From: Candidatus Microgenomatus sp. | GTDB taxonomy: Bacteria; Patescibacteriota; Minisyncoccia; UBA6257; GWB1-50-10 | Direction of reading: 5' to 3' | DNA length: 64,000 nucleotides | Assembly: GCA_020724805.1 (NCBI GenBank) | Contig: DYGI01000001.1 | Location: 389,152-453,151 of the forward strand | Shown: positions 1 through 64,000 of the stretch, in pieces | How the letters are laid out: each line of letters opens with the position of its first letter | Position numbering within the stretch: position 1 is the stretch's first letter | Program-made: the position numbers and the translations under genes | The notes under the pieces: generated by a model | Told to the model about the DNA's origin: nothing | Databases searched by the model: none | The model's input: the letters and a program-made list of their open reading frames with translations, nothing else

Positions 1-792
1 GGAAATCCGGCATACATTTTGGAAAAGGATGCGTCTGGGAAACTGAACGTGAAGGAATATCTTGGCGGAAAAGCAACTGGTGGCGATGATGTGAAGAGTT
101 CGTATGAATATGAATGGAAAAAGCCGGCATATTCCGCGGAAGTAGTGGCGCGCGCAAAGGCAGCCGCCGAGGGGATACCGGAGATGATTCCTTCCGTGCG
201 TGAGATTGCGGAGATGCCGATGAAGTTAGAGCGGGTGCCGGTTACTGAGTTGGCGCCGGCAAAATTCCCGGAATGGCTCAACGAGAGATTGGAATATTCC
301 AAACTTGCGGAGACACTTCCCGAGAAGACCGCGAATTTGGAGCATGTGAGCGATCAATTCGATACCTATTCGCTCCGCGTGCAGGAAGATGCTATTAAAG
401 AACTCGCCTCATTTGAAAAGCAGTTGGATTACCTTGAAAAGCACGCGGATACGCTGGGACTCACCCCAAGTCAGGAGGATTTTGTGGAAATGTCCAAAGA
501 GTCCATTGAGGACATGAAGGAGGCATTTGTTGAAGCGCAGGAGGAATTCAAGGAACAACTCGCTGATGTGGGGGTAGCCCCTGCGGCGTACGAAAAGGCA
601 GTCGCCAAACCTGGCCTCACCGTAAAACAACTTTTCGAAATGGCGGAGAAGAAGGAGTTGGATATGAAAAAGTGGGGCAAATTTGCCTCATGGGTTCACG
701 CGTTGAAGCCCACCGCAATTGAGCAAGAAATGAAAGTGGATGCATTTTTGAAGTCGGTCACCCCGGACAAATTCGTTCTCGCACAGTTTTGA
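1..792 (+). CDS. hypothetical protein, 5' partial (frame open to window edge)
   Basis: Track start at 19 is a TTG. The frame has no stop back to nt 1, so the gene likely continues upstream. No recognisable motifs. Confidence 0.5.
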   Translation, partial: GNPAYILEKDASGKLNVKEYLGGKATGGDDVKSSYEYEWKKPAYSAEVVARAKAAAEGIPEMIPSVREIAEMPMKLERVPVTELAPAKFPEWLNERLEYSKLAETLPEKTANLEHVSDQFDTYSLRVQEDAIKELASFEKQLDYLEKHADTLGLTPSQEDFVEMSKESIEDMKEAFVEAQEEFKEQLADVGVAPAAYEKAVAKPGLTVKQLFEMAEKKELDMKKWGKFASWVHALKPTAIEQEMKVDAFLKSVTPDKFVLAQF

Positions 793-847
793 CCGCGCCG
801 CTTTTTTGTGGTAAAAAAATCCCAGCTCATCACATAGGGAGGTTATT

Positions 848-1270
848 ATGCATACAAAACAGGTGCGGATTCCATTACGACTCAACGCGACGCTTCGCTT
901 GGCTTGCAAAGAGGGCGAATCAAGCATCGCACTCGATGCCGTGCGTCTTGCGCCTCTTTACTCGAGAGCGCGCCGGAGAGCGTTGAATGCGGCGCTTCGT
1001 CTTGCGAAAACGCCTTATGAGTTTCGGATGATTTACCGCTTTGCGGAGCCCGGCTCTCGCCTTGAACATCGCGTAGTGGCGAAATGGGCGCGGCTCGTAG
1101 AAGCGGAAGGAGAGCTCCTTGAGCTTCTCAAGGTGGTGCGGGCATTGAAGCGAAGCGGGAGATTGGAGCGACTCGTGCTCCGGAAACTTCGCCGTTTCGG
1201 CTATCGCGATTGGTGGGAGCCGATGCGCGACCTTGTCCGCTCCTGGTTCCCTTTGCGGAAGTTCGCGTAG
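848..1270 (+). CDS. hypothetical Arg-rich protein
   Basis: ATG at 848 preceded by GGGAGG 6 nt upstream; 140 aa, no known motif. Confidence 0.45.
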   Translation: MHTKQVRIPLRLNATLRLACKEGESSIALDAVRLAPLYSRARRRALNAALRLAKTPYEFRMIYRFAEPGSRLEHRVVAKWARLVEAEGELLELLKVVRALKRSGRLERLVLRKLRRFGYRDWWEPMRDLVRSWFPLRKFA

Positions 1271-1343
1271 ATGTCTTATGTATGTTGCTGCCCTCGGTGG
1301 TTACCAAAACACCGAGGGTTTTTCTTTGGTAGAATGCTCTGGT

Positions 1344-2360
1344 ATGAAGCGTGTAAAAATATTGAGCGTTTTTTTCCGCGCCATACTTGGCATCGTGATA
1401 TTTGTCGCGGTGGGTGCGGGAGTGCGCGCATTTCTCGAGCGGCTTCCATGGACGCGTACCGTAACGTATCGCGAGCCCGATATGGTGGAAGTGCTTCCTG
1501 CGCCCACTTCGTCGATGCCCGTTCTCGAACCGGAAACCATTATCGAAGAAGAGGAGACTGTGTCTGCTCCGACCGTCCTGCTCTCACTCAACTCCGCGGA
1601 ACAATCCGATGTGTTTTCGGTGATGCTACGCGATGTTCCCTCGAGCGTGTTGCCGCGGGTGACGTGGCATGGGCGCACCTACGATCTTTTAAAGACCGGC
1701 GAGCGATGGATAGGTTTTCTTGGAGTGGATGCAAAGCAGGCGCCTAGCACCTACACGCTTACCGTGTCCATCGGTACCACGACGCTTTCCCGACAAGTAA
1801 CCGTCACAAAAAGAAGCTTCCCGGTCACCGTGCTTGCGGTGACGCCCGCGCTTGAGGAACAGGGCTACACGCCGCCCGCCATTCAATCCAATGTGGCCAT
1901 AGAAAATGAGCGCCTCAACGCTGCTCTAATCTATCGTCCAGAGCACCTATTTTCCGGTACTTTTACCGAGCCCTTGAGCCGTATAACGGTGGTCGGTGCC
2001 TACGGAAACATACGGAGAAGCGGGTCGGTGGAACTCCAGCACCTTGGGGTTGATCTGGATGCGGCAGAAGGAACGCCGGTCTATGCGGTGAATGACGGCG
2101 TGGTAAATCTTGCCGAAGAATTTGTGAACTACGGCAAAACAATCGTGGTGGACCATGGCCTCGGCATCTTTTCGTACTATCTTCATCTTGATGAATTCGA
2201 GGTGGAAAAAGGGGACAGAGTCACGCGGGGAGAAGTTATTGCGAAAAGCGGGAATACTGGGTACTCCATCGCACCGCATCTTCATTTCTCCATACGCATT
2301 CGTAATGCAAGCGTGGACCCGCTCCGCTTCATTGAAGCGGCGAATGAAGCATTGCGTTGA
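1344..2360 (+). CDS. M23/LytM family metallopeptidase
   Basis: C-terminal HxxxD (VVDHGLG) and HLHF motifs typical of peptidase M23. N-terminal TM/signal MKRVKILSVFF. Start chosen at the internal ATG 1344. Confidence 0.8.
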   Translation: MKRVKILSVFFRAILGIVIFVAVGAGVRAFLERLPWTRTVTYREPDMVEVLPAPTSSMPVLEPETIIEEEETVSAPTVLLSLNSAEQSDVFSVMLRDVPSSVLPRVTWHGRTYDLLKTGERWIGFLGVDAKQAPSTYTLTVSIGTTTLSRQVTVTKRSFPVTVLAVTPALEEQGYTPPAIQSNVAIENERLNAALIYRPEHLFSGTFTEPLSRITVVGAYGNIRRSGSVELQHLGVDLDAAEGTPVYAVNDGVVNLAEEFVNYGKTIVVDHGLGIFSYYLHLDEFEVEKGDRVTRGEVIAKSGNTGYSIAPHLHFSIRIRNASVDPLRFIEAANEALR

Positions 2361-2424
2361 CATCATTGAGGGTAGGGAGTAGAAAAAGAGCGGAACATTC
2401 ACTCACGTCTTCGAGGAGGTATGT

Positions 2425-2817
2425 ATGGACCACGCTGGTCTCATATCGGACATACTCCGCCTTTCCCTCTACGCGCTTTCATTCGGCATGGGTTATATCG
2501 GTGCGGTGGTGGTGGAACGGCGGAAGTATCACGAATTGTTGTTTGCGACGGAATTATCCGTCATGCGGCGACTTGGCCTTATCGCGCTCATCTCGGTAGC
2601 GACGTTCACCTGCCATTTCCTTGGTGTGGCGATCGGGGGCCTCATGGCGTTTCTCTGCAGCGTCGGTCTTCTGGACATGATGGGGGTATCCTATTTTGTC
2701 CGCGAATCCATAGGAATTGGCATCATCTTCATCATCTCGGGAGTCTGCGCATGCTACGGAGCAGGGGATACCATTGCCTCAATGTGGCAGAAATACCGGC
2801 TTCAGAAGGCCTCTTGA
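2425..2817 (+). CDS. small membrane protein (hypothetical)
   Basis: GAGGAGG SD 5 nt upstream; 3-4 predicted TM helices. Confidence 0.5.
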   Translation: MDHAGLISDILRLSLYALSFGMGYIGAVVVERRKYHELLFATELSVMRRLGLIALISVATFTCHFLGVAIGGLMAFLCSVGLLDMMGVSYFVRESIGIGIIFIISGVCACYGAGDTIASMWQKYRLQKAS

Positions 2818-2829
2818 CACGGATTCGCG

Positions 2830-3385
2830 TATGCCTATAATGGGTTTCACCTGCGCTGGGAGTGCTTTCCCCAATCGGCACCCCCTCTCGCAAGGGAGGG
2901 AGTCGGAAAGGGTAGAGCGAGAGCCTACCGCAGAACCGCACCTTTACAAGGTGAATCGCGACCACACGGGGACCGAAAGGTTTTCGTGCGAAGAGATCTC
3001 GGGGGTGACTAGGTTAGCCTCTCGGCGCCCGCACTCCTTAAACTGTGGATGGTACTGAAGAGAGATTCGTCTTCTGATTATCTTCACGCTTCTCTGAACG
3101 TGGTGTTGAGCTACGCTCGGAGGACGGTACGTGCAGGTATCATGCTGACGATAGACCCGAGGGCCTTTGAGCCCCAGTGTCGAAATAGAGGTGAGCCGCA
3201 AGGCCTTCTCTACTCCTTCGGTCCGGTCTGCACAGGGTTCCGCGAGACTCAATCTTGCGAGACTCCGATCTCACTGACGAACGTGCGTGGAAGCTCCATA
3301 AGGGCATCCGCGTACGCCTCATCTAGCTGCCGCTCCTATCTCGGGAAATCCTGGGAGAACGAGCGGCGCTTTTTTATTTCCTATA
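2830..3385 (+). other. long noncoding stretch, candidate structured RNA of unknown class
   Basis: No credible ORF in any frame over about 560 nt. Ends in a stem (ccgctc...gagcgg) plus T-run terminator on the + strand. Contains GC-rich helical segments. Not RNase P (see 62620-62970). Confidence 0.3.
3336..3385 (+). terminator. intrinsic terminator
   Basis: Stem ccgctc / gagcgg followed by cgcttttttatt. Confidence 0.55.
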
Positions 3386-3387
3386 CA

Positions 3388-3425
3388 TTGACATTTTTAG
3401 ATTAATATGATATTTTGTACACACG
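3388..3425 (+). promoter_or_regulatory. putative sigma70-like promoter for the small membrane protein gene
   Basis: TTGACA at 3389, then an AT-rich TATGAT/TATTTT -10 candidate; GGAGG SD before the ATG at 3460. Confidence 0.35.
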
Positions 3426-3459
3426 CAGTTTCACAATCCGGTCATCACGTGGAGGCACT

Positions 3460-3708
3460 ATGGGAAGTTTTCCCGTGTTCATATTCATCGCGGTCTGCGC
3501 AGTCTTCGTGACGGGGATCACTCTCGTCGTACGAAATCAGCTCCGGTGGGAAAGTGAACAAGCGTCCACAGCACCCGAAGAGGTTCGGCAAATGAAGCGC
3601 CGGAACTATCGCATTGTGGTCAGCGTTCTTGCTGGGACCTTCGTGCTGTTCCTCGCGTCGGCGGCGCTCGTATTCACCATTGTGAATCACGCGGCGTCCA
3701 CGCCATAG
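3460..3708 (+). CDS. small membrane protein (hypothetical, 82 aa)
   Basis: GGAGG SD 5 nt before ATG 3460; two hydrophobic helices. Confidence 0.5.
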   Translation: MGSFPVFIFIAVCAVFVTGITLVVRNQLRWESEQASTAPEEVRQMKRRNYRIVVSVLAGTFVLFLASAALVFTIVNHAASTP

Positions 3709-3718
3709 CGAACGCCCC

Positions 3719-3758
3719 ATTCCAATACATCGGAATGGGGCGTTTCACTTTGAGTAGG
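3719..3758. terminator. bidirectional hairpin terminator
   Basis: aacgccccattcc ... ggaatggggcgtt perfect 13-bp stem between convergent genes. Confidence 0.6.
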
Positions 3759-3762
3759 GGAT

Positions 3763-4071
3763 CTAAAGCGCGAGTATGAGGAGCACCGCGAGCGTGATAA
3801 TGAGGAGGAAGCTCACCGTATAAACCGCAAGCGTCACCGCATCGGAACGTTTCCCTTCCATGTACCACGCGACCGGGCGGCCAAAGACCGCAAGTGCGAG
3901 AATCGCGGCCGAAGAAGAGAAGAGGAGCAAGAAGCCCATAGGCGCCACGATATCTCCCGCTTTGCCGGCGAACTGTTCCGCGCCGCTCATAATAGCGGCG
4001 ACAAGCGCCACATAACAGGATGCGATGGCGGCATTCCCGAGCGCGTAGAGCGCTATCTTGTTTTTATTCAT
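3763..4071 (-). CDS. small membrane protein (hypothetical)
   Basis: Three hydrophobic helices. Start at the internal Met (MNKNK); a TATGATATAAT-like -10 lies upstream on the minus strand. Confidence 0.45.
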   Translation of the reverse strand: MNKNKIALYALGNAAIASCYVALVAAIMSGAEQFAGKAGDIVAPMGFLLLFSSSAAILALAVFGRPVAWYMEGKRSDAVTLAVYTVSFLLIITLAVLLILAL

Positions 4072-4104
4072 ATGAAAAATTATATCATACAGGCACTTCA
4101 CCTC

Positions 4105-4246
4105 GCCCTTAATTATAGGCTGAAGGTACTGAGGTTTTACTTCGTCGTTCCTCCTCAGTACCTTCTTCGCTATTTATCCATCAGTGCCATAGGCCCTGAT
4201 GAACGAAGTGAAGAAGGGCTGCGGGGGCTGAACGATGTTCGAACCT
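4105..4246 (+). repeat. island-boundary element copy 1 (13-bp hairpin plus tRNA-Gln 3'-end-like core at 4216-4245)
   Basis: About 100 nt of homology, with indels, to 53260-53400 in inverse orientation. Reverse complement of the core reads GGTTCGAACATCGTTCAGCCCCCGCAGCCC, resembling a tRNA-Gln T-loop and acceptor 3' end. Confidence 0.7.
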
Positions 4247-4252
4247 ACTTTA

Positions 4253-4912
4253 TCACGTCGTTATGGTTCCGAACAGTGATTCTGAAGTCGCGATTTGAGC
4301 GAGAATGCTAGTGTGCAGTTTTTTCACAGCGCTCACTATACGATGATCGCCAACGTATTGTTTAACTTGAGCTCTCACTTTATGGATCAAATCGTTCGCG
4401 ATTCCGAAACGACTCCACATATTCAATTCATCGTCTAGCGTGAGAGTTTCCGGGTTTTTATAAAGATTTGCAATGCACTCATAGTATTCGCGCATAACCG
4501 CTTTAGGTTCACCGTTTGGGGTTTCAATATAGGTGAGTGAATCACGTGCTATTTGCATATCGAAGTTTCTTACGTCCTCGATATCTTGCAGTATCTTTAC
4601 CGCAGTTCTTTTTATCCACATTTCTTCTCCCTGGTCACGCATTCCTTCATCTATACCTGGTATTGTCTCACTGATAGCGCTCGCTTGAACATCATCGTAG
4701 AGAAGATGTGAAAACCATCCCTTGCGAAAATCGCTGGTTCTGAATGAAAGATCTGTTTGGTATCCCTTTGGGTGTGTGGCGAGTCTGTTAATTTTTGTCA
4801 CATATCGGCTATCTGGGTATATTGAGCCGGAAATGTACGCGTCAGCATCTTTGACGGAGAGTAGATCCTTAACATCAAGAGCAAACCTTATATGTGATCC
4901 TTGGAGCGCCAT
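4253..4912 (-). CDS. hypothetical protein (219 aa), island cargo
   Basis: Long ORF in AT-rich DNA; bracketed within 8-9 nt at each end by the direct repeats at 4216-4245 and 4921-4948. No recognisable motif. Confidence 0.5.
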   Translation of the reverse strand: MALQGSHIRFALDVKDLLSVKDADAYISGSIYPDSRYVTKINRLATHPKGYQTDLSFRTSDFRKGWFSHLLYDDVQASAISETIPGIDEGMRDQGEEMWIKRTAVKILQDIEDVRNFDMQIARDSLTYIETPNGEPKAVMREYYECIANLYKNPETLTLDDELNMWSRFGIANDLIHKVRAQVKQYVGDHRIVSAVKKLHTSILAQIATSESLFGTITT

Positions 4913-4920
4913 AAACTTTT

Positions 4921-4948
4921 TGCTGCGGGGCTTAAACGACGTTAGAAC
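4921..4948 (+). repeat. island-boundary element copy 2 (partial, core only)
   Basis: tgctgcggggcttaaacgacgttagaac, about 75% identical to 4216-4245. Its reverse complement ends CCCCGCAGCA, like the tRNA-Gln(CTG) 3' end. Confidence 0.6.
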
Positions 4949-5021
4949 TTATTTCCTTTCGACAAGTACCATTCATTAATAAAAATGGGTTCTACCCAAT
5001 TAGGGACATTGATTCTAATTA

Positions 5022-5528
5022 CTAAAAGACATAAATAACCTTTCCTATAATATCGTCTACCTGTTTAACGCCCAATATCGAATTCTCGTTATCACCTTTT
5101 TGGAACACCTCTCCATCGTTGAGATCAAAGCGTAAGATGGTGTCTGGTTTTATAATGTCCAACTCCGAAGCTGAAGAGTTTGGGAAAAGCGTTTTTTCTC
5201 CATTAACTGTGATAGTTTTATTTTCATCTATCACCACTTGATCGCCGGCGACACCGATAATCCTATGTATCCAGGGATCATAAACTGTTTCCTTCGTTAG
5301 CTTGTTTATAAGTGGCGTACCAAACATTACTATGTCGTTTCGTCTGACATTTGATAATAAGTAATGGATTCTACTTACCATCACGTAGCTTCCCTTATCA
5401 ATGGTTGGTTCCATTGAATCTCCTGCTACGTAGTGTATTGGGAAAAAAATTCTCACAAATAATCCAAGAAGAAAGAGAACCCCAATTACGTAGAAGGTGA
5501 ATCTTTTCCAAGGCTTTTTGGTCTGCAT
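5022..5528 (-). CDS. lepB: signal peptidase I (S26 family)
   Basis: N-terminal TM, catalytic Ser motif GDSMEPT, RIIGVAGD box. Confidence 0.8.
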   Translation of the reverse strand: MQTKKPWKRFTFYVIGVLFLLGLFVRIFFPIHYVAGDSMEPTIDKGSYVMVSRIHYLLSNVRRNDIVMFGTPLINKLTKETVYDPWIHRIIGVAGDQVVIDENKTITVNGEKTLFPNSSASELDIIKPDTILRFDLNDGEVFQKGDNENSILGVKQVDDIIGKVIYVF

Positions 5529-5549
5529 TGCTAGTTCTGCTTTATTTGA

Positions 5550-5819
5550 TTATAGGAAAAAATACGAAACGAAAGCCGAAAAGCTTGCCAGTAAATAACC
5601 AACTCCAGCAATGAAATTGATTGCCCGATTATCTTGGTTGAGAGTATCGAGGTATGCGTTAAAATCATTGATAAATTCTTCAATACCAAGTGGCACACCA
5701 TTAAAGGTTTTTACCCCTCCTTTATTTGAAAAGGGAGCGATTTTTTGAAAACTTCTCCAGAAATGATAAATCGCCAAAGCAAGAAATGAAAATGTAAATA
5801 TTATCCAAATGTACTTCAT
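5550..5819 (-). CDS. small membrane protein (hypothetical)
   Basis: Internal start MKYIWIIF; two TM helices. Confidence 0.4.
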   Translation of the reverse strand: MKYIWIIFTFSFLALAIYHFWRSFQKIAPFSNKGGVKTFNGVPLGIEEFINDFNAYLDTLNQDNRAINFIAGVGYLLASFSAFVSYFFL

Positions 5820-5972
5820 GGCTGGGAGGCTTGGGAGCGAACAACGCTCGTATTCACTCGCGTTCACAAAACCCTCGGTTTTGTGTCCACTATCGTTCAA
5901 TCCGACACGGAAGGGACACAAAAGGTTTCCCTTCCGACCCATCCCTCACTTAAATCGTCAGATTTAAGTCCA

Positions 5973-6002
5973 GATTCATGGCTTCAAAGGCCGCTGTCCT
6001 AT
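5973..6002. repeat. tRNA-Gln fragment (anticodon-arm region) duplicate
   Basis: agattcatggcttcaaaggccgctgtcctat matches tRNA positions 6068-6100 with one mismatch. Confidence 0.7.
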
Positions 6003-6046
6003 AGACAAGGGAGTGAGGAAATGGAAAGCGTCACTCCTGCGCACCG

Positions 6047-6117
6047 CTGGGAGGCTTGGGATCGAACCAAGATTCACGGCTTCAAAGGCCGCTGTCCTAC
6101 CATTAGACGACCTCCCA
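6047..6117 (-). tRNA. tRNA-Gln (anticodon TTG)
   Basis: Cloverleaf: acceptor TGGGAGG/CCTCCCA, D-arm GTCT/GGAC, anticodon loop CTTTGAA, T-arm CTTGG-TTCGATC-CCAAG, discriminator G. U1-A72 is typical of bacterial tRNA-Gln. Confidence 0.85.
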
Positions 6118-6193
6118 GCGGTGCGCACGAATGTGTAATTGTCGAGGAACGTTTTCTATTTCCGAGCGAGCGCCGTATGTATGGCGAAACCAT

Positions 6194-6212
6194 ACCATTA
6201 GACGACCTCCCA
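6194..6212. repeat. tRNA-Gln 5'-end fragment duplicate
   Basis: accattagacgacctccca identical to tRNA positions 6099-6117. Confidence 0.7.
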
Positions 6213-6237
6213 ATGCCATTTCTTTATACTGTAACTG

Positions 6238-6861
6238 ATGGAATTCGCAACTTGGCTTATGGTGGAACTTCCGGTGATAGGGGAATGGGTGCTCGCGCTC
6301 GCTGCGGGAGCCATCTATTTTTCTTTTTCTCGTCGTGCTCCCGCGCATAACGTAACGCGTATGCGGCAAGTATTCATCGCGGCCGTCGCGGTGATTTTCG
6401 GGGTCGCCGCGCTTTCCACGTTCCTGCAGTATTCGGTTTGGAAAGCCGACCAATTCTCACAAAACTTCCTTCCCCCGCATCAGTCGATTCTGTATTTTGC
6501 AAAGTATGCCGGCACGCACTTCTGGCTCACCCCGGTCCTTTCGCTCGTCATTGCCGGCGCGTTTTTTTTGTTCCTCCACGTGCTCGCGCGAAAAAACGAA
6601 AGGTTCTTCGAAGAGGGTGAAATTGAGCTGGGCGCTCTCGCCGCTTTGCTTGCAGGATGGCCTGGGTTCGTGATTTTTCTTCCCGCTGTCTTTCTTGCAG
6701 TCGTCGTCATTTCCGGGGCAAAACTGATGCTGCAAAAAAGCGCTTACACCACGCTAGGACTTCCGCTTCTTGTCGGACTTTTTGTGGCGTTGGTGTGGGG
6801 AGACGCCACCCTCCGTCTCGTGGGACTTGGGCTTCTCGCGGTTATTCCCGGCGCGCGCTAA
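6238..6861 (+). CDS. polytopic membrane protein, possibly divergent prepilin-peptidase-like (A24)
   Basis: 6-7 TM helices. EIELGALAALLAGWPG resembles the GxGDVKLLAALGAWLG block of PilD-type peptidases, but the Asp is replaced, so the call is weak. Confidence 0.3.
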   Translation: MEFATWLMVELPVIGEWVLALAAGAIYFSFSRRAPAHNVTRMRQVFIAAVAVIFGVAALSTFLQYSVWKADQFSQNFLPPHQSILYFAKYAGTHFWLTPVLSLVIAGAFFLFLHVLARKNERFFEEGEIELGALAALLAGWPGFVIFLPAVFLAVVVISGAKLMLQKSAYTTLGLPLLVGLFVALVWGDATLRLVGLGLLAVIPGAR

Positions 6862-7975
6862 GTCCCTCGATAATCGCCACCTCAAGCGGAATAAGAGGGA
6901 ACTGACTGTAACGCATCTGGCTGTAGGCGCGGATGAACGTTTTGATGAGCTCAAGGTGTTCCGGCGCGAAAAGCTTGGCGTGCGTAAGAAGGGTTTTCAT
7001 GTGTTCGTCGGTAAGCTCGGCTGCAAATTTCTTCTCCATCGCGGGTTGATAGGAAAGCACCGCCACTCGACGGAGATATTGCACCACGTCCTTGGTGAAC
7101 TGCAGCAAACTGTAGCCGCCGTCTTGAATTTCCTCCACGCGCGCAAGCGCGTCGTCGAGATTCTTGCGGAGTAGGAGTTCGACGAATCCCGACAGCTTTG
7201 TGAACGCCACCTTTCCTATCATTTTCTCCACATCTTCCACCGAAAGTTCTTTCCCGCGGAATGTAATAAGTTGGTCGAAAAGAGATTCGGCATCGCGGAA
7301 ACTTCCTTCTGCCGCCGAGGCGATAAGGTCAAGTGCTTCCTCGCTCGCTTTCACACTCTCGGCTTTCGCCACCATCGCAAGTTTCTCGGCTATCTCATCG
7401 CGAGTCACCGAGCGAAAATGGAACGTTTGAGTGCGCGAGGTGATGGTGGGCGGAACCTTTTCCACCTCCGTGGTGGCAAGAATGAGAATCACTTGTGCCG
7501 GCGGTTCTTCCAGCGTCTTCAAAAGCGCGTTCCACGCATCTTTCGAAAGTTGATGCGCCTCATCGAAGATTATTATCTTGTAGCGCCCCATTGAAGGCGC
7601 GGCGCGGAGATTTTCTTTGAGCTCACGGATGTCGTCGATGCCGCGGTTCGAGGCCGCATCGATCTCCATTACGTCCAAAAAGCGTCCCTCGTCTATTTCA
7701 CGGCACGCGGTGCACTGATTGCACGGCTCACCCTTCGCGCGGAACTTCTCATCCTTCGTTCGTGTTTCGCAATTCGCAATCTTTGCGATAAGGCGCGCGG
7801 TGGTGGTTTTTCCGGTGCCGCGAGGACCCGCGAAGAGATACGCGTGCGCTAAGTTACCCGTCTTCGCCGCCTCCTTCAGTATCCGCACGGTAAGCTCCTG
7901 GCCCAAGAGCGCATCGAATGTCGCCGGCCGATATTTTCGGTAGATTGCGAGTGCCATCGGTTTCATTATACGCAT
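6842..7975 (-). CDS. dnaX: DNA polymerase III subunit gamma/tau
   Basis: Walker A GPRGTGKTT, Zn-module CNQCTACREI, DEAH-like IFDEAHQLS, SRTQ sensor. Confidence 0.9.
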   Translation of the reverse strand: MRIMKPMALAIYRKYRPATFDALLGQELTVRILKEAAKTGNLAHAYLFAGPRGTGKTTTARLIAKIANCETRTKDEKFRAKGEPCNQCTACREIDEGRFLDVMEIDAASNRGIDDIRELKENLRAAPSMGRYKIIIFDEAHQLSKDAWNALLKTLEEPPAQVILILATTEVEKVPPTITSRTQTFHFRSVTRDEIAEKLAMVAKAESVKASEEALDLIASAAEGSFRDAESLFDQLITFRGKELSVEDVEKMIGKVAFTKLSGFVELLLRKNLDDALARVEEIQDGGYSLLQFTKDVVQYLRRVAVLSYQPAMEKKFAAELTDEHMKTLLTHAKLFAPEHLELIKTFIRAYSQMRYSQFPLIPLEVAIIEGLSARRE

Positions 7976-8069
7976 GTTTTTTGCATCGGCGCACGGATTG
8001 ACGATTTTGCCGCTTTGTTATACGAAATAGGTAGCACCCACCATCAACGTACGAAAGGAGACGTCCATT

Positions 8070-8558
8070 ATGAAAATCGGGGCCGATTTCGAACCTTTTT
8101 TTCGTGAAGAGCAGGTCATGACCCTCACCGTGGACTACGACCAGCCCGTGTCAGAGTATTTTCTGCGCGGCAAGTATGAGGAAACACCCCATTATCCCGA
8201 CGCACGGATTCCCAACACCTACCGTGGTGTGGGCACCGCGGTGAAGCCAATCCTGCTTCTCAAACTCAAGGCGCCCGCGACCACCGAGACGATACTCGCG
8301 GAAATGGAGCGTTTTCGACTCCGGCCGGTCGGCGCGCATGAACTTCTTTCCATCGGCGCCCACGACCCGATAATCCAGGTGAAGAACCAGATCGTCGGAC
8401 TCGGAGCTATCTGGAATGGGAGTTTAGAAGGGCCGTATGCGCTTGCGCTCGCGTTCTATCTGGCGCGACGCCGCGTGGTCTTTACGTGGCCTCACCGCTC
8501 GGTGCGGCACGAATGGCAAACCAACGTGCTCTTTGCGGCGACTCCGCTTGCCGCATAG
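8070..8558 (+). CDS. hypothetical protein
   Basis: 162-aa ORF, no motif recognised. Confidence 0.4.
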   Translation: MKIGADFEPFFREEQVMTLTVDYDQPVSEYFLRGKYEETPHYPDARIPNTYRGVGTAVKPILLLKLKAPATTETILAEMERFRLRPVGAHELLSIGAHDPIIQVKNQIVGLGAIWNGSLEGPYALALAFYLARRRVVFTWPHRSVRHEWQTNVLFAATPLAA

Positions 8559-8640
8559 GCATCAGCATATTCAGCACATCCCGTACGTTCTTCGGAGCGT
8601 ACGGGATTTCCTTTTGGACGCGAGACCTTATAATGAATGC

Positions 8641-9105
8641 ATGGAGCGAACCGATTTCGTATTGAAGAGCACCGCGTTCAAGGACGGAGGACCGATCCCC
8701 GCAAAATACACCTGCGAAGGAGACGATGTGAGCCCATTTTTGGAGATAAAAAACCCGCCGGAAGGGACGGTATCGTTCGCGCTCATTGTGGATGATCCTG
8801 ACGCCACACGCGGGGTGCCGTTCGACCACTGGCTTCTGTGGAATATTCCACCGAACACACAATACATTTCGGAAGACAGTATTCCGCAGGGCGCCGTGCA
8901 GGGAATGACGGATTTTGGAACCGCAAAATGGGGAGGTCCATGTCCTCCCGCAGGAAGCACACCTCATCGGTATGTATTCACGCTCTATGCGCTTGATACG
9001 AGCATTTTGCTCTCAACGGGTGCGACGAAGGAGGAGCTGATTAAACTTATGGAAGGCCACATTCTCGGGAAGGCCGAGCTCACCGGACTGTATCAGCGGA
9101 AGTAA
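8641..9105 (+). CDS. PEBP/YbhB-YbcL family protein
   Basis: DDPDA...GVPFDHW and GGPCPP...HRYVFTLYAL motifs of phosphatidylethanolamine-binding-protein family; start at the internal ATG 8641. Confidence 0.75.
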   Translation: MERTDFVLKSTAFKDGGPIPAKYTCEGDDVSPFLEIKNPPEGTVSFALIVDDPDATRGVPFDHWLLWNIPPNTQYISEDSIPQGAVQGMTDFGTAKWGGPCPPAGSTPHRYVFTLYALDTSILLSTGATKEELIKLMEGHILGKAELTGLYQRK

Positions 9106-9107
9106 CA

Positions 9108-9446
9108 ATGCGTCTCCCAAAAAACGATGCGCGCTACGCGTGGACACATCACGCGATATTGAAAATGCAGCAGTATGGCATCGGCGAAGGGCGCATAAAA
9201 CGCATCATCCGTTACCCGAAGCGCACCGAGGAAAGTGTGGCGGGACCGGGAACGGTTGCGGTGATGCAACCTGCGGGCACCAAGCGTTATCAGGAAATGT
9301 GGGTAATGTACAAAGTGGCACAAGGACGAGCAAACCCGAAGGCAAAACAGCTCCTCATCATTACCGCGTGGCGCTACCCCGGCGAAAGCCCCGCACGCGA
9401 CCCGGTACCCAAAGAAGTTATGGACGAGGTCCGCACCTTGCTTTAA
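9108..9446 (+). CDS. hypothetical protein
   Basis: 112-aa ORF immediately after the PEBP gene. Confidence 0.4.
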   Translation: MRLPKNDARYAWTHHAILKMQQYGIGEGRIKRIIRYPKRTEESVAGPGTVAVMQPAGTKRYQEMWVMYKVAQGRANPKAKQLLIITAWRYPGESPARDPVPKEVMDEVRTLL

Positions 9447-9455
9447 GGTAGTAAT

Positions 9456-10451
9456 GTGAAACTCTCAATCGGTATTGTGGGACTTCCGAACGTGGGGAAA
9501 TCCACGCTCTTCAAGTTGCTCACCAAGCAGAACATCCATATCGCAAACTATCCTTTTGCGACCATCGACCCGAATGTCGGCGTAGTGCCGGTGCCGGACG
9601 AACGCGTGGAGAAGCTTACCGAGCTTTCCAAGTCGAAAAAGAAAATACCCGCGGTCGTGGAGTTCTACGACATCGCGGGGCTCGTGAAAGGAGCAAATAA
9701 AGGCGAAGGCCTCGGGAATCAGTTCCTTGCGAATATCCGCGAGTGTAAGGCGATTGTGCAGGTAGTGAGGTGTTTTCCCGATCCCACCGTCATCCATGTG
9801 GATTCTTCGGTGGACCCCATCCGCGATATTGAAACGATAAAGATGGAGCTCGCGCTTAAAGATGTGGAGACGGTGGATAAACGGCTCCATTCGATTGAGG
9901 CGGAAGTTCGTGGCGGGACGAAGGGGGCCAAAGAAAAGCAGGAAGTATTGGAAAGCGTAAAAAAAGCGCTTCTCGCAAACCAATACCTCACCGCGTACGC
10001 GCACGAGGAAGTGGTGAGGGAGTTGCAGCTTCTCACCGCAAAGAAACAAATATTTCTTTTGAACGGCGTGGAGACGGACGTGACCGAAGGAGTGAGGGAT
10101 TATATCCGCACACTCGGTGCCGACTTTGTGGTGATGGATCTTTCGGAGGAGCCGTCCGTAGCACCTCTCATCAAGAAATCATATGAAGTACTCGATCTCA
10201 TCAGTTTCCTGACGACGGGTGAGGATGAAACACGCGCATGGACCATTGAGAAGGGATGGAAAGCACCGCAGGCCGCGGGCACCATTCACACCGACTTTGA
10301 GAAAAATTTCATCCGCGCCGAAGTGGTGGCGTATAACGAACTTATGGCGAATAGCGGATGGCAAATGGCAAGGCAAAAGGGGAAGGTGCGACTTGAGGGG
10401 AAGGATTATGTCATGCAGGACGGTGACGTGGTGGTAATTCGCCACGGGTGA
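9456..10451 (+). CDS. ychF: ribosome-binding ATPase YchF (Obg-family GTPase)
   Basis: G1 GLPNVGKST, PFATIDPN, C-terminal TGS domain; GTG start. Confidence 0.9.
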   Translation: MKLSIGIVGLPNVGKSTLFKLLTKQNIHIANYPFATIDPNVGVVPVPDERVEKLTELSKSKKKIPAVVEFYDIAGLVKGANKGEGLGNQFLANIRECKAIVQVVRCFPDPTVIHVDSSVDPIRDIETIKMELALKDVETVDKRLHSIEAEVRGGTKGAKEKQEVLESVKKALLANQYLTAYAHEEVVRELQLLTAKKQIFLLNGVETDVTEGVRDYIRTLGADFVVMDLSEEPSVAPLIKKSYEVLDLISFLTTGEDETRAWTIEKGWKAPQAAGTIHTDFEKNFIRAEVVAYNELMANSGWQMARQKGKVRLEGKDYVMQDGDVVVIRHG

Positions 10452-10614
10452 CCCCATTCTCTTGACGGCATCACGAAGATGGCAAAAAATGAACTCAGCA
10501 ATTGAGTGTGTACGCACCGTCCGAATGCGATGAACGGCGCCAAAAACGCCACCTCCCTACGTGTTCGGACCATACCCCCCGTCCAAGGCCTCACGGTGCG
10601 CTTTGGGCGGGTTT

Positions 10615-10983
10615 TTATTGTCGTAGATCTTTCCTCGCGATGCGGTAAAGTACCGCGGCCATGACAAGGAGCCCTGCATCGCGGAAGGTCACCGCGTCAA
10701 TGCCGTAAAAGACGATGATGGCGGCAAGGTCCAGCGCCGCAATGGCGGACGCCACGCGGAGCATAAAACCTCCGGCGAGGGCCGCCCCGACGATTACTTG
10801 AACGATACCGTGAACGACGAGGAGCGTGGAAGGAACGGCGATGGCCTCCGTCCATTCGGGAAAGAACCCTATCCACGGGCGGGGGTCCGTGAATGACGAG
10901 ATGCCGGCGTAGAGGAACGTGAATCCGAGGCCGATGCCTAATACTCTCTCCACCGATAATTGCGGCAAATGAAATTTCACCAT
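10615..10983 (-). CDS. DoxX-like membrane protein
   Basis: Four TM helices, size and pattern typical of the DoxX family. Confidence 0.4.
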   Translation of the reverse strand: MVKFHLPQLSVERVLGIGLGFTFLYAGISSFTDPRPWIGFFPEWTEAIAVPSTLLVVHGIVQVIVGAALAGGFMLRVASAIAALDLAAIIVFYGIDAVTFRDAGLLVMAAVLYRIARKDLRQ

Positions 10984-11012
10984 ACGATGTATACACTATA
11001 GCAAATCTTTCT

Positions 11013-11771
11013 ATGGCGACAGTCCGTTATGAGCTCAAAACCGCACGTTACCAGGGACCCATCGAGGCGCTGGTGACGCTGATTGAGGAGAAACAACTTC
11101 CCATTCTCGAGGTTAGCTTGGCGGAGGTGACCGCCGATTTTCTTTCATATGTGGAGGGACTCGAGGCGCGGATACAGGAAGAGGGGGATGAAATGCTTGC
11201 GGAACTTCTCGCGGATTTTCTCCTTGTGGCATCACGGCTTATTCTCATCAAATCGAAGGCGCTCATGCCTTCGCTTGTTCTTACCGGCGAGGAGGAAGAG
11301 GATATCAAAGATTTGGAAGCGCGGGTGCGTCTTTACCGCGAACTTAAAGGTATACAGCCGCTTTTGAAAGGCGCATGGAGCGACATGCCGCAGACGCTCA
11401 CCCGGGAATTTTTACTTTCCGAAGAAGTGGTATTTTATCCGCCGGCAAAACTCGTATTCGGTGACCTTGCCGCCGCGGTGGCGCGCCTTGCCGGAGAGCT
11501 CGAACGCATTGCGCGCCCCATCGAAAAAGTGCGAGGAACCATCATCCATCTCAAAGAAAAGATTGAGGAAATATTCGAGCGGGTAAAAGGAGGAACATTC
11601 TCATTCGGTGAACTTTCCAAGAGTCGGTCGCGCGGCGAAGCGGTGGTATTGTTCCTTGCCATGCTTCATCTCATCAAATCCCAGCTAGTCCGCGTCACCC
11701 AATCGTCGCACTTTTCCGACATCAATATTGCGAAGCGGGAAAAGGAAGACGATAATGAAACCAATGGATAA
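11013..11771 (+). CDS. scpA: segregation and condensation protein A
   Basis: Kleisin N-terminal pattern, followed by the overlapping scpB. Confidence 0.8.
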   Translation: MATVRYELKTARYQGPIEALVTLIEEKQLPILEVSLAEVTADFLSYVEGLEARIQEEGDEMLAELLADFLLVASRLILIKSKALMPSLVLTGEEEEDIKDLEARVRLYRELKGIQPLLKGAWSDMPQTLTREFLLSEEVVFYPPAKLVFGDLAAAVARLAGELERIARPIEKVRGTIIHLKEKIEEIFERVKGGTFSFGELSKSRSRGEAVVLFLAMLHLIKSQLVRVTQSSHFSDINIAKREKEDDNETNG

Positions 11772-12333
11772 TCGGGAAGCCGCCTGTGAAGCGATACTTT
11801 TTTACTATGGCGCACCGCTCGCAATTCCCAAGCTTGCGAAGCTCCTTGGATGTACGCCGAAAGAATGCCGGGAAACGCTCGATGCGCTTTCCGCGCGATA
11901 TGTTGCCGATGCGGCGCGAGGACTTTTTCTCCTGATACACAATGAAGAAGCCACGATAGGAACAAAACCGGAGCTGAAAAGTTTTCTCGAATCCCTCATG
12001 AAGGAAGAGTTTCAGGAATCGCTCACTCCCGCCGCGCTCGAAGCGCTTTCACTGGTGAGCTACCTTGGTCCGGTCACGCGCGCAACCATCGACTACATTC
12101 GGGGCGTGAACTCCACGTTCACACTCCGAAACCTCCTTCTCCGAGGTCTTATCGATCGCGCGCCGGCGGAAAAGGGTGGGGGATACGAATATCGTGCCAG
12201 CGTGGAATTTTTGAAGCATATGGGAATTGCGCGAGTGGAAGAACTTCCCGAATACGAGAAATATCGCACGTTTTACCGTGACTTCGAGCTCGCAGGCGCT
12301 CCGAGCAAAACGCCGGCTGCACCCCAAATATGA
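11755..12333 (+). CDS. scpB: segregation and condensation protein B
   Basis: Tandem winged-helix pattern (EAILF..., ...LSLVSYLGPVTRATIDYIRG). Confidence 0.8.
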   Translation: MKPMDNREAACEAILFYYGAPLAIPKLAKLLGCTPKECRETLDALSARYVADAARGLFLLIHNEEATIGTKPELKSFLESLMKEEFQESLTPAALEALSLVSYLGPVTRATIDYIRGVNSTFTLRNLLLRGLIDRAPAEKGGGYEYRASVEFLKHMGIARVEELPEYEKYRTFYRDFELAGAPSKTPAAPQI

Positions 12334-13277
12334 CCGCACGCGTATCGGCACTACTACTTGCGGCGCTCATTATGGTTTCTGCGGCGCTCACGCGAACCGG
12401 CGGAGAGGGAGCGTTACCGGTGGAACGCGCTCCCGAGGCAAGCGCGGAAGCGCAAACTCCTCCTTTGTACTATTCGTTTCAGGCGAATGCGTTTTCCGCG
12501 GGCACAGGAGCCGGACGCGGACCGTCCCGCGACTGGAATGTACTCGACCCTCGCGTGGATGCGGCGGCAGCGCTTGTGTATTCGCTGGACGATGAAGTGA
12601 TACTCCTCGGTGCGCGCACGTATGCGCGTTGGCCCATGGCATCACTCACCAAACTTCTCACCTCGGTAGTGGTCGCGGAAAATATCGGGTACCACAAACG
12701 CGTGCCCATGACGGAGACCGCGATAGCGACGGAAGGAAACGGCGTGATGTTCAATCCCAACGAAGAATTTGCCGCACGCGATCTCGCGCGGATAATGATA
12801 ATGGCCTCGTCGAACGACGCCGCGGTCGCTTTCGAAGAGCATGTGGGAGGAAGGGAAGAGTTTTTGAAATTGCTCCGTGGCGCGGCGACAAAACTCGGCA
12901 TGGACCAGACCACACTTTCGGATGCCGCAGGTCTTTCCGCCGCCAATGAATCGTCCGCGAGCGACCTTATGAAGCTTGTGAAATATCTTGCCTCTTCGCG
13001 TCCGGAGATACTCGAATGGACGCGCCACGCGACATTCATCTTTCAACCCACCAATGACCCCACGAGCCGCACCGTGGCGAACATCGTACCGTTCGCCGAC
13101 GACCCCCGGTTCCTTGGCGGAAAAACGGGTACGCTCCCCGAAGCGCGGGAGAATTTTGCGGGACTATTTTCACTCGGCGGACGTCGGGTGGTGGTGGTTA
13201 TTCTCGGAAGTCGCGACCGGGTGCGCGAGGTGAATGAACTTCTTGATTGGACCATGCGTGCATACCACTTCAATTGA
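12330..13277 (+). CDS. D-alanyl-D-alanine carboxypeptidase (S11, PBP5-like)
   Basis: Signal peptide; SxxK (ASLTK), SxN (SSND), KTG (KTGT) motifs. Confidence 0.8.
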   Translation: MTARVSALLLAALIMVSAALTRTGGEGALPVERAPEASAEAQTPPLYYSFQANAFSAGTGAGRGPSRDWNVLDPRVDAAAALVYSLDDEVILLGARTYARWPMASLTKLLTSVVVAENIGYHKRVPMTETAIATEGNGVMFNPNEEFAARDLARIMIMASSNDAAVAFEEHVGGREEFLKLLRGAATKLGMDQTTLSDAAGLSAANESSASDLMKLVKYLASSRPEILEWTRHATFIFQPTNDPTSRTVANIVPFADDPRFLGGKTGTLPEARENFAGLFSLGGRRVVVVILGSRDRVREVNELLDWTMRAYHFN

Positions 13278-13283
13278 GGATAT

Positions 13284-13410
13284 GGATCCCGTTAGAAGCA
13301 AAAAACAACATTTCACCGTACTATGATAACTTTCTATATTTATTCTGTAGGTCGAGCAAGGCCGCATGCTACGGGTGTGCGCGTGGGCACACCCTGCTTC
13401 TAACGGGATG
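13284..13410 (+). promoter_or_regulatory. inverted-repeat leader element A (15-bp arms ATCCCGTTAGAAGCA / TGCTTCTAACGGGAT) enclosing the mraY start codon
   Basis: Fills the entire dacA-mraY intergenic region. The right arm contains the ATG at 13408. Homologous to 17074-17195, with a compensatory arm substitution between the two copies. Confidence 0.6.
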
Positions 13411-14454
13411 GAAATTTTCGAAGCGATTCGCATTCTCATACTCTTCGCGTTCGCATTCGTGGTGGCGCTTCTTCTCACGCCTTTTGTGCTTCATCGTCTT
13501 GTGGCATGGAATGTGCGCAAACGGAACATCCGAGACGCTACCTCCGCGCCCGTTTTCCACAGTTTGCATAAGGATAAGGGGAACACGCCGACCATGGGCG
13601 GCATCATCATTTGGGCTACCGTGCTTGGGCTTGCGGCGCTCTTTTTTCTCGCGAATCAGTTTTTTAACGGGTTCGCATCATATTTCGATTTTGTGAATCG
13701 CGCGGAAACCTATCTTCCGCTTGCCGCACTCGCGTTCGCGGCGGTGGTAGGTTTGGTGGACGACCTTTTCGGAATTCTCGGCAAAGGGCCGCACGGAGGC
13801 GGACTCACCGTGCCCCAGAAGCTCGTGCTCTACACCGCCGTGTCCGCCATCGGTGCGTGGTGGTTCTTCGTGCGCCTCGGGTGGGACACCATTTTTGTGC
13901 CGTTCGTTGGCCACGTGGTGGTCGGATGGTGGTATGTTCCCATTTTCATGTTCATCATCATCGCGTCGGCATTCTCCACGAACGAAACGGACGGTTTGGA
14001 CGGACTTGCAGCGGGAGTACTCTTTTTCGCATTCGGTGCGTTTGCGGTAGTTTCTTTCATTCTCCATCGCTACGACCTTGCGGCGATGAACGCGGTTATT
14101 TTGGGAGCGCTCCTCGCGTTTCTTTGGTTCAATATTTATCCCGCGAGGTTTTTTATGGGCGATACCGGGAGTATGGCGCTCGGGATAACCTTGGGGGTTA
14201 TGGCGATGCTCACCAACACGGTGTTCTTCCTCCCGTTTTTCGGTGCGATACTGGTTTTTGAATCGTTTTCGGTCATCATACAGCTCATTTCCAAGAAAAT
14301 TCGAGGGAAAAAGATATTTCTCTCGACTCCCATTCACCATCACTTCGAAGCGTTAGGATGGCCGGAAACGCAGGTCACCATGCGCTTTTGGTTCGTTTCA
14401 GCGGTGGCAACGATTCTTGGATTGGTGCTTTTTTTCCTCGCGCGATTCATTTGA
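13408..14454 (+). CDS. mraY: phospho-N-acetylmuramoyl-pentapeptide transferase
   Basis: 10 TM helices; NETDGLDGLA and FMGDTGS motifs. Confidence 0.9.
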   Translation: MEIFEAIRILILFAFAFVVALLLTPFVLHRLVAWNVRKRNIRDATSAPVFHSLHKDKGNTPTMGGIIIWATVLGLAALFFLANQFFNGFASYFDFVNRAETYLPLAALAFAAVVGLVDDLFGILGKGPHGGGLTVPQKLVLYTAVSAIGAWWFFVRLGWDTIFVPFVGHVVVGWWYVPIFMFIIIASAFSTNETDGLDGLAAGVLFFAFGAFAVVSFILHRYDLAAMNAVILGALLAFLWFNIYPARFFMGDTGSMALGITLGVMAMLTNTVFFLPFFGAILVFESFSVIIQLISKKIRGKKIFLSTPIHHHFEALGWPETQVTMRFWFVSAVATILGLVLFFLARFI

Positions 14455-14473
14455 TAGGTATAATAAAGGCGTC

Positions 14474-15946
14474 ATGACGACGCTCATTCAGGGCGGGATG
14501 GTGTACGACGGTACCGGCGGCACGCCGTATGAGGCGGACGTGTTGTTGCACGGAAAAACCATCACGCGCATCGGTCGACGCCTTTCGGTCAGGGCAAATC
14601 ACATCATCGAAGCGCGCGGCGGGCTCGTAACTCCGGGATTTGTGGATATCGCAAGTTACGCCGACCATTATCGAGCGCTCTTTGCCGATCCCGCAGGCAC
14701 CGAGTCATTGATTCGCGGTATCACCTCGCTTGTGGTGGGCCACGGCGGCGCTTCCATAGCGCCACTTTTTGCATGGAGCATTCTTCCGGAACGTTGGTGG
14801 GGGAATACCATCTCTCCCGCCGCCCACGCGGCCATGGTAAGCGAAGTATTTTCGTTGCTCCAAGGAAGAATAGGAGTGAATGTGGGAACACTCGTAGGGC
14901 ACGCGACGGTGCGCGAGGGAATTACCCACGGAACGCCGCGCGATCTCACCGAGCGTGAACTCGAACTTCTTTCCTACACTCTTCGCCATGCGCTTAAGGA
15001 AGGCGCACTCGGCATCTCCGTGAACTTGGAATATCCACGTACCACGCAAGTGCCGCGAAAAGAATTGATGCGCGTGGCGCATATTGCCGAGGAATTTCAT
15101 GCGGTTCTCTCGCTTCGACTTCGTTCGCGCACCGATCATGTGAAAGAGTCCCTCGCGGAAGTGCTTGCGCTTTCGGATGCGACGGAGGTAAATCTTCTTC
15201 TCACCGACGTTGAGCCTCACTCGACCGAAGAGGCGGCATACCGTGCGCTCATGAACCAAGTTACTCGCGCGTCAGCGGATCACCATGTGCACTTTACCAC
15301 CTCGGGAAGCGGTGTTGCCGCGTTCCCTCTTCCACTGCTTCTCCCGTCACATTGGCACGAGAAGGAATGGGATACCATGCGGGCGCGCCTCACCGACCGC
15401 GCGATGCGTGAGGAACTTCGTTCGCATCTTGTACGCTATCGCGACATTCCGATGTATGTGGCCGCCGTGGCGGACCCTTCGCTTAAACTTTTTGAAGGCA
15501 CGCCTTTCGCAAAGTGGTCTCTCCATGAGCACGTGCCTTTCGAAGAAGCGCTCATGCGACTCATGGAAGTTACCGGATTTCGGGCGGTGCTTGCGATGAA
15601 CGTGGGAGAGCCGGAGCTTGCTCGTGTCTTCGCGGCTCACGATCGCGCATTGATCGCTTCCGGTGAAGCGGCGGCGCCGGCTCTCGAATCTTCCGCGCAT
15701 TTAAAACTGCTCGCATTCAAAGATGGAGGTACATTCCCGCTCGAGCAACGCATCGCGAAAATGACGGGTGCGCCTGCAAAAAAGTTGGGCCTCTCCCGCC
15801 GCGGCATCCTTAAAGAAGGGTACTATGCCGACGTGCTCGTCATTGAAAAAGGAACGGTTCGCGAGACATTCGTGAATGGCGTTCGGGCCATTGCCGCCGG
15901 CGCGCCGACCGGCGAGCGGAGCGGGACGATACTTACGCGCGCATGA
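14474..15946 (+). CDS. amidohydrolase-superfamily protein, D-aminoacylase-like, with degenerate metal-binding motif
   Basis: N-terminal GGxVxDGTG...VxPGFVD block, but the HxH is replaced by ASYADH. C-terminal ...GYYADVLVIE...FVNG... is typical of N-acyl-D-amino-acid deacylases. Occupies the murD position. Confidence 0.6.
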   Translation: MTTLIQGGMVYDGTGGTPYEADVLLHGKTITRIGRRLSVRANHIIEARGGLVTPGFVDIASYADHYRALFADPAGTESLIRGITSLVVGHGGASIAPLFAWSILPERWWGNTISPAAHAAMVSEVFSLLQGRIGVNVGTLVGHATVREGITHGTPRDLTERELELLSYTLRHALKEGALGISVNLEYPRTTQVPRKELMRVAHIAEEFHAVLSLRLRSRTDHVKESLAEVLALSDATEVNLLLTDVEPHSTEEAAYRALMNQVTRASADHHVHFTTSGSGVAAFPLPLLLPSHWHEKEWDTMRARLTDRAMREELRSHLVRYRDIPMYVAAVADPSLKLFEGTPFAKWSLHEHVPFEEALMRLMEVTGFRAVLAMNVGEPELARVFAAHDRALIASGEAAAPALESSAHLKLLAFKDGGTFPLEQRIAKMTGAPAKKLGLSRRGILKEGYYADVLVIEKGTVRETFVNGVRAIAAGAPTGERSGTILTRA

Positions 15947-17073
15947 CGTCCGGAGGACTTTTTCGTACGCGTCCTCGCGGACTTCCAGATTTTGCGTTCG
16001 TCGGCGCGGTCGCCGCGCTCGTTATTTTCGGTCTCGTGATGCTCGCATCCGCCTCTTCCGACCTTGCACAAAAGCAGTATGGCGAAAGCTATTATCTTCT
16101 TCTCCACCAAATCACGAACGGCCTTTCGGTTGGCATCGTGGGTTTTCTTGCGGGCGCTTTCATTTACTATCGGACATGGGATAAGTTCTCTGTTTATATT
16201 CTCGCGGCGGGACTTATCGCGCTCCTTTTGATTTTCACGCCACTCGGAATTGCGCAGAAAGGAGGGGAGCGATGGGTGAATCTCGGTGCGTTCTCGTTCC
16301 AACCAGGTGAATTGGCGAAGCTCGCGCTCATCATTTATCTCGCGAGCTGGCTTGCGCGCACGCCGCTTCGCGCGAAGAATTTCATGGAAGGATTCATGCC
16401 ATTCCTTGTGCTCGTCGGCGCGGTCGTGGGGCTACTCCTCGCGCAACCCGCCACATCCACCGCCATCATTATCGTGGTGGGCGCGCTTACGTTGTATTTT
16501 ATGGGCGGCGCACGTATCCGATTTTTTGCACTCGCTGCGCTTCTTGTGGTCGTCGGATTCTCGCTTCTTTTCGCAGTGGGAGGGAAAGATGATTACCGCG
16601 TGCGGCGCATTATGACGTTTTTTAATCAAGAGGCAACCGACCCGCTGGATGAGGGATATCATATCGATCAGACGAAGTTCGCCATCGGCGCGGGAGGACT
16701 TACAGGTGTTGGCTTCGGCCAGTCCGTGACAAAACTTTATTCGCTTCCGGAGCGCATCGGCGATTCCATTTTTGCCATCATCGGCGAAGAATTCGGTTTC
16801 GTAGGATCCGTCGCGCTCATCGCGCTATTCGCGGTGTACGTGATTCGTGGATTCGCCATCGCGAAGCGGGCGCCGGATTCGTTTGGGCGTCTTACGACCA
16901 TCGGTTTCGTCACCATCATCGGATTCCAGGCGTTCGTGAACATCGCCGCTATCTCGGGACTCGTTCCGCTCACCGGCGTGCCGCTTCCGTTCATTTCGTA
17001 CGGCGGCACCGCCCTCGCGGTTTTTTTGACGATGTCGGGTATCGTCGTTAACATTTCAAGACATTCCCGATGA
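15943..17073 (+). CDS. ftsW: SEDS-family peptidoglycan glycosyltransferase FtsW/RodA
   Basis: 10 TM helices, conserved PGELAK and GGTA motifs, dcw context. Confidence 0.85.
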   Translation: MTSGGLFRTRPRGLPDFAFVGAVAALVIFGLVMLASASSDLAQKQYGESYYLLLHQITNGLSVGIVGFLAGAFIYYRTWDKFSVYILAAGLIALLLIFTPLGIAQKGGERWVNLGAFSFQPGELAKLALIIYLASWLARTPLRAKNFMEGFMPFLVLVGAVVGLLLAQPATSTAIIIVVGALTLYFMGGARIRFFALAALLVVVGFSLLFAVGGKDDYRVRRIMTFFNQEATDPLDEGYHIDQTKFAIGAGGLTGVGFGQSVTKLYSLPERIGDSIFAIIGEEFGFVGSVALIALFAVYVIRGFAIAKRAPDSFGRLTTIGFVTIIGFQAFVNIAAISGLVPLTGVPLPFISYGGTALAVFLTMSGIVVNISRHSR

Positions 17074-17195
17074 ATCCCGTTAGAGGCAACTAAATTACTA
17101 TCCAATGATTTACCGTATCAACAACGCACTATCAAATCAAAAGGTCTCGCGGCACAACTACGGTTGCCTTGTGGCGACCTGCCTCTAACGGGATG
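17074..17195 (+). promoter_or_regulatory. inverted-repeat leader element B (arms ATCCCGTTAGAGGCA / TGCCTCTAACGGGAT) enclosing the murG start codon
   Basis: Fills the ftsW-murG intergenic region. Right arm contains the ATG at 17193. Shares internal motifs with element A (ttYaccgta, ctat, ggtc, ctacgg). Confidence 0.6.
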
Positions 17196-18317
17196 AACAC
17201 CTTTCGCATCGCACTTACGGGAGGAGGTACCGGCGGACATGTATTTCCGCTCGCCGCGGTTGCCGATGAATTGCTGCGCATGGGGCAGGGGACCGTGGAA
17301 CTTCGCTACTACGGGCCTACGAGCGTATGGAATGAGATGCTCGCGGCGCGCGACATTCGCACTTCGCATATCGCGGGCGCAAAGCTCCGCCGCTATGCGT
17401 CGTTGCAAAATATTATCGACATCCCAAAGTTTTTTATCGGCCTACTCGAGGCGTTCGTAAAGCTCTATTTCTGGATGCCGGACGCGGTGTTTTCAAAAGG
17501 AGGTCCGGGCGCGTTGCCGGTTGTGTGCGCGGCCGCATGGTATCGAATTCCCATCGTGGTCCATGAATCGGATGCAGTGCCGGGACTCACGAACCGCATC
17601 TCGGCAAAATTCGCGAAAAAGATTTGTATAGCGTGGCGAAACGCTGCGGCATATTTCCCTGCGCGGAAAGTGATGGTCACCGGAAACCCGATACGTGCCG
17701 CGCTTGCGACTACCATGTTGGAGCGGCGTGCGGCAAAATCGCAACTCGGCGCGGACCCGGATACGCCTCTCCTCCTTGCGCTTGGAGGTTCGCAGGGCGC
17801 AAAAATATTGAACGACTTTGTGGACGCGGCGCTCCCGATGCTTCTTGCGCTCTGCCAGGTGTATCACCAGACCGGGAAGGGGAACGTGCCTTCCGTGAGC
17901 GACCATATGGGCGCTCGTCCCGCCGCACCTTCGCGGTATACCGCGCGGGATTTTATGGATGAACGGGAGCTTGCCACTGCGCTTCGTGCCGCCGACCTCG
18001 TGCTCACGCGGGCAGGTGCAGGCGCGATCTATGAATGTGCGGCTGCGGGCGTTCCCGCCATTCTTGTACCGCTCGCAAATGGCGCGAACGATCACCAAAG
18101 AGCGAATGCGGCCGAGTATGTCGCTTCGGGCGCCGCATTGGTCATTGAAGAAAACAATCTTACTCCGAACCTCGTGGCGGGAGAAATAAAAAAACTTCTC
18201 GCGGGCGGCGAGAAGTTGAAAATGATGGGGGAGAGGGCGCGCGCATTTTTTAAACCAAGCGCCGCAGAGGAAATCGCACGCGCAATCGTTACGGCGACCG
18301 GTGCTCAAATCAAATAA
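17193..18317 (+). CDS. murG: undecaprenyldiphospho-muramoylpentapeptide beta-N-acetylglucosaminyltransferase
   Basis: N-terminal GGGTGGHVFP motif, GT28 family architecture. Confidence 0.9.
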   Translation: MNTFRIALTGGGTGGHVFPLAAVADELLRMGQGTVELRYYGPTSVWNEMLAARDIRTSHIAGAKLRRYASLQNIIDIPKFFIGLLEAFVKLYFWMPDAVFSKGGPGALPVVCAAAWYRIPIVVHESDAVPGLTNRISAKFAKKICIAWRNAAAYFPARKVMVTGNPIRAALATTMLERRAAKSQLGADPDTPLLLALGGSQGAKILNDFVDAALPMLLALCQVYHQTGKGNVPSVSDHMGARPAAPSRYTARDFMDERELATALRAADLVLTRAGAGAIYECAAAGVPAILVPLANGANDHQRANAAEYVASGAALVIEENNLTPNLVAGEIKKLLAGGEKLKMMGERARAFFKPSAAEEIARAIVTATGAQIK

Positions 18318-18378
18318 AAGTGTAGTTCTGTCAATATACCCAAATTCCGCCAAAAATGGGGTATAATGGGCATGGACT

Positions 18379-19821
18379 ATGGACAAGGTACGTGTACGAT
18401 TTGCGCCGTCTCCCACGGGCCCTTTTAGCTTAGGAAATGCCCGTACGGCGCTCTATAACTGGCTTTTTGCCCGCCACGAAGGCGGGGAATTCTTCTTGCG
18501 TGTCGAGGACACCGACAAGGAGCGATCTAAAAAGGAGTACGAGGACGACATTCTTGAAGGTCTGAAATGGCTCGGTCTCACCTGGGATAACGCCGAGGTC
18601 ATGCGCCAGAGCGAGCGCGGGAAGATATACGAAGAAGCGCTCACCAAGCTTTTGAATGAAGGGCGCGCGTATTACTGCTTTTGCACACCGGATGAACTCG
18701 AAGCGGAGCGGCAGGCGCAGATGAGCCAGGGAATTCCTCCGAAGTACGGCGGGAAATGTCGCCACTTCACCAAAGAAGAGGCATCCGCGCAATTAGGGAA
18801 GAAATCCGCGGTCATTCGGTTTGCAATGCCGCCGCGCGAATTGGAATTCGAAGATATGATACGAGGCAAGGTGCGCGTGGATACGTCGCTTATCGGAGAT
18901 ATTGTCATTGCGCGGAACCTCCGTGACCCCCTTTATAACTTTTCCGTGGTGGTGGACGACGCCGCAATGGCAATCACGCACGTTATTCGCGGCGAGGACC
19001 ACCTCTCGAACACGCCGAAGCAGATTATGATAGCGGAAGCGCTCGGATTCACTTCGCCGCAGTTTGCACATCTCCCTCTCATCCTTGGTCCCGACAAGAA
19101 AAAACTTTCAAAGCGCAACCTTGAAGGTTCGCTGAACGACTACCGGAAGCAGGGTTATCTTCCCGAAGCGGTGTTGAATTTTTTGGTCCTTCTCGGATGG
19201 CACCCCGTAAAAGACCGCGAGATCCTTTCACGCGACGAGATGGTCGCCGAATTCAATTTGAAGCGCGTGCAGAAAGGCGGCGCGGTGATGAACGAGGAAA
19301 AACTTTCATGGCTCAATCTTCAACATCTGCGCGCGCTCCCGGTGGAAACCGTAATGGAACATCTCTCGCCATTCATTCCCGCGGAATGGAGAAAACGGCC
19401 CGCGTTTCTCCGCCGCGTAGTGGAAGTCGAACGAAATCGGATGAAAACGCTCCAGGAATTCGTCGAACTTGCGGACCCGTTTTTTGAGCTTCCCGAATAT
19501 CCCGCAACGCTTCTTATCTGGAAGGAAACGCCGAAAGAAATTGTGATAAAAAACCTTGAGGACGCCGAAGGCATCATTGCGGCGGCGCCCGAGAAAAAGC
19601 TCGTGGCCGCGGAGCTTGAGTCGCAGCTCTTTGAGATGGCAAATCGCACCGGGCGCGGCGAATTTTTGTGGCCGCTCCGCGTTGCGCTTTCCGGGCGCGA
19701 AGCATCGCCCGGGCCACTCGAACTCATCGAGGTTTTGGGAAAAGAAGAGGCGCTCCGTCGGATACACCACGCGCTCGAACTTCTCACTGGAGGCACCTTG
19801 GCGCCGGAAGTACGTTCGTAA
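18379..19821 (+). CDS. gltX: glutamyl-tRNA synthetase
   Basis: HIGH-type motif PSPTGPFSLGNARTA, KMSKS variant KLSKR, class I catalytic core. Confidence 0.9.
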   Translation: MDKVRVRFAPSPTGPFSLGNARTALYNWLFARHEGGEFFLRVEDTDKERSKKEYEDDILEGLKWLGLTWDNAEVMRQSERGKIYEEALTKLLNEGRAYYCFCTPDELEAERQAQMSQGIPPKYGGKCRHFTKEEASAQLGKKSAVIRFAMPPRELEFEDMIRGKVRVDTSLIGDIVIARNLRDPLYNFSVVVDDAAMAITHVIRGEDHLSNTPKQIMIAEALGFTSPQFAHLPLILGPDKKKLSKRNLEGSLNDYRKQGYLPEAVLNFLVLLGWHPVKDREILSRDEMVAEFNLKRVQKGGAVMNEEKLSWLNLQHLRALPVETVMEHLSPFIPAEWRKRPAFLRRVVEVERNRMKTLQEFVELADPFFELPEYPATLLIWKETPKEIVIKNLEDAEGIIAAAPEKKLVAAELESQLFEMANRTGRGEFLWPLRVALSGREASPGPLELIEVLGKEEALRRIHHALELLTGGTLAPEVRS

Positions 19822-19830
19822 TATATAACC

Positions 19831-21141
19831 ATGCCGCGCATTTTCACATCTTTGGTCGTTATCGCTTTGGTGGCAACCGGAGCGCCACTCGTGGTGGCGC
19901 AAGAAACGCCGATTTCCGGCAGTGCTTCGGTTACCGCGGAAAACAACGAGCTCAAGACAAAGATAAACGAGAAAGCCACCATTCTTGAGGCGATTGAGGC
20001 CCAAAAAGCGGCAATACAGCAGAACCTCGAAGAGGTGGAAGGGTCCGCACGCACGCTTTCACAGGAAGTAAAATCCATTGATACGAACATTCGCCAACTT
20101 GACCTCACCATCCAATCAAATGAGGTGCTTATCGAGAAGCTTGGGCTCGAGCTTGAATTCCTCGGGGACGAAATTCCTCGCATCGAGGACTCAATAAAAA
20201 ATGCGAAACTTACCATTAAAAAACTTTTTGTGGAACTTCAGGAACGCGAGCGGGAGAATTTACTCGTGATGTTCCTTCGCAATCAGAGCCTTTCGGAAAG
20301 CGTCGGCGAACTTCAAACACTCACCGCGCTCAACAATCGCCTCACTATCCAAATAGAGGAGTTCCGTACACTACAGGAAGCGCTCGCAAATCGCATCAAT
20401 GAAACGTCCCGCACAAAGTCGCGTGCGCAGGTGGAAATCACAAATCTCGCAAGCCGCCAAGTGATCGCGGCGGAAGTGAAATCGGAGAAAGAACGGCTTC
20501 TTGAAGCCACGAGAAGCCAGGAGGAGCTCTACTTGCGCCAACTCGAACAATTGAAAGCGCTTCAGGCCGAAATTTCCAAAGAAATCGATGCAATCGAAAC
20601 CGAGCTTCGGCGCACCATCGACAAAAATCTTTTACCGCTCCCGCGCCCAGGCGTGCTTCTGTGGCCGGTGGGCGGCGGACGTCTTACTCAGGAATACGGG
20701 TACACCACGTTCGCGGCGCGCAATTACGGGAGTAAGTTCCATAACGGCGCGGACATTGGTGCGCCAATCGGGACCGAAGTGTACGCTTCGGAAAAGGGAA
20801 TCGTAATCAATGTGGGAAACCAGGACGCGTATCGCGGCTGCTATCGTGCGGGATATGGAAGGTTCATTGTGGTAAAACACGAGAACGGCCTAACCACCCT
20901 CTACGCGCACCTTTCGAGGCAGATAGTGAAGGTGGGCGATGAGGTGGAACGCGGAGAGGTCATCGGATATGTGGGGCGTACGGGATGGGCCACGGGACCT
21001 CACCTCCATTTCACGGTCTTCGCCACGCAGACCATCACGCCAGCGCGCGGAAACCTCCCGGAGGGCACGGTGCAATCACGTTCCTGCGGTCCGATGCCGG
21101 TCGGCGGTGATATGAATCCGTTGCAATATTTGGATGTTTGA
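19831..21141 (+). CDS. M23 peptidase with N-terminal coiled-coil (EnvC-like)
   Basis: Signal peptide and long coiled-coil. C-terminal HxxxD (GADIGAP) and HLHF motifs. Confidence 0.8.
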   Translation: MPRIFTSLVVIALVATGAPLVVAQETPISGSASVTAENNELKTKINEKATILEAIEAQKAAIQQNLEEVEGSARTLSQEVKSIDTNIRQLDLTIQSNEVLIEKLGLELEFLGDEIPRIEDSIKNAKLTIKKLFVELQERERENLLVMFLRNQSLSESVGELQTLTALNNRLTIQIEEFRTLQEALANRINETSRTKSRAQVEITNLASRQVIAAEVKSEKERLLEATRSQEELYLRQLEQLKALQAEISKEIDAIETELRRTIDKNLLPLPRPGVLLWPVGGGRLTQEYGYTTFAARNYGSKFHNGADIGAPIGTEVYASEKGIVINVGNQDAYRGCYRAGYGRFIVVKHENGLTTLYAHLSRQIVKVGDEVERGEVIGYVGRTGWATGPHLHFTVFATQTITPARGNLPEGTVQSRSCGPMPVGGDMNPLQYLDV

Positions 21142-22048
21142 AGAACGTTCATTGCTTCAATCAAAAGCGTGGGCGCGATTACAGGAACAAGTCGGCCGCC
21201 GAGTACGCCACATGCCCGATACTGGAATATTTCTCGTTGAAATGCCTCTCCGGCTCGGTTTGCGATATGAGTATGCGCCGCACGGACCGTCGGGAGGTGC
21301 GCTGAACGGTTCGATACTCCACGATATTGCCGAACATACCCATGGCGCGGATACGGTTTTTGTGCGTATTGAGCCGCGCGTAGCGGACACGCCCGAAGCG
21401 CGGGGAGTCCTCATGCACGCAGGGTTCAGGAAAGTTCCGGACGTCCAACCGAGCGAAACGCGGATTATCGATCTCACCAAAAGCGAGGATGAATTGCTTC
21501 GTGATATGGAACACGATACGCGTTATGCGATACGCACCGCGGAAAAGAGGGGAGTGAATATTGAAGTGATACGAGACGAGGGGAAAGGCCCGGCATTCGC
21601 GAAGTTTTGGGAATTATTCGAGCACACGAACATGCGCCACGGTCTCCATGCGTACGGGAAATCCTATTACCAAGCGGTGGCGAACTTGAGCGGCGAATGT
21701 TCTGCGGAAATATTTTTAGCGAACCGTGAGGGGGGAGCCATCGCGAGCGCTATTACCGCATATTTTGGAACACACGCATATTATCTCTACGCCGCATCAC
21801 GTCCCGGACAGGGAAAATACAATGCGCCATCTCTCCTTCTCTGGGAGATCATTCGCAGCGCGAAGGCTCGCGGATGTAAAACGTTGGACCTCTGGGGCAT
21901 TTCCGAGACCAAAAAAGAGTGGCACGGCGTGACCGCTTTTAAGAAAAGTTTCGGCGGCGCTTCGATCCGGTTTGTCGGCACATGGGATTATGTGTATAGG
22001 CCGCTATGGTATCTCGGTTATCGATTTGCACGACGTATGTTGCGATAG
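21134..22048 (+). CDS. FemAB-family aminoacyl-tRNA-dependent peptidoglycan peptidyltransferase-like protein
   Basis: C-terminal block ...HAYYLYAAS...NAPSLLLWEII...GCKTLDLWGI... is typical of FemAB (PF02388). Confidence 0.65.
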   Translation: MFEERSLLQSKAWARLQEQVGRRVRHMPDTGIFLVEMPLRLGLRYEYAPHGPSGGALNGSILHDIAEHTHGADTVFVRIEPRVADTPEARGVLMHAGFRKVPDVQPSETRIIDLTKSEDELLRDMEHDTRYAIRTAEKRGVNIEVIRDEGKGPAFAKFWELFEHTNMRHGLHAYGKSYYQAVANLSGECSAEIFLANREGGAIASAITAYFGTHAYYLYAASRPGQGKYNAPSLLLWEIIRSAKARGCKTLDLWGISETKKEWHGVTAFKKSFGGASIRFVGTWDYVYRPLWYLGYRFARRMLR

Positions 22049-22060
22049 AAAAACGACCAC

Positions 22061-22357
22061 TCACTGAGCGGTCGTTTTTGACACGGTATATCGAGAATCG
22101 CGCGGAGGCGACTCGAGCAGCTTGATGAGCACCACAAACCAGGAGAGGCCGCCGATTACTCCAACGAGCGGTGCCCTCATGAGATGTGCTGCGAGGAGAA
22201 GCCCCGCGAGCGTGAAAAGAGTGCTCACAATCTGAAGATTCCTCGGGTCACGGACACGAACGTGGTTGTCGACCGCTCGGATAATTATCACGAGCGCGAG
22301 CACGATAACCACCGTAACGACCTCCCTCCAAAGCACTATCGAAGCGATGAATTCCAT
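22061..22357 (-). CDS. small membrane protein (hypothetical)
   Basis: Three TM helices. Confidence 0.4.
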   Translation of the reverse strand: MEFIASIVLWREVVTVVIVLALVIIIRAVDNHVRVRDPRNLQIVSTLFTLAGLLLAAHLMRAPLVGVIGGLSWFVVLIKLLESPPRDSRYTVSKTTAQ

Positions 22358-22461
22358 GGCACACCTCCGTGTGGATTGTGATGGGTGCTTTCAAGTAGCG
22401 CTACCACGAGCGTACTACTTGTCATGGAGTGGGTCAATGTGGCGTGATATACTGACGGTGA

Positions 22462-22770
22462 ATGGATAAGTTGCCTCAAAACCCGGATGAGTTACTTCAG
22501 ATCATGCAAGTGCCGCTCGACCTTTTGGAGCGGGCGGGAATTACTATTGATCTCTCAACCGTGATCTCCGATTTTGCGAATCAAGCCCCAGAAGGCGTGA
22601 GCGGCGTATTCCCATGGCTTCAAGAACTGTGGGCAAAGGCAGAAAGTGTGGTGAGCGGAGGAAATGTATTTGGGAGTATTTGGGAACTCATTAAAGAACT
22701 TTTAAATGTGATGGTAGGACTTTTGGGCGCACTCGTTGATCTTCTACGTTCTCTTATTGGCGCATTCTAA
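22462..22770 (+). CDS. hypothetical protein
   Basis: 102-aa ORF, helical, no motif. Confidence 0.35.
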   Translation: MDKLPQNPDELLQIMQVPLDLLERAGITIDLSTVISDFANQAPEGVSGVFPWLQELWAKAESVVSGGNVFGSIWELIKELLNVMVGLLGALVDLLRSLIGAF

Positions 22771-22853
22771 GTTCTTGTTTCTTCATTGACACGGTAGGGG
22801 AGTGTGTGTTATTTTATTTGCAGGACATCATACATACCAACAGGAGGGTTCCT

Positions 22854-23444
22854 ATGAAACTCATCGTGGTCAGACACGGAAAAACTGCGTCGACGATCGC
22901 GGGGAAGCTGCAAGGGTGGAACAATGAACCACTTTTGTCCGAAAGCGAGGCGGAAGTGGTGGCCGTCGCGGAACAACTGAAAGACGATGGCATTACTGCT
23001 ATTGTCGCGAGTCCATCGCAACGGGCGAAGCAAACCGCGGCTATCATTGCAGGCATTCTCGGAATGCGTGCCGAACAGATTCTCGCGGATCCTCGGTTCA
23101 TGGAGCGGAATTTCGGGACGCTCACCGGACTCACGTGGAGCGAGGTGGAGCGTGAGACAGGTCAAAACCTGATGCTCATTGATCGGGTTCTGCGGTATGA
23201 CTACACCCGTTTCGAAGGCGAATCGCACAAAACTGTGCGAGAACGCATCCGCGCGGGAGTGGACAACCTCGTCACTTCGTTTGCCCCGAACGACACGCTT
23301 CTTCTTGTCACACACGGCGGCGTCATCCGGCACCTCCGTGAGCTCTACGGGTCAGAAGAAGAGCAGGACCCAACGAGTATCGACTCCATCAACCGGTTCG
23401 TCGTGAACGCCACGTTCCACGGACCAACGGACGCCCAGCTATAA
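22854..23444 (+). CDS. histidine phosphatase family protein (phosphoglycerate-mutase-like)
   Basis: RHG catalytic motif (VVRHGKT) and a downstream His (VTHGGVIRHL). Confidence 0.8.
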   Translation: MKLIVVRHGKTASTIAGKLQGWNNEPLLSESEAEVVAVAEQLKDDGITAIVASPSQRAKQTAAIIAGILGMRAEQILADPRFMERNFGTLTGLTWSEVERETGQNLMLIDRVLRYDYTRFEGESHKTVRERIRAGVDNLVTSFAPNDTLLLVTHGGVIRHLRELYGSEEEQDPTSIDSINRFVVNATFHGPTDAQL

Positions 23445-23465
23445 CGGGCGTCTTTATTTTTTCTG
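23437..23465 (+). terminator. intrinsic terminator
   Basis: gacgccc...gggcgtc stem followed by tttatttttt. Confidence 0.6.
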
Positions 23466-24062
23466 TAAAAGGAGTAGGGTAGTGGAAGAACGTTTTGTGA
23501 GGGGCGCCACAAAAGACACAGCCGGGAGCATAATGCTTCCGCGCCGATACCTCAGTCAAAAACCTTTCCCTGCTCGAACAGGGAAAATCCAGGAGAGGTT
23601 TTCCACTGGTTGATGATGCTCCTGCGGCGCACAAAAGGAAGGAAAACTTTCGCGTTCGCACATGCGATGTTAGTCGATGGTGGTAGCGGGACCTCGTCCA
23701 AACTTTCTCCCTCGCTGATTTATGAACGTTCCAGCTCCGACAAATCATCGTCGGAGCTTTTGTTTTTTCATGACATAAGACCATTTCGCGATAAAAGAAT
23801 ACATCTGACGCAAAATAGCTCTTGTGCGACAGATGACCTAGGAGGAAAAGGGTCATAAACCACGCTCCCCTAGGCCATTTTGAGAGCAATATTACGGTGT
23901 CTTTATAAGGGTTTCTTTGGTTGGTTTCTCCCGGTGGGAAAAGTTATACCAGAGGTACGGAAACGCCCCTATAAACGCGTTTTAGGGGGTATTCCGCAGG
24001 TTCTAAAACCCTCCTCCGCTCCCCTCTTTTTCGCTAGAAAGGGGAGGTGAAAACCGCTATTA

Positions 24063-24839
24063 TTGGTGGCACAAATGAATTTCTACAAAACGGTTGATGA
24101 GTTCAAGGAGCAGTCCGGTTATGAAATAGACGGAGTATGGTATCCGCGCGTCACAAAGATCGTGGAGATAAAAGCAAAGCCGGCGCTATACCGGTTCTAC
24201 GGGAGAATGGGAAGTTTTGCGGCGGCAGAACAAGTGAAGAAAAATTCCGCGACCGAAGGTACGCTCATCCACGAAACCGTGGAAAAAATATTGACCGGCG
24301 AGAAACCCGGCATCCCGCCGTCGGTTGAACCTTCCATCCGCGCCTTTCTCGAATTTTTGGTGGAAAATAACATCCACGTGGACCCGGCGTACGTAGAACA
24401 CCGCCTCGTGAATTTTGAGCACCGCTATGCGGGCACTCTGGATGCCATCGCGATGATCGGCGGCAAGCTTGGTATCTTGGACATCAAGACTTCGCAGGAA
24501 ATCTATCGCGATTACAATCTTCAGACCTCGGCTTATCTCGCCGCAATGAAAGATGTGGTAAATGGCCTTGAGACGCGTTGGATACTCCGCATCGACCAAA
24601 GCCGCCCATGCATCCACTGCGGTGCATTTTTGCGTTCAAAAGGAGGGCGCGACCAGGTAAAAACCGTGTGGGGCAATCCATTCATGCAGGCGTGTCAGCA
24701 TGAATGGGGTCCAATAGAGGGGAAGATAGAACTCAAAGAATTCCCCTACTGGCACGAGGATTTCGCCGCATTCCTTGGGGCGAAAAAACTGTGGGAATGG
24801 GAGAACGAAGATTGGCTGAAGAAAGCGGGATATCTTTAA
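24063..24839 (+). CDS. PD-(D/E)xK nuclease-superfamily protein with inserted Cys-rich segment
   Basis: GTLDAIAM...ILDIKTS fits a D...(D/E)xK core. CIHCGAF Cys cluster. Confidence 0.5.
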   Translation: MVAQMNFYKTVDEFKEQSGYEIDGVWYPRVTKIVEIKAKPALYRFYGRMGSFAAAEQVKKNSATEGTLIHETVEKILTGEKPGIPPSVEPSIRAFLEFLVENNIHVDPAYVEHRLVNFEHRYAGTLDAIAMIGGKLGILDIKTSQEIYRDYNLQTSAYLAAMKDVVNGLETRWILRIDQSRPCIHCGAFLRSKGGRDQVKTVWGNPFMQACQHEWGPIEGKIELKEFPYWHEDFAAFLGAKKLWEWENEDWLKKAGYL

Positions 24840-24850
24840 TTCCCCTCCCA

Positions 24851-25195
24851 CTACCTCAATTCAAACGATATGATGCCGTGCTTTTTTAATTTCGCGCGGT
24901 ACCCGGGAAACGAGAAATACATCGTTGCCAATTCTTTCGCGGTCCGGCATGTCGGATTGATGGCGGAAGGTTTGTAGACACGCAAAAGTCCGCGAATAGT
25001 TCGGAACACGCGAACGTTTTTGACGCTTCTGGTGAATTTGGATTTGCCGCAGACAAAGACCGCTCTGTCCCCTACTTTTATGTTCCGATAGCGAGTAGTT
25101 GCCGCGCGCGTTTCCACTTTCTTTTTTCCGCGTTGAATCGCCAAGAAAATATCTCGGTTCACCGCCCGGAACCGTAGAACGTGGCTACGATTCAT
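24851..25195 (-). CDS. ASCH (PUA-like) domain protein
   Basis: FLAIQRGKKKVETR...IKVGDRAVFV pattern of ASCH domains. Start at the internal Met to remove the overlap with the upstream gene. Confidence 0.5.
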   Translation of the reverse strand: MNRSHVLRFRAVNRDIFLAIQRGKKKVETRAATTRYRNIKVGDRAVFVCGKSKFTRSVKNVRVFRTIRGLLRVYKPSAINPTCRTAKELATMYFSFPGYRAKLKKHGIISFELR

Positions 25196-25487
25196 CAAGT
25201 ATGATGCGCTTCTTAAACACTCCCCTTTCCTCGGCTTTTTTGGCGCGTATTTTCGCGACCTCGTCAGGGTCAAATTCCTTGTAGTCCGCGATAGCCGCGA
25301 TAACTTCCAAAAGATCCGCGAATTCCTCCGCGCTTTCATCCTTGCTGAATTCCTCCATCTCTTCCAGAAGTTTCTCCTTCAGTTTTGCCCAGTATTCCGC
25401 TTCGTCAGCAATGTGCGTAACGGGCGTGCCGCCTTTCTTTTTAATAACTTCCGGAATTTCATCGCGAACCAGCTTGTTGTATTTCAT
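25185..25487 (-). CDS. MazG-like nucleotide pyrophosphohydrolase (small all-alpha NTP-PPase)
   Basis: N-terminal MKYNKLVRDEIPEVI and acidic EEMEEF / EEFADLLEV metal-binding helices. Confidence 0.65.
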   Translation of the reverse strand: MKYNKLVRDEIPEVIKKKGGTPVTHIADEAEYWAKLKEKLLEEMEEFSKDESAEEFADLLEVIAAIADYKEFDPDEVAKIRAKKAEERGVFKKRIILDES

Positions 25488-25571
25488 CTCTCTATTTTAC
25501 GCTCCGTGACACTTTACATTCGCACTGCTGCGCTCAGTATTTCGTCGCCTTCGCTCCTCATTTGCGCGTTG

Positions 25572-28067
25572 TTATGCACCATGACAACGCTTGAATTTCT
25601 TTCCGCTCCCGCACCAACAGGGGTCATTGCGACCCAAATTCTTCGCTTCGGGTGGTGCCATTTTTTTCTCCGCTTCCACTTTTACTTTTTCCAAATCCAC
25701 CTCGAGTATTTGGAAAATGCTCCCCGCAACCATCGTCTCGAATTGGCTCTCAAGTCGCTTAAAAAGTATGTGCGCTTCACGACGGTATTCCACCAGTGGC
25801 TCGTGCTGGGCGTATGCGCGGATATTCACCGTTTCGCGAAGCCCCTCAAGGTTTTCCAGGTGGTCCACCCAAAGCATATCCAAAAGGCGCACCAAGTGTT
25901 GGGCGGCGAATTCCACCCGGTCGGCATCTAAAACCTCGGGAAGTTTCGAGATTCGTTCTTCGAGCGCCGCGAACGATTTTTCCGCCTCCGTATGGTCGTG
26001 CCCGTCCTCTGCGGGATGTGCCGCGAGCGCCTTCCTCCCCTCCCCTACGAACTTTTCAAGCAACTCTTTCACAGCTTCGATAAGTTCCGCGCCGTTCGCT
26101 TTCAGGAATTTCTCGCGCTTCGCATAGAGCGCGGAACGCTGCTTGTTCAGCACGTCGTCGAAATCAAGCAAGTGTTTGCGAATATCAAAGTTCATCCCTT
26201 CCACTTTTTCCTGCGCTTGGTTCACTGCTTTCGTTACGAGCCCCGATTCTATCGGCATATCGTCCGGTACATCCAACGTCTCCATCATTTTTTTGATGCG
26301 TTCGCCGCCGAAAATACGAAGAAGGTCGTCCTCAAGCGAGAGGAAAAATTGTGTTGACCCCGGGTCTCCCTGACGGCCGGAGCGTCCACGAAGCTGGTTG
26401 TCGATGCGCCGGGCTTCGTGCCGTTCGGTACCGATAACGCAGAGGCCTCCCAACGCCCTCACCTCCTCGGCGTCCGCTGCAACCGGAGGATTACCGCCCA
26501 ACACAATGTCCACGCCGCGCCCTGCCATGTTCGTTGCAACCGTCACCGCTCCTTTCCGCCCCGCCTGTGCGATAATCGCACCTTCGCGTTCATTGTTCTT
26601 TGCATTCAGCACTTCGTGAATGATGCCTGCTTTCGCAAGGCGCGCCGCGATTTCTTCGTTCTGTGCAATGGAAGTGGTACCGAGAAGCACCGGCTGCCCT
26701 TTTTCCTGGCGCGCCTTCACCTCGGCCACTACCGCGTCGTACTTTGCATCCTTTGTTTTATAGATGATGTCCGACACATCTTTCCGGGCAAGCGGGCGGT
26801 TTGGCGGCACAGGGACCACATCAAGGTTGTACACCTTATGGAATTCTTCCGCGGACGTTGCCGCGGTACCCGTCATACCCGCGATCTTCTGATAAAGGCG
26901 GAAATAGTTTTGGATGGTCACTTGCGCGTAGGTGCGGTTCTCTTCGCGAACCCTGACCCCTTCTTTCGCCTCAATGGCTTGGTGGAGTCCGCCCGAATAA
27001 CGCCGACCGTGGAGAATGCGCCCGGTGAACTGGTCTACAATGAGTACCTCTTCGTCTTTTACCATGTAGTCACGGTCCCGCGTGAAGAGCGCTTTTGCTT
27101 TGAGCGATTCCTGAAGATAGTGAACCAGCCGTCCGTGCTCGGGGGCATAGAGATTCGGTATTTTCAAAAGTTTTTCCACCTTTTCTATCCCTTCATTCGT
27201 AATATTCACCGTCCGCTGTTTTTCATCGGTCACATAATCGGTTTCGGGTACCAGGTCCGCGACCACGCGTGCAAATACCTTATAAAATTCGCTCGATTGT
27301 ACATCGGGCGCCGCAATAATGAGCGGAGTACGTGCTTCGTCTATCAAAATAGAGTCCACTTCGTCGATGATGGCGTAATGGTGACCGCGCTGTACACGGT
27401 CGGTGAGGCGGAGCGCAAGATTGTCGCGGAGAAAATCGAACCCAAACTCATGATTCGTACCGTAGGTAATGTCGGCCGCGTACGCCTCCTTCCGCGAGAT
27501 TGGCCGCAAAAATTCCTCGAATACCTTGAAGCTTCCGAGCGTGTCCCGTTCTTTATCGATATCCCCTTTCTCGGCGGTGTACGAAGGGTCGTACCGATAC
27601 GCGGCGTCGTGGGAAATGCACGCGACACTGACCCCGAGCGCGTCGTAGATCTGTCCCATCCATACCGTATCACGTTTTGCAAGGTAATCGTTCACCGTGA
27701 CCACATGCACCCCTTTTCCGGTAAGCGCGTTCAGGTAGGCGGGCGCTGTGGCGGCCAAGGTCTTCCCTTCTCCGGTCATCATCTCGGCTATCTTCCCTTC
27801 GTGAAGCGCCAGGCCTCCCATAAGTTGGACATCGTAGTGGCGCTGCTTCAAGGTTCGCTTCGCCGCTTCACGGGCAAGCGCGAACGCGCGCGGAACGACC
27901 GTGCCGGTCTCTCCTTTAAGAATCCTTTCCCTAAGTGCCGCGGAATCCTTTTTCAGCTCATCGTCAGAAAGCGAAGAAACCGCCGATTCCTCGGCGTTTA
28001 TCTGTTCTACCGCACGGCGAAGCCGGCCGTAGATACGGTTTTCGAATAGTTGGGTGAAAAATGACAC
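25572..28067 (-). CDS. secA: preprotein translocase ATPase SecA
   Basis: DEAD motor motifs (MMTGEGKTL, DEVDS), C-terminal Zn finger CWCGSGKKFKRCHG. Confidence 0.95.
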   Translation of the reverse strand: MSFFTQLFENRIYGRLRRAVEQINAEESAVSSLSDDELKKDSAALRERILKGETGTVVPRAFALAREAAKRTLKQRHYDVQLMGGLALHEGKIAEMMTGEGKTLAATAPAYLNALTGKGVHVVTVNDYLAKRDTVWMGQIYDALGVSVACISHDAAYRYDPSYTAEKGDIDKERDTLGSFKVFEEFLRPISRKEAYAADITYGTNHEFGFDFLRDNLALRLTDRVQRGHHYAIIDEVDSILIDEARTPLIIAAPDVQSSEFYKVFARVVADLVPETDYVTDEKQRTVNITNEGIEKVEKLLKIPNLYAPEHGRLVHYLQESLKAKALFTRDRDYMVKDEEVLIVDQFTGRILHGRRYSGGLHQAIEAKEGVRVREENRTYAQVTIQNYFRLYQKIAGMTGTAATSAEEFHKVYNLDVVPVPPNRPLARKDVSDIIYKTKDAKYDAVVAEVKARQEKGQPVLLGTTSIAQNEEIAARLAKAGIIHEVLNAKNNEREGAIIAQAGRKGAVTVATNMAGRGVDIVLGGNPPVAADAEEVRALGGLCVIGTERHEARRIDNQLRGRSGRQGDPGSTQFFLSLEDDLLRIFGGERIKKMMETLDVPDDMPIESGLVTKAVNQAQEKVEGMNFDIRKHLLDFDDVLNKQRSALYAKREKFLKANGAELIEAVKELLEKFVGEGRKALAAHPAEDGHDHTEAEKSFAALEERISKLPEVLDADRVEFAAQHLVRLLDMLWVDHLENLEGLRETVNIRAYAQHEPLVEYRREAHILFKRLESQFETMVAGSIFQILEVDLEKVKVEAEKKMAPPEAKNLGRNDPCWCGSGKKFKRCHGA

Positions 28068-28299
28068 CTGAGATTTTTGAAGGGGTAGCGGTGGTTGACT
28101 CCGATTTTTGTTGTTGTTAAACGAGTGCGCAAGCCGCTACCCCACAATTATGGTAGGCCAGATAAGCCCAAAAAGAAACCCACCCCTTGCGGGGTGGGAA
28201 TCGGGTTTTTCATGGGATTTCCTCGCGAGCCGAAGCTCTTGAGGACCATGAAAACACTCTCGTTTAACATTGGAAGTGTAGCACACATCTAGAAAAATG

Positions 28300-28345
28300 T
28301 AAAGCCCCAAAAAATAAAACCGCTCCAGTATTGCTACTGGAGACG
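28300..28345 (-). terminator. intrinsic terminator
   Basis: ctccagtagcaatactggag stem then T-run on the minus strand, just after the stop at 28354. Confidence 0.6.
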
Positions 28346-28353
28346 GCCACTAC

Positions 28354-28965
28354 TTAGTACCATTCGGATATCGGCGCTTTGATCCTGATGCGATGAAGAA
28401 TGAGCGGCAAAGTGATGACAAAGGATCCGAAGAACATATAGAGCGGCAGAATGTAGTTCGCCGCAGTATGTTCGGAGATTGCGAAGATCGCGAGCCCATA
28501 TCCCACTGCGAAGAGACTCCATGCGAACGGGCGCTCCTCTGACGGCGATCTCCACACGAAGAGAATAGTGGGTATTGCAGCGCACGCATCGGCGATAATC
28601 GCCACATAAAGCGCGTACTGTACGAGCCGTGGATTTTCGTGCATCTGCCACCACATGCCGAGCGCGAGAAGCCCGAGCACGAAGCAAAGCTTCTCGTACC
28701 ACTCGAACTTCTTCCATTGCTCGCGGTTCTTCAATACGAGCATGGTGATGATGAGTGGGTTCGTGAATCCAAACACCGCGGGCCAGACGTTATCACCGGC
28801 TCCCGCACTCTCGTAGGTCACGAGAAGTGCAAATCCGATGAGTGTCCACAATATCCAACTGGTAGGGTTCGGGTGTGCTTTCCCTTGCCACGTGCGTATA
28901 CAGTAAGGAACGGCGCTCAGGATCACGATGATGCCCGAGAGCATTCCAATCGTCGAGTTGTCCAC
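28354..28965 (-). CDS. polytopic membrane protein (hypothetical)
   Basis: About 6 TM helices. Confidence 0.45.
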   Translation of the reverse strand: MDNSTIGMLSGIIVILSAVPYCIRTWQGKAHPNPTSWILWTLIGFALLVTYESAGAGDNVWPAVFGFTNPLIITMLVLKNREQWKKFEWYEKLCFVLGLLALGMWWQMHENPRLVQYALYVAIIADACAAIPTILFVWRSPSEERPFAWSLFAVGYGLAIFAISEHTAANYILPLYMFFGSFVITLPLILHRIRIKAPISEWY

Positions 28966-29064
28966 CGGGCACCTCCCTCAAGACGTGAGTGAAATCGTTC
29001 TGCATCAAAGTTACCATAAAATTCGCATTATGTCAATATAATGTTTTTATAAACAAAAAACCGC

Positions 29065-29709
29065 CTATGAAAGCGCGGTTTTGCGATAACGCCGATACAG
29101 TATGAGAGCTGTAGCGAGTACCAGAAAGGATATCAGGTTGAACACCACGAAGATCCATTGGCCGGTCGTGAGCCCGTAGGTGAACCAGAAGATGTTCGCG
29201 ACCATGAAGGTCACCACGAACTTTGGTTCGACCGAGCCCGAAGACTTCGCGCGATACATCTCTCTCACCTGCCCGACGAGTGGGATAATAATGCCGAAAA
29301 GGCCAGTCAGAACGAACATGTCCTGCCATGCACCTTCAAGCATCACGACCACGGGAATCATGAGGAGCGAGAGCACGAGTGCAACCCAGTCCCCTCCTTG
29401 GAATCCCTTGAACCGATAGAGCGCGAGCACAATCGGTATGTAGGGAATTCCCAGGCATCCATTGAACATGAAGGCGATGCTGTTCTTCGTGATCCCGTAG
29501 ACCAGGAACATGAAGAAATAGCAGCCAGTGTAGATGAAGAACGTCGTCGACAGGGATTCGCCGGAGCGATTCCTGCGGATCGTGGCGTTCTGCGCGAAGA
29601 GTGACCATCCCTGCAGACACGTGAAGAACACGGTCACAAGAAAGCTGAACGTGGCGGCGTTGGCGCCCCAGTTCTGGTACTCGACGGTGCGTCCGAGGAA
29701 TTCTTCCAC
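29065..29709 (-). CDS. polytopic membrane protein (hypothetical)
   Basis: About 6-7 TM helices; hairpin terminator at 29033-29064. Confidence 0.45.
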   Translation of the reverse strand: MEEFLGRTVEYQNWGANAATFSFLVTVFFTCLQGWSLFAQNATIRRNRSGESLSTTFFIYTGCYFFMFLVYGITKNSIAFMFNGCLGIPYIPIVLALYRFKGFQGGDWVALVLSLLMIPVVVMLEGAWQDMFVLTGLFGIIIPLVGQVREMYRAKSSGSVEPKFVVTFMVANIFWFTYGLTTGQWIFVVFNLISFLVLATALILYRRYRKTALS

Positions 29710-29796
29710 GGCGACCTCCTATGCAATTGGGAACGGTTAGTGGTTTACTACCTCTGATTACATTATAGCACAAATTGTGGCTAAATGTCAATACGT

Positions 29797-30852
29797 CTAT
29801 TCCTCCCCCACCTCCGCAACATCGCGGGGGCTTTCTATTTCCATCGGCTTGATGCCTGCAGCATCTCCCGTAATGCGGAGCACATCCTTATCGATTTTCC
29901 CAAGTTCCTTCGATGCTTTGTTATAGGAAGACACGGTCATACCGAGATTCTTCCCTACTTTTCCGATGTGCTCCTGGTATGCGAGGAGGTGTTTCCTTAA
30001 TTTCTCAACCTGGCCGATTATTTCGTTCGCCTGCTCGGATATTTTTTGGTACCGGAGGCCCTGCAAAACCGTTTGGAGGTATGCAAGGAACGACGTGGGC
30101 GACACAATGACCACCTTCTTCGCTCCCGCGTAGGTGACGAGCGAATTGGTGTCATCGGTAACCGCACCCACTTTATTGATGAGGAGGTCGTAGTACACCG
30201 CCTCGGACGGGATGAACATAAAGGCAAAATCCATTGTTCCCTCCTCCGGCTTCACATACTTCGAGGTTTCATCAATGCGGTTCTTGAGGTCTTGAACAAA
30301 AGCGGTTTCGTATCTTTTTCGGTCTCCAGGGTCGCGCGCTTCCAGAATGCGGTTGTAGTTCTCGAGCGAAAACTTGGAATCTACCGGGATAATGCGCTTA
30401 TCCACTTTGACCACGGCATCCACGATGACGCCGTCGGAAAATGCATATTGCATTTCATACGCCCCCGGCGGGAGCACGTTCTTCAAAACCGTTTCCAAAT
30501 AGTATTCGCCCAAAATCCCACGCTGCTTCGGATTTTTCAAAATATCCTGCAAACTTTTCAACTGGTCGGCGAAGCTCACCACCTGCTTGTTGGTTTCCTG
30601 GAGGCGCGTGAGGTTTTCGGTGACGTCCTTTACAATCTTCGCGCTCTCGCTGAACTGCTCGCGAATTGCTTTGGTGGATTCGCCGAGCTTCATGTCTAGC
30701 GTACGCCGAAGCTCCGAAAGTTGATTCTGGAGAAGTACCATCGCCTGCCCTTCGTCGGGTTTCTTTTGTGCGGTAAGCGTGCGCCACAACATATAAAAAC
30801 CTCCCGCAAACACCACTGCGAGAACAATGAGAAGTATTTCTGAAAGGTTCAC
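29797..30852 (-). CDS. rmuC: DNA recombination protein RmuC
   Basis: N-terminal TM, coiled-coil, C-terminal AFMFIPSEA...VVIVSPTSFLAYL block of the RmuC family. Confidence 0.8.
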   Translation of the reverse strand: MNLSEILLIVLAVVFAGGFYMLWRTLTAQKKPDEGQAMVLLQNQLSELRRTLDMKLGESTKAIREQFSESAKIVKDVTENLTRLQETNKQVVSFADQLKSLQDILKNPKQRGILGEYYLETVLKNVLPPGAYEMQYAFSDGVIVDAVVKVDKRIIPVDSKFSLENYNRILEARDPGDRKRYETAFVQDLKNRIDETSKYVKPEEGTMDFAFMFIPSEAVYYDLLINKVGAVTDDTNSLVTYAGAKKVVIVSPTSFLAYLQTVLQGLRYQKISEQANEIIGQVEKLRKHLLAYQEHIGKVGKNLGMTVSSYNKASKELGKIDKDVLRITGDAAGIKPMEIESPRDVAEVGEE

Positions 30853-30871
30853 GGTTATATGTTACCAGTTA

Positions 30872-31210
30872 TTAGTTAACTGATACGATGGTGCCGATCG
30901 CGATGAGAAGCACGAGCATAAGAAGCACATTCATCCCTCCGAAGAGGAATGAAAGTTCGCGCGAGCGGTCGTAGAAAACTTGAGCGAGGAACGCGTTCAC
31001 TGTCATGACCGCGGCGCCCAAGGCCCACACGAGCGCCACATCCATGCGGTCGCCGAAAAGGTCGGCGCCTTGAAGCGGCGCAAAGTGCAACACCACGCGC
31101 GAAGGAAATTCACTCCAGTGGAGCGCAAGCGTAAGCCCGGCGATGAGAAGCAAAAGAGCGCTTGCGGCGGTGAGCGCTATAAGCGGTTTTGAGGCGAGAA
31201 ATGCTTTCAT
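30872..31210 (-). CDS. small membrane protein (hypothetical)
   Basis: Three TM helices. Confidence 0.4.
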   Translation of the reverse strand: MKAFLASKPLIALTAASALLLLIAGLTLALHWSEFPSRVVLHFAPLQGADLFGDRMDVALVWALGAAVMTVNAFLAQVFYDRSRELSFLFGGMNVLLMLVLLIAIGTIVSVN

Positions 31211-31239
31211 GATGGGATTGCTATAATGATATCATCCAT

Positions 31240-31938
31240 ATGCTATCGGATGAAATTCTTCTTTTATTCGTTTCCGTCATTGACCTTGCGTTCGTTTTCT
31301 ACCTCTACCACCAATTCGGGAAGGAGGGACTCGTGGCCGGCCTTATTGGGAATCTTTTTCTGGTCAGCATGCTGGGAGCAGAACTAGTGGAGGTATTCGG
31401 TTTTACTACCAACATCGCAAACGTGTTCTATGCCCCGGCTCTCATTACGTTCGCCATCGCTATCGAGAAGGGAGTGAAAGCGCCGACGCGGCTCGTGTGG
31501 ATAGGTTTTTTTGGTCTTCTCCTTGTTATTACACTTTCCGGTATCGTGCAGAATTTCCATGGTGCGGAGGCATCCCAAACATTCAACGACGCCATTCAGC
31601 TTGTTCTTATCCGCATACCACGCGTCGCCTTTGCGAGTTTGGCCGCTTATCTGCTTGCTTCATATCTTTTCATCTCTCTCTACGCGCGATTCCGGCGCCG
31701 CGTAGGCGATGCAGGGCTATGGTTCCGCTTGCTTGCGGTTAGTTTTTTGGCCCAGGCGATCGACAGTATCATTTTCTTTGCCATTGCATTCGGCGGGCTC
31801 ATCGGGAGCGAGACTCTTTTCCAGACCATGTGGGCAGGTCTTGCACTTAAAGTTTTTGTGGTAGCGCTTAGCATCCCCTTTTTTTACGCGAGCAACGCAA
31901 TACGCATTGCGCCGAATCCGGACGACGCGCGTCTCTGA
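31240..31938 (+). CDS. YhhQ/DUF165-like membrane protein (putative queuosine-precursor transporter family)
   Basis: 6 TM helices; overall pattern resembles the Vut_1/YhhQ family. Moderate. Confidence 0.4.
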   Translation: MLSDEILLLFVSVIDLAFVFYLYHQFGKEGLVAGLIGNLFLVSMLGAELVEVFGFTTNIANVFYAPALITFAIAIEKGVKAPTRLVWIGFFGLLLVITLSGIVQNFHGAEASQTFNDAIQLVLIRIPRVAFASLAAYLLASYLFISLYARFRRRVGDAGLWFRLLAVSFLAQAIDSIIFFAIAFGGLIGSETLFQTMWAGLALKVFVVALSIPFFYASNAIRIAPNPDDARL

Positions 31939-31982
31939 AATTGAACCTTGCCGAAAGATATGGTATATTCCACCCGCCGATT

Positions 31983-32066
31983 GCGCGGGTGGTGGAACTG
32001 GCAGACACACTACCTTGAGGTGGTAGCGCCCGCAAGGGCTTGGAGGTTCGAATCCTCTCCCGCGCA
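31983..32066 (+). tRNA. tRNA-Leu (anticodon GAG)
   Basis: Acceptor GCGCGGG/CCCGCGC, anticodon loop TTGAGGT, long variable arm, T-arm GGAGG-TTCGAAT-CCTCT, discriminator A. Confidence 0.85.
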
Positions 32067-32099
32067 CAGATGAAATATTCAATACCCTCGTGGTATTGG

Positions 32100-32232
32100 A
32101 TATTTTATTTTGGTGCGAGGATTCGAACAGGGAAGGGGTCGGGAAACCGTAGAAGAGAGGTTTCCCGTGCCGGAAGTACTGAAACCGAAGGGTTTCAGGG
32201 AGCGAGTGGATGAGAGCGACGTTCGATTCCCT
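32100..32232. repeat. tRNA 3'-end-derived fragments (recombination scar)
   Basis: 32100-32121 is the reverse complement of a T-loop plus acceptor 3' end (ccctgttcgaatcctcgcacca). 32205-32232 (gttcgattccctctcccgcgcacca) repeats the tRNA-Leu 3' end including CCA. Two 8-bp hairpins lie between. Neither fragment has a matching 5' acceptor or D-arm. Confidence 0.55.
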
Positions 32233-32263
32233 CTCCCGCGCACCATTTCGTTATAATGTGCCT

Positions 32264-33223
32264 ATGGCCGAAATGCACCGTTATGCAAGGTTTGTCCGAG
32301 CGCTTGTAACTACGGCATTCGTGCTTATACCCCTCGCAATTTTCGCGGGCATTTTTGTTTTTCAAAATGGGCAGCTCGCAAAAGAACGCGCACTCATAGA
32401 AGCCGAACGTCTTTCAAATGTCATCGCAGCGCAACAAATGCAACAATTCACGAATATTCGCAACCTCCTTATTAGTATCGCAAGCTACGCGGAAGTGGAG
32501 AATCGCGATGCGGAAGGTTGCAACCGCACGCTCGCTCTTCTTTTGGAACACGTTAATACTCCGACCTACACCTATCACAACCTTGGCATCGCGGATTCAA
32601 ACGGTCAGGTGTTCTGCAGCGCACTTCCCGCGGAACGTTCTGTAAACACGGCTGATCGGTATTATTTTCAGCGCGCGATGCAGACGCGCAGCTTTTCCAT
32701 CGGCGAGTATCAGATTGGGCGCATTACCGGAAAAGAATCGATAAATTTTGGCTACCCCGTACTTGATGAAAAGGGTGCGGCGACGTTTGTTATCTTTGCC
32801 GCAGAAAGTCTTGATGCTATTCACGAGCGCGCGAACCGCGTGCGCGGGGAGGGATATCCTATACTCATCATCACTGACCGAAACGGCACAATTTTGGTCC
32901 ACCCCGAATACCGGGAAGCGGTTGGAACACATTTCACCGAACATGAACGCATGCACAATGCTCCTTCCGGATCATTCTCGGCTATAGGTCCGGACGGCAC
33001 CGCCTATCTTTTTGGTTTCGCCACCCCCACCGTCGCCACTCAAGGCGACCACATCCATTTCATCATCGGAATCCCCCTTGTTCGTATTTCCGCATATCTC
33101 GATGATCAAATTGCCCGCTATGCTGAGTACTTTTTCGGGGCGATAGCGCTCTTCGGTGCGCTCGGTTGGTTTGTGAGTGATCGGTTGGTGCGGCGACTCC
33201 TCGCGCATAAAACTGTCAGTTAA
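32264..33223 (+). CDS. Cache-type extracytoplasmic sensor domain membrane protein without output domain
   Basis: N- and C-terminal TM helices flank a periplasmic domain of about 280 aa with a double PAS/Cache-like pattern. No kinase, MCP or GGDEF follows. Confidence 0.45.
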   Translation: MAEMHRYARFVRALVTTAFVLIPLAIFAGIFVFQNGQLAKERALIEAERLSNVIAAQQMQQFTNIRNLLISIASYAEVENRDAEGCNRTLALLLEHVNTPTYTYHNLGIADSNGQVFCSALPAERSVNTADRYYFQRAMQTRSFSIGEYQIGRITGKESINFGYPVLDEKGAATFVIFAAESLDAIHERANRVRGEGYPILIITDRNGTILVHPEYREAVGTHFTEHERMHNAPSGSFSAIGPDGTAYLFGFATPTVATQGDHIHFIIGIPLVRISAYLDDQIARYAEYFFGAIALFGALGWFVSDRLVRRLLAHKTVS

Positions 33224-34946
33224 GATCTTTTTTGATCTCTTCGAGCTCTTCTTCTACCGCAGTTTCGGCGGCATCCACGTCGTGTTTGAGATGAATGAGG
33301 ATTTTTTCTTCCTCTATCGTAAGTGCGCGTTTAGTTTTCGCACTTTCAAGAAGACGAAGGTGTTTCTTCATGGAAGCGCGTAATTTTTCGAATTCTTTTT
33401 TCACATCCCGTTCCGCGTCTTTAATGTCGCGCTGCACTTTTTTCTTGAATCCAAACATATTCCGCCACGCGAACCAGCAGATGCTCGCGAGGAACACGAG
33501 GAGTGCAATAATGGAAACAATAACCGTGAGAAGATTGATGGCGTAAGAGCCAATGCGGATGATGCTCGGACTTTCCACCGCGACGGTATAACGTGCACTC
33601 GGTGCGGTTTTGGCACCACGCGCATCCACCGCGTCTGCCCACAGTTCGTATACTCCCGCCGGAATTTCTCTATCGCCCGCGACAACGTAGTTCCCTTGCG
33701 CATCACTTGTGCCGTTGTAGAAGCGCGGCGTAATGCCCTCTCTCTCCAACCATACCGTCACGGTCGCATTCGGCACTGTGCGTCCGCGCACCGTAAGAAT
33801 ACCTCCAGGCTCGAGCGTTGAAGGATATGTGGTAATAACCGGCGCGGGGAGCTGTTGAATCACCACTTCCGAGAGCGCCGCTTGGTAATTCCCGGCACGA
33901 TCGAATGCTTGTACCAAAAGCGTTTGGGTCCCTCCTACAGTCGAAGGAAGTGTGTAGGGATTGTGCTCAACCTGTTCCGAAGAAACCACCACAAAATCCT
34001 GGTCGCCTATTTTTACCTTGTAGTATTCGATGCCAGATTCAGTGTCACGCGTATTGAACAGCACCACAGGGTTCGGGTTTGTGGAATCTTCTCCTTCTGC
34101 GAGCCTTATTTCGAATCGTTCAGGTGGTGTGGTATCCACTTGAAAACGGAAATGCGCCACTGCTCCCCAACCATTCGCGTTTCGGAATTGTGCGTGCAGG
34201 TAGTATGCACCATCGGAAACATCTTCTATTTTTTTCTCCGATATTGGTGGGTCATAGAGTACAGTTGGCGTCGTAAGTGGCGAAGTGTTGTAGAGAAGAC
34301 GTACTGCTGTCACGCCGCTCGGAACCTCCCACGTAAACTGTGGAGTCTTATTTGCATACCAGCGATCAGGATTGGGATGAGTCGGCGAAACGATACGGGG
34401 TGCGAGTGGCGCACCGGGCGGCGTGGGACTTGTGACATCTCCCGCGGTCGTACCGCCGATAGTGTATCCACCAGTGCCGAGCGAGGCGAGAATGTTCGTC
34501 CCCTGCCCATCGTTTGCGAGCACGCTCCCGCTCGTGAAACGAAGGTTTGCGACGCCATTTGCTTTTGTGCGGAACACAACGGTAATTACAGTACCATTCG
34601 CCCCGGCGTATCCGGGATTCAACACCACTCCTTCGAAGCTCACAGTCCCGGCTTCATTCGAAAACGACGGCTCCTGCACCCAGAGATTTACGATGGATCC
34701 AGTCTTCGATATAGACACAACCTCAAGGAGCGAGACGGGGAAAGATACCGTTCCGGACACCGCATTCATCGCCTGATCTGATGAATCAACCGCCACTCGC
34801 ACCGAAAACGTTTGACCCGCGGTGAACCCCCCGCTCCCCGGCACAAGCGTAAGCGTCGCCGCCTCCGCGGTTGGAAGTAGAATTATGGGCGAAACGAGCG
34901 CGAGCGCAATCCCTAATCCGCGCGCGAGCGATATTTTCTTTGCCAT
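33216..34946 (-). CDS. cohesin-like domain surface protein, C-terminal TM anchor and charged tail
   Basis: Signal peptide. The segment TLTLVPGSGG...VNAVSGTVSFPVSLLEVVSI...VFRTKANG... matches a cohesin beta-sandwich pattern. Ig-like repeats follow, then a TM and KK/EE-rich tail. Confidence 0.55.
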   Translation of the reverse strand: MAKKISLARGLGIALALVSPIILLPTAEAATLTLVPGSGGFTAGQTFSVRVAVDSSDQAMNAVSGTVSFPVSLLEVVSISKTGSIVNLWVQEPSFSNEAGTVSFEGVVLNPGYAGANGTVITVVFRTKANGVANLRFTSGSVLANDGQGTNILASLGTGGYTIGGTTAGDVTSPTPPGAPLAPRIVSPTHPNPDRWYANKTPQFTWEVPSGVTAVRLLYNTSPLTTPTVLYDPPISEKKIEDVSDGAYYLHAQFRNANGWGAVAHFRFQVDTTPPERFEIRLAEGEDSTNPNPVVLFNTRDTESGIEYYKVKIGDQDFVVVSSEQVEHNPYTLPSTVGGTQTLLVQAFDRAGNYQAALSEVVIQQLPAPVITTYPSTLEPGGILTVRGRTVPNATVTVWLEREGITPRFYNGTSDAQGNYVVAGDREIPAGVYELWADAVDARGAKTAPSARYTVAVESPSIIRIGSYAINLLTVIVSIIALLVFLASICWFAWRNMFGFKKKVQRDIKDAERDVKKEFEKLRASMKKHLRLLESAKTKRALTIEEEKILIHLKHDVDAAETAVEEELEEIKKDLN

Positions 34947-35827
34947 AGAAGCGGAGTACATGCGAGTACTATCAGTATAGCGAATCCGATGAGTGCGTCG
35001 CGCCACCCGTAAGAACCGCGTTCTGGCAATATCCCCACCACGCGTTCATTTCCCGCGCCATCCACCGCGCGAAGATAGACGTAGCTCCGCCGCGCCTGAT
35101 CACGGAGCACATACGGACTCGTTGCCGACTCCCACTCATCCTCGGAGATTGCTTTCCGTACGCGCGGCGATTCGAACACGGTGAAATATGAAATTCCTGT
35201 TTCTTTGTCGTGCGCATTCCATACCAGCATCCATTTTCCGTCCTCCGTATCCGCATCGCGCACGATCTCCGGGATGAACGCCTCCGGCGGATTACGATCA
35301 GAAATGCGAACCTCCGCATGATAAGGGGCTTCGTCGCTTACCATAACGGTCATGGAGCCGTTTGTCACGGCATCCTTTGTCCCAACACCGTCATGGAGAA
35401 GAACCGTGCCACTTTGCAGCGCCAACACGCCCTCACCTTCCTGGAGGGTTTGGAATTGTATCGTGAAAAGCCTCCCGGGTGTCGCATCGACTTGATATGG
35501 ACCCAGGATGCCGCTGAAACCACCAGGCATGATGCCACTCCAAAAGAGCTTTCCCGCCTCCACCACTCGCGGGCGTTCCACCCATACGCCCATAATGGAG
35601 TCCCGCTCATAAAACGCCTTCACCGAAAATAGATTTGGTGGAAACATTAGTTCGCCTTGTATGGCGTTCACTTCCCGTCCTTCCGCGTCTAAGACTACAT
35701 CCACCATGAACGTATCACCGGTCCGCACTTCTTGTAAAGTTCCAATTACGGAAATTACCGATGCCATTGTGGAGAATGGAGTCACGAATGCCAACGCAAG
35801 AAAAAATATGAGAAGATTTTTTCGCAT
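34913..35827 (-). CDS. cohesin-like domain surface protein (paralog), C-terminal TM anchor
   Basis: Signal peptide. VNAIQGELMFPPNLFSV...TIQFQTLQEGEG parallels the upstream cohesin-like domain. C-terminal TM. Confidence 0.5.
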   Translation of the reverse strand: MRKNLLIFFLALAFVTPFSTMASVISVIGTLQEVRTGDTFMVDVVLDAEGREVNAIQGELMFPPNLFSVKAFYERDSIMGVWVERPRVVEAGKLFWSGIMPGGFSGILGPYQVDATPGRLFTIQFQTLQEGEGVLALQSGTVLLHDGVGTKDAVTNGSMTVMVSDEAPYHAEVRISDRNPPEAFIPEIVRDADTEDGKWMLVWNAHDKETGISYFTVFESPRVRKAISEDEWESATSPYVLRDQARRSYVYLRAVDGAGNERVVGILPERGSYGWRDALIGFAILIVLACTPLLWQRKYRSRAD

Positions 35828-35829
35828 GA

Positions 35830-36845
35830 TTATCCCGTCCAGTAATATGCGAGAATACTGAAGTCAATGAGATCAATTTTCCGATCGGTGTTCAGATCGA
35901 CGTGCGTCGGTGGGGCGACACGTCGGTACCAATAGGCCATGACCGAAAAATCAACAAGGTTCACCCTCCGGTCGGCGTTTATATCACCCTTCGCCGAGGC
36001 CTCCCCGGTCTTCGCGAGCACATTCTTGGTGCCCACCGTAAAACCAGCCGCCCGACTGTAGCTCGAGAGGAGTTGATTTAAAAGGGTAGCTTTTGATTTT
36101 GCACTATGGGAACCATAGTCAAGCTCGCTCGTATCGAAATAATAGAGATAGGCGCCACCGGTATCCGCTTTTGTCTTCACCACTATTTCCTCTTCGGAAC
36201 CGACGGTGATGAGAATATCCGCGGCGGGTGCGCTTTGGCCGAATATAGTGATGGTGTCCCCACGTTTTACCTCTTCCTTATCCACCGCAATGGTCGGCGC
36301 GATAAAAATACCGCTTACATTCGTGGTGGCTCCCGCAGTGATGGAAACTGGGAAGGTGTGCAAACTAGAACGGTTGCCGTTTTTGTCCTCGCTGTAGAGA
36401 GAAAAAATATAATTTCCCGATGAGAGCCCTGAAACAGAAAGTGAGAATGAGCCATCGCTTCCTGCCGCGGCACTCGATACCACCGCCGCGTCTTTAAGAA
36501 GAGTGACTGCCCTTCCCGGATACGCGCGCCCGGAAAGCGTCACGCTCGCCGCCGGAGCAATATATCCTCCTCCCCCCCCTCCTCCCCCCCCCCCCCCCCC
36601 CCTCCGCCAGGCGGAGGCGTGGGAGGCGGTGGATCGGTTTCATCGTCATCCGCATACGAAGAACATCCGGGGTCGTTCGGATAATCTATTTCCCCGTCGC
36701 TGTCGTTATCAACACTATCACTGCACTCTGTCACCAGCACAGTCACCGATACGTTCGACGTTTCGGCGCGCACCGGAAACGGTGCATAAACAAGTGAAAA
36801 CCCGAAAAGGAGAATGAGGATTGTCGCGAACGCTCCTCTCTTCAT
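35830..36845 (-). pseudogene. dockerin-containing secreted protein split by a frameshift in a poly-G/poly-C homopolymer
   Basis: 36540-36845 encodes a signal peptide, an acidic region and a Pro/Gly linker. 35830-36543 (other frame, GTG pseudo-start) encodes an Ig-like domain plus two dockerin Ca-binding repeats (GDINADRRVNLVDFSVMAYW, VDLNTDRKIDLIDFSILAYYW). The frames join only across the C tract. Confidence 0.7.
36572..36602. repeat. homopolymeric tract (8 C, then cct, then 19 C)
   Basis: Directly counted; encodes poly-Gly on the minus strand; it is the site of the frame disruption. Confidence 0.9.
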
Positions 36846-37717
36846 TACCCTCGTGAGTATTTCTTCTTGATGAAAATGGCGATACCGCCGACCACCACCA
36901 ACCCCGCTGCGATGGTCGTTATTTCAAAGAAACCAAACGAACGTGCTACGACATTGAATACAGTCTTGAGCTCTCGTACTGACTGTCCGTTACGGTACAG
37001 CTTTGCGTCAGCCCAGTATTCCCCTATACCAAGCTTGATGTCTATCGGAAACTTGAGGGTAATGGTCTTCGTCTCGAACGCCGGCACTTCGGGAATATCC
37101 TCCGTCTGCGAGAACGCGAGCCTGATATCACCGAATTTATCGTAAAGATCGAAGGTAGCTCGCTCAGGCGCAATCGGGACATTTCCGGTATTCTCCAGTA
37201 CAAATTCTATCGCGGGAGGACTACCTTCTTCGATGTCGAGTATCTCCACTTTTTTTATCTGGAAATCGGCCACCACACCTTCTCCTACCGTAAGATTGAT
37301 ATCCACCCGCGCGCCCACAGAAATGGTCACCTGTTCTCCCGCTTCACGCGTAGGAATCGTGTTGATACGAAGATATCCCTGATAAATGCCGAAATCCGCG
37401 TCTTGGGGAACCTGCACGGTGACTACAATCGGAAATTGTTGAATGCCGGCCGGAATGGTGAATTCATTCCCTTTGTCTATCACAAACCACTTACTTATCT
37501 TCTCCGGCACATCAAGCGTTGCCTTGATATCCAAGTCTTCTTTTGGCTGGCCCTGCACCAAATAAATGGTCGTGTCAAACCTCGCTCCCGGCACTAACCG
37601 GTCGCTCCGAATGAAAGGCGGCGAGATACCGAATGCCGAAACGGAAAGGGGTACACCTATGGCCGCGATGGCAAAAAAAATAAGGGAGGAAATCGTTTGC
37701 CAAACTCTCGATTTCAT
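36845..37717 (-). CDS. cell-surface protein with signal peptide and C-terminal TM anchor (DUF916-like architecture)
   Basis: Signal peptide, beta-rich ectodomain, TM plus KKKYSRG tail. Confidence 0.45.
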   Translation of the reverse strand: MKSRVWQTISSLIFFAIAAIGVPLSVSAFGISPPFIRSDRLVPGARFDTTIYLVQGQPKEDLDIKATLDVPEKISKWFVIDKGNEFTIPAGIQQFPIVVTVQVPQDADFGIYQGYLRINTIPTREAGEQVTISVGARVDINLTVGEGVVADFQIKKVEILDIEEGSPPAIEFVLENTGNVPIAPERATFDLYDKFGDIRLAFSQTEDIPEVPAFETKTITLKFPIDIKLGIGEYWADAKLYRNGQSVRELKTVFNVVARSFGFFEITTIAAGLVVVGGIAIFIKKKYSRG

Positions 37718-37750
37718 TTCCCTTATCGTACTCCTCCCCGTGCCGTTTTA

Positions 37751-38701
37751 CTAGTCTCCGAAGATAGCGGTGAACGTGTTCGAACCGGTGTAACTTCCAG
37801 TCGGTTGGCCGCCAGGAACCGCGATACCCCAGTAGGTCGTGCTTGCCGTCTGGCTGGTGGAAGTAGTGGTCCTCCCGACATTGATGTTCCGCGCAGTCGG
37901 CGACGTGGAAAGGGTGTGGGTGAGCGAGGCGTATGCAGCAGAAGACGTACCGTACTTTTGTTGGCTCGCGAGAAGTGTGTCTCCGCCCGATGCCATGTTG
38001 GTACCGGAAAATTCAATATCAATGTTGTAATTTCCGGTGTTCGTTGTGGTTGCTACTTGGTTTGTGGAACCGGTGTCGGTGTTGGCGGGAACCGCTCCAT
38101 AGTTGATACTTGCAGTGACATCCAAAGCGTAGAGCGAGTTCAGTTCTACGGTTGCGGAAGATGTGGCGTTGCCGGTCGCAGCCGATTCATCGGTTGCGAG
38201 GACATAAGCGGCCCACCATTCGCTAGGAAACGTGGAACTCGCATCGGTCGCATCCGCAAAATACCACACCTTGATGGTACCGGATGCCGTTCCCGACGTA
38301 TCCGCACCGCCGGTGCAGGTGCCGCCTGCGTCCGCCATCGTAATGTTCCGATAACAATTCAATGCGTTATTACTGCATGAAGAGGTTCCTGACACGCCGG
38401 TGCGGTAAAGAACCGCGGAGAGAGTGCCGCTCGTAAACACGTCGCCGCAACCGTTCGCGTCGGTGATGTCCGCGGTAATGGTAATGGTGGTAGAGGTATT
38501 CTCGGTAAGTACGATGGGGTTGGGTGTTATTGCAACGTTCGCCACGGTCGGCGCGGCATTCCCTACGTCCACCGCAGTCGAAGCGGCATCGGCAAGAACC
38601 TGGGGTGATTCAAGAACGGCAAGCGAGATGCCAAGAAAAGCCCCCACGATGAGGGACGCTAGAATATAAGACCGCACAACAGAACCGAAGGCACTTTTCA
38701 T
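37751..38701 (-). CDS. secreted Thr/Ser-rich protein, paralog of the C-terminal ~300 aa of the giant protein
   Basis: Shares ...ENTSTTI...LNSLYAL..NTDTG...NTGN..ID... and the C-terminal PxGSYTGSNTF(T/E)AI(F/A)GD with 38761-43698. Confidence 0.5.
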   Translation of the reverse strand: MKSAFGSVVRSYILASLIVGAFLGISLAVLESPQVLADAASTAVDVGNAAPTVANVAITPNPIVLTENTSTTITITADITDANGCGDVFTSGTLSAVLYRTGVSGTSSCSNNALNCYRNITMADAGGTCTGGADTSGTASGTIKVWYFADATDASSTFPSEWWAAYVLATDESAATGNATSSATVELNSLYALDVTASINYGAVPANTDTGSTNQVATTTNTGNYNIDIEFSGTNMASGGDTLLASQQKYGTSSAAYASLTHTLSTSPTARNINVGRTTTSTSQTASTTYWGIAVPGGQPTGSYTGSNTFTAIFGD

Positions 38702-38760
38702 ATGGTTTATATTATCTTAGTTACACTATACCAAACCGATCTTCTCTTCCTTGTGTATAA

Positions 38761-41700
38761 CTAGTCCGCAATGGCCTCGAACGTGTTGCTACCAGTATAA
38801 CTTCCCGGTATCTTCCCGCTCGGTACGAAAAGTCCCCAGAATACATCGTCGGTCACTGGTGTTTCCGAAGTCGGTTTGGCAAGATCTATCTCGAGCCGCG
38901 TGAGCGCGCCCGAAAGTGTGGCGCACACCGTGCAAGAAGAATAAGTGAAGGTGGAGGTCGCATATTTTTGATTGTCTGCGGTGATGGTAAATCCGCCGTT
39001 CGCCATGCTTGTACCGGAAAGATTTACGTCGATGGCGGCATTCCCCGTATTCGTCACGGTAGTAGTTTGCGTAGCCGCACCAGTGTCGGTATTGGGATTG
39101 AGAGATCCATAGCTTATCGCGCCGGTAACGTTCAGCGCATAGAGCGTGTTAAGCTCCACGCCACTCGCGGTCGACGAGGCGCCGGTGTCGCCTATCACAT
39201 CCCCCACCGTCATGTGACCTTGCCAGTTTTGAGCGCTGAAGGAACCTACGTCGGTCGGGTCTGCGAAATACTGGATTTTCGCGGAACACGTAAAGTCGCA
39301 GCTGTTCCCGGAACAGTTTGATTTTGCGCAACTCGTGGACGCTATACGATAGCAACTATTCTGGTCCGCGGTACATGACGCTCCTACGCCCGATCGGTAG
39401 ATAACCGAGGTGGCATACGCGATGTCAGCATTGCCGTCCACGTCGGTTGCGGTGCCGGTGAGATCGATAGTGGTGGAGGTATTCTCGATGAGCGTAATGG
39501 AGCTCCCGCCGTTCAGCGTAATTGCCGAAGCGGTGGGCGCCGCATTGGACGCCTCAACGACCGCGATGGAAGGATACCCACACACCGCGTCAGAACAATC
39601 ATTCGAACCGTCGGCATCTTGCTCGCGGAACACAGGAGTGAGTTGGTCGTTATCGTACGCACGGAAATAGTATGTAAGGCCGGACGTCGCATTTTCTGCT
39701 TTCAAAGGATAGTCATATTCCACGAGCGCGAGTGCGTTGTGATCCATGTTCGCGCCCGCCGCCGCATCTTTGTCGGAAAGATAAGTACCGCTCTGCGTGC
39801 TTCCCGTAAGACGCTGTGCGCCGATTGCAGTATTGTCGCTACAATTCGCACACGTTTCTCCCGCCGTCGCATAACGCCAAATCGCGCCGCTTTCAGCGGT
39901 ATCGCCCACATCGGTCCACGTAGAAGTGGCGATATCAGGATTATCGGTGGTCCACTGGAGTTTTTTTCTAGCGTCGGTCTGAGCGATGCCTGCAAGTTCG
40001 GCGAATTGGAAACGTAATCGCACAAAGTCGTCGAGCGAAACGTTGGGAGTCGCATTCTCCGCCACACCGAGCGCGTCGGACGAGTTATCGGGATCGTTCT
40101 CGGCGATGTCGCCATAAAAGCGCCAATTTCGTGACCACGGCGAATAGGGTTTTGCCACGACCCAAAATGGTCGCCCCTCGCCGACGGTGCCATTTGAAAT
40201 AGTAAGCGGTGCGAGCGCATCTTCGCCCGCCGAGCTGCATCCGGTCGTATCCCACCCGGTAAAGCCCCCACCGCCCCACGCGCCGCCGTTACAGTCCGAG
40301 TCGCTATCGCGACCGGTCGCAAAAATTTCATTCGTATTTGGATGCGGGGTAAGTTGTATTGCGAGCGCATCGTCGCCCATATTTGTGGCGATGTCGGTGA
40401 TTGCGGAAAATCCCGTTCCTTCTATCCAGGTCTGCCACGCACTCGCATCGCTCGCAGAACTCAGCGAGCCAATATAGAAAGCTTGCACGTTGGTATTGAG
40501 CGATTCCATACCTACATTCGCGTGCTGCGCCCACACCGGGTCCGATGATGCCCACTGGTTCCCGATGGTCATGGTTGGTGAAGCGCCGCCGGTCCAGATG
40601 TATGGTTGAATGCGACAGTTGGTGCCGGTTGAACAGTTATTGCCCACCGTCGTCGCGGAGTTGCCAATGATGGCGATATGGTCCTTTCCGCTCACCGGCG
40701 CCGCTTTTGCCGCCATCCAATGACCGATACTTGAGAGCGCAATCGCGGGAAGTGCGGTGCCGGTGGAATCCCAGGAGAGAGTCGAACGCGTCCAGCGCTT
40801 ATAGCGGTAGGGTGTAGTGGTTGCGGTCGTACCTTCTGACCATACGATAAGCGCATTACCGGTAGTTTCTTCCCATGCGCCATCAAAATTTTGCGTCTGA
40901 AAAGTGGAAGCGGTCGCAGTGATTGAGGTGGTTGCCGTCCATGAGGAACCGTTCCAAATACCCGCGAAGATATCGGAGTTTGCATCCGAAGTGATGACGA
41001 GTACTTCGTCCGAGCGGCTCCCTTTCAGCATCTCACCGCGCGGAATGAGGCGGACCCACCGGATGGCGCCGCTCCCGCCAGTGGACATAGTGCTCGGCGC
41101 GGAGCTTGTGGCTGGTGACCAGCTCGTGCCGTCCCATGTGCGATAGGCAAGGCGTCCCGCCGTCGTGCTCGCGAATGCGACTATTGCCTCGCCGGAAAGC
41201 TGCTCGTACGCAATATCGAACGCACCCCAGCACGAACCGAATGTAGTCGCATCACAGGTTTGTGCGGTGGTGACCGCCGCGTTATCAAATTGGAGCGCCG
41301 CATCTCCTGCAGCATCTTGCCCTCCGATTATTTTTGATATTGCAACCGCGCCGTCTGCTTTAATGACACCCGCAATGATCTCGTCCCGGGTCGGCGCATG
41401 TGCGCCTTTTACGAACCCGACCGCGGAAGCGGTTCCTACCGGTCCTAAAAGTTCACCGCCAGTGGTGTTCGAGGCGCCGGTCGCCCACAAAAGGCGCCCT
41501 TGGTTGTTGGTGGCACCATAAAATGTCCGTGCTGAAAGTGATGCGACCGCATCCGCAGCAATCTGCCATCGACGCGTTTCACGAAAATCTCCCACCCGGA
41601 GCGGTCCTAAAAGGTAGAACTGTGGACTTATCTCGGGAGCTAGATAATCGTATGAGAGAGTAACCTTCTCCCCTTCCGCAAGAGTGAGCACCCACCGGAT

Positions 41701-43698
41701 TATGCGTTCGCCGCCACGATCTACCACAACGCCTCCATGCGAAATGTGTTTTACCTGGAACGAGCTTGGCACTCGCTCTTCCACGTCTCCTGAGAACGCT
41801 TCCGTGGCACCCACGGTAATGTGCACCGGATACGGTACGGGAGGATAAATGCGCGTCGCCGATACGCGCGCGACATCGAAAGGCACCGACTCGCGGACTT
41901 CGAAAGAGTCATAGACGGTATGGGCGCCGTTCGCGGTCGTGGCAGTGAGCTTTGTTTTATAGACGCCTGTCTCTTCCACCGCGTATGAAGTCTCATAATC
42001 CGGCTTTTCCGTATAGGCTTTTATGCGGCACTCAGGATTCACCGAAATGTTTCCACCGGAGGTTGTCAGCACTCTCACCTCTCCCGCAGGCGTAGTGATG
42101 CTCAACTCGACATTCGCATCGCAGACCATGTTCCCGCCATCATCCAGAACCGCGATACCTATCAAAGAGGTTTCCCCCGGCAGATAGACGGACTTGTCAG
42201 GGTTCATTGCGAGAACTCCCCACGTGAATTCATTTTCGGTGTAATACACCACTCCATTGCGCCACACCCACACCCGGAGAGAATATTTCCCAGGCACAAA
42301 CTGGTCGGAAGGTTGGGGCACGTTCACGCGCAATCGATTGTTCGCAAGTAAAACTTGTGGACGTATGTCAGCTTCCTCGTCTCCGCGACTGAACACTTTT
42401 GCCACTACGGGATTCGCCGCCGTAGGGAGCGGCGGCGTTTCCGTTTCGGTTTCCTGCGCGTGAACGAATTTTCCGATACCAAGCCAACGCATGATACGGG
42501 TAGCAAGGGAAACTTGAGGGGGAGGCGGACGGAAAGAGGATGGAGAAATTTCGTTTTCTTGAACGGGGGTGAGCGCGTCAAGGTCCAGTTCAAAACTTGG
42601 CGCTTCATCCGCGGTGAACGAGGGAACCTCTCCTTCTCTTAGTATCACGTCGATTGCGGCGGCTGGAACCACAGGAGTTGCGCTCTCCGATGCCGACACT
42701 GGATTCTCCGTTTGGTTTGCATCGCTCGTAATGAGGGGAGGTATTTCGTAATGAACCTCGAGAAGCATTCCGTCCAAAAGCACCTTGGGAAGCATAGGAA
42801 GTGCCGCAGAGATTCCCTCGATGCCAATCTGAACGCGGGCGAGGTCCTCCCACGCGGTGAGAGGCAACGGAACGGTAAGGTGCGGGACCATTTCTTCGGA
42901 AACGTCTGCGAGTGCGAACCAATTAGTGCCGTCTAAGCTATAACTCACACGTAAAAATGCCGGTGAAGGTGGAGGAAGCGAAGCGGTAATCTCTTCGGAA
43001 AGAACACTTTCCTCAGTTGATGAAGAAACGGCATTTTCCTGGGTGATGGGCGTTGTTGTTTCTTCTGCGACGGTCGAAGTGGGAGCATCAGAGGAGATGG
43101 GTGATTCCGGTTCGACCGCGATTGGCTCAGGTTCCGCAACTGTCGGTGCCGACTCAGGTTTGGGAGAAACTTCTTCTTGCGCATACACTATGTCAAAAAT
43201 GGGAAAACGAAATGCTCCACTCGATGTGGATGAAGCAACTTCGTTCTCCGAGGTTGTCGCCTCTTCCATGAGCGGCACCTCGGAAAGTGCGGCTTCAGTG
43301 CTCCATACGAGCGTAAGCCCCACATTTGTGATGGCTCCCTCCCCTTTAAATTCCTCCGGAATGAAATTTCCACAGAATATCTGGCTTGTGGCACCGGTGA
43401 ACGTCGCGGAGACATTAGTGGTGAGTGGTACGTCCGTACCGAAGGTCTCGGGAATTCCCTGCGCGAACGAAGGATTATCCCACGTGCCAAGACATGTCGT
43501 TGCATAAAAATCGGAGATTTCCGCGCGAGTAAAGAGAGTTTGCGTGCCAAAAGTGATAAGAATTACCAACACAACACCAACGCCCGCAATAAACGGGAAC
43601 CGTCGATGGACCGGGGGTCGCAGGTTCACCACTTCATGTTTTCCACGATGAACCTCAACGACACCTCTCCGCCCCGCATTTCGCCATGAGGTGTGCAT
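38761..43698 (-). CDS. giant (1645 aa) N-anchored extracellular protein
   Basis: Single N-terminal TM, Glu/Pro/Thr-rich linker, multiple beta-rich domains, C-terminal module shared with 37751-38701. Confidence 0.6.
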   Translation of the reverse strand: MHTSWRNAGRRGVVEVHRGKHEVVNLRPPVHRRFPFIAGVGVVLVILITFGTQTLFTRAEISDFYATTCLGTWDNPSFAQGIPETFGTDVPLTTNVSATFTGATSQIFCGNFIPEEFKGEGAITNVGLTLVWSTEAALSEVPLMEEATTSENEVASSTSSGAFRFPIFDIVYAQEEVSPKPESAPTVAEPEPIAVEPESPISSDAPTSTVAEETTTPITQENAVSSSTEESVLSEEITASLPPPSPAFLRVSYSLDGTNWFALADVSEEMVPHLTVPLPLTAWEDLARVQIGIEGISAALPMLPKVLLDGMLLEVHYEIPPLITSDANQTENPVSASESATPVVPAAAIDVILREGEVPSFTADEAPSFELDLDALTPVQENEISPSSFRPPPPQVSLATRIMRWLGIGKFVHAQETETETPPLPTAANPVVAKVFSRGDEEADIRPQVLLANNRLRVNVPQPSDQFVPGKYSLRVWVWRNGVVYYTENEFTWGVLAMNPDKSVYLPGETSLIGIAVLDDGGNMVCDANVELSITTPAGEVRVLTTSGGNISVNPECRIKAYTEKPDYETSYAVEETGVYKTKLTATTANGAHTVYDSFEVRESVPFDVARVSATRIYPPVPYPVHITVGATEAFSGDVEERVPSSFQVKHISHGGVVVDRGGERIIRWVLTLAEGEKVTLSYDYLAPEISPQFYLLGPLRVGDFRETRRWQIAADAVASLSARTFYGATNNQGRLLWATGASNTTGGELLGPVGTASAVGFVKGAHAPTRDEIIAGVIKADGAVAISKIIGGQDAAGDAALQFDNAAVTTAQTCDATTFGSCWGAFDIAYEQLSGEAIVAFASTTAGRLAYRTWDGTSWSPATSSAPSTMSTGGSGAIRWVRLIPRGEMLKGSRSDEVLVITSDANSDIFAGIWNGSSWTATTSITATASTFQTQNFDGAWEETTGNALIVWSEGTTATTTPYRYKRWTRSTLSWDSTGTALPAIALSSIGHWMAAKAAPVSGKDHIAIIGNSATTVGNNCSTGTNCRIQPYIWTGGASPTMTIGNQWASSDPVWAQHANVGMESLNTNVQAFYIGSLSSASDASAWQTWIEGTGFSAITDIATNMGDDALAIQLTPHPNTNEIFATGRDSDSDCNGGAWGGGGFTGWDTTGCSSAGEDALAPLTISNGTVGEGRPFWVVAKPYSPWSRNWRFYGDIAENDPDNSSDALGVAENATPNVSLDDFVRLRFQFAELAGIAQTDARKKLQWTTDNPDIATSTWTDVGDTAESGAIWRYATAGETCANCSDNTAIGAQRLTGSTQSGTYLSDKDAAAGANMDHNALALVEYDYPLKAENATSGLTYYFRAYDNDQLTPVFREQDADGSNDCSDAVCGYPSIAVVEASNAAPTASAITLNGGSSITLIENTSTTIDLTGTATDVDGNADIAYATSVIYRSGVGASCTADQNSCYRIASTSCAKSNCSGNSCDFTCSAKIQYFADPTDVGSFSAQNWQGHMTVGDVIGDTGASSTASGVELNTLYALNVTGAISYGSLNPNTDTGAATQTTTVTNTGNAAIDVNLSGTSMANGGFTITADNQKYATSTFTYSSCTVCATLSGALTRLEIDLAKPTSETPVTDDVFWGLFVPSGKIPGSYTGSNTFEAIAD

Positions 43699-43762
43699 TC
43701 AAACATAATTCTAACACTTCATTGTGCCTCGCGTGACCGTAAGACTGGGGAAAACTGTCTCG

Positions 43763-44710
43763 TTATTGGGAAGAGATGTACTGATACGCTTTCTCTGCCA
43801 CTAAATGCATGAATTCTTTTACTTTTTCTTCTTCACCTTCGGTTCCCTCTCCCCCCACGGCTACCGATATGAGAAAAGGGCGCCCTTCCACATAAACAAT
43901 CCCGGAATCGAGGTAGGCGTGACGCTCGCGATCGATACCGAACTTGTGCGGAAAAGGAACCTCACGAGGAATTCCTCCCGCAAGAAATTCTCGGTAATTC
44001 GCCGCCGCGAGCATGGAAAGAATAAGCTCGGAGTTCTCACGCTTCAAAAAACTTGAAGTGTAGAGAGATCGAAAGAGCCGTGAATATTCTTTCGCACTTA
44101 CGAGTCCGTCGATGGTGAAAAGCTCATCGAGGCCAAGCTCTCCAATGACCGCCTCCAACTCTCGGCTATCGATTCGGCGAAGAAAAGCGCGGTAGGCGGT
44201 ATTATCGGAATCCTTGAGCATGGCCTTTAAAAGCTCTTCTACGGTAAAAACCGTTCCCGCCGGCACGCCGGCGAGTCTTCCATAACGCGAATCGCGGTCA
44301 TCTTCTTGGATCGAGAATTTATCGGTGAGTTCCCATTCTCCCCGCTCGATCTTTTTCGCTACCGCAAGCGCCATCGGCACCTTCGGGAGAGATGCGGGCC
44401 AGACGCGGACGTCTTGGTTAATAGAAATGTTTGCACCGCTGTTCAGAAATTCAAAGTAGAGAGAAACCTGGCGAGGGTGTTCCCACCGCACGAGATCTCG
44501 CAGTTCTTCGCGTAATGGCTGGAGGTTCACAATAAAGTTCTCTTGCGCGATGAAGTTGCGGGCCGGGTCAATGAGCGGGTATTCTTCGAGCGCATCATTA
44601 ATGGAAAGAGAACTAGTCGCCCATCCTATTGCGACGCCCGCGAACGCCAACCCTAAGAACAAAGTTGCCACCTTCCAACGATTTATGGATAGGAATGACA
44701 TAATATCCAA
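43763..44710 (-). CDS. class A beta-lactamase-related serine hydrolase
   Basis: N-terminal TM/signal, SDN loop (KDSDNTA), candidate SxxK (SLPK); the KTG box is degenerate (KFG). Confidence 0.45.
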   Translation of the reverse strand: MDIMSFLSINRWKVATLFLGLAFAGVAIGWATSSLSINDALEEYPLIDPARNFIAQENFIVNLQPLREELRDLVRWEHPRQVSLYFEFLNSGANISINQDVRVWPASLPKVPMALAVAKKIERGEWELTDKFSIQEDDRDSRYGRLAGVPAGTVFTVEELLKAMLKDSDNTAYRAFLRRIDSRELEAVIGELGLDELFTIDGLVSAKEYSRLFRSLYTSSFLKRENSELILSMLAAANYREFLAGGIPREVPFPHKFGIDRERHAYLDSGIVYVEGRPFLISVAVGGEGTEGEEEKVKEFMHLVAEKAYQYISSQ

Positions 44711-44880
44711 ATCTTATACGCCCATTCGTTCGGCTTCAATAATAATGGGCGTCGGCGAATCGTTGCATCCGAGAAAATAGCCGAGCGCAAAGCTTGCGGC
44801 AATTGCGAGGACAATAAGCGCGGCGAGAAGAGGTTTTTCCATTGACATACGATAGATTATACCTTACTATTTCCACCAAT

Positions 44881-45153
44881 ATGGCACATACCAAAGCCAA
44901 AGGCTCAACAAAACTCGGCCGCGAATCGGAATCGAAGCGGCTCGGCGTCAAGCGCTTCGCCGGAGCGACGGTGCGCGCGGGCGAGGTGCTGGTTCGTCAG
45001 CGCGGGACCAAATTCTTCGCGGGCGTGAACGTCCGACAGGGAAGCGACGATACTCTCTACGCAAAAAAGGCGGGCGTCGTAAAGTTCAGCACGAAAAAGC
45101 GCCCCCACTTTGACGGCACGAAAAAAGTGATGCGTGTGGTAAGCATAACGTAA
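44881..45153 (+). CDS. rpmA: 50S ribosomal protein L27
   Basis: [24 protein letters not shown]... L27 signature; short C-terminal extension. Confidence 0.9.
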
Positions 45154-45161
45154 GCGCTCGG

Positions 45162-45605
45162 CTATTTTTTCTCCGGAACGACGGTCACGGTGACCGTCGT
45201 TTTTGTTCCCTCGCCAAGATCAAGCGGGACGCGATGCTCTCCAAGTGTGCGAATTGATTTCGGCAGTTCAGCCTTGATACCGAGATATCCGCGCTTCGCG
45301 AGCGAGGCATCGATATCCTTTGCGGTGACAGACCCGAAAACCTCTCCGGCATCGCCCGCTTTCACCGGAAAAGAAAATGTGAGCATCGCAAGTTCCTCGA
45401 CCCACCTCTCCGCCTTCCGCCGGCGTGCAGCACGTTCCGCATCCCGCGCGTCGTCACGGGCCTTCTTTTCCGCAATAACATCGTCGGTTGCCGCTTCCGC
45501 AAGTCCCCGGGGAATAAGAAAATTGCGCGCGTATCCTTCACGCACTTCCTTTACGTCGCCCTTACGGCCGGTTCCGCGCACGTCCGTAAGCAGGAGCACT
45601 TTCAT
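45162..45605 (-). CDS. rplI: 50S ribosomal protein L9
   Basis: [21 protein letters not shown]...NFLIPRGLA signature. Confidence 0.9.
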
Positions 45606-46807
45606 TGTCCTGGGGTGTGCCCTACCGCTTTCCAAATGATCTCAAGCGCTTTTTCTAATTCCGGGTCCTCCCCTTCTTTGTCGCTTTCTTTCACCTCAAA
45701 ATCCGGTTTCAATCCTTCTCCTTCAATCTTGGTGCCGGCAGGGGTAATCCATTCCGCAATGGTCACTTTCACGGTTGCGCCATCGCGAAGATTTTCAATT
45801 TCCTGAACGCTTCCTTTCCCGAAGGTTGTCTGCCCTACCAGCATCGCGCCGCGATTATCACGGAGCGCACCCGCAATGATCTCGGAGGCGGATGCGGAAC
45901 CCTCGTTCACAATGACCACCACCGGCAATTTGGCGAGCGCCGCATTCCCGGAAGCGAGGAGTGGCTGTTCGTCGCCCCCGCGGAACCTTTCTTTCACCAC
46001 CACCTTCCCGCGCTCGAGAAACCATCCCGCGAGATGTGTCGCCACATCCAAAAACCCTCCCGGGTTGTTTCGAAGATCGAACACAATGCCTTTCGCGCCC
46101 TGGGTAAGCGCCGAGAAACCCATTTCATAAAAAAGTGCGGGCGCGTTCGCGTTGAAGTTGTAGAGATGCGCGTACATCACTTTCCCCTCCTTCATTTCAT
46201 AATCAAGGGTGGGTACTACAATGATGCGCCGAGTGATGACAAATTCTTTCGCCTCTTCAAAACCTTCGCGGAAAATAAGGAGCGTCACATCGGTGCCCGG
46301 CTCGCCACGGATGATCTTCACCGCTTCCTCCACCTGCATTCGCGCGGTCACCGTATCATCCACCTTCAAAATTTTATCGCCCGCCTTGAGTCCCACTTCC
46401 TCCGCGGGATTCCCTTTCAATGGCGCGACCACCAATAATTCTCCGTTCCGGTTCCCTATTTCCGCACCGATGCCACCAAACGCCCCTTCGAGGTCTTCTT
46501 CAAACTTCTTCGCGTCGCTGGGACTGAAAAACGTGGTGTAAGGGTCCTCAAGTGTAGCCAAGGCGCCGCGCACCGCGCCGTAAACCAATTCCTGGTCGTC
46601 GAATTCTTCGGGGTCCACATATTTGTCCTTGACCGCTTGCACGGATTCCCAAAAAAGCGAAAAATCGGCGTCCACCACGTCGCGGCTATCCGTGATTTGG
46701 ATAACTTTCGCGTCGCGCGCGTATTCCATGCCGCCATAGAACGCCGCGCCCGCAATGACGAGCGCGCCCATGAGCGCCCCTACGAGTTTTTTATTTGAGG
46801 TCATCAT
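45602..46807 (-). CDS. ctpA: carboxyl-terminal processing protease (S41)
   Basis: N-terminal TM, PDZ domain, S41 catalytic block [11 protein letters not shown]. Confidence 0.85.
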
Positions 46808-46825
46808 AATTCAACGTCTCTCTAT

Positions 46826-47323
46826 TCAAGCAGATTCGCCCGCTTTATGCACGTGCGTGGTCCGATCGGTGAACACCTTTCCGTCCAGATGGTCCACTTC
46901 GTGCTGAAATACTCGCGCCAAAAACCCCCAAGCGTTTATCTTTATCTTTTTACCGCGGAGATCGTACCCCACAAGTGTCACCCTCGCGCTCCGTTCCACG
47001 AGTCCATAAAGTTCGGGGACTGAGAGGCACCCTTCCTCCATCACAGCGTTCTCGGCGCTCTTTTTTATGAGTTCAGGATTCGCGATTGCATAGAATTTCA
47101 GCCGACCTTCGGCGTCCGGCACCTGCGCCACGAAAAAACGTTTTTCGATGCCTATTTGGTTCGCGGAAAGTCCTACACCATTAGCTTTTTTCATCGTGAC
47201 CCGCATTTCTTTTGCGAGCACTTTGAGACCTTTCAGCTCCTCTTTGGTAAGCGCGAGGGGGGGCAGCTTCCGCCGAAGCACTTTTTCTTCCTTTTTGTTT
47301 TTTATGAGATAGATTGGATTCAT
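46826..47323 (-). CDS. def: peptide deformylase
   Basis: GVGLSANQIG, EGCLSVP, HEVDHLDG motifs. Confidence 0.9.
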   Translation of the reverse strand: MNPIYLIKNKKEEKVLRRKLPPLALTKEELKGLKVLAKEMRVTMKKANGVGLSANQIGIEKRFFVAQVPDAEGRLKFYAIANPELIKKSAENAVMEEGCLSVPELYGLVERSARVTLVGYDLRGKKIKINAWGFLARVFQHEVDHLDGKVFTDRTTHVHKAGESA

Positions 47324-47532
47324 GTTTTTTTTGCTCTCTTTCTCCGAAGCGGAAGTTTTCTTTGGACATGTTTCGGGCTCGAAACGCGCCGCAGCGTTGC
47401 CTTGGTCTGCTGAAACCTCCTCATGAAATATGCGCCATAATTTGCGACATTCTTCCGCTCGGCGACATCCTTTGCAAGGGAGATAAGCGCACCGTTATCG
47501 TATTCCCGCGCCAATCTCAAGTAGAGGTGTTT

Positions 47533-47546
47533 ATGACCGCGGTCAT
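47533..47546. promoter_or_regulatory. perfect 14-bp palindrome ATGACCGCGGTCAT in divergent def/fmt intergenic region (candidate operator)
   Basis: Seen directly; lies between divergently oriented def and fmt. Confidence 0.3.
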
Positions 47547-47698
47547 GGAGTATATCGGCAAGCAAAAGCCCGGTCGCTTGCGAACTTCGTGAAATTGGTT
47601 TCGAACGGGCGCGTCTTTCCCGTAATGTTGCGAGGTATCCCTCCCCGAATCGGTCGCCCATGGTGACAGTATACGGGAGGAAGTATAAGGTATAAAGC

Positions 47699-48532
47699 AT
47701 GAAGTTTGCGTTCTTCGGCACACCGCAATTTGCGGCCGTCATACTCGAAAAACTCATTGCGAAGGGATTTATTCCCGACACGGTGATTACCAACCCGGAT
47801 CGTCCGGTGGGACGCCGGAAAATGGTTACTCCACCTCCGGTAAAACAGGTACTCATGGAGCAGGACGAGAGTATCCGCGAGCGAATTCTCCTCTTTCAGC
47901 CCGAACACAAGAAGAAACTTCCGCTCATTCCCGGCGGACCTTACGATTTTTTCGTCGTCGCGGCCTATGGTCTCATACTCCCGAAGGAATTGCTCTCGCT
48001 CCCCCGCCTCGGCACCATTGGTGTCCACCCATCGCTTCTCCCGCGTCACCGTGGCGCATCTCCCATTCAAACAACCATTCTTGAGGGAGACCGAGAAACT
48101 GGCGTGTCGCTTTTCCTTGTGGATGAGGGGGTAGACCACGGCCCGGTCATCGCGAGCGAAATATTGGACGGGTACGATATTACCTCGATGAGCTATCGCG
48201 AACTTCACGACGTTTTGGCAGAGCTTGGCGGCAACTTGCTCGTTCGCACGCTTCCTGACTTCATTGAAGGAAAATTGGAGTCTAAACCGCAGAGTGAGGC
48301 ACACGCCACGCTTACTAAAAAATTCACCGCGGACGATGCGCGCGTAGACCTTGAAAAGGACGCGCCGGAAGAAGTGTGGCGTAAGGTGCGTGCGCTTACC
48401 CCCGAACCTGGTGTGTGGACCCTGAAAGACGGAAAACGGATGAAAATTTTAGAGGCCGACTACCGCGACGGAAAATTGTTTCTCCGCCGCACACAAGTTG
48501 AAGGCGAACTCCCTAAAGAAGTTAAGGGTTAA
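47699..48532 (+). CDS. fmt: methionyl-tRNA formyltransferase
   Basis: N-terminal MKFAFFGTPQFA, formyltransferase core HPSLLPRHRGASPI, C-terminal domain. Confidence 0.9.
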   Translation: MKFAFFGTPQFAAVILEKLIAKGFIPDTVITNPDRPVGRRKMVTPPPVKQVLMEQDESIRERILLFQPEHKKKLPLIPGGPYDFFVVAAYGLILPKELLSLPRLGTIGVHPSLLPRHRGASPIQTTILEGDRETGVSLFLVDEGVDHGPVIASEILDGYDITSMSYRELHDVLAELGGNLLVRTLPDFIEGKLESKPQSEAHATLTKKFTADDARVDLEKDAPEEVWRKVRALTPEPGVWTLKDGKRMKILEADYRDGKLFLRRTQVEGELPKEVKG

Positions 48533-48984
48533 TTGTTGGTCGTGTTATATTCGAGTCTGATATCCTGTCCATCTTTTAAGATAAGTGTTGCAGGGTCCTC
48601 TACCTGTACGCCGTCCGCAGTGGCCGTAAGCGTACGCCCCTCCCGGACAAGTGATTTGTTCCACACGCTCATAAAATCACCGAGCACGTAAACGCGCCTA
48701 TCTTGCGATTCCACGTGTACTATGCCTTGAGAGGCATCGTCGTGGGTGTGCACGGCGCGCTCGCATTCGGCGAGACCTATGTTCGCGGGAATTTCTTCAC
48801 GTACACCATCCACGGTGATGGTGAGCACCGGGTGAATATGTTGCGTAAGAGGCACGTTCGGCACAAGGCACGGCACGCCGGACCCGATACTCCCACTGCG
48901 ATTTCCCCCGAGGCGCGGATATACGAAAAGCACGCCCAGGACCACCACAACTCCAATAACCCACATCCATGTTTTCGCTTTCAT
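48529..48984 (-). CDS. N-anchored hypothetical protein
   Basis: N-terminal TM then soluble domain of about 120 aa. Confidence 0.4.
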   Translation of the reverse strand: MKAKTWMWVIGVVVVLGVLFVYPRLGGNRSGSIGSGVPCLVPNVPLTQHIHPVLTITVDGVREEIPANIGLAECERAVHTHDDASQGIVHVESQDRRVYVLGDFMSVWNKSLVREGRTLTATADGVQVEDPATLILKDGQDIRLEYNTTNN

Positions 48985-49053
48985 GTTCGTTCAATCGTAT
49001 CACACCGCTTCGAAAGTTGAAAAAACCTCGCGCTTGAGGCACATTAAGCGTAT

Positions 49054-49124
49054 TGCGGGATCGTCTAATGGTAGGACGTCTGGCTCTGAACCAGAAAATT
49101 GGGGTTCGATTCCCTGTCCCGCAG
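49054..49124 (+). tRNA. tRNA-Gln (anticodon CTG)
   Basis: Acceptor TGCGGGA/TCCCGCA, D-arm GTCT/GGAC, anticodon loop CTCTGAA, T-loop TTCGATT, discriminator G. Confidence 0.8.
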
Positions 49125-49261
49125 CATTAGGACTAAATAGTCCTAAAATACCCACCGGAGAGGTGGGGTTCGCGTTTTAGTACGACTCCGTGTACGTTTT
49201 TTCCCTTTTCGGCATTCCTACCCCCGTTATATTCTCCTCTCGGCACTCTTAGAGTCTGAAG

Positions 49262-49477
49262 GTGAACAGGTTCCCGTACCAAATCACCAATACGCTTAGA
49301 GAACATAGGAAGGCTGTAGGATTGAGTCAGCAGAAGGTGGCGGCTGCCTTGGGGATACAGGACAACACTCTTATTTCTCGATGGGAGCGGGGCGCAGCTC
49401 TCCCCTCTCTCGTGAGCGTATACCGACTCATGGAGCTCTATAGGGCTACGTTTGAGGAGTTGTTTCCGAAGGTCTAG
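49262..49477 (+). CDS. XRE-family helix-turn-helix transcriptional regulator
   Basis: LSQQKVAAALGIQDNTLISRWERG is a classic Cro/C1 HTH. Confidence 0.75.
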   Translation: MNRFPYQITNTLREHRKAVGLSQQKVAAALGIQDNTLISRWERGAALPSLVSVYRLMELYRATFEELFPKV

Positions 49478-49593
49478 TAAAGCGATGATTTTACGATTTC
49501 TTGAACAAAACCACTAGTTGCAAAAATGCTTGATAACCCTTATCTTTTTCTAAATCCTAAAGCACAATTTGCTATAGTTAGAAATGAAATCTG

Positions 49594-50280
49594 ATGACGG
49601 AAAAAATCTTCGTTCAAAGATTAAAAAAGATTTTTAAGCAGGACGGATACCTCGTTAGAGAGGAAATCGGTGTGGGGCACGGTATAGCAGATTTAGTTTT
49701 AATTAGGGGCAGCAGGATCAACCAACGACACGTCGAGCTAAGAAAAAGCTATCGCCAGTTGTCTCCTCTGCTTAAGGAAGAGTATTTCCGCACGCTAAAT
49801 GTAATACCCGATCAGCCAGGGAAAGCATCGCTAGATCTAATTGTAAAAAAAACCCACTTATCCAAGCCTTATCTGAAATACTCCATCCTTAGAACGCTTG
49901 AGAAAAAGGGATATATCAAGTCGAACGGAGAGAACCATTATTTTAAGATTAACGGTTGGGTTCCACTAACAAGCGAACTAATTGCAGTGGAAGCAAAACT
50001 AAAGGACTGGAAAAGAGGACTCATCCAAGCGAATCGATATAAGATCTTTGCAAACAAAGTTTATTTGGCAATTCCTTCCTCTCATGCTCACCTCGTGGAC
50101 AGAAAGATGTTGAGAAAACATGGAATCGGACTAATCACATTAGATATAGTGAGCGGGAAGAAAAATATCCCACTCCGTGCAAGTCATAATATACCCGCGA
50201 ATTTACCTCGCAGTAACTTTGCAGTTGAACATTTCTGGGGAAAACAGATCTACAAACGAGCAGAGGCGCGGCCAATCTAG
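49594..50280 (+). CDS. hypothetical protein, possible PD-(D/E)xK-fold nuclease with central wHTH
   Basis: GHGIADLVLI ... IAVEAKLKDW fits a D...ExK arrangement; weak. Confidence 0.35.
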   Translation: MTEKIFVQRLKKIFKQDGYLVREEIGVGHGIADLVLIRGSRINQRHVELRKSYRQLSPLLKEEYFRTLNVIPDQPGKASLDLIVKKTHLSKPYLKYSILRTLEKKGYIKSNGENHYFKINGWVPLTSELIAVEAKLKDWKRGLIQANRYKIFANKVYLAIPSSHAHLVDRKMLRKHGIGLITLDIVSGKKNIPLRASHNIPANLPRSNFAVEHFWGKQIYKRAEARPI

Positions 50281-50714
50281 GATATTTTCGAAAACGCTTG
50301 AGTAAACTTTTCGGGAGATATTGTGCGCACGTCTCCAAACCTTCCTATATCAAGTAAATCTCTATCGCGGGTGATGATAATTTTTGCGGCGCAAGTCCTC
50401 GCAACTCTTACGTATTCATCATCGTCAGGGTCCCTCTGAATGTAGCGTGCTAACTTCTCAGTGGAATTCGGCTCTACCATATTTACGAATGCTCTATAGT
50501 CCAAGATAATTTTTTCAGGACTAAATATTTGCCTTTTCAGATATTTCTGAAGCCTACCAATCTGAATTTTTTCGCAGAACTCTTGGTAGGTCGCCGAACT
50601 GCCGAATATTAATATTCTTTTTTCTAGCGCCCAATTAATAATTCTTCTTGTTGGGCCAGGCGTCCCCAACATACCCGAAATGAGAATGTTCGTATCCGGC
50701 ACTACCTTGATCAT
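50277..50714 (-). CDS. PIN-domain nuclease (TIGR00305-like toxin family)
   Basis: N-terminal VVPDTNILISGML and conserved acidic residues (..ARTCAAKIIITRDRDLL). Start overlaps the stop of the TGT-like gene by 4 nt. Confidence 0.7.
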   Translation of the reverse strand: MIKVVPDTNILISGMLGTPGPTRRIINWALEKRILIFGSSATYQEFCEKIQIGRLQKYLKRQIFSPEKIILDYRAFVNMVEPNSTEKLARYIQRDPDDDEYVRVARTCAAKIIITRDRDLLDIGRFGDVRTISPEKFTQAFSKIS

Positions 50715-51880
50715 GAGTCAAGCTCGGATAGTAACGTTTTCAGTTCGTCATCATCACCAGGAAACTCCCATGTCTTTGCCAAATCTAGAACAGCCTTCCA
50801 ACGAGGAAGGTAGGCTGTCTTTACCCCAATGGCGCGAGACCGCAACTTCGAAGTTAACTGAATAGCATCATCGACCCGCTTAGACAGGACACTTATCCGT
50901 TTCTCTTTCGTTAAATTTTGAAGAGATTGAACACTTGATAATCTCGTGTGAAGAAAGTGTAGCTTTTTAGCCGCCACTTCTTTGGGGTATGACCCACCAC
51001 ACGCCGGACAATTACAGGAGTATTTTATCTTCTTCAGATCTTGATCGTTGAGATAATCAAAAATCTCCGGCACGTATGTTTTTTCGATTCGCTTACTCCA
51101 TCCCTTAGGCGTACTTTGAAGATTCTTCACGACGAACATTTCTCCCGCTGCCAGACCGCTTCCAAAGCCGCTTGCACCTACTGCACAAAGAACCTCACCA
51201 AATGGACCGATTTTATTGGCAAAGACCACACTCCCCTCCGAGAGACGGAATGCTAAGCGGGCAAATTCTAAGAGTGAGTCTTGGTCGGCACTTTCACAAT
51301 CTAGATCATTTATCACAACTATATAACCGTCTAACGAGTCACGAAAATCCTCTTTATACCTATCAATGATGTAATTGATGACCGTGGGTCGATTAAGAAT
51401 AGAGCTTCCCAATTTCAGCATCGCAAAAACCGGAATTTCTTGTTTTGTCTCCTGAAGATAGCGCAACGTTTCTGACAGCATGGAAATATTAACACCAAAT
51501 TTTAGGTCGTCGGTATCTTCACAAAAAAAATAAGGAGCTATCATTACTGATGCCTGTTTACGGAACTGGTCTTGTACGGCAATCTGAACAATCTTCTCCT
51601 TACGAAAACCGGGGTCACTGTAAACTTTTTCCGCGTTAACTTCATTTGGATATCCCAGTCTTTTAAAATTCTCCCCTTCACTCGCATCCTTGAATAGCAG
51701 GATGTCTGTCGAGGGGTCTATGATAAATACGTCTGATATCGCCCTTAATTTCTCAGCGACTTTTGGACGCCACTCCGAATGTCTTGTATCCATAAGCACG
51801 GCAGGAAAGCGGAATCCTAGTGATTCCAAGTGTCCGTCCTGTGCATTCGGCAAAAAGATTGGTGTTTTCGGTATCAACAT
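50711..51880 (-). CDS. tRNA-guanine-transglycosylase (TGT) superfamily-like zinc-binding protein (DpdA/TGT-like); catalytic Asp possibly missing
   Basis: N-terminal KTPIFLPN resembles TGT ETPCFMPVGT. LDGYIVVINDL resembles FDGYAVGGLAVGE. C-terminal CNCPAC-(13 aa)-HFLH resembles the TGT zinc site CDCYTC...YLHHL. The GIDMFDCV nucleophile region aligns to GEMFVVKN. Confidence 0.45.
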   Translation of the reverse strand: MLIPKTPIFLPNAQDGHLESLGFRFPAVLMDTRHSEWRPKVAEKLRAISDVFIIDPSTDILLFKDASEGENFKRLGYPNEVNAEKVYSDPGFRKEKIVQIAVQDQFRKQASVMIAPYFFCEDTDDLKFGVNISMLSETLRYLQETKQEIPVFAMLKLGSSILNRPTVINYIIDRYKEDFRDSLDGYIVVINDLDCESADQDSLLEFARLAFRLSEGSVVFANKIGPFGEVLCAVGASGFGSGLAAGEMFVVKNLQSTPKGWSKRIEKTYVPEIFDYLNDQDLKKIKYSCNCPACGGSYPKEVAAKKLHFLHTRLSSVQSLQNLTKEKRISVLSKRVDDAIQLTSKLRSRAIGVKTAYLPRWKAVLDLAKTWEFPGDDDELKTLLSELDS

Positions 51881-52005
51881 TCTTCGTTCTTTCTATTAGA
51901 GAAGATTGTCGGTACAAAATATACAATAAAATTCCTTGCTTGGAAAGCGTTATGTATCGCCGCTATTTAGAACACCCCCTCGGTAGGGGGTGTTCTGTCT
52001 GGCGC

Positions 52006-52275
52006 TTAGGTATCTTTGCTGATCGCCTGTATGGTTTCGGCTGCTGGGCCTAAAGCGTTTACTATCTCTATTTTTTCCTTTCCATAATGATCCCTCAAGC
52101 CCTTTAAGAGTTCGTCAGCATAAGAAGGCGTTAGGACCTCTACGCCAGAAAAGTCTAAAACAATATTCTCCTTGTCCGCTGAGCCGTTGATAATCTGTCG
52201 CAGACGCAAAAGCGCCTCCCTACCGGTAGGTCTACCATTCAGCACAGTTCCAAATTTTTGCATCATTACCGTCAT
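52006..52275 (-). CDS. STAS-domain protein (anti-sigma-factor-antagonist-like, DUF4325-type)
   Basis: ...ENIVLDFSGVEVLTPSYADELL... is the typical STAS beta-alpha core; 89 aa. Confidence 0.55.
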   Translation of the reverse strand: MTVMMQKFGTVLNGRPTGREALLRLRQIINGSADKENIVLDFSGVEVLTPSYADELLKGLRDHYGKEKIEIVNALGPAAETIQAISKDT

Positions 52276-52281
52276 ATGATT

Positions 52282-53124
52282 TCACTTGTATTCTATCACA
52301 ACTGACGCCAGCGTCCCTAAGATACGATTCACTACGGATGACTTTTGCCCTTGTTCATCCACGACTACTAATCCCTCCCCAGAATGCACTCTGACTTTAC
52401 CATTAAACTTGTTAATTGTCCAGTCCTGAACGAGCCTCAACCCATTGCCGCGTTTCTCCCCCACTCTTCCCGTTACACCTGTTAGTCCAAGCTGTATCGC
52501 ATCGACATCGTTAGCTAGATTAGGATCACGAACCTTTAAGGAACCGAGGAAGCCAATCCCCGGGTCTGCAATGGCAATCTCAATGAACTTCTTCTCAGGA
52601 TAATTCTGTGCGACCATGATCGCCCCGCCAACATTCGTTGGCCACACTCCTTCATTGTGATCAAAAACATTGTTTCCGAGCTCACCGATAAGCGAGGTAA
52701 CCCGTTGTTCATCTTCCCCACGCAGGCCGAAGTTCCTGAGCATTAAGCGGATATTAGAAGAAAGACGCGCATTGAATTCATCCCTGTAGGTGCAGTGGAG
52801 TATCTCGTGTAGGTTTAGGTTCGGATGCTCGACCATTGGAAGAGAGTTCAATGGCGCAAGAAACGCACCGTATCCCATTGCGTCCATAAACTGAGGGAAG
52901 TGAATTCTCTTCAAATACGTCAAGACATCGTGGTGCTTAGGCAATACGAGTTCTTTCTTTGGTTGATCTTTTAGCTCAATCGCCCTTAAACAAATCATGC
53001 CAACGCCCCAGGGCTCGCACCACCCCGCTTTACTCAAATCAATAACATCCCCGTTAAACCATCCAGCATCCCGGCTGTAAATCTCACCAAATCCAAGTCT
53101 CATGATGGCTAAAGTATAAGCCAT
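52282..53124 (-). CDS. GHKL-family ATPase (RsbW/SpoIIAB-like kinase fold) with N-terminal extension
   Basis: N-box ELGNNVFDHN, G1 DPGIGF, G2 GLTGVTGRVGEKRGNGL. Pairs with the adjacent STAS gene. Confidence 0.55.
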   Translation of the reverse strand: MAYTLAIMRLGFGEIYSRDAGWFNGDVIDLSKAGWCEPWGVGMICLRAIELKDQPKKELVLPKHHDVLTYLKRIHFPQFMDAMGYGAFLAPLNSLPMVEHPNLNLHEILHCTYRDEFNARLSSNIRLMLRNFGLRGEDEQRVTSLIGELGNNVFDHNEGVWPTNVGGAIMVAQNYPEKKFIEIAIADPGIGFLGSLKVRDPNLANDVDAIQLGLTGVTGRVGEKRGNGLRLVQDWTINKFNGKVRVHSGEGLVVVDEQGQKSSVVNRILGTLASVVIEYK

Positions 53125-53259
53125 CTGAAACCGCTGCGTAAATGAACGGCATGGCTAGAACTTGTCTAATCCGGCAACTTCTCCCTCCTTGCCGTCCCCT
53201 TCCGCTCCCCTATACTGGACGCGTAGTCAATTGAGGAATATCTTCCTCGGCATACAAAA

Positions 53260-53400
53260 GGTTCGAACATCGTTCAGGCCCCGCAGCCCTTCTTCGCTTC
53301 GCTCATCAGGGCCTATGGCATCTCTTGAGCGAAGAAGGCACTGAGGAATCCTGAGTATGAACGAAGGACGACGAAGTGATAAAATTCGCTTGTGAGTCAC
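53260..53400 (-). repeat. island-boundary element copy 3 (tRNA-Gln 3'-end-like core 53260-53292 plus conserved hairpins)
   Basis: GGTTCGAACATCGTTCAGGCCCCGCAGCCC then ccttcttcgc...gaagaagg hairpin. About 93% identical over 64 nt to the reverse complement of 4190-4246. Confidence 0.7.
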
Positions 53401-53640
53401 TTCGTTTATATTCTCACATGTGCCGATGGTTCACTGTACGTGGGATGTACCAATAACCTTGAACGTAGAATAAAGCAACACAACGATTCTAAGTGGGGCG
53501 CACACTATACAAAACTAAGACGCCCCGTAGCACTTGTGCACCAAGAAGAATTTCCAACCTTACGTGAGGCGCGACGACGAGAAACTGAAATCAAAGGTTG
53601 GCGCCATGAGAAGAAACTAACACTCATTAATAAGACCTAA
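53392..53640 (+). CDS. GIY-YIG nuclease domain protein
   Basis: FVYILTC...SLYVGCTNNLERRIKQH; GTG start; low GC. Confidence 0.7.
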   Translation: MSHFVYILTCADGSLYVGCTNNLERRIKQHNDSKWGAHYTKLRRPVALVHQEEFPTLREARRRETEIKGWRHEKKLTLINKT

Positions 53641-53685
53641 TTTATCTTTTACCGCGGATATATCTCGGTATGCTCTAAAAATATT

Positions 53686-54645
53686 ATGTTTATCGACGAC
53701 GTTACCATAAGGGTTTTCGCTGGAAATGGCGGGAAGGGCGCAGTTGCGTTCAATAAAAACCTCATGTCCTTGGGCCCCGCGGGCGGGAGCGGCGGCAAGG
53801 GAGGCAGTGTGTATGCCGAGGGCGTTTCCAACCTGAGCGCCCTTCAGCAATTCAGATACGAAAAATCCATCCAGGCGGAGCACGGCATGGACGGTCGCGG
53901 CCAATTTAAGGATGGCCACGATGGAAAAGACCTTACGCTCAAAGTTCCGGTGGGCACTATTATTCACAACCTCACGAACGGACACGATGTGGAAATTACG
54001 AAGATAGGCGAACGCGTGCTTCTCGCGAAAGGTGGCAATGGAGGCAAAGGGAATTTTCACTTCCGCTCGCCGAAGCTCACCACGCCAAAACGTTTCCAAC
54101 CGGGACTTCCGGGAGAAACGTTCCAATTCCGGCTTGAGCTGAAACTTACCGCGGACATCGGGTTCGTAGGACTTCCTAATGTTGGGAAATCCAGTTTACT
54201 GAACGTCCTCACGAACGCCAAAAGCAAGGTGGCGAACTATCCCTTTACCACACTTGAACCAAACCTCGGCGCGTACTACGAACTCATTCTCGCTGATATC
54301 CCGGGCTTGATTGAGGGCTCGTCGCGCGGCAAGGGGCTCGGCATCAAATTCCTCCGCCACATTGAGCGGACGCGCATTCTTTTTCACTTCATTTCGGCAG
54401 AATCCCCTTCTCCGAAAAAAGATTACGACACCATCCGTAAAGAGCTGGGGAATCACAATAAAAAACTTCTGGAGAAACCGGAATATCTTTTCCTCACGAA
54501 AAGCGATGAAGCGTCGCCCGCGGAATTAAAAAAGAAGCTCGCGGTGTTAAAGAAGATTAATCGCGCCACTATGGCGATTTCGCTCTATGACGACGAGAGC
54601 ATACATGCGGTCAAAAAACTCCTCAACAAAATAAAGAGCGAATGA
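53686..54645 (+). CDS. obg: GTPase Obg
   Basis: Gly-rich Obg fold (GGKGGSV, GGNGGKGN) then G domain GLPNVGKSSLL, DIPGLIEG. Confidence 0.9.
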   Translation: MFIDDVTIRVFAGNGGKGAVAFNKNLMSLGPAGGSGGKGGSVYAEGVSNLSALQQFRYEKSIQAEHGMDGRGQFKDGHDGKDLTLKVPVGTIIHNLTNGHDVEITKIGERVLLAKGGNGGKGNFHFRSPKLTTPKRFQPGLPGETFQFRLELKLTADIGFVGLPNVGKSSLLNVLTNAKSKVANYPFTTLEPNLGAYYELILADIPGLIEGSSRGKGLGIKFLRHIERTRILFHFISAESPSPKKDYDTIRKELGNHNKKLLEKPEYLFLTKSDEASPAELKKKLAVLKKINRATMAISLYDDESIHAVKKLLNKIKSE

Positions 54646-55229
54646 GCTATCGCACTCATCTCCTCCGCGCGGACAAGGTGATGGCACGCCTAGTGAGGCG
54701 CTATTCCCTCAAAGCCATTGCGCCCGCAAAGAATCCACTTGAAGAGCTCGTGGGGTCCATCATATCCCAGCAACTTTCGGTGAAAGCGGTCGAGACCATC
54801 GCCGCACGTTTTTTTGCGCTTTACGACGGCCGCATGCCTTCGGCGGAACGCATCGTGCGGACTCCCATTCCACGAATGAGGACATGTGGGATTTCAAATG
54901 CAAAAGTGCGGTATATCAAAAACGTTGCCCGCGCTTTCATCGCGGGACGTCTGAACCGGGCGCACCTCATGCGTATGAGCGACGCGGAAGTTCACCACCA
55001 CCTCATCGCCATAAAAGGTGTGGGGCCGTGGACCGTGGAAATGTTCCTTATATTCGCGCTCGGGCGCCCCGACATATTTTCTCCTGGGGATGTAGGACTT
55101 CAAAACGCGATTCGCGTCCACTACGGCAAAAAACCGACGCCCACGTTCATGAAAAAACTTTCCGCGCGTTGGGCCCCATACCGGAGCTACGCCTGCCGCT
55201 ACCTCTGGAAATCCTTGGATAACGAATAA
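54642..55229 (+). CDS. HhH-GPD base-excision DNA glycosylase (AlkA/OGG-like)
   Basis: Helix-hairpin-helix LIAIKGVGPWTVEMF followed by a catalytic Asp (PGDVGLQ). Confidence 0.75.
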   Translation: MSYRTHLLRADKVMARLVRRYSLKAIAPAKNPLEELVGSIISQQLSVKAVETIAARFFALYDGRMPSAERIVRTPIPRMRTCGISNAKVRYIKNVARAFIAGRLNRAHLMRMSDAEVHHHLIAIKGVGPWTVEMFLIFALGRPDIFSPGDVGLQNAIRVHYGKKPTPTFMKKLSARWAPYRSYACRYLWKSLDNE

Positions 55230-55239
55230 AACTGTTCGC

Positions 55240-56487
55240 TTATCTGAACTTTCTGCGCGGAGAAAACCGGCGCGGACCACCGAAGTGCGGTGGACGCGGT
55301 CCTCGCGGAGCAAAACGCGAAGGGCGACGCGGTGGATGTGAAGATTCTTCTATTACCGGTGCGCCGCGATGCGGCGGGAGTGCAGGCAATTTGGAAAGCG
55401 GGAGTGCTTGGCGTATGAGCCTCTCGATACCGCGCACATCCCCACGCTGATCCGGAGTGGCGAATGAAATAGCGTGCCCTTTGCCGCCCGCACGCGCTGT
55501 GCGCCCGATGCGATGTACATAATCTTCCGCGGTGCTCGGGAGATCATAATTTACCACTACCTCGATTCCCTTCACATCGATGCCGCGCGCCGCAATGTCG
55601 GTCGCGATAAGCACACGATACTTCCCGTTTTTGAACCCATCCAGTGCCTCGCGGCGTTGTGAAAGCGAACGGTTCGCATGGAGTTCGGCGGCCGGATGAC
55701 CCATAGCGCGCACCGAAGCAGCTATTTTTTTCGCTCCAAATTTCGTCCGTGAAAACACCAGCACAGAACCTCGATATTCTCCGAGCACTTTTTCCAAAAG
55801 CCGCGGTTTGTCGGGACGCGCCACGACAAAAAGTTCCTGGGTTACTTTCGCTGCGGTAGTTCCCGGCGGTGCGATTTCCACACTGAGCGGCAATTTCATG
55901 CTCGTCCGCGCGATATTCACGATATCCTGCGGCATGGTGGCGGAGAAAAGCATGGTTTGGCGCTCTTTCGGCACTGCGGCGAGAATTCGGTTCAGTTGCG
56001 GTGCAAAACCCATATCCAACATCCGGTCCGCTTCGTCGAGCACAAGCATTCCCACCGCCGAGAGCGATACGGTTTTTTGGGTAAGGTGGTCAATGATGCG
56101 CCCCGGGGTCCCTATGACAATCATGGGGTCTCGTCGCAATGCGCTTATCTGCCTGCCGACGGACTCTCCTCCGATGAGAAGTACGGTTCGTATGCGAAGC
56201 GCGCCACCGATTTTTTCCAACGTATCTTGAACTTGGAGCGCAAGTTCGCGCGTGGGAAGCACCACAAGCCCTCGGGTTCCCCGCAGCGCCGCTTGTATCA
56301 TCGGGATGCCGAACGCGAGCGTCTTCCCCGTTCCTGTTTGCGCGATGCCGATAAGATCCTTCCCTTCCAATGCGGGAGGAATGGATTTCTGCTGTATCGG
56401 CGTCGGCGTCTTAAAATTCAGGCGATCAATGGTTGCAAGAATGTTCGGCGCGATACCAAGGCCATAAAAACCGGATTGAGGTTCCAT
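55240..56487 (-). CDS. DEAD-box ATP-dependent RNA helicase
   Basis: Q motif, AQTGTGKT, PTRELA, DEAD, SAT, HRIGRTAR; Arg-rich C-terminal tail. Confidence 0.9.
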   Translation of the reverse strand: MEPQSGFYGLGIAPNILATIDRLNFKTPTPIQQKSIPPALEGKDLIGIAQTGTGKTLAFGIPMIQAALRGTRGLVVLPTRELALQVQDTLEKIGGALRIRTVLLIGGESVGRQISALRRDPMIVIGTPGRIIDHLTQKTVSLSAVGMLVLDEADRMLDMGFAPQLNRILAAVPKERQTMLFSATMPQDIVNIARTSMKLPLSVEIAPPGTTAAKVTQELFVVARPDKPRLLEKVLGEYRGSVLVFSRTKFGAKKIAASVRAMGHPAAELHANRSLSQRREALDGFKNGKYRVLIATDIAARGIDVKGIEVVVNYDLPSTAEDYVHRIGRTARAGGKGHAISFATPDQRGDVRGIERLIRQALPLSKLPALPPHRGAPVIEESSHPPRRPSRFAPRGPRPPHFGGPRRFSPRRKFR

Positions 56488-56494
56488 GCCTTTA

Positions 56495-58315
56495 TTATGC
56501 GCTTTCCTTTTCCTCCTTTTTCGCTTTTTTGCGGTCGTTCTCGCTTAAATAGATTTTCCGGATGCGGATGCTTTTCGGCGTGATTTCCACCATCTCATCA
56601 TCGCCGATGTAGGCAAGCGCATCTTCAAGTGAGAGCGTGAGAGGCACATCGAGCGATTCGGCAACTCCTTCATTTTTGGAGCGGAAGTTTGTGAGCTCCT
56701 TCGCTTTGCATACGTTCACCACCACGTCTCCCGACTTCGCGTTTTGCCCCACTACCATGCCTTCATAGACCGGCACGCCGGGACCGATGAAGAGTTTACC
56801 CCGTCCTTGGGCTGTAATAAGACCGAAGCTGTTTGAAGTGCCCGTTTCGGTGGCTACGATGGACCCGCGCGACTCGGCACGTATCTCGCCTTTATATTCC
56901 TCGTACCCAAGGAAAATGCTGTTCATGATGCCAAGCCCTTTCGTATTGGTGAGAAATTCACCCCGCGAACCGATAAGACCGCGCGTGGGGATTACAAAAT
57001 CCATATAAGTATTCCCCCCGTCCACTTTCATGTCCTTCATCACACCCGAGCGCTTCCCCATCATTTCAATGACGGTGCCGGCATACTGTTCTGGCACTTC
57101 CACCGATACAAGCTCCATCGGTTCTTTTTTCTTGCCATCAATTTCCTTGAAGATGACTTGGGGCTTCGAAACCTCGAGCTCGAATCCTTCCCGTCGCATT
57201 TTCTCGACGAGGATTGCGAGGTGAAGTTCGCCGCGCCCGGCTACAATCCAGCGGTCCGCGGACGCGGTCGGCGCCACCATGAGCGCCACGTCCGTTTCGA
57301 GTTCGCGTTCAAGCCGCTCTTTTAGGTTGCGCGAAGTGGTGTATTCCCCTTCCTTCCCTTTGAACGGGGATGTATTCACGCCGAACGTCATTTTAACCGT
57401 CGGCTCGTCGATATGAATGACGGGGAGCGCCACCGGATTTTCCGGATCGGCAATGGTCTCTCCTATAGAAATGTCGGGGATGCCCGCAATCGCCACAATG
57501 TCGCCCGCGTACGCCTCTTCCACATCTACCCTATTCAATCCCTCAAAAAGCATAACGCCGGTAACGGTGCCACGCGCCGATTCTCCCGCACGATTGATGT
57601 GGGTGATTGCCATTCCTTTTTTGAGCGTACCCGCGTAGACCCGCCCCACCGCAAGTTTTCCTTTGTAGTTGTCGTAGGCAAGGTTCACGGTGAGCATTTG
57701 GAGCGGCTCATGCGGGCGCGCTTCCGGCGCGGGAATATATTTCACAATAGCGTCGAAGACCGGCGTAATATCCTTCATCTCAGGAAGTTCATGCGTAAGC
57801 CCCGCCTTTCCCATCGTTGCGGACGCGTAAAGCACTGGGAATTCTATCTGCGCCTCCGTGGCGCCAAGCTCGAAGAAAAGGTCGTACGTGGCGTTCAACA
57901 CCCACGCGGGGCGCGCTGCCGGCTTGTCAATCTTATTGATAACCACGATGACCTTGTGCCCCGCCTCAATGGCTTTCCGCAGCACGAATTTCGTCTGCGG
58001 CATCGGCCCTTCTTTCGCATCCACAAGCAAAAGCACGCCGTCCACCATGCGCATGATGCGCTCCACCTCGCCGCCAAAATCAGCATGACCCGGTGTATCC
58101 ACGATATTTATCTTTATGTCGCCGTGCCGAATGGAAGCATTTTTGGAAAAAATGGTGATACCGCGCTCCCGTTCGAGCTCGTTCGAGTCCATAATAAGTT
58201 CCTGCGCCGCATCGGCTTTAAGCCGAAAGCGGTCGGATTGCTTTAAAAGCGCGTCCACCAAGGTGGTCTTCCCATGGTCAACGTGCGCGATGATTGCGAT
58301 ATTTCTCAGTTCCAT
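56495..58315 (-). CDS. typA: translational GTPase TypA/BipA
   Basis: AHVDHGKTTL, DTPGHADF, NKID, and a BipA-specific C-terminal domain. Confidence 0.9.
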   Translation of the reverse strand: MELRNIAIIAHVDHGKTTLVDALLKQSDRFRLKADAAQELIMDSNELERERGITIFSKNASIRHGDIKINIVDTPGHADFGGEVERIMRMVDGVLLLVDAKEGPMPQTKFVLRKAIEAGHKVIVVINKIDKPAARPAWVLNATYDLFFELGATEAQIEFPVLYASATMGKAGLTHELPEMKDITPVFDAIVKYIPAPEARPHEPLQMLTVNLAYDNYKGKLAVGRVYAGTLKKGMAITHINRAGESARGTVTGVMLFEGLNRVDVEEAYAGDIVAIAGIPDISIGETIADPENPVALPVIHIDEPTVKMTFGVNTSPFKGKEGEYTTSRNLKERLERELETDVALMVAPTASADRWIVAGRGELHLAILVEKMRREGFELEVSKPQVIFKEIDGKKKEPMELVSVEVPEQYAGTVIEMMGKRSGVMKDMKVDGGNTYMDFVIPTRGLIGSRGEFLTNTKGLGIMNSIFLGYEEYKGEIRAESRGSIVATETGTSNSFGLITAQGRGKLFIGPGVPVYEGMVVGQNAKSGDVVVNVCKAKELTNFRSKNEGVAESLDVPLTLSLEDALAYIGDDEMVEITPKSIRIRKIYLSENDRKKAKKEEKESA

Positions 58316-58378
58316 AAAAAATGCCCGCCCCGCGGGTGAGCAACTTCACCATACCACCGATGATGTATACTGTCCAAT

Positions 58379-59242
58379 ATGAATATCAAAATAGTGGTCG
58401 GCGTCATTATCGCGCTCGTTGTAGTTGGTATCGCGGGTAGTTACCTTGAACCGCGCGATTCTATCCGCGCAATTGTGGACCCCCTAAACGCCTCTTATGA
58501 CATCGACGGCGCGCTTGTCACGCTCGCGAGCGGCCATGCTACCCAACGCATGGTATCCGAATCCTCTTCCACGATGGAGGTGAGCGTGTTTGGCAAACCC
58601 ACGTTAGGAGATGTAGATGCCGACGGTGACGATGATGCGGTAGTAATACTGATGGTGAATTTCGGTGGCACTGGAACTTTTTATTACGTAGCGGTAGCCA
58701 CGAATGGAGACACCGGCACAAAAGGTACGAACGCGCTGCTTCTCGGCGATCGCATCGCCCCACAGAACGTGGAGATCAAGAACGGTATTGTCATCGCAAA
58801 CTACGCCGACCGCGCTCCCGGAGAGCCTTTCATAACCCGTCCCTCGGTTGGAACTTCAAAATACGCTGCGCTCCGCAACGGCATGCTCGTGGATCTCTGG
58901 CCGGCGACAAAGCGTGACCTTATTGAGGTTGCTACCATCCATCCGGGCGATATTATTTCCTCGCCGCTTCTCGTCGCGGGCCGTGCGCGCGGCACATGGT
59001 ATTTCGAGGCGAGCTTCCCGGTACGCCTCATAGACCACGATGGGAACAATATTCCTCTTACCCCTCCCTACATCACTGCGAATGGAGAGTGGATGACGAC
59101 CGAGTTTGTCCCTTTCTCCGACACGCTGACCTTCACTCCCCCGCCTTCGGGTACCCGCGGCACCCTCATTTTCCAAAAAGACAACCCCTCGGGCCTCCCA
59201 GAACATGGCGATTCTCTCGAAATTCCCGTCATCTTCCGCTAA
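58379..59242 (+). CDS. N-anchored protein with Gmad2-like Ig domain
   Basis: N-terminal TM. C-terminal GTWYFEASFPVRLIDHDGN...ANGEWMTTEFVPF pattern of GerMN/Gmad2 domains. Confidence 0.5.
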   Translation: MNIKIVVGVIIALVVVGIAGSYLEPRDSIRAIVDPLNASYDIDGALVTLASGHATQRMVSESSSTMEVSVFGKPTLGDVDADGDDDAVVILMVNFGGTGTFYYVAVATNGDTGTKGTNALLLGDRIAPQNVEIKNGIVIANYADRAPGEPFITRPSVGTSKYAALRNGMLVDLWPATKRDLIEVATIHPGDIISSPLLVAGRARGTWYFEASFPVRLIDHDGNNIPLTPPYITANGEWMTTEFVPFSDTLTFTPPPSGTRGTLIFQKDNPSGLPEHGDSLEIPVIFR

Positions 59243-59295
59243 AAGTTATACACCTCCTCGGCGGTACTCGGAGTGTTATACTGTCTCCGTAAAAT

Positions 59296-60057
59296 ATGTT
59301 TGACCTCACAGGAAAGGTGGCATTGGTAACCGGCGCGCGCCGAGGGATGGGCAAGGCGGATGCGCTCGCACTCGCCACGCAGGGAGCGAAGGTAGTGGTC
59401 ACCGATATTGACCTTGCGGAATGCCAATTGGTCGCCGATGAAATTGTGGCGAAAGGCGGTGAGGCGCTCGCCTTAAAAATGGATGTTGCGAACGCCGCAG
59501 ACGTAAATGCAGGGTTCGATGCCACACTCGCAAAGTTCGGCCGCCTCGACATTCTGGTGAATAACGCCGGCATTTTCTCACCCAAATCCTCACTTGAGAT
59601 GACGGAAGCAGATTGGGATCGCACCATCAATATCAACCTTAAAGGCCAGTTCCTGTGCGCTCAGCGTGCCGCGAAGGAAATGGCGAAGAATAAGTGGGGT
59701 CGCATTATAAACATCGCTTCCATCGCCTCGGGCCAGGTGGGAGTGGGCGTCATGGGTGCCGCACACTATACCGCATCCAAAGGCGGCATCATCGGAATGA
59801 CAGAAACGCTTGCAATTGAGTGGGCTCCGCTTGGCATCACCGTGAACGTCATCGGTCCCGGCGCAATAGATACGCCGATGATATCGGGGGCAGGATTTTC
59901 ACAAGAAGCGCTGGCGGAGTTGCTTGCGGGCGTCCCATTGAAACGTATGGGTACGCCGGAGGAAATTGCGGCCGCAGTGGTCTTCCTTGCATCAAACGAA
60001 GCAAGCTACGTGACCGGCGCCACATTCTTTGTGGACGGCGGCTGGCTCGCTCAATAA
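59296..60057 (+). CDS. SDR-family oxidoreductase (FabG-like)
   Basis: TGARRGMG Rossmann motif, NNAG, catalytic YTASK. Confidence 0.85.
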   Translation: MFDLTGKVALVTGARRGMGKADALALATQGAKVVVTDIDLAECQLVADEIVAKGGEALALKMDVANAADVNAGFDATLAKFGRLDILVNNAGIFSPKSSLEMTEADWDRTININLKGQFLCAQRAAKEMAKNKWGRIINIASIASGQVGVGVMGAAHYTASKGGIIGMTETLAIEWAPLGITVNVIGPGAIDTPMISGAGFSQEALAELLAGVPLKRMGTPEEIAAAVVFLASNEASYVTGATFFVDGGWLAQ

Positions 60058-60069
60058 CAAAAACTAGCG

Positions 60070-60100
60070 AAACAAAAAACCGCCTTCGGGGCGGTTTTTT
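60070..60100. terminator. bidirectional intrinsic terminator
   Basis: aaaaaaccgccttcggggcggtttttt between convergent genes. Confidence 0.7.
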
Positions 60101-60129
60101 CTACTGGTGCCACCGACAGGCGACCGGTT

Positions 60130-61035
60130 CTATAGCTGAAGATATCGCCGCGTTGCGATAACCGAGGAAACGATACCGAGCACGATGCAGAAAAGAAGCT
60201 GATAGAGGACAAGTGAAAAGAAATTCGCCTGAAAATAGTCCGAAAGCACGAGCTCCGGGATGAAACGTCCTACATAAGGCGAGAGGAAACTGATGACCGG
60301 AACAAGAATGAGAAATCCTATGATGCCTGCAATGATACCGTATATGATGCCTTCCACCACGTAAGGGCCGCGGATGAACACGTTCGAGGCGCCTACAAGC
60401 CTCATGATGCCGATCTGTTCGCGGTTCGAAAAAATAGCGAGACGAATGGTGTTGAATGTCACCGTGACCGCAAGAAATGCGAGAAATACCGTAAGCGTGA
60501 TACCTCCCTTCTTCATCGTATCAATCAACCCCACAAGGCGATCGATGACCACCTGATTCTGCGCATAGGTCACCTTTTCCACGGTATCGCCGAGGTTCTC
60601 ATTCTCAAGATACGAAGCAATGGCTTCATACTGACTCGGGTCGTTCGCTTTTATGTTGAGTGAAGCAAGCAACGGGTTCTCGTCGAGTTCCGCGAGGGTC
60701 TGCGTGATAGTCTCCTCTCCTTCGTGACGCGCTTTGAATTCCTCGAGGGCCTGCTCGCGCGAAACATATTCCACGCTTTTTACCTCTTCAAGGCCTTCGA
60801 GCGACCGCTTCATATTCAGGATGGTGTCTTCGTCCACTGTACTTTTGAAATACACGCTGATGTCTATCTTCTCCTGAATTGACCCGAGCGCGGTTTTCCC
60901 CATCACGTTGAAAAGAATAAGGCCTTCGAAAACAAGTGCCGCGAGGATCATGATGCTTATCGTGGAGAGCGAAAGCCACCCGTTCCTAAGGAACGCTTGC
61001 CAACCGTATTTCAGTATGCGCGAAAGGGTAACCAT
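60130..61035 (-). CDS. ftsX: cell-division ABC transporter permease FtsX
   Basis: Four-TM FtsX topology, follows ftsE. Confidence 0.8.
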   Translation of the reverse strand: MVTLSRILKYGWQAFLRNGWLSLSTISIMILAALVFEGLILFNVMGKTALGSIQEKIDISVYFKSTVDEDTILNMKRSLEGLEEVKSVEYVSREQALEEFKARHEGEETITQTLAELDENPLLASLNIKANDPSQYEAIASYLENENLGDTVEKVTYAQNQVVIDRLVGLIDTMKKGGITLTVFLAFLAVTVTFNTIRLAIFSNREQIGIMRLVGASNVFIRGPYVVEGIIYGIIAGIIGFLILVPVISFLSPYVGRFIPELVLSDYFQANFFSLVLYQLLFCIVLGIVSSVIATRRYLQL

Positions 61036-61038
61036 AAT

Positions 61039-61719
61039 TTATTCTAAAATGAATCTTCCGTGCTCCTCGTCCTTTATGACGGCTCCGTCATCGAGCGTAA
61101 TAACGCGCTGCCCGATAGTGTTCACCACTTCCTTGTCATGTGTTGCCAGAATGACGGTGCTGCCAAGCTCGTTAATCTTCAAAAGCAATTTTACCACCTC
61201 CCACGTGTTCATGGGGTCCAGGTTCCCGGTAGGTTCATCGGCGATTAAGACATCGGGATGATTTATCATCGCACGCGCGATAGCAACCCGCTGACGCTCC
61301 CCTCCCGAAAGCTCCGCGGGGAACCGCGAGGCCTTTTCCTTGAGCCCCACCATATCCAACACCTGCGGTACGAACTCCATAATGTCCCGCTCGGGCCTCC
61401 CCGCCACCTCGAGCGCAAACGCCACGTTCTCAAAAACCGTTTTCCCTTGGAGAAGGCGGAAATCCTGGAATATGACACCGATGTGACGGCGGAACTCTGG
61501 CAACTCCTTCGGAAGGAGCTTATTCACCTCAAAGGAGCCGAAGAATATCTGACCCTTCGTCGGCTTTTCCTCGCCAATGAGCAATTTGACGATAGTGGAC
61601 TTCCCTGCTCCCGAGCGTCCCACCACGGAGACAAATTCGCCTGGTTGTATCTTAAAGCTGACCTTGTCCAACGCATTGGACTTTCCGTACAGCTTGGTAA
61701 CGTTCTGAAAGATAATCAT
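61039..61719 (-). CDS. ftsE: cell-division ABC transporter ATP-binding protein FtsE
   Basis: Walker A GRSGAGKST, signature LSGGERQRV, Walker B LIADEPT. Confidence 0.9.
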   Translation of the reverse strand: MIIFQNVTKLYGKSNALDKVSFKIQPGEFVSVVGRSGAGKSTIVKLLIGEEKPTKGQIFFGSFEVNKLLPKELPEFRRHIGVIFQDFRLLQGKTVFENVAFALEVAGRPERDIMEFVPQVLDMVGLKEKASRFPAELSGGERQRVAIARAMINHPDVLIADEPTGNLDPMNTWEVVKLLLKINELGSTVILATHDKEVVNTIGQRVITLDDGAVIKDEEHGRFILE

Positions 61720-61778
61720 GGCACCTTACAAATCAAAACTTCCGAAGTTCGGAAGCTTACCCGACCATAATACCACAT

Positions 61779-62477
61779 TTACGTTTTTTCCTCGAGAAGG
61801 TCTAATTCTCCTTCCAGAACCTGCTCCACACGCGAGATTTTCCTGCCCGTTTTGTGGTCTTTTACCTGCTTGTAGGGATGAAGCACGTACGAACGTATTT
61901 CGTGCCCCCACTCAGGCGTCACTTTTGTGGTGAGGTTTGCAATGGATGCTTCATGCTTTTCTTCCATAAGTTTCACGAGTTTGGCTTTCAAAAGTGCGAG
62001 CGCCTTTTCGCGGTTTGCGGCCTGTGAACGCTCCGCACGCGAGGAGGACACAATGCCGGTCGGTAAATGCACGATGCGCACCGCGGTTTCCACCTTATTC
62101 ACGTTCTGGCCACCGGGGCCGCCCGCCCGCGAAAAATCAACCTTCAAATCCTTCTCCGGTATCGCAATATTCCGCGCCTCCATTTCGGGAAGTCCCGGAA
62201 GGACTTCCACTGCCGCGAATGAGGTGTGACGAAGTTTCTTTGCGTCAAAAGGCGAGATTCGTACGAGCCGGTGCACGCCGTTCTCCCCTCTCAAGCGTTC
62301 GTAAGCGCCCTCGCCGCGAATTTCGACCGCGTTGTCGTCTATGATTATCTGTTTCCAATTTTTGAGTTGTGCAAAGCGCCCGTACATCCGGAGGAGCATC
62401 TGTGCCCAATCTTTTGCGTCATCTCCGCCTGCGCCGGCCAATACTGACACGGTCGCTATATTATTGTTGACGTTCAT
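61779..62477 (-). CDS. prfB: peptide chain release factor 2 homolog lacking the N-terminal domain 1
   Basis: SPF motif (RISPFD) and GGQ motif (GGPGGQNVN) with RF2 spacing. The ORF begins about 130 aa into the RF2 fold. An in-frame stop lies 13 codons upstream and tRNA-Thr sits 5 nt away. Confidence 0.7.
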
Positions 62478-62481
62478 AATG

Positions 62482-62552
62482 AGCCAGTGAGAGGAATCGA
62501 ACCTCCGTCTTCGCTTTACGAAAGCGTTGCTCTGCCATTGAGCTACACTGGC
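62482..62552 (-). tRNA. tRNA-Thr (anticodon CGT)
   Basis: Acceptor GCCAGTG/CACTGGC, D-arm GCTC/GAGC, anticodon loop TTCGTAA, T-arm GGAGG-TTCGATT-CCTCT, discriminator T. Confidence 0.8.
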
Positions 62553-62596
62553 GCGTTCCCATCCTATCCAATCCCATTCACTTTTTCAAACAACAC

Positions 62597-62620
62597 CGCC
62601 CCGATTTGCATCGGGGCGGG
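62597..62620 (-). terminator. hairpin 3' of RNase P RNA
   Basis: ccgccccgat ttgc atcggggcgg perfect 10-bp stem. Confidence 0.5.
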
Positions 62621-62970
62621 AGAAGTATGACATAAGCCGGGTTCTGTCTACGCGACAATTCATCTGGGACCGCGATTGCTCGCGGACTCGAGCGGCACTT
62701 CCTCCGGTTTCCCTCGGGACACGGCCTTGCACTCGGGTAAGGATTTAGCCGTTTCATCTCCGCGTTTCTATCCCTATCGCGGATATGGACCTTTTGGCCT
62801 GGGATCAGGTCCTCCTTCGCCTTTCGACTCGGGACGTTTCTGCTCGCACCTCTATCCTCACGGACGACGGGTGTTACCCGCTACCTTGCTCCTCCATTGC
62901 TGAAGGGAGTGCCCGGACTTTCCTCACTCACGACTTAACGTCGGAGCGCTGTCGCTTGTCATACTTCTAC
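62620..62970 (-). ncRNA. rnpB: RNase P RNA (bacterial rnpB)
   Basis: On the minus strand the P4 strands read GAGGAAAGTCCGGGCACTCCC and ACAGAACCCGGCTTA. P1 pairs GAAGTATGACA with TGTCATACTTC at the two ends. Confidence 0.85.
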
Positions 62971-63025
62971 CCACATCCTACCACAAACTTCTCGAAAAAT
63001 CAACTGTCTTATTTTTATGAACCGT

Positions 63026-63544
63026 TTAATTCACCAAAACGCCGACAAGAACACCGACCGCGACGGCAGCACCTCCAATAAGAAACATGCGAAGAGCTTC
63101 ACGAAGCATAGGCACCCGTGATACGCGAGCAGAAACGGCGCCAAGCGCGAAGAGGGCAAGGAGCGACGCCGCAACCGAAACATAAAGTGCGGTGACTCCT
63201 TCCCAGATCAGATAAGGCACTAGGGGAACAAAACCAGAAACGAAATAGGACACAAACATGATGGCGCCCGCAAGACGCGAATCTCGGTCGCTCGCCACGC
63301 CATGCATATGAAGCACCGCTTCTTCCGCGGAATGCTCCGCAAGAAATGTGCCGACCGACATTGAGAACGCCTCCACAAAGATAAGTACCACTCCGGTGAG
63401 AACGATAGTAGCGCTTGGCGTTCCCACTATGGCAATGCCCGAAAGAAGTCCGACGGTAGAAACCAAACTGTCTTCCACGCCGAACACGAAGTTCCGCATT
63501 ATGAGCATGCGGTGCTCTTTTCTCTCAAAACCCGCTTCGTTCAT
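63026..63544 (-). CDS. VIT1/CCC1-family iron/manganese transporter
   Basis: EDSLVSTVGLLSG block and a C-terminal TM cluster typical of the VIT family. Confidence 0.7.
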   Translation of the reverse strand: MNEAGFERKEHRMLIMRNFVFGVEDSLVSTVGLLSGIAIVGTPSATIVLTGVVLIFVEAFSMSVGTFLAEHSAEEAVLHMHGVASDRDSRLAGAIMFVSYFVSGFVPLVPYLIWEGVTALYVSVAASLLALFALGAVSARVSRVPMLREALRMFLIGGAAVAVGVLVGVLVN

Positions 63545-63793
63545 TTATGATTCGAGTGCTTTCCTTTTTTCCTCGTACTCTTTTTTCTCTATCTCCCCTT
63601 TCGCGTATCGTTCTTTCAGAATATCCATCGCGGACCCCTTGCTGCCACCACAACAATCCCCGTGCCGGTGAGAAAACCAGCGAATTGCCGCGATCACAAG
63701 CCAGATAACCACGAGCCACCAGACCACCATTCCAATCCACCCGAGCCAACCACCGTCCCAACCATATCCTCCCCAATGCATCATGCCGAGCAT
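63545..63793 (-). CDS. SHOCT-domain membrane protein
   Basis: Trp/Gly-rich TM region, then ILKERYAKGEIEKKEYEEKRKAL (SHOCT motif). Confidence 0.7.
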   Translation of the reverse strand: MLGMMHWGGYGWDGGWLGWIGMVVWWLVVIWLVIAAIRWFSHRHGDCCGGSKGSAMDILKERYAKGEIEKKEYEEKRKALES

Positions 63794-64000
63794 AATAATG
63801 TGTATTTATCGCGGGAGCCGACTAAAACTCCCGGTTAACCGAACCATTTCTGAAGCGAAGGGCACATCGCGCTCCAACGCGACACCACCCCCACACCATC
63901 CACTCCCCACACTCTCCCCGCACGCACCGCCGCGAGGAAAAGGAGCGCCGCAGCATAGATGAGGTGTTCGTCCACGATAAAAGCATGGGTGTTCGGATAC

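Follow-up and report, generated by a model that had tools for sequence, protein, structure and literature searches.

An integrase-less, low-GC islet 3′ of tRNA-Gln(CTG) in a tiny-genome bacterium, with a decayed tRNA-Gln remnant at its distal border

Island B, whose cargo of foreign composition covers ~49126–53258 (~4.1 kb), lies directly 3′ of tRNA-Gln(CTG) in a tiny-genome bacterium (Patescibacteria); positions are those of the window, the whole 64,000-nucleotide stretch of DNA that was analysed. We think it probable that island B is a horizontally acquired, integrase-less islet at a tRNA-Gln(CTG) 3′ end that acts as a recombination hotspot, and that it was built by serial, site-specific T-loop insertion with a recombinase that has been lost or acts in trans. 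The features of the region, with the evidence for each, are as follows.

49054–49124 (end at 49124/5), + strand: tRNA-Gln(CTG) (ARAGORN; Rfam tRNA, 62.2 bits)
49127–49167, + strand: two small terminator-like hairpins, TTAGGAC..GTCCTAA and CCCACC..GGTGGG, then a T-run (sequence, terminator scan)
49262–49477, + strand: XRE-type HTH regulator, 71 aa (Pfam HTH_31/HTH_3; GC3 0.64)
49594–50280, + strand: p228, PD-(D/E)xK-type nuclease core with an inserted winged helix (conserved columns, AF2, fold matches)
50277–50714, − strand: PIN_3 family nuclease, predicted toxin-type, 145 aa (Pfam PIN_3, 2e-10; NCBIfam TIGR00305, 9e-19)
50711–51880, − strand: p389, tRNA-guanine-transglycosylase (TGT)-like fold with a CxCxxC..H motif (AF2, Foldseek, alignment)
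52006–52275, − strand: STAS-like DUF4325 protein, 89 aa (Pfam)
52282–53124, − strand: p280, HATPase_c_2-like protein (conserved pair with DUF4325)
53259–53365, + strand: REP B (sequence, alignment, nhmmer, folding)
53392–53640, + strand: GIY-YIG protein, 82 aa (Pfam)

Base composition and occupancy of the tRNA-Gln(CTG) site

The proximal (attL-side) border is the tRNA-Gln(CTG) gene, which does not encode CCA and which both ARAGORN and Rfam (62 bits) place where a sequence-only reading of this DNA had put it. The sole candidate for a left junction in the spacer behind it, 49154–49172, overlaps a hairpin and resembles tRNA positions 49090–49108 at 15/19 in the repeat search; it was no better than other chance repeats in the search of the window, and the likeness may be due to chance.

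The same reading had described a sharp fall in GC immediately after the tRNA gene. Windowed GC recovered the fall, with GC at 0.40–0.46 across ~49400–52400 and 0.47–0.51 on to 53400, and the lowest-GC 4-kb segments of the 64 kb start at 49001–49501 (0.44 versus a mean of 0.527, sd 0.027). GC3 is 0.42–0.51 in the island genes versus 0.58–0.64 in fmt, obg and HhH, so that island B lies ~0.15–0.2 under the host level. In two respects the profile departs from that description: the HTH gene adjoining the tRNA gene has a native-like GC3 (0.64), and the GIY-YIG gene is itself low in GC (GC3 0.39). Since the composition of the HTH gene is native, the ‘island’ may on its left side be older or have another source.

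Related genomes contain the tRNA-Gln site in its empty state, as fmt–tRNA-Gln(CTG)–289 nt–obg in L022 and as tRNA-Gln(CTG)–~200 nt non-coding–GIY–obg in L041, where a 17/18 copy of the tRNA 3′ end stands just upstream of GIY. Island B is therefore an insertion, in agreement with the earlier proposal of foreign DNA integrated at tRNA-Gln. No relative was found with the same genes at this locus and native GC: across 80 related species genomes, the neighbourhood of obg encodes none of the six island proteins. In relatives, tRNA-Gln and obg are separated by anything between 70 nt and 8 kb, with unrelated genes between them, which indicates that this interval is a hotspot. The GIY-YIG gene had been taken as a sign that the island might be composite, an idea that the comparison contradicts, since in L041 a GIY-YIG gene immediately precedes obg, and genes of this kind recur beside obg and tRNA-Gln in several relatives; it is outside island B. 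All three metagenome contigs with this exact obg (3/3) carry the island, so that neither excision nor an empty site is seen within the species.

The REP repeat at the distal border and a second tRNA-Gln locus

REP is a unit of 110–140 nt, in which a tRNA-Gln T-loop-to-acceptor remnant is followed by a conserved hairpin. In REP B the decayed remnant occupies 53259–53287 (AGGTTCGAACATCGTTCAGGCCCCGCAGC), with the conserved hairpin region 3′ of it and similarity to REP A and to a homologue in L004, the closest species genome, until ~53385. REP B forms the attR-type border on the distal side of island B. The sequence-only reading had interpreted 53260–53292 as an attR-like repeat of the tRNA end; a tRNA-Gln 3′-end remnant in the tRNA's orientation is indeed present, but it is not a copy of the adjacent tRNA end and instead forms part of REP.

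The repeat (53260–53287) and the 3′ end of tRNA-Gln(CTG) share two blocks only, GGTTCGA and CCCGCAGC, separated by 13 nt there but by 8 nt in the tRNA. Decay of the distal copy is advanced, and its T-loop carries an 8–10 nt hairpin-forming insertion; the copy is absent among the ungapped direct repeats of the repeat search, and island B has no att pair in which attL and attR are intact and share the same core. On formal alignment the kinship claimed earlier gains no support, since local alignment of the tRNA 3′ end with the region scored 20, no better than shuffles (19.2 ± 1.9). The two-block pattern is nonetheless well beyond chance, as it occurs three times in the window versus 0.003 expected; a 29-nt motif occurs twice versus 0 expected. 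The alignment result would suit a native, fast-evolving AT-rich segment with a chance match for a repeat. This reading is effectively refuted by the strongly non-random motif statistics, the empty sites in relatives, the absence of the island genes from 80 related loci and best homologues that belong to another phylum (see below), and we give it hardly any credence.

The third two-block occurrence, at 4218–4245 (− strand), led to the larger REP repeat, with two further copies in the window.

4135–4248, − strand: REP A (alignment, 85.4% over 96 nt; folding; nhmmer)
4920–4948, − strand: rep3, a truncated third copy of the tRNA-end motif, AGTTCTAACGTCGTTTAAGCCCCGCAGC (nhmmer E 0.004)

REP A, 85.4% identical to REP B over 96 nt, is inverted relative to it and 49 kb away; it lies directly upstream of the native gene p112 and forms the distal border of islet A, a low-GC islet beside tRNA-Gln(TTG). 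The truncated copy rep3 is found between a signal-peptidase gene and p219. The homologue in L004 (nhmmer E 8e-10) is located directly 3′ of a genuine partial tRNA-Gln copy (GGGGTTCGATCCCCTGCCCCCCAGCA), and this one related genome, together with the recurrence of the motif, traces REP to a tRNA ancestor. Moreover, the T-loop part of REP B, GGTTC-GAACATCG-TTCA, matches the junction motif GGTTCTAACGTCGTTCA, which stands at the right-hand border of a single-gene cargo flanked by two units of the mini-element E1 (described below) at tRNA-Asp in an unrelated metagenome contig (L092); because it recurs at another cargo border, it is not random decay.

REP folds as a long hairpin (z-scores −2.6 to −6.5), its stems are conserved between two species, each of its three copies precedes a gene that it shares its orientation with (GIY, p112 or p219), and a promoter-like site (53189–53216) lies just 5′ of REP B. 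These properties would fit a REP that functions as a structured RNA or as a regulatory leader, or that is a mobile hairpin of REPIN type, its T-loop-like start and border position being incidental. We consider this unlikely: REP has no Rfam match, the three downstream genes are unrelated, in L004 the element is joined to what is unmistakably part of a tRNA-Gln, the two-block pattern is shared with tRNA-Gln(CTG) at the frequency given above, and the 2.5 copies in 64 kb all follow tRNA-Gln genes and share their orientation. Assignment to REP/REPIN repeats was rejected for these 64 kb on this copy number and placement, no RAYT-like gene having been seen, and an integron cassette array was rejected as there is no integrase and the repeat, by sequence reading, is without RYYYAAC/GTTRRRY cores.

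The L004 genome is collinear with the window over 53686–58315 and then jumps to 4053→1, with tRNA-Gln(TTG)–REP upstream of obg. As the REP copies are mutually inverted and located at synteny breakpoints, they probably mediated a rearrangement between the two tRNA-Gln loci.

Under the preferred reading of site-specific insertion, elements would enter the T-loop of the tRNA gene at the hotspot, each supplying a replacement tRNA 3′ end with a hairpin or terminator; the previous 3′ end and its hairpin would be displaced downstream and decay there, giving serial accretion. REP B would be a tRNA-Gln 3′ end displaced in this way together with its hairpin, and so an attR-type scar, and the same process may have built islet A beside tRNA-Gln(TTG). 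The recombinase would reside outside the island, either lost or acting in trans.

Cargo modules and the recombinase

The cargo consists of two portable modules of defence/toxin-antitoxin type and is not element backbone. Module 1 comprises the XRE-HTH regulator and the PD-(D/E)xK/wHTH nuclease, convergent with the TGT-fold protein and the PIN nuclease; module 2 comprises the HATPase-like and STAS-like proteins. The third gene of the conserved cassette, p228, is convergent with the PIN gene; its alignment columns contain invariant residues (E24, D33 and E133-x-K135), and its AF2 model (pLDDT 94.6) gave weak fold matches to XisH, a cap-snatching endonuclease and MarR-type proteins. The p389 family is rare (28 clusters). 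A sequence-level match of p389 to TGT was absent in Pfam, NCBIfam and PDB; a Foldseek search of the PDB with its AF2 model (pLDDT 88.8) returned TGT enzymes as all of the top 22 matches (E 4e-7 to 2e-4; TM 0.47–0.57). The consensus CxCxxC..H zinc-site motif is present in the p389 alignment, and by this motif and the modelled TIM-barrel fold p389 appears to fit the TGT/DpdA superfamily.

Both modules occur elsewhere. The p389–PIN–p228 cassette is also found in a Paceibacterota genome, in an Ignavibacteriales genome beside BilD/JAB/BilB-like genes, and on a conjugative element, where a type I RM system and T4SS genes flank it. The pair formed by p280, named ‘anti-sigma regulatory factor (Ser/Thr kinase)’ in some sources, and DUF4325 is conserved across Patescibacteria and in one case has SocA_Panacea, NYN and a type ISP RM enzyme as neighbours. 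Guilt by association thereby places the cargo putatively in defence islands, and a defence function is predicted. PADLOC recognised no cargo protein as a known defence system and gave weak partial matches only, of the HTH protein to RmrA/control proteins and of p280 to DrmA (1e-3).

That the island contains no integrase, as the sequence-only reading had reported, was confirmed at three scales. Searches of the seven island ORFs against Pfam, NCBIfam and PADLOC gave no recombinase match; the Pfam domains listed for the 10 kb on each side of obg include no recombinase; and tblastn with one Tyr-recombinase fragment and one Ser-recombinase, a weak test, found no match in the whole window. None of the >35 loci of this kind examined has a recombinase in cis, so the enzyme is hypothetical.

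The lack of a recombinase and of a clean att core could also reflect homologous replacement, in which the islet arrived on DNA of a related Patescibacteria strain by a RecA-type swap between the tRNA-Gln and REP/GIY/obg flanks, the scar being an old, unrelated relic. The flanks are conserved core across the lineage with variable content between them, the p280/STAS module is typical of Patescibacteria and the HTH gene has native GC, all of which this explanation accommodates. However, the closest homologues of p389 and p228 (67–69% identity; 69% for p389) are in the Ignavibacteriales genome, of a different phylum, GC3 is ~0.15–0.2 below that of the host, and the serial tRNA-end remnants (rep3, REP A, REP B and the distal copies of E1) point to repeated site-specific T-loop events. 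We therefore regard homologous replacement as a possible but rather doubtful origin of the islet.

E1 and comparison with known systems

Two copies of a structured mini-element, E1, were observed in the window.

5821–5962, − strand: E1 core and distal tRNA-Gln(TTG) 3′-end copy ending in CCA (83.9 bits)
32114–32242, + strand: second E1 copy (69.5 bits)

The E1 core (~125 nt) has two covarying hairpins, follows a reverse-complement copy of its target, and is found at tRNA or tmRNA 3′ ends in >35 loci. The first copy is embedded in an incomplete copy of tRNA-Gln(TTG), downstream of the functional gene (6046–6117). The second follows tRNA-Leu(GAG) (31983–32067) in the order terminator, T-arm reverse complement, E1 core and distal tRNA-Leu 3′-end copy with CCA. 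The layout of island B recurs in 30+ other loci, where a tRNA or tmRNA 3′ end with terminator is followed by an insert and a second 3′-end copy, often with a modified T-loop, and this favours the preferred reading of site-specific insertion. A variable segment of 12–16 nt beside the scaffold matches the flanking target, which is duplicated over 15–55 nt. E1 has no Rfam match at E≤10, and in 31 loci no protein recurs within 5 kb of it; at the tRNA sites of this lineage it is a widespread, protein-less structured mini-element, apparently undescribed. A group I intron was rejected, as there is no Intron_gpI match and the upstream tRNA copy is complete with its own terminator; published Patescibacteria tRNA introns are in the anticodon loop (PMC13011429).

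E1 alone also recalls guide-bearing RNAs in its structured scaffold, its adjacent 12–16 nt target-matching segment and its position at element ends. Such ncRNAs of mobile elements include the bridge or seek RNAs of IS110/IS1111 and the omega/reRNAs of IS200/IS605, whose elements are not known to duplicate their target over 15–55 nt. In contrast, E1 has this duplication, its complementary segment pairs with the adjacent flank itself, and no DEDD recombinase, TnpB or IscB lies within 5 kb; the lack of a recurrent protein and of an Rfam match led us to reject a bridge/seek or omega-RNA element.

With respect to cargo, island B resembles defence islands and Dpd, the 7-deazaguanine DNA modification system whose DpdA is a TGT paralogue, in combining a TGT-fold enzyme with two nucleases and in having homologous cassettes beside type I RM and Bil-like genes. 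It differs in that no PADLOC system and no Pfam TGT match were found; nor are preQ0 or queuosine synthesis genes present near island B. CIMEs, known from ICESt1/ICESt3 of Streptococcus thermophilus, are att-flanked, integrase-less derivatives of ICEs or IMEs that are cis-mobilisable. Island B differs from them in that its att cores are not intact and no cognate integrase or parent ICE is known, and is like them as integrase-less DNA between attL-like and attR-like sites at a conserved locus, for which mobilisation in trans, as the sequence-only reading had suggested, would be possible in principle.

Elements with tyrosine integrases reportedly insert at tRNA and tmRNA genes with crossovers in the T-loop or anticodon loop. 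Of the features by which such tRNA islands are recognised, an integrase at one end is missing here, and a position 3′ of a tRNA gene, atypical composition and an empty site are present. The loci described here depart from these islands in the lack of a cis integrase in >35 loci, in a distal copy that is heavily decayed with a T-loop insertion, and in a scar that lies within a longer repeat common to two tRNA-Gln loci. They resemble them in that insertion affects the 3′ portion of a tRNA gene, the distal border has what is probably a displaced 3′-end copy, the composition is foreign, the cargo varies, elements accrete in tandem at a single tRNA, and tmRNA serves as a further target, in this case for related E1 units.

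Island B and the tRNA-Gln(CTG)-to-obg interval

The window belongs to a 570,864-bp metagenome contig (JGI 3300029893, Ga0246236_1000004) of a Patescibacteria (CPR) bacterium. The sequence-only reading proposed a low-GC island directly after tRNA-Gln(CTG), with composition recovering at obg. The composition of this block, island B (~4.1 kb, 49126–53258), bears out that description: its 4-kb windows are the GC minimum of the 64 kb (0.44 versus a mean of 0.527, sd 0.027), with GC at 0.40–0.46 over ~49400–52400 and at 0.47–0.51 up to 53400, followed by recovery in obg. GC3 is 0.42–0.51 in the genes for the 228-aa protein (p228), the PIN protein, the 389-aa protein (p389), the STAS-like protein and the 280-aa protein (p280), compared with 0.58–0.64 in fmt, obg and the HhH gene; the HTH gene adjoining the tRNA is native-like (0.64), and the GIY-YIG gene is low (0.39). 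The seven ORFs encode, in order, an XRE HTH protein, p228, a PIN_3 protein, p389, a DUF4325/STAS-like protein, p280 and a GIY-YIG protein. The main features are:

49054–49124: tRNA-Gln(CTG), identified by ARAGORN and Rfam
49594–50280, plus strand: p228
50277–51880, minus strand: p389 and PIN_3 genes, forming with p228 a three-gene cassette also present at comparison loci L084, L085 and L087
52006–53124, minus strand: p280 and DUF4325 pair, also present at L119 and L121
53392–53640: the window copy of a stand-alone GIY-YIG gene (~80 aa), a type also lying directly beside tRNA-Gln or obg at L019, L030, L035 and L041

As the sequence-only reading had stated, the island carries no recombinase: domain searches and PADLOC found none in any of the seven ORFs, none is annotated within 10 kb of obg, and a tblastn search of the 64-kb window for recombinase genes, a weak test, gave no match. 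A candidate left half-site at 49154–49172, which would place island B within a second partial tRNA copy, was downgraded, since chance repeats do at least as well and the site shares sequence with a terminator-like hairpin.

None of the six island B proteins was found near obg in 80 related species genomes. The closest genome found at species level is L004, a Candidatus Brennerbacteria MAG with a 92% identical Obg. The empty tRNA-Gln site that the sequence-only reading proposed looking for in relatives does exist: in L022 the order is fmt, tRNA-Gln(CTG), obg, with only 289 nt between tRNA and obg, and in L041 tRNA-Gln(CTG) is followed by ~200 nt of non-coding sequence, GIY-YIG and obg, with a near-perfect copy of the tRNA 3' end just upstream of GIY. 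Among relatives, tRNA-Gln and obg are 70 nt to 8 kb apart, with unrelated genes in between (GNAT, HAD, GDSL lipase, cation efflux, HD, RNase T and a Schlafen/AlbA_2 protein), which marks the interval as a hotspot. The suggestion that the GIY-YIG gene makes the island composite was not upheld, since this gene recurs at tRNA-Gln/obg in the four loci listed; it is part of the neighbourhood, outside island B.

REP repeats and proposed rearrangement at two tRNA-Gln loci

The putative attR, placed by the sequence-only reading at 53260–53292, has GGTTCGA and CCCGCAGC in common with the 3' end of the tRNA, over 53260–53287 and at different spacing. This stretch is not among the ungapped direct repeats returned by a direct-repeat search, and formal Smith-Waterman local alignment of the tRNA 3' end to the island scored no better than shuffles, but the two-block pattern GGTTCGA/CCCGCAGC has three occurrences in the window where 0.003 would be expected. 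A reading as native AT-rich sequence carrying a chance repeat, which the alignment score would allow and the pattern count disfavors, is very improbable. The third two-block site (4218–4245, minus strand) exposed the 'attR' as the start of a longer repeat, REP (110–140 nt), with three copies:

53259–~53365: REP B, 85% identical to REP A over 96 nt
4248→4135: REP A
4948→4920: rep3, a truncated third copy (AGTTCTAACGTCGTTTAAGCCCCGCAGC)

The 29-nt REP head, AGGTTCGAACATCGTTCAG[G/C]CCCCGCAGC, occurs exactly twice in the window against 0 expected. REP folds into a long hairpin (z-scores −2.6 to −6.5, by copy and strand), as might befit an independent functional RNA or a REPIN-like repeat. No Rfam model matched REP, either in the window at gathering thresholds or with REP alone at E≤10, and the overall Rfam yield for the window, REP and E1 comprised tRNAs, RNase P and noise only. 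(The RNase P RNA, bacterial class A, at 62618–62967 on the minus strand, 120 bits, adjoins tRNA-Thr(CGT) and is an ordinary feature.) The REP motif had 0 matches in viral contigs and 0 in metagenome contigs, the latter collection apparently being without the source sample.

We consider the independent-RNA reading unlikely, and L004 points to another origin for REP. There, a clear partial tRNA-Gln copy that spans anticodon arm, T-arm and acceptor end (GGGGTTCGATCCCCTGCCCCCCAGCA) lies 44 nt after tRNA-Gln(TTG) and is directly followed by a homologue of the REP hairpin (nhmmer E 8e-10), the hairpin stems being kept between L004 and the window species. These features argue that REP, judged from sequence, is a displaced tRNA-Gln 3' end plus its following hairpin. 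The attR-like assignment was therefore right in kind, although the repeat is part of the larger REP and its direct alignment to the tRNA remains at shuffle level. The T-loop parts of REP (GGTTC-GAACATCG-TTCA) and rep3 (GTTC-TAACGTCG-TTTA) both match GGTTCTAACGTCGTTCA in L092, an unrelated metagenome contig, where this motif is the right end of a one-gene cargo between two units of E1, a structured core found at tRNA and tmRNA 3' ends, downstream of tRNA-Asp. Because of this match to a junction motif, the T-loop part of REP is not random decay. Two viral matches to the 17-mer GGTTCTAACGTCGTTCA were judged to be chance, being located in apparently ordinary coding sequence.

A second low-GC block, islet A (4000–6000, GC 0.39–0.43), lies directly downstream of tRNA-Gln(TTG) (6117→6046) and contains REP A and rep3, both in the orientation of that tRNA; islets A and B therefore follow the same plan of tRNA-Gln, foreign genes, REP and native genes. 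The islet A genes (4000–6045) encode a membrane protein, signal peptidase I and a 219-aa protein, and are divided by tRNA-end remnants (the distal copy of E1, rep3 and REP A) in a cassette-like arrangement.

L004 is collinear with window 53686–58315 (obg to typA) and then with window 4053→1, its obg–typA segment lying between tRNA-Gln(TTG)-REP, upstream of obg, and the native gene p112. Synteny with L004 (compared with window 1–4100 and 53686–58315) breaks exactly at REP A, before p112, and at REP B, before GIY-obg; the two REP copies are mutually inverted and 49 kb apart. In some relatives obg follows dnaX-tRNA-Gln(TTG), in others fmt-tRNA-Gln(CTG), a pattern suggestive of repeated exchange between the two loci. 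We infer tentatively that sequences 3' of the two tRNA-Gln genes have recombined with each other again and again, exchanging the flanks of these genes. The displaced tRNA ends endure as repeats and coincide with genome rearrangement breakpoints. The main rival account of island B, possible but less likely, is flank-mediated homologous replacement at a hotspot, the scars being old.

The E1 family of tRNA-end inserts

In islet A, a conserved ~125-nt E1 core splits the T-arm of a partial tRNA-Gln(TTG) copy. Three copies bear on the two tRNA-Gln loci and the window:

5821–5962, minus strand: E1 copy 1 in the window
32114–32242, plus strand: E1 copy 2 in the window, just 3' of tRNA-Leu(GAG) and a terminator, found with the covariance model
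L041, 4878–5000: E1 with tRNA-Gln(CTG) on one side and, on the other, the tRNA-end copy that precedes GIY

The L041 locus matches the island B locus on the downstream (GIY-obg) side; an fmt homologue upstream of the tRNA was not found. A degenerate pattern identified 30 metagenome loci and a covariance model further ones, for over 35 copies in all, located at tRNA, tmRNA or other sites (among them L089–L118, L013, L080, L008, L051 and L024). The architecture is constant across loci: a functional target end, which is either the 3' end of a tRNA or tmRNA gene, in most cases with a terminator, or a protein-gene end; a 12–16 nt reverse complement of the target; a core comprising GGGGTCGG, a variable hairpin, CCGTGTAGGAA, a hairpin with the invariant loop AACCGAGGGTT, then GGAGCGAGT..ACGAGCGACG; and a second copy of the target end, in many cases altered. 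RNAalifold predicts two hairpins, and 11 of their 22 pairs show compensatory changes. The 5' segment pairs far more strongly with the 3' flank of its own copy than with those of the other copies (duplex energy −19.0 versus −11.3 kcal/mol; Mann-Whitney p = 8e-10). Among the targets are tRNA-Trp, Gly, Val, Leu, Ala, Lys, Glu, Tyr, Ser, Asp and Gln, as well as tmRNA and sites outside tRNA genes, and the presence of the same insert in two different tRNA-Gly genes of one contig (L090, L100) indicates that E1 is mobile.

At L092 (5791–7125), two tandem E1 units downstream of tRNA-Asp enclose one 225-aa cargo gene, and a tRNA-Asp 3'-end copy with an identical altered T-loop (GGTTCTACATCCCC) follows each unit; no other locus shows serial accretion with cargo as clearly. 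Divergent E1 copies are also placed at the start of a GTPase gene that is encoded on the other strand (L008 ~19800–20140, L051 ~8040–8400, L024 ~2560–2900), and duplicate its first ~13 codons; E1 therefore also provides replacement 5' gene ends.

We could not place the E1 family in any described class: no protein family recurs within 5 kb of E1, Rfam gave no match (E≤10), and E1 patterns had 0 matches in viral contigs. A group I intron was rejected because no model matched, the upstream tRNA is intact, and published Patescibacteria tRNA introns lie in the anticodon loop (PMC13011429). A retroviral-type primer-binding site was likewise rejected, since the 5' segment complements the T-arm and not the 3'-terminal 18 nt. 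CCA is encoded in 14 of 80 functional tRNA genes at E1 loci and in 0 of 4 in the window; by reading of the sequences, about 7 of 17 distal copies have CCA where the functional copy is without it, and the reverse case was not seen. CCA-ending distal copies include window 5817–5842 (minus strand) and 32220–32243 (plus strand), and those at L096, L099, L100 and L105. This excess in displaced tRNA ends may reflect an RNA-templated step, or the distal copies may preserve host gene ends of an older state.

Tentatively, islands A and B may be cargo-bearing relatives of E1, with E1 itself a protein-less, site-specific mini-element of ~150–250 nt whose conserved core, with two covarying hairpins and invariant loops, would act as an RNA or single-stranded-DNA cofactor guiding a recombinase encoded elsewhere in the genome. 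The built-in 12–16 nt segment would be complementary to the element's own insertion site; elements would enter T-loops of tRNA and tmRNA genes and some protein-gene ends in Patescibacteria, each insertion providing a replacement gene end and terminator. If E1 does prove to be such a cofactor, it would constitute a programmable, site-specific means of insertion of a new kind. With its scaffold, target-complementary segment and more than 35 copies, and without a linked protein or Rfam family, E1 offers a concrete handle on the insertion mechanism.

Cargo modules, proposed mode of insertion and known islets

p389 belongs to a rare family (28 clusters) whose best homologue, at 69% identity, is from an Ignavibacteriales genome. 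Its AlphaFold model (pLDDT 88.8) has as top PDB structure matches solely tRNA-guanine transglycosylases (TGTs; E 4e-7, TM about 0.5), and the family retains a CxCxxC..H motif; no sequence-level match to TGT was found in Pfam or PDB sequences. In p228 (model pLDDT 94.6), E24, D33 and E133-x-K135 are invariant and there is a central winged helix, with weak structural matches to XisH, a cap-snatching endonuclease and MarR-type proteins; from the model, we read p228 as a putative PD-(D/E)xK nuclease with an inserted wHTH. A p389-like gene, an overlapping PIN_3 gene and a convergent ~227-aa gene occur together in three other contexts: beside BilD/JAB/BilB-like genes and an S24 peptidase, in a Paceibacterota genome, and with a type I RM system on one side and the T4SS genes of a conjugative element on the other. 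The TGT-fold/PIN_3/PD-(D/E)xK cassette spans at least three phylum-level contexts. p280 and DUF4325 form a conserved and widespread Patescibacteria pair (144 clusters; HATPase_c_2-like protein of 273–280 aa, STAS-like DUF4325 protein of 84–89 aa), in which p280 homologues are labelled 'anti-sigma regulatory factor (Ser/Thr kinase)' or HATPase_c_2 in some sources; in one contig the pair has SocA_Panacea, NYN nucleases and a type ISP RM enzyme as neighbours.

PADLOC found no known defence system in the cargo, the TGT-fold/PIN_3 cassette included, and tblastn found no p389 homologue in plasmid and phage collections. Because of these results and the contexts of the cassette and pair, the island B cargo looks like portable defence or toxin-antitoxin-type modules, not element backbone, and the TGT-fold, PIN and PD-(D/E)xK cassette is a candidate new defence or toxin-antitoxin system. 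A limited literature search found no description of a TGT-like plus PIN cassette, of REP or of E1, which does not in itself prove novelty.

We consider serial site-specific insertion into tRNA T-loops the most probable origin of island B. Each insertion would bring a new gene end and hairpin, displacing the old one; island B would be the cargo of one such event, with a role in defence or toxin-antitoxin function, and REP B its attR-type scar, the recombinase having been lost or acting in trans. The locus shows that in this lineage tRNA genes serve, at their 3' ends, as recurrent landing pads on which small cassettes, here apparently defence-type, build up with no recombinase in cis. Patescibacteria have genomes of ~0.6–1 Mb with few recognisable mobile elements, and to our knowledge their route of gene acquisition is poorly understood. 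As an integrase-less, tRNA-linked islet, island B is CIME-like and a variant of a well-known kind; three features are unusual here, namely the inverted REP scars common to both tRNA-Gln loci, the T-loop junction motif with its specific sequence, and the association with E1.

Follow-up and report, generated by a model that had tools for sequence, protein, structure and literature searches.

The window, the 64,000-nt stretch of DNA analysed here, contains a low-GC island next to a tRNA-Gln gene: the GC content is 0.43-0.47 over 49-53 kb compared with about 0.54 in the flanks. All coordinates below are positions within the whole window, and X389 and Y228 stand for proteins of 389 and 228 aa. The features of the island are:

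49054-49125, plus strand: tRNA-Gln(ctg), found by ARAGORN, at the edge of the low-GC island
49262-49477, plus strand: XRE-family HTH regulator (HTH_31 and HTH_3 at E about 1e-10), upstream of Y228
49594-50280, plus strand: Y228 gene, a 228-aa ORF, third gene of the cassette and convergent with the PIN gene
50277-50714, minus strand: PIN_3/TIGR00305 nuclease gene, 145 aa
50711-51880, minus strand: X389 gene, 389 aa, first gene of the conserved cassette
51918-51946, minus strand: promoter-like site TTTCCA-17-TATATT from a consensus scan, about 40 nt upstream of the X389 start
51969-51996, minus strand: GC-rich hairpin, 10 nt past the STAS stop, within the 125-nt spacer ahead of X389
52006-52275, minus strand: DUF4325 (STAS-like) gene, 89 aa, partner of the GHKL gene and not of the cassette
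52282-53124, minus strand: GHKL-type ATPase or kinase gene, 280 aa, outside the cassette, in a separate neighbouring module
53392-53640, plus strand: GIY-YIG gene, a flanking gene

According to our ORF calls the four minus-strand genes (GHKL, STAS-like, 389-aa and PIN) lie exactly where a first-pass annotation of this DNA had placed them, and the low-GC island, the flanking XRE and GIY-YIG genes and the 4-nt overlap of the X389 stop with the PIN start are all as it described. Its description of the four genes as a tight operon holds only for each half: the GHKL and STAS-like genes are 6 nt apart and X389 and PIN overlap, but 125 nt separate the STAS-like gene from X389. A further 4-nt overlap, between the convergent 3' end of Y228 and the PIN stop, had escaped that annotation. 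The hairpin in the spacer (MFE -26.1 kcal/mol, z -5.3; 0 of 200 shuffles equally stable) is possibly a transcript boundary or a stability element between two modules, and because its U-tail is weak we can only infer a role as terminator. The promoter-like site is weak evidence, since such sites are no commoner in this region than in shuffles. An att-like direct repeat of the tRNA-Gln 3' end was looked for and none was found.

Genes that travel together

The first-pass annotation had joined the GHKL, STAS, TGT-like and PIN genes into one candidate module, and had named their co-occurrence elsewhere as one of the checks. We surveyed 37 related loci with 31-69% identity to X389. PIN comes after X389 in every one of them, and X389, PIN and Y228 have identical order and orientation in 36, the remaining contig being truncated. 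GHKL or DUF4325 relatives occur in none of these loci, even by profile HMMs at E ≤ 10. The reciprocal test gives the same picture: in 67 of 68 viral loci the GHKL gene is immediately followed by a DUF4325-like gene, the two overlapping by 4 nt in 64 cases, and the triad families occur in 0 of the 68. The conserved unit is a three-gene cassette of X389, PIN and Y228. The last of these had been listed as a PD-(D/E)xK-like flanking gene; the nuclease family was correctly recognised, but the gene is no mere flank, since it belongs to the cassette in 36 of 37 loci. The GHKL and STAS-like genes are a separate, unrelated pair that is carried by phages too.

A single four-gene system, in which a partner-switching pair regulates the TGT-like and PIN genes, would account for the shared strand and the shared low-GC island, and a link between DUF4325 and PIN has a precedent elsewhere: the PIN.4 subfamily is reported to be transcriptionally coupled to DUF4325 genes (PMC5499597). 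However, the PIN protein here belongs to PIN_3/TIGR00305 and not to the PF01850 PIN.4 subfamily, and the spacer with its strong hairpin and promoter-like site parts the two gene pairs. The four-gene system is largely refuted because co-occurrence is lacking in both directions, and we consider it extremely improbable. The case also carries a lesson of method, as same-strand neighbours in one island proved to be two unrelated modules.

The N, G1 and G2 boxes reported for the GHKL protein are conserved in a three-way alignment and invariant relative to phage homologues: E148..N152..H156 in the N box, D187-x-G189-I190 in G1 and R225-G226-x-G228 in G2. The protein matches phrog_3364 at E 2.5e-22, whereas the match to HATPase_c_2 (E 0.012) is below the cut-off, and its phage homologues are annotated as 'ATP-binding protein' or 'histidine kinase'. 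The STAS-like assignment of the second gene is borne out by a match to DUF4325 (PF14213; E 1e-9), and a DUF4325-like gene follows the GHKL gene directly in Bacteroides phage BF1-TP2 as well. With the boxes, the STAS-type partner and the adjacency in the viral loci, the two genes probably form a self-contained partner-switch-like pair, in line with the first-pass annotation. A GHKL ATPase/kinase with N, G1 and G2 boxes beside a small STAS-like protein recalls RsbW-RsbV and SpoIIAB-SpoIIAA. Unlike in these, the small partner here is DUF4325, which is not a canonical STAS family, phages carry the two genes as a unit of their own, and the window's island shows no obvious ORF for a sigma factor or PP2C.

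The XRE regulator has no relatives in the other cassette loci, where small ORFs at the same position lack an HTH; it belongs to the local context and not to the conserved cassette. The Chryseolinea kinase variant described below does, however, again have an HTH_3 gene.

The TGT-fold protein and its nuclease partners

X389 is the founding member of an unannotated family. It is a (beta/alpha)8 barrel that is structurally nearer to TGT-family proteins than to generic TIM barrels, and the first-pass annotation was right about the TGT fold and the CxCx2C...H site; the likeness does not extend to a significant sequence match to the TGT family. X389 gives no Pfam match at E ≤ 1, PF01702 included, and neither the single protein nor a profile finds a sequence match to solved TGT chains in the PDB. 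The CxCxxC...H cluster (C289, C291, C294, H308), a predicted zinc site, sits after the last barrel strand, and its C289-x-C291-x-x-C294 part aligns with C302, C304 and C307 of E. coli Tgt (EcTgt). Over 146 superfamily members these four residues are conserved at 94, 77, 90 and 98%, respectively, though one subclade and the Chryseolinea homologue retain only the first Cys and the His. The Cys-to-His spacing is 13 residues and not 22-25, and H308 aligns with the TGT 'LHHL' motif and not with H333.

The catalytic residues of the TGT family are three aspartates: the general acid/base at the end of beta3 (Ec D89, Zm D102, DpdA D95), the base-recognition Asp (Ec D143, Zm D156, DpdA D130, Cap10 D122) and the nucleophile (Ec D264, Zm D280, DpdA D256, Cap10 D248). 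The mapping of X389 onto these positions comes from low-probability hhalign profile alignments to EcTgt (1-13%), which are mutually consistent and anchored on the Cys motif. In two such low-confidence runs D55 pairs with EcTgt D89; at this position 87% of the 146 members have Asp and 10% Asn, and the Asn variants speak against its being an essential acid/base. EcTgt D143 ('FDEC') falls, at the same low confidence, in a 5-residue deletion of X389, and the nearby E121 and D122 are conserved in just 44% and 43% of the superfamily. The nucleophile Asp had been noted as missing, and the low-confidence alignment agrees: Ec D264 is placed at V250, a variable position with Ser in 38%, Asp in 14% and Asn in 11% of members. 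E247, which is invariant in the X389 family and which 81% of the superfamily keep as an acidic residue (Glu or Asp), aligns with D261 and not with the nucleophile. Two of the three TGT catalytic aspartates thus appear to be lost. With D55 and the invariant E247 near the catalytic face, X389 could equally be an active enzyme with altered chemistry.

Such an enzyme could be the modifying arm of a restriction-modification-like system, with a base-exchange or glycosylase-type activity, D55 and E247 replacing the TGT Asp pair, that marks self DNA or RNA while Y228 cuts unmarked DNA. The putative deletion of the base-recognition Asp and the variable nucleophile position speak against this, within the low confidence of the alignment, as do the relatives that lack most of the zinc cluster. 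It would also leave the PIN or kinase third component unexplained. Moreover, whereas dpdA genes cluster with preQ0 genes, tblastn with the E. coli QueC, QueD, QueE and Tgt proteins gave no match at E ≤ 0.01 in the window and 57 loci (459 kb), a search that very divergent QueC-like genes could escape because the queries were single sequences; Que genes and Tgt are likewise absent from the top neighbour families of the cassette. We find the restriction-modification-like reading rather unlikely.

The fourth gene had been called a PIN toxin, and its place in a toxin-antitoxin (TA)-associated PIN family is confirmed by matches above the cut-offs to TIGR00305 (67.9 bits, cut-off 29.15; E 9e-19) and Pfam PIN_3 (41.9 bits, cut-off 27; E 2e-10). 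Its acidic residues D7, E45, D95, D98, D99 and D117 are kept in at least 95% of 28 orthologues. Y228 is a RecB-type PD-(D/E)xK nuclease of the restriction-endonuclease-like fold, in which an inserted MarR-like winged helix separates the D motif from ExK; its D...ExK...QxxxY motif is conserved, the nuclease motifs being invariant among homologues. Both proteins keep intact active sites and are hence predicted to be active nucleases.

In PADLOC-DB v2 neither X389 nor PIN has a match and Y228 has only a marginal one to the CasR wHTH (E 0.005); because PADLOC models none of the three proteins, the cassette is tied to no validated system. No earlier description of it was found in Pfam, NCBIfam, PADLOC, PHROGs or a literature search. 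The TGT-fold branch represented by the cassette comprises about 520 representative proteins and has no Pfam, NCBIfam, PADLOC or PHROG model. The hosts of the cassette are mostly uncultured Patescibacteria or MAGs.

Distant relatives keep the pairing of a TGT-like protein with a Y228-type nuclease, while PIN is swapped for a fused or adjacent Ser/Thr kinase, or neither is present. Specifically, the gene after a kinase-TGT-like fusion encodes a Y228 homologue (hhalign 99.7%, E 5e-27); one locus has a split kinase, a TGT-like gene and a convergent Y-like gene (L048); and Chryseolinea has a kinase, a remote TGT-like gene (97.6%), a convergent Y-like gene, PP2C and HTH. Another locus has PIN, a short Y-like gene and a TGT-like gene in different order (L045), and in L054 a bare TGT-like gene is convergent with a Y-like gene beside an integrase, with neither PIN nor kinase. 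Distant TGT-like forms also adjoin Xre_MbcA_ParS_C antitoxin-type genes.

Proposed function

Directly upstream of cassettes we find a type I R-M operon, type III R-M genes and Vsr, and nearby a Bil system, S24 peptidases and integrases; this association is descriptive and drawn from about 17 non-redundant loci with useful flanks. The X389 family is absent from IMG/VR viral contigs, which is neutral as to defence. We propose that the cassette is a conflict system, most likely one of anti-phage or anti-plasmid defence. Taken as a whole, the explanation that two independent mobile modules lie side by side by chance, one of them a candidate defence cassette with a remodelled TGT-fold sensor, is in our view about as likely as not.

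In the sensor reading, the remodelled X389 would have given up guanine exchange. It would instead bind a nucleic acid or a base, flipped or free, in its barrel pocket and zinc subdomain, and as a sensor or adaptor would control an interchangeable effector, a PIN RNase here and a protein kinase elsewhere. Y228, the constant partner, would be the component that binds and cuts DNA and might also act in autoregulation. A more specific version is speculative and, in our judgement, rather unlikely: a new class of immunity in which a disarmed TGT/DpdA-like barrel reads flipped or hypermodified bases, such as the 7-deazaguanines that phages install with DpdA to evade restriction, and licenses a dedicated wHTH-PD-(D/E)xK DNase together with an interchangeable abortive effector, either a PIN RNase or a Ser/Thr kinase. 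If true, the TGT fold would have a third role, this one non-enzymatic, beside base exchange in tRNA or DNA and protein conjugation by Cap10.

The gene order itself may be taken as evidence against a sensor cassette, as a large protein followed by an overlapping PIN is also the classic antitoxin-toxin order. Alternatively, then, the cassette is an addiction module in which X389 neutralises the PIN toxin, Y228 is a winged-helix regulator and the whole stabilises its mobile DNA without sensing invaders. TIGR00305 is named 'putative toxin-antitoxin system toxin component', the 4-nt overlap of the upstream gene with the PIN start is in the style of type II TA, the cassette is mobile and found in varied contexts with integrases, and the Xre_MbcA_ParS_C neighbours of the distant forms point the same way. 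However, the known antitoxins of the TIGR00305/PIN_3 family are small DNA-binding proteins, whereas PIN is partnered here by a barrel of 389 aa that has a zinc cluster and conserved residues in its pocket. Neutralisation of PIN cannot be the core function, since TGT-like and Y228 genes persist without PIN in the kinase variants and in the bare pair of L054, and a pure repressor would have no need of the invariant nuclease motifs of Y228. We therefore rate an addiction module as unlikely, though deserving some weight. TA and abortive-infection defence are not mutually exclusive.

The cassette might instead serve the mobile element itself, by control of excision or recombination or by homing, and the likeness of Y228 to XisH-like proteins could be read in this way. 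This likeness reflects just the PD-(D/E)xK fold, as NucS, restriction enzymes and Can2 score equally; integrases are missing from the window's island and from many cassette loci, and neither the TGT-fold protein nor the swap of PIN and kinase is explained. We hold such a function to be very unlikely.

Comparison with known systems

Of the known systems, loci with VapC-type PIN_3/TIGR00305 toxins are alike in having a bona fide TIGR00305 PIN with an intact acidic site, coupled translationally to the upstream gene. They differ in that the upstream partner here is a TGT-fold protein of 389 aa and no small DNA-binding antitoxin, and in that a third, convergent nuclease gene is obligatory, so that this is not a two-gene unit. 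QTRT2, the non-catalytic eukaryotic TGT subunit, is a housekeeping paralogue that forms a heterodimer with the catalytic QTRT1. A catalytic TGT partner is lacking from the cassette, and no tgt gene was found in the window or the loci.

DpdA is the DNA-guanine transglycosylase of the Dpd 7-deazaguanine restriction-modification system. It has three invariant active-site Asp residues and a CxCx2Cx22H site, DpdB and DpdC are its partners, and its gene is clustered with those for preQ0 synthesis (PMC10164549). In contrast, X389 appears to be without two of the three Asp, has a His spacing of x13 and no Que genes nearby, and pairs with PIN or a kinase and with a wHTH nuclease. Cap10, the TGT-family enzyme of type IV CBASS, is remodelled for nucleobase-protein conjugation. 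It retains the catalytic Asp/His pair as well as D73, S74, D122 and K154, which read the base, and its partners are a CD-NTase and the QueC-like Cap9 (bioRxiv 10.1101/2025.04.06.647259). In the cassette neither these residues nor these partners were found, and linked 7-deazaguanine genes or a QueC-like partner, the hallmark of Dpd, phage DpdA, Cap9-Cap10 and Qat, were not found here.

If the cassette is a conflict system, genome-reduced Patescibacteria carry elaborate mobile conflict cassettes; if it acts in defence, it would represent a new sensor logic and a candidate explanation for the detection of base-modified invaders. It is also tractable, the cassette being just 2.3 kb and the kinase variant occurring in the cultured Chryseolinea lacunae. 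To our knowledge the TGT fold was long known for tRNA base exchange only, and DpdA in DNA modification and Cap10 in CBASS nucleobase-protein conjugation are recent signs that conflict systems recruit it. To these the cassette would add a further, far more divergent TGT-fold branch, with a dedicated nuclease and with PIN and kinase interchangeable.

Gene content beside the tRNA-Gln

The first-pass annotation had placed four minus-strand genes, for a GHKL ATPase, a STAS protein, a TGT-like (tRNA-guanine transglycosylase-like) zinc protein and a PIN nuclease, in a low-GC island that starts at a tRNA-Gln. All four ORFs lie exactly where it put them, and the tRNA and the island are both found (GC 0.43-0.47 over 49-53 kb, against ~0.54 around it). 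With respect to att sites, the 3' end of the tRNA-Gln has no direct repeat. The genes are:

49054-49125, tRNA-Gln(ctg)
49594-50280, plus strand, Y228, a 228-aa ORF converging on the PIN gene
50277-50714, minus strand, PIN nuclease, 145 aa (PIN_3, E 2e-10; TIGR00305, 67.9 bits against a cut-off of 29)
50711-51880, minus strand, X389, a 389-aa TGT-fold protein whose stop overlaps the PIN start by 4 nt
52006-52275, minus strand, STAS-like protein, 89 aa (DUF4325, E 1e-9 in a profile search)
52282-53124, minus strand, GHKL protein, 280 aa (phrog_3364, E 2.5e-22; Pfam HATPase_c_2, E 0.012)

The PIN and STAS-like assignments thus have profile support. For the GHKL protein the Pfam match is weak, but the assignment is upheld by the phrog_3364 match, by phage homologues labelled ATP-binding protein or histidine kinase, and by N, G1 and G2 boxes that are invariant in the alignment; a comparison with PDB sequences gave no significant match. 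Its N-terminal ~120 aa are possibly STAS-like themselves ('DLSKAGW..PWG').

What does not survive comparison is the proposal that these four genes form a single module. Genomes and metagenomes yielded 37 loci that encode a relative of X389 (31-69% identity), and in every one a PIN_3 gene follows, usually with a 4-nt overlap. In 36 of them a gene of ~225 aa, the counterpart of Y228, runs towards PIN so that the two 3' ends overlap, and the contig of the 37th stops too soon. Y228, which had been treated as a flank, is therefore part of the cassette. GHKL or DUF4325 relatives occur in none of the 37 loci (tblastn, and small profile HMMs at E<=10). Conversely, a DUF4325-like gene lies directly downstream of GHKL in 67 of 68 viral contigs with a GHKL homologue, 64 times with a 4-nt overlap, and none of the 68 encodes relatives of X389, PIN or Y228; between them these contigs carry just 10 different GHKL proteins, most of which belong to a single lineage of Bacteroides phages. 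The two pairs are also separated in the window by a 125-nt spacer, which holds a 12-bp GC-rich hairpin (51969-51996, -26.1 kcal/mol, z -5.3) and a promoter-like site. Because co-occurrence fails in both directions and the spacer intervenes, we conclude that two modules adjoin here, and a joint four-gene system retains next to no credence. We are nearly certain of the revised cassette of X389, PIN and Y228, which spans 2.3 kb. As a conserved fourth component we considered the neighbouring XRE and GIY-YIG genes, neither of which has a relative in the other loci, and an HTH gene beside Y228; the small ORFs that precede Y228 genes elsewhere contain no HTH.

GHKL and DUF4325 make up a self-contained unit of two genes (window 52006-53124; also loci L043, L044 and L057-L124). 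A single lineage of Bacteroides phages carries it commonly (68 IMG/VR contigs), and in Bacteroides phage BF1-TP2 the 'ATP-binding protein' and 'DUF4325 domain-containing protein' are annotated as a pair. In Gordonia phage Phishy a 75-aa gene follows the GHKL homologue near an integrase and an immunity repressor, a typical place for prophage accessory genes. Another PIN subfamily, PIN.4 (PF01850), is reported to be transcriptionally coupled to DUF4325 genes (PMC5499597, Table 1). Given the co-occurrence data, we regard the proximity of DUF4325 and PIN in the window as coincidence.

Elsewhere in the window there is a second low-GC patch (3800-6117, GC 0.39-0.44), which adjoins the other tRNA-Gln (ttg, 6046-6117, minus strand) and may be another small island. 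Its ORFs encode proteins of 219 aa, of 168 aa (with the signal-peptidase/S24-like motif 'GDSMEPT') and of 130 aa, the last membrane-like. The Obg protein of the window (53686-54645) clusters at 90% with ObgE of 'Candidatus Brennerbacteria', and the host is probably a member of the Patescibacteria with a reduced genome.

Architectures and neighbourhoods of the cassette

An exhaustive profile search gave 520 representatives of the wider X389 superfamily at E<=1e-3. Leaving aside the query set, 23 of the best 148 listed are ~670-690 aa long; in the two full-length proteins of this size that were scanned, the X389-like domain is fused to a Ser/Thr kinase at its N-terminal side (Pkinase, E ~1e-55). 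Each fusion locus examined has an adjacent gene for a Y228-type nuclease; related loci are L039-L042, L048 and L052-L053, and the proteins include P0191 and P0198. We found no description of such a kinase-TGT-fold fusion.

Architectures of loci encoding X389-like proteins (Y, Y228-type nuclease)
1: TGT-like gene followed by PIN, with Y facing them; 37 loci
2: fusion of kinase and TGT-like domain and, after it in the same orientation, a clear Y228 homologue; hhalign 99.7%, E 5e-27
2, convergent form: fusion and Y228 homologue facing each other; Nomurabacteria
3: separate kinase, TGT-like gene, convergent Y-like gene; L048
3, Chryseolinea lacunae: adds a PP2C phosphatase and HTH_3; TGT-like protein remote (97.6%, E 2.6e-12), most of the Cys cluster lost
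4: 222-aa gene, PIN_3, short Y-like gene, TGT-like gene, all on one strand; L045, L046
5: TGT-like gene convergent with a Y-like gene, nothing else; L054, beside an integrase, with archaeal-type regulators in the context

All five architectures share a TGT-like protein and a Y nuclease, which thus form the constant core; PIN and the kinase are interchangeable or dispensable. The Chryseolinea lacunae locus (L051; GCA_016735595.1, JAERRB010000005.1, 119072-131734) belongs to a cultured member of the Bacteroidota. There an HTH_3 regulator, a PP2C phosphatase and a Y-like nuclease converge on the TGT-like protein, itself preceded by the Pkinase gene, and this kinase variant offers a tractable organism for experiments. 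In L045 (270-938) and L046 the unannotated 222-aa gene before PIN is not Y228-like and is perhaps an additional component; these loci have a Y-like gene shortened to ~130 aa. The distant TGT-like forms P0258 and P0231 adjoin Xre_MbcA_ParS_C antitoxin-type genes (L047, 1747-1932; L056, 356-1371), on contigs so short that a Y-like gene may lie beyond their ends.

Cassette hosts include Patescibacteria, Ignavibacteriales, Gammaproteobacteria MAGs and Bacteroidota, and the neighbourhoods are mobile and rich in restriction-modification (R-M) genes. Directly upstream of the cassette, L007 has a complete type I R-M operon, L016 a type III Res gene, L018 both Mod and Res of type III, and L035 Vsr. The closest homologue (69% identity; L001, Ignavibacteriales MAG JACRMQ010000006.1) lies beside an integrase and directly downstream of a Bil-type ubiquitin-like defence operon (BilD_N/ThiF, Prok-JAB, BilB-like) with an S24 peptidase (4108-6799). 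The families met most often in the 144 neighbouring ORFs include phage integrase (6), DNA methylases, ResIII, HsdS, restriction-endonuclease domain, S24 peptidase and recombinase. None of the IMG/VR contigs encodes the triad. We consider a function in maintaining mobile elements very improbable.

The two nucleases and a possible role

In the Y228 family E24, D33, E133-x-K135 and Q145 are invariant and Y149 of QxxxY almost so, a set that reads as the RecB-type PD-(D/E)xK signature. The structural model (pLDDT 94.5) matches the PD-(D/E)xK nucleases XisH-like 2okf, NucS, PaqCI, AF1548 and Can2, and its inserted domain matches MarR-type winged helices. We dropped the NCBIfam 'sce7726 family' as an assignment because its matches to Y228 are sub-threshold (E 0.002-0.007; cut-off 70 bits) and the distant X389 relatives match no NCBIfam family. 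In PIN, the acidic residues D7, E45, D95, D98, D99 and D117 are present in 95% or more of the 28 orthologues compared. Since both proteins retain their motifs, both are predicted to be active nucleases.

We give roughly even chances to the overall explanation of a defence or conflict cassette with a remodelled TGT-fold protein, and the case for a role in defence is itself finely balanced. The TGT-fold protein would bind nucleic acid or a base and control an exchangeable effector; Y228 would be a DNA-directed nuclease and possibly a regulator. A sensor mechanism for X389 is offered tentatively and may well prove wrong. The pairing with a PIN nuclease could also be that of a toxin-antitoxin or addiction module; PIN can be replaced by a kinase or be missing, and we judge such a module unlikely.

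X389 compared with TGT-fold enzymes

No family model in Pfam, NCBIfam, PADLOC or PHROGs matches X389, and phmmer and hmmsearch revealed no sequence link to TGT in Pfam, NCBIfam or the PDB. Against E. coli Tgt, family or superfamily profiles reach an hhalign probability of just 1-13%, so that residue mapping from these alignments is of low confidence; we used them for mapping only, because they are mutually consistent and fit the barrel register of the fold and the Cys anchor. Specifically, D55 (in 'IIDPST') would pair with the general acid/base D89, the 'DGY' block with 'DGYAVGG', and C289, C291 and C294 with C302, C304 and C307, while the base-recognition residue D143 would fall in a deletion. 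E247-M-F-V250 stands opposite D261-M-F-D264, so the nucleophile position would be V250, which is variable and lies three residues after an invariant E247. Two catalytic Asp residues of TGT thus appear to be gone. What the first-pass annotation had deduced about this protein from sequence alone was right.

Across 146 superfamily members D55 is Asp in 87% and Asn in 10%, the putative zinc cluster is well conserved (C289 94%, C291 77%, C294 90%, H308 98%), and P56, T58, Q105, P116, Y269 and W361 are also among the best-conserved positions. In a Paceibacterota subclade of the PIN-linked family (P0022 and P0024-P0027 in the family alignment) CxCxxC has given way to a motif in which the first Cys alone survives, plus K305 and H308, suggesting that some members of the family may not need zinc binding or may have a substitute for it.

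A rival reading is an R-M-like system in which X389 is an active enzyme. The residue map points the other way, tblastn detects no relatives of QueC, QueD, QueE or Tgt in the 459 kb of window and loci, and we think such a system distinctly unlikely. A literature search of partial coverage (TGT-like proteins with PIN, defence or kinase; DpdA-like; DUF4325) returned no description of the X389 family or the cassette, and an earlier computational mention may exist. The published hallmarks of TGT and DpdA are three Asp residues and a CxCx2Cx22H site (PMC10164549), and Cap10 retains a catalytic Asp/His pair together with base-reading residues. Set against these, the residue map of X389 argues for a new branch of the fold with a remodelled catalytic site, outside the TGT, DpdA and Cap10 enzyme families. 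We rate the cassette as a modular defence-island type assembled from known folds, in which the new part is this branch of the TGT fold.

Follow-up and report, generated by a model that had tools for sequence, protein, structure and literature searches.

Can the release factor 2 (RF2) of a bacterium dispense with its entire N-terminal domain? This question is raised by a prfB gene in the 64-kb stretch of DNA analyzed here (hereafter, the window), the coding sequence of which starts next to a tRNA-Thr gene. A preliminary description of this locus offered three alternatives, namely, a naturally domain-1-less RF2, a 5'-truncated pseudogene, or a specialized paralog.

The prfB gene and its product

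The short prfB gene (61779..62477, minus strand) encodes a 232 amino acid (aa) protein, with an ATG start and a TAA stop, and was delineated as an RF2 consisting of domains 2, 3 and 4 only from the ORF call combined with Pfam, NCBIfam, PDB and AlphaFold comparisons. Pfam identifies only the C-terminal half of the PCRF domain (profile positions 100-194 of 194) followed by the complete RF-1 domain, and the NCBIfam prfB model (TIGR00020) aligns over positions 114-347 of 353 with a score of 290.5 bits, compared to 186.9 bits for prfA. The curated TIGR00020 cutoff (370 bits) is not reached because the first 113 profile positions are absent; the full-length relative P0273 scores 371 bits with the same model. 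In a sequence search of the PDB, the top 21 matches are all RF2, and the RF2 chains align to the ORF from about chain residue 111-131 with an E-value of 1e-54, a similarity far beyond chance. Residue 11 of the query corresponds to residue 131 of E. coli RF2 in the alignment with 1gqe, so that Met1 is equivalent to approximately residue 121, somewhat upstream of the originally estimated position of about 130. The AlphaFold2 model (pLDDT 85.3) has strand beta1 starting from residue 4, and its best fold match is the free RF2 of T. thermophilus (2ihr), with TM-scores of 0.80 and 0.54 when normalized by query and by target, respectively; as judged from this model, the match spans domains 2-4 and nothing more. 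Domain 1, the N-terminal helical domain that interacts with RF3 and uL11, is absent, given that both the profile and the structure alignments begin at about position 111-121. Neither a second release factor gene nor a separately encoded domain 1 was detected in the 64-kb window using phmmer and tblastn. The protein is a member of the RF2 lineage, and the alignment to RF2 structures, which the preliminary description had suggested as a check, confirms the missing domain.

The catalytic and decoding motifs are all intact. The SPF codons (residues 75-77; 62247..62255, minus strand), which correspond to the RF2 'anticodon' for UGA/UAA, and the GGQ codons (residues 122-124; 62106..62114, minus strand), which encode the peptidyl-tRNA hydrolysis motif, were read directly from the sequence; the two motifs are 47 residues apart, compared to 45 in E. 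coli RF2, so that the claim of RF2-like spacing holds. S75 and P76 are invariant among 18 aligned homologs, and GGQ does not vary among the 83 short release factors (RF2 and RF1) compared, in which there are 45 invariant columns altogether. The GGxE motif, at the tip of helix alpha5, has Asp in place of Glu, which was considered as a possible indication of altered U1 reading; this was rejected, given that Asp occupies this position in 83 of the 146 RF2 representatives. The region around residues 50-67 (62278-62330 in the window) lacks about 10 residues of the domain-2 beta-hairpin found in E. coli and T. thermophilus RF2, a deletion that is common to the full-length relatives P0273 and P0274 from Patescibacteria. 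Several RF2s of about 290 aa (L029, L035, L046 and L026) contain RQTSF after SPF instead of the usual RHTSF, a replacement of His by Gln.

Conservation and selection

The short form of RF2 is widespread. The best 120 database clusters for the 232-aa protein are 227-278 aa long, share 71-100% identity with it and come from metagenome-assembled genomes (MAGs) of Jorgensenbacteria, Brennerbacteria, Paceibacterota and Minisyncoccia; homologs in related genomes thus show the same N-terminal truncation. The short orthologs number in the hundreds in Patescibacteria (Jorgensenbacteria/Brennerbacteria-like Paceibacteria). The scan of metagenomes for close relatives was dominated by the generic pattern GQNVNKVE and yielded about 5 close loci, and in a search against 50%-identity representatives, the short proteins are subsumed under full-length representatives with 59-61% identity. 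The 18 aligned homologs also have the N-terminus, MNxNPNI, in common, with the start Met and N4 invariant. A few gene calls are longer, and their N-terminal extensions resemble translated tRNA, as if the upstream tRNA genes had been called into the ORF. In codon alignments, dN/dS between this gene and its closest relatives is 0.04-0.08. The short prfB is an intact gene that is subject to strong purifying selection.

Reduction of RF2 in Patescibacteria

Comparison of 80 loci from GTDB species genomes and further contigs places this protein within a reduction series. At three loci (L004, L005 and L021), prfB is full-length and contains the CTT TGA C site of programmed +1 frameshifting in the appropriate frame. 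In most Paceibacteria, RF2 is about 286-311 aa long, with domain 1 reduced to the 'PDFW' helix pair; a few RF2s, of 240-251 aa, retain the PLTGKYD linker alone; and in the group that includes the window, RF2 is 228-232 aa long and beta1 is preceded by nothing. The RF2 encoded in the window is the most reduced form in this series. It also lacks the site of the +1 frameshift (CUU UGA C, around codon 26), the whole region being absent; across the prfB family, this site is common but not universal. Two derived traits of the short RF2, a domain-2 hairpin of reduced length and the PEWG motif, are also present in its closest full-length relatives, P0273 and P0274 (59-61% identity), which implies that the loss of domain 1 is secondary rather than ancestral. 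The existence of frameshift-bearing full-length relatives and of half-reduced intermediates leads to the same conclusion.

The partner RF1 and stop codon usage

The reduction is not limited to RF2. Eight of the GTDB loci are short RF1 genes (L061, L064, L066, L067, L071, L077, L078 and L080, with the match near position 4001 in most), the products of which are 239-248 aa long and contain the motifs AGTGGDEA and RVQRVPxTE. Taken together with P0121-P0272, these RF1s are 239-249 aa long, lack domain 1 and have a PxT motif. A database search started from one short RF1 retrieved, among the best 120 clusters, proteins of 235-291 aa. The short RF1s match the NCBIfam prfA model from about profile position 102, with scores of 366-370 bits, compared to the cutoff of 400. 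Short RF2 and short RF1 are encoded on one contig in two cases, namely, a 193,509-bp contig (P0042 and P0219) and a 278,717-bp contig (P0067 and P0164), and in one NCBI genome, the two share the locus-tag prefix COU12. The RF1 of the window's own genome was not among the best 120 matches for either of two short-RF1 queries. Thus, the minimization of RF2 is part of a clade-wide minimization of both class I release factors.

In the window, TAA, TGA and TAG all serve as stop codons, terminating 32, 21 and 15, respectively, of the 68 crudely called genes, so that both RF1 and RF2 activities are required. Given that TGA stops are used and that long conserved genes, for example, secA, are intact under code 11, UGA is not reassigned.

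Genomic neighborhood

The tRNA-Thr(CGU) gene (62482..62552, minus strand) was identified by ARAGORN, scores 67.7 bits with the Rfam tRNA model and adopts a cloverleaf in the centroid fold. Further upstream is the gene for the RNase P RNA of bacterial type A (rnpB; 62618..62967, minus strand; Rfam RF00010, 120 bits; threshold, 100); thus, the tRNA-Thr directly upstream of the ORF and rnpB just beyond it are as originally described. The 3' end of rnpB is marked by a terminator-like GC-rich hairpin followed by the U-rich tail UGUUGUUUG (62596..62619, minus strand). The spacer from the tRNA discriminator base to the AUG, defined by the sequence and by the acceptor-stem pairing, is 5'-CAUU-3' (62478..62481, minus strand), a gap of 4 nt and not 5 nt as first described; it has no space for a Shine-Dalgarno (SD) site, and CCA is not encoded. 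When the prfB frame is followed upstream, it crosses the tRNA gene, and the nearest in-frame stop is 36 codons away, in contrast to the 13 codons given previously; there is no ATG, GTG or TTG between this stop and the prfB ATG.

A consensus scan identified a candidate sigma-70-like promoter between rnpB and the tRNA (TTGAAA, 17 nt, TAGGAT; 62561..62589, minus strand), in a search that found 2 sites with 2.7 expected, that is, a count at chance level. The -10 hexamer of this candidate ends 8 nt upstream of the tRNA 5' end, and the hexamer, together with the bases down to the tRNA, is conserved in the closest relative, L167.

Downstream of prfB, the 59-nt gap before ftsE contains a 10-bp hairpin followed by the U-rich tail UGAUUUGUAA (61736..61758, minus strand), which may serve as an attenuator or may, as a partial terminator or by being processed, uncouple ftsEX from prfB. 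The next genes are ftsE, encoding an ABC ATPase (61039..61719, minus strand), with an SD-like AAGGTG upstream, and ftsX (60130..61035, minus strand), for which the Pfam domains FtsX_ECD and FtsX were identified on the identical locus L081. The order prfB-ftsE-ftsX is kept in L083, L085, L167, L168 and L169, and the order rnpB–tRNA-Thr–prfB is also found in L167 and L001.

Elsewhere in the window, several other genes were noted. In other bacteria, secA frequently adjoins prfB; here, secA (25572-28067, minus strand) is located 34 kb from prfB. A ychF gene is present as well (9456-10451, plus strand); YchF has been linked to the translation of leaderless mRNA (PMC8138138). Finally, a 1645-aa ORF (38761-43698, minus strand) shows no Pfam match, and ORFs near it (33216-35006 and 35830-36543) contain Ig-like or dockerin domains, so that this region may be a surface-protein cluster.

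Alternative explanations for the short ORF

Two of the alternatives deny that the ORF is a complete gene. According to one of these, prfB had its first third replaced by the tRNA/rnpB region, leaving a 5'-truncated pseudogene; indeed, neither domain 1 nor the frameshift cassette is present, and RNA genes fill the upstream DNA. However, the frame is intact and its ATG conserved, the dN/dS values are low, at least 120 clusters have similar lengths and high identity, the 45 columns invariant across short RF2 and RF1 include GGQ, with SPF invariant in the RF2 set, and the confidently predicted fold starts right at strand beta1. With conservation, selection and intact motifs all against it, a pseudogene is exceedingly improbable. 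The other explanation, against which the preliminary description cautioned, is that an assembly chimera at the tRNA junction conceals the true 5' part of prfB; assemblies often break at tRNA genes. Yet the identical tRNA|ATG junction is found in a 570,864-bp contig and in a 13,418-bp contig assembled independently from different metagenomes (loci L081 and L082), analogous junctions with different tRNA sequences are present in L167, L001 and L085, and there is no domain-1 coding sequence within the window, so that a misassembly is hardly conceivable.

The third alternative, a specialized paralog with a rescue or quality-control function, comparable to PrfH or ArfB, that would coexist with a full-length RF2 encoded elsewhere in the genome, is of a different kind. 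Of the 570-kb contig, the survey covered the 64-kb window and about 8 kb more, and natural domain-1-less paralogs of release factors are known, for example, PrfH (PMC1586002). Nevertheless, the protein retains SPF as well as the residues with which RF2 decodes, and prfB is its best-scoring model, with scores below the cutoffs for PrfH and ArfB; it has no RtcB neighbor and belongs to the conserved prfB-ftsE-ftsX context; and in relatives, a short RF1 is encoded on the same contig as the short RF2. Furthermore, in sister lineages, graded intermediates replace the full-length form instead of being added to it, and genomes of about 0.6 Mb would be expected to seldom retain duplicate translation factors. 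Taken together, these observations make a paralog improbable and favor the first of the three original alternatives, a naturally domain-1-less RF2, for which the equal shortness of the 120 best clusters, the conserved N-terminus and the purifying selection also argue.

The tRNA junction and expression of prfB

The apposition of tRNA-Thr(CGU) and the prfB start suggests a route of expression. Transcription would initiate at the candidate promoter directly upstream of the tRNA to produce a tRNA–prfB(–ftsEX) precursor, from which the tRNA would be excised by RNase P acting at the 5' end and an RNase Z-type enzyme cleaving behind the discriminator. The resulting mRNA, with a 4-nt leader, which is not strictly leaderless, would then be translated like the many other putative leaderless or short-leader mRNAs of this genome. 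As far as can be judged from the sequence, the odds are roughly even between excision of the tRNA yielding a nearly leaderless prfB mRNA, on the one hand, and translation of the unprocessed RNA or use of an unrecognized start site, on the other hand.

The existence of many leaderless or very short-leader mRNAs is suggested by the upstream regions of the 68 genes in the window: 16 have an SD-like site, and 12 carry a -10-like (TATAAT-like) box 5-13 nt before the start, compared to 1.4 expected; examples of such boxes are at 18357-18378, 31218-31239, 58357-58378 and 59274-59295.

The distance from the tRNA discriminator to the RF2 start is 1-12 nt at 14 loci with 43-100% protein identity; in the relatives, with 43-89% identity to the RF2 in the window, the gaps are 1, 1, 2, 3, 4, 4, 4, 4, 5, 8, 9, 11 and 12 nt. 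The association is specific to this tRNA: an ORF of at least 100 aa abuts 18 of the 42 tRNA-Thr(CGU) genes, whereas the corresponding numbers are 4 of 63 for other tRNAs and 10% for random positions. Because the value for the other tRNAs is at or below the random level, tRNA-abutting starts were rejected as a general habit of these genomes. The abutment is not universal among the close relatives either: L168 has an inserted ORF, and L169, L083 and L088 have no tRNA adjacent to prfB. In six relatives, tRNA-Thr(CGU) is followed, after 0-3 nt, by an unrelated ORF of 122-283 aa, with prfB located further downstream (tRNA genes at L003:935-1012, L024:2996-3073, L036:2961-3035, L088:1791-1867, L091:1696-1770 and L168:2378-2454). 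The tRNA|start junction thus seems to be maintained irrespective of which gene follows the tRNA.

The possibility that the ORFs located between tRNA-Thr and prfB represent a split-off domain 1 was also considered and rejected, given that the encoded proteins are unrelated to one another. The ORF of 150-180 aa found in this position at L168 (2544-2996), where RF2 is 87% identical to that in the window, shows a weak match to the transglutaminase core and ends 4 nt upstream of the prfB ATG.

Two features of the relatives bear on how the prfB mRNA could be generated. Where no tRNA abuts the gene, -10-like boxes are found 6-9 nt before the ATG (TATACT in L083, AATAAT in L169 and GATAGT in L088), which indicates that promoter-driven leaderless starts are used for prfB elsewhere. 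At L090, a degenerate tRNA-like element consisting of an acceptor stem and a T arm only (2376-2431; 19.9 bits with the Rfam tRNA model, which is below the threshold) copies the 3' half of the neighboring tRNA-Thr and lies 12 nt upstream of the RF2 start. A stretch in L087 resembles this element and is called by no tool.

These features pull in opposite directions when the excision scheme is weighed against a different mode of expression of the same functional protein, in which an unprocessed tRNA-containing transcript would be translated or a start site inside the tRNA gene would be used. The -10-like boxes immediately before the ATG in the relatives that lack an abutting tRNA are compatible with an internal start. 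By contrast, the final 20 nt of the tRNA gene in the window contain no -10-like hexamer, and 30S binding would presumably be impeded by an acceptor stem folded at a distance of 4 nt from the AUG. The element at L090, comprising the acceptor stem and T arm, which we take to be the part recognized by tRNA-end processing enzymes, also speaks for cleavage. We regard the alternative modes of expression as somewhat less likely than not, with an appreciable probability.

The proposed excision of tRNA-Thr resembles the 'tRNA punctuation' of mitochondria, where the start codon similarly follows the tRNA 3' end by 0-5 nt and excision would create the mRNA 5' end. The window differs in that essentially one tRNA, tRNA-Thr(CGU), would be involved, in a bacterial genome. 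A bacterial parallel is the E. coli thrU-tyrU-glyT-thrT-tufB operon, in which tRNA genes, including one for tRNA-Thr, head the mRNA of a translation factor; there, however, tufB is preceded by a normal spacer with an SD site, in contrast to the 4-nt spacer in the window.

Probable function without domain 1 and comparison with known systems

The 232-aa protein is quite likely the functional RF2 of this organism in a minimal form. The short RF2 would bind the A site at UGA and UAA via SPF and the tip of helix alpha5, GGQ would swing into the peptidyl-transferase center, resulting in the release of the peptide, and the factor would then depart from the ribosome without RF3, given that it has no domain for contacting RF3 and uL11. 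With the first 120 residues gone, the frameshift-based autoregulation of RF2 synthesis would be lost as well.

Such a cycle is compatible with what has been reported for model systems. According to Mora et al. 2003, as relayed in PMC1586002, domain 1 of the E. coli release factors is dispensable for stop codon recognition and peptidyl-tRNA hydrolysis but is required for the action of RF3. RF3 itself is dispensable and missing from small genomes (Baranov et al., PMC1586002), and cryo-EM indicates that domain 1 bridges RF3 and the N-terminal domain of uL11 (PMC3677378). The loss of RF3 cannot be assumed for the entire phylum because, in a Tn-seq study of a Saccharibacterium, a normally dispensable 'ribosome release factor' scored as essential (PMC11665869).

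Compared to canonical RF2 (365 aa in E. coli; T. thermophilus structures 2ihr and 4v5e), the protein from the window possesses orthologous domains 2, 3 and 4, with about 42-47% identity over 220 residues and with SPF, GGQ, the RHTSF segment and the EWG..IRSYV switch-loop in common, but lacks domain 1 (about 120 residues), the +1 frameshift site and the roughly 10 residues of the domain-2 hairpin. Its architecture matches that of the engineered, N-terminally truncated E. coli RF1 and RF2, as far as these are described in PMC1586002 from Mora et al. 2003, and it would function as they do; however, the engineered forms are laboratory deletions with a fitness cost, whereas the deletion in Patescibacteria is natural, fixed in a clade and maintained under purifying selection.

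Among natural proteins, PrfH (RF-H; TIGR03072) is likewise a class I release factor homolog without domain 1, with a domain 2/4-like module and GGQ, but it differs in its codon-recognition motif, its location in an rtcB operon and its status as an extra paralog, whereas the protein in the window has SPF and no rtcB neighbor. Assignment of the latter to PrfH was rejected on the basis of a score of 78.2 bits (cutoff 166.65), the presence of SPF and the tRNA, rnpB and ftsEX neighbors. The ArfB/ICT1 family also includes a GGQ domain that works without domain 1, but these proteins lack domains 2 and 4 and have a basic C-terminal tail; only residues 102-136 of the protein in the window match ArfB (53.5 bits, cutoff 100), and given that domains 2 and 4 are present, this assignment was rejected, too.

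Implications

In the open-access literature, we found no description of natural domain-1-less RF1 or RF2 in CPR/Patescibacteria, PrfH being the sole natural domain-1-less case retrieved. The sequences of the short release factors are public, under the names 'peptide chain release factor-like protein' or 'PCRF domain-containing protein'. Because these proteins score under the NCBI prfA and prfB cutoffs and bear such names, automated surveys could wrongly score the respective genomes as lacking RF1 and RF2.

We give an even chance to the broader proposition that a large clade of Patescibacteria possesses 'core-only' RF1 and RF2, with no frameshift autoregulation of RF2 and with the prfB mRNA generated by 'tRNA punctuation' at a junction that is kept even beside other genes. 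If true, this would mean an RF3-independent termination cycle on reduced ribosomes. Domain 1 belongs to the textbook anatomy of RF1 and RF2, and its role in RF3-driven recycling and in the contact with uL11 has been studied through laboratory deletions alone; its natural loss in both factors, along with living half-reduced intermediates, amounts to an evolutionary experiment at hand. The finding bears on the minimal composition of the termination machinery, on the need for RF3 and on how the level of RF2 is set without the frameshift loop, and the tRNA|AUG junction suggests a mitochondrion-like route to leaderless mRNAs in bacteria.
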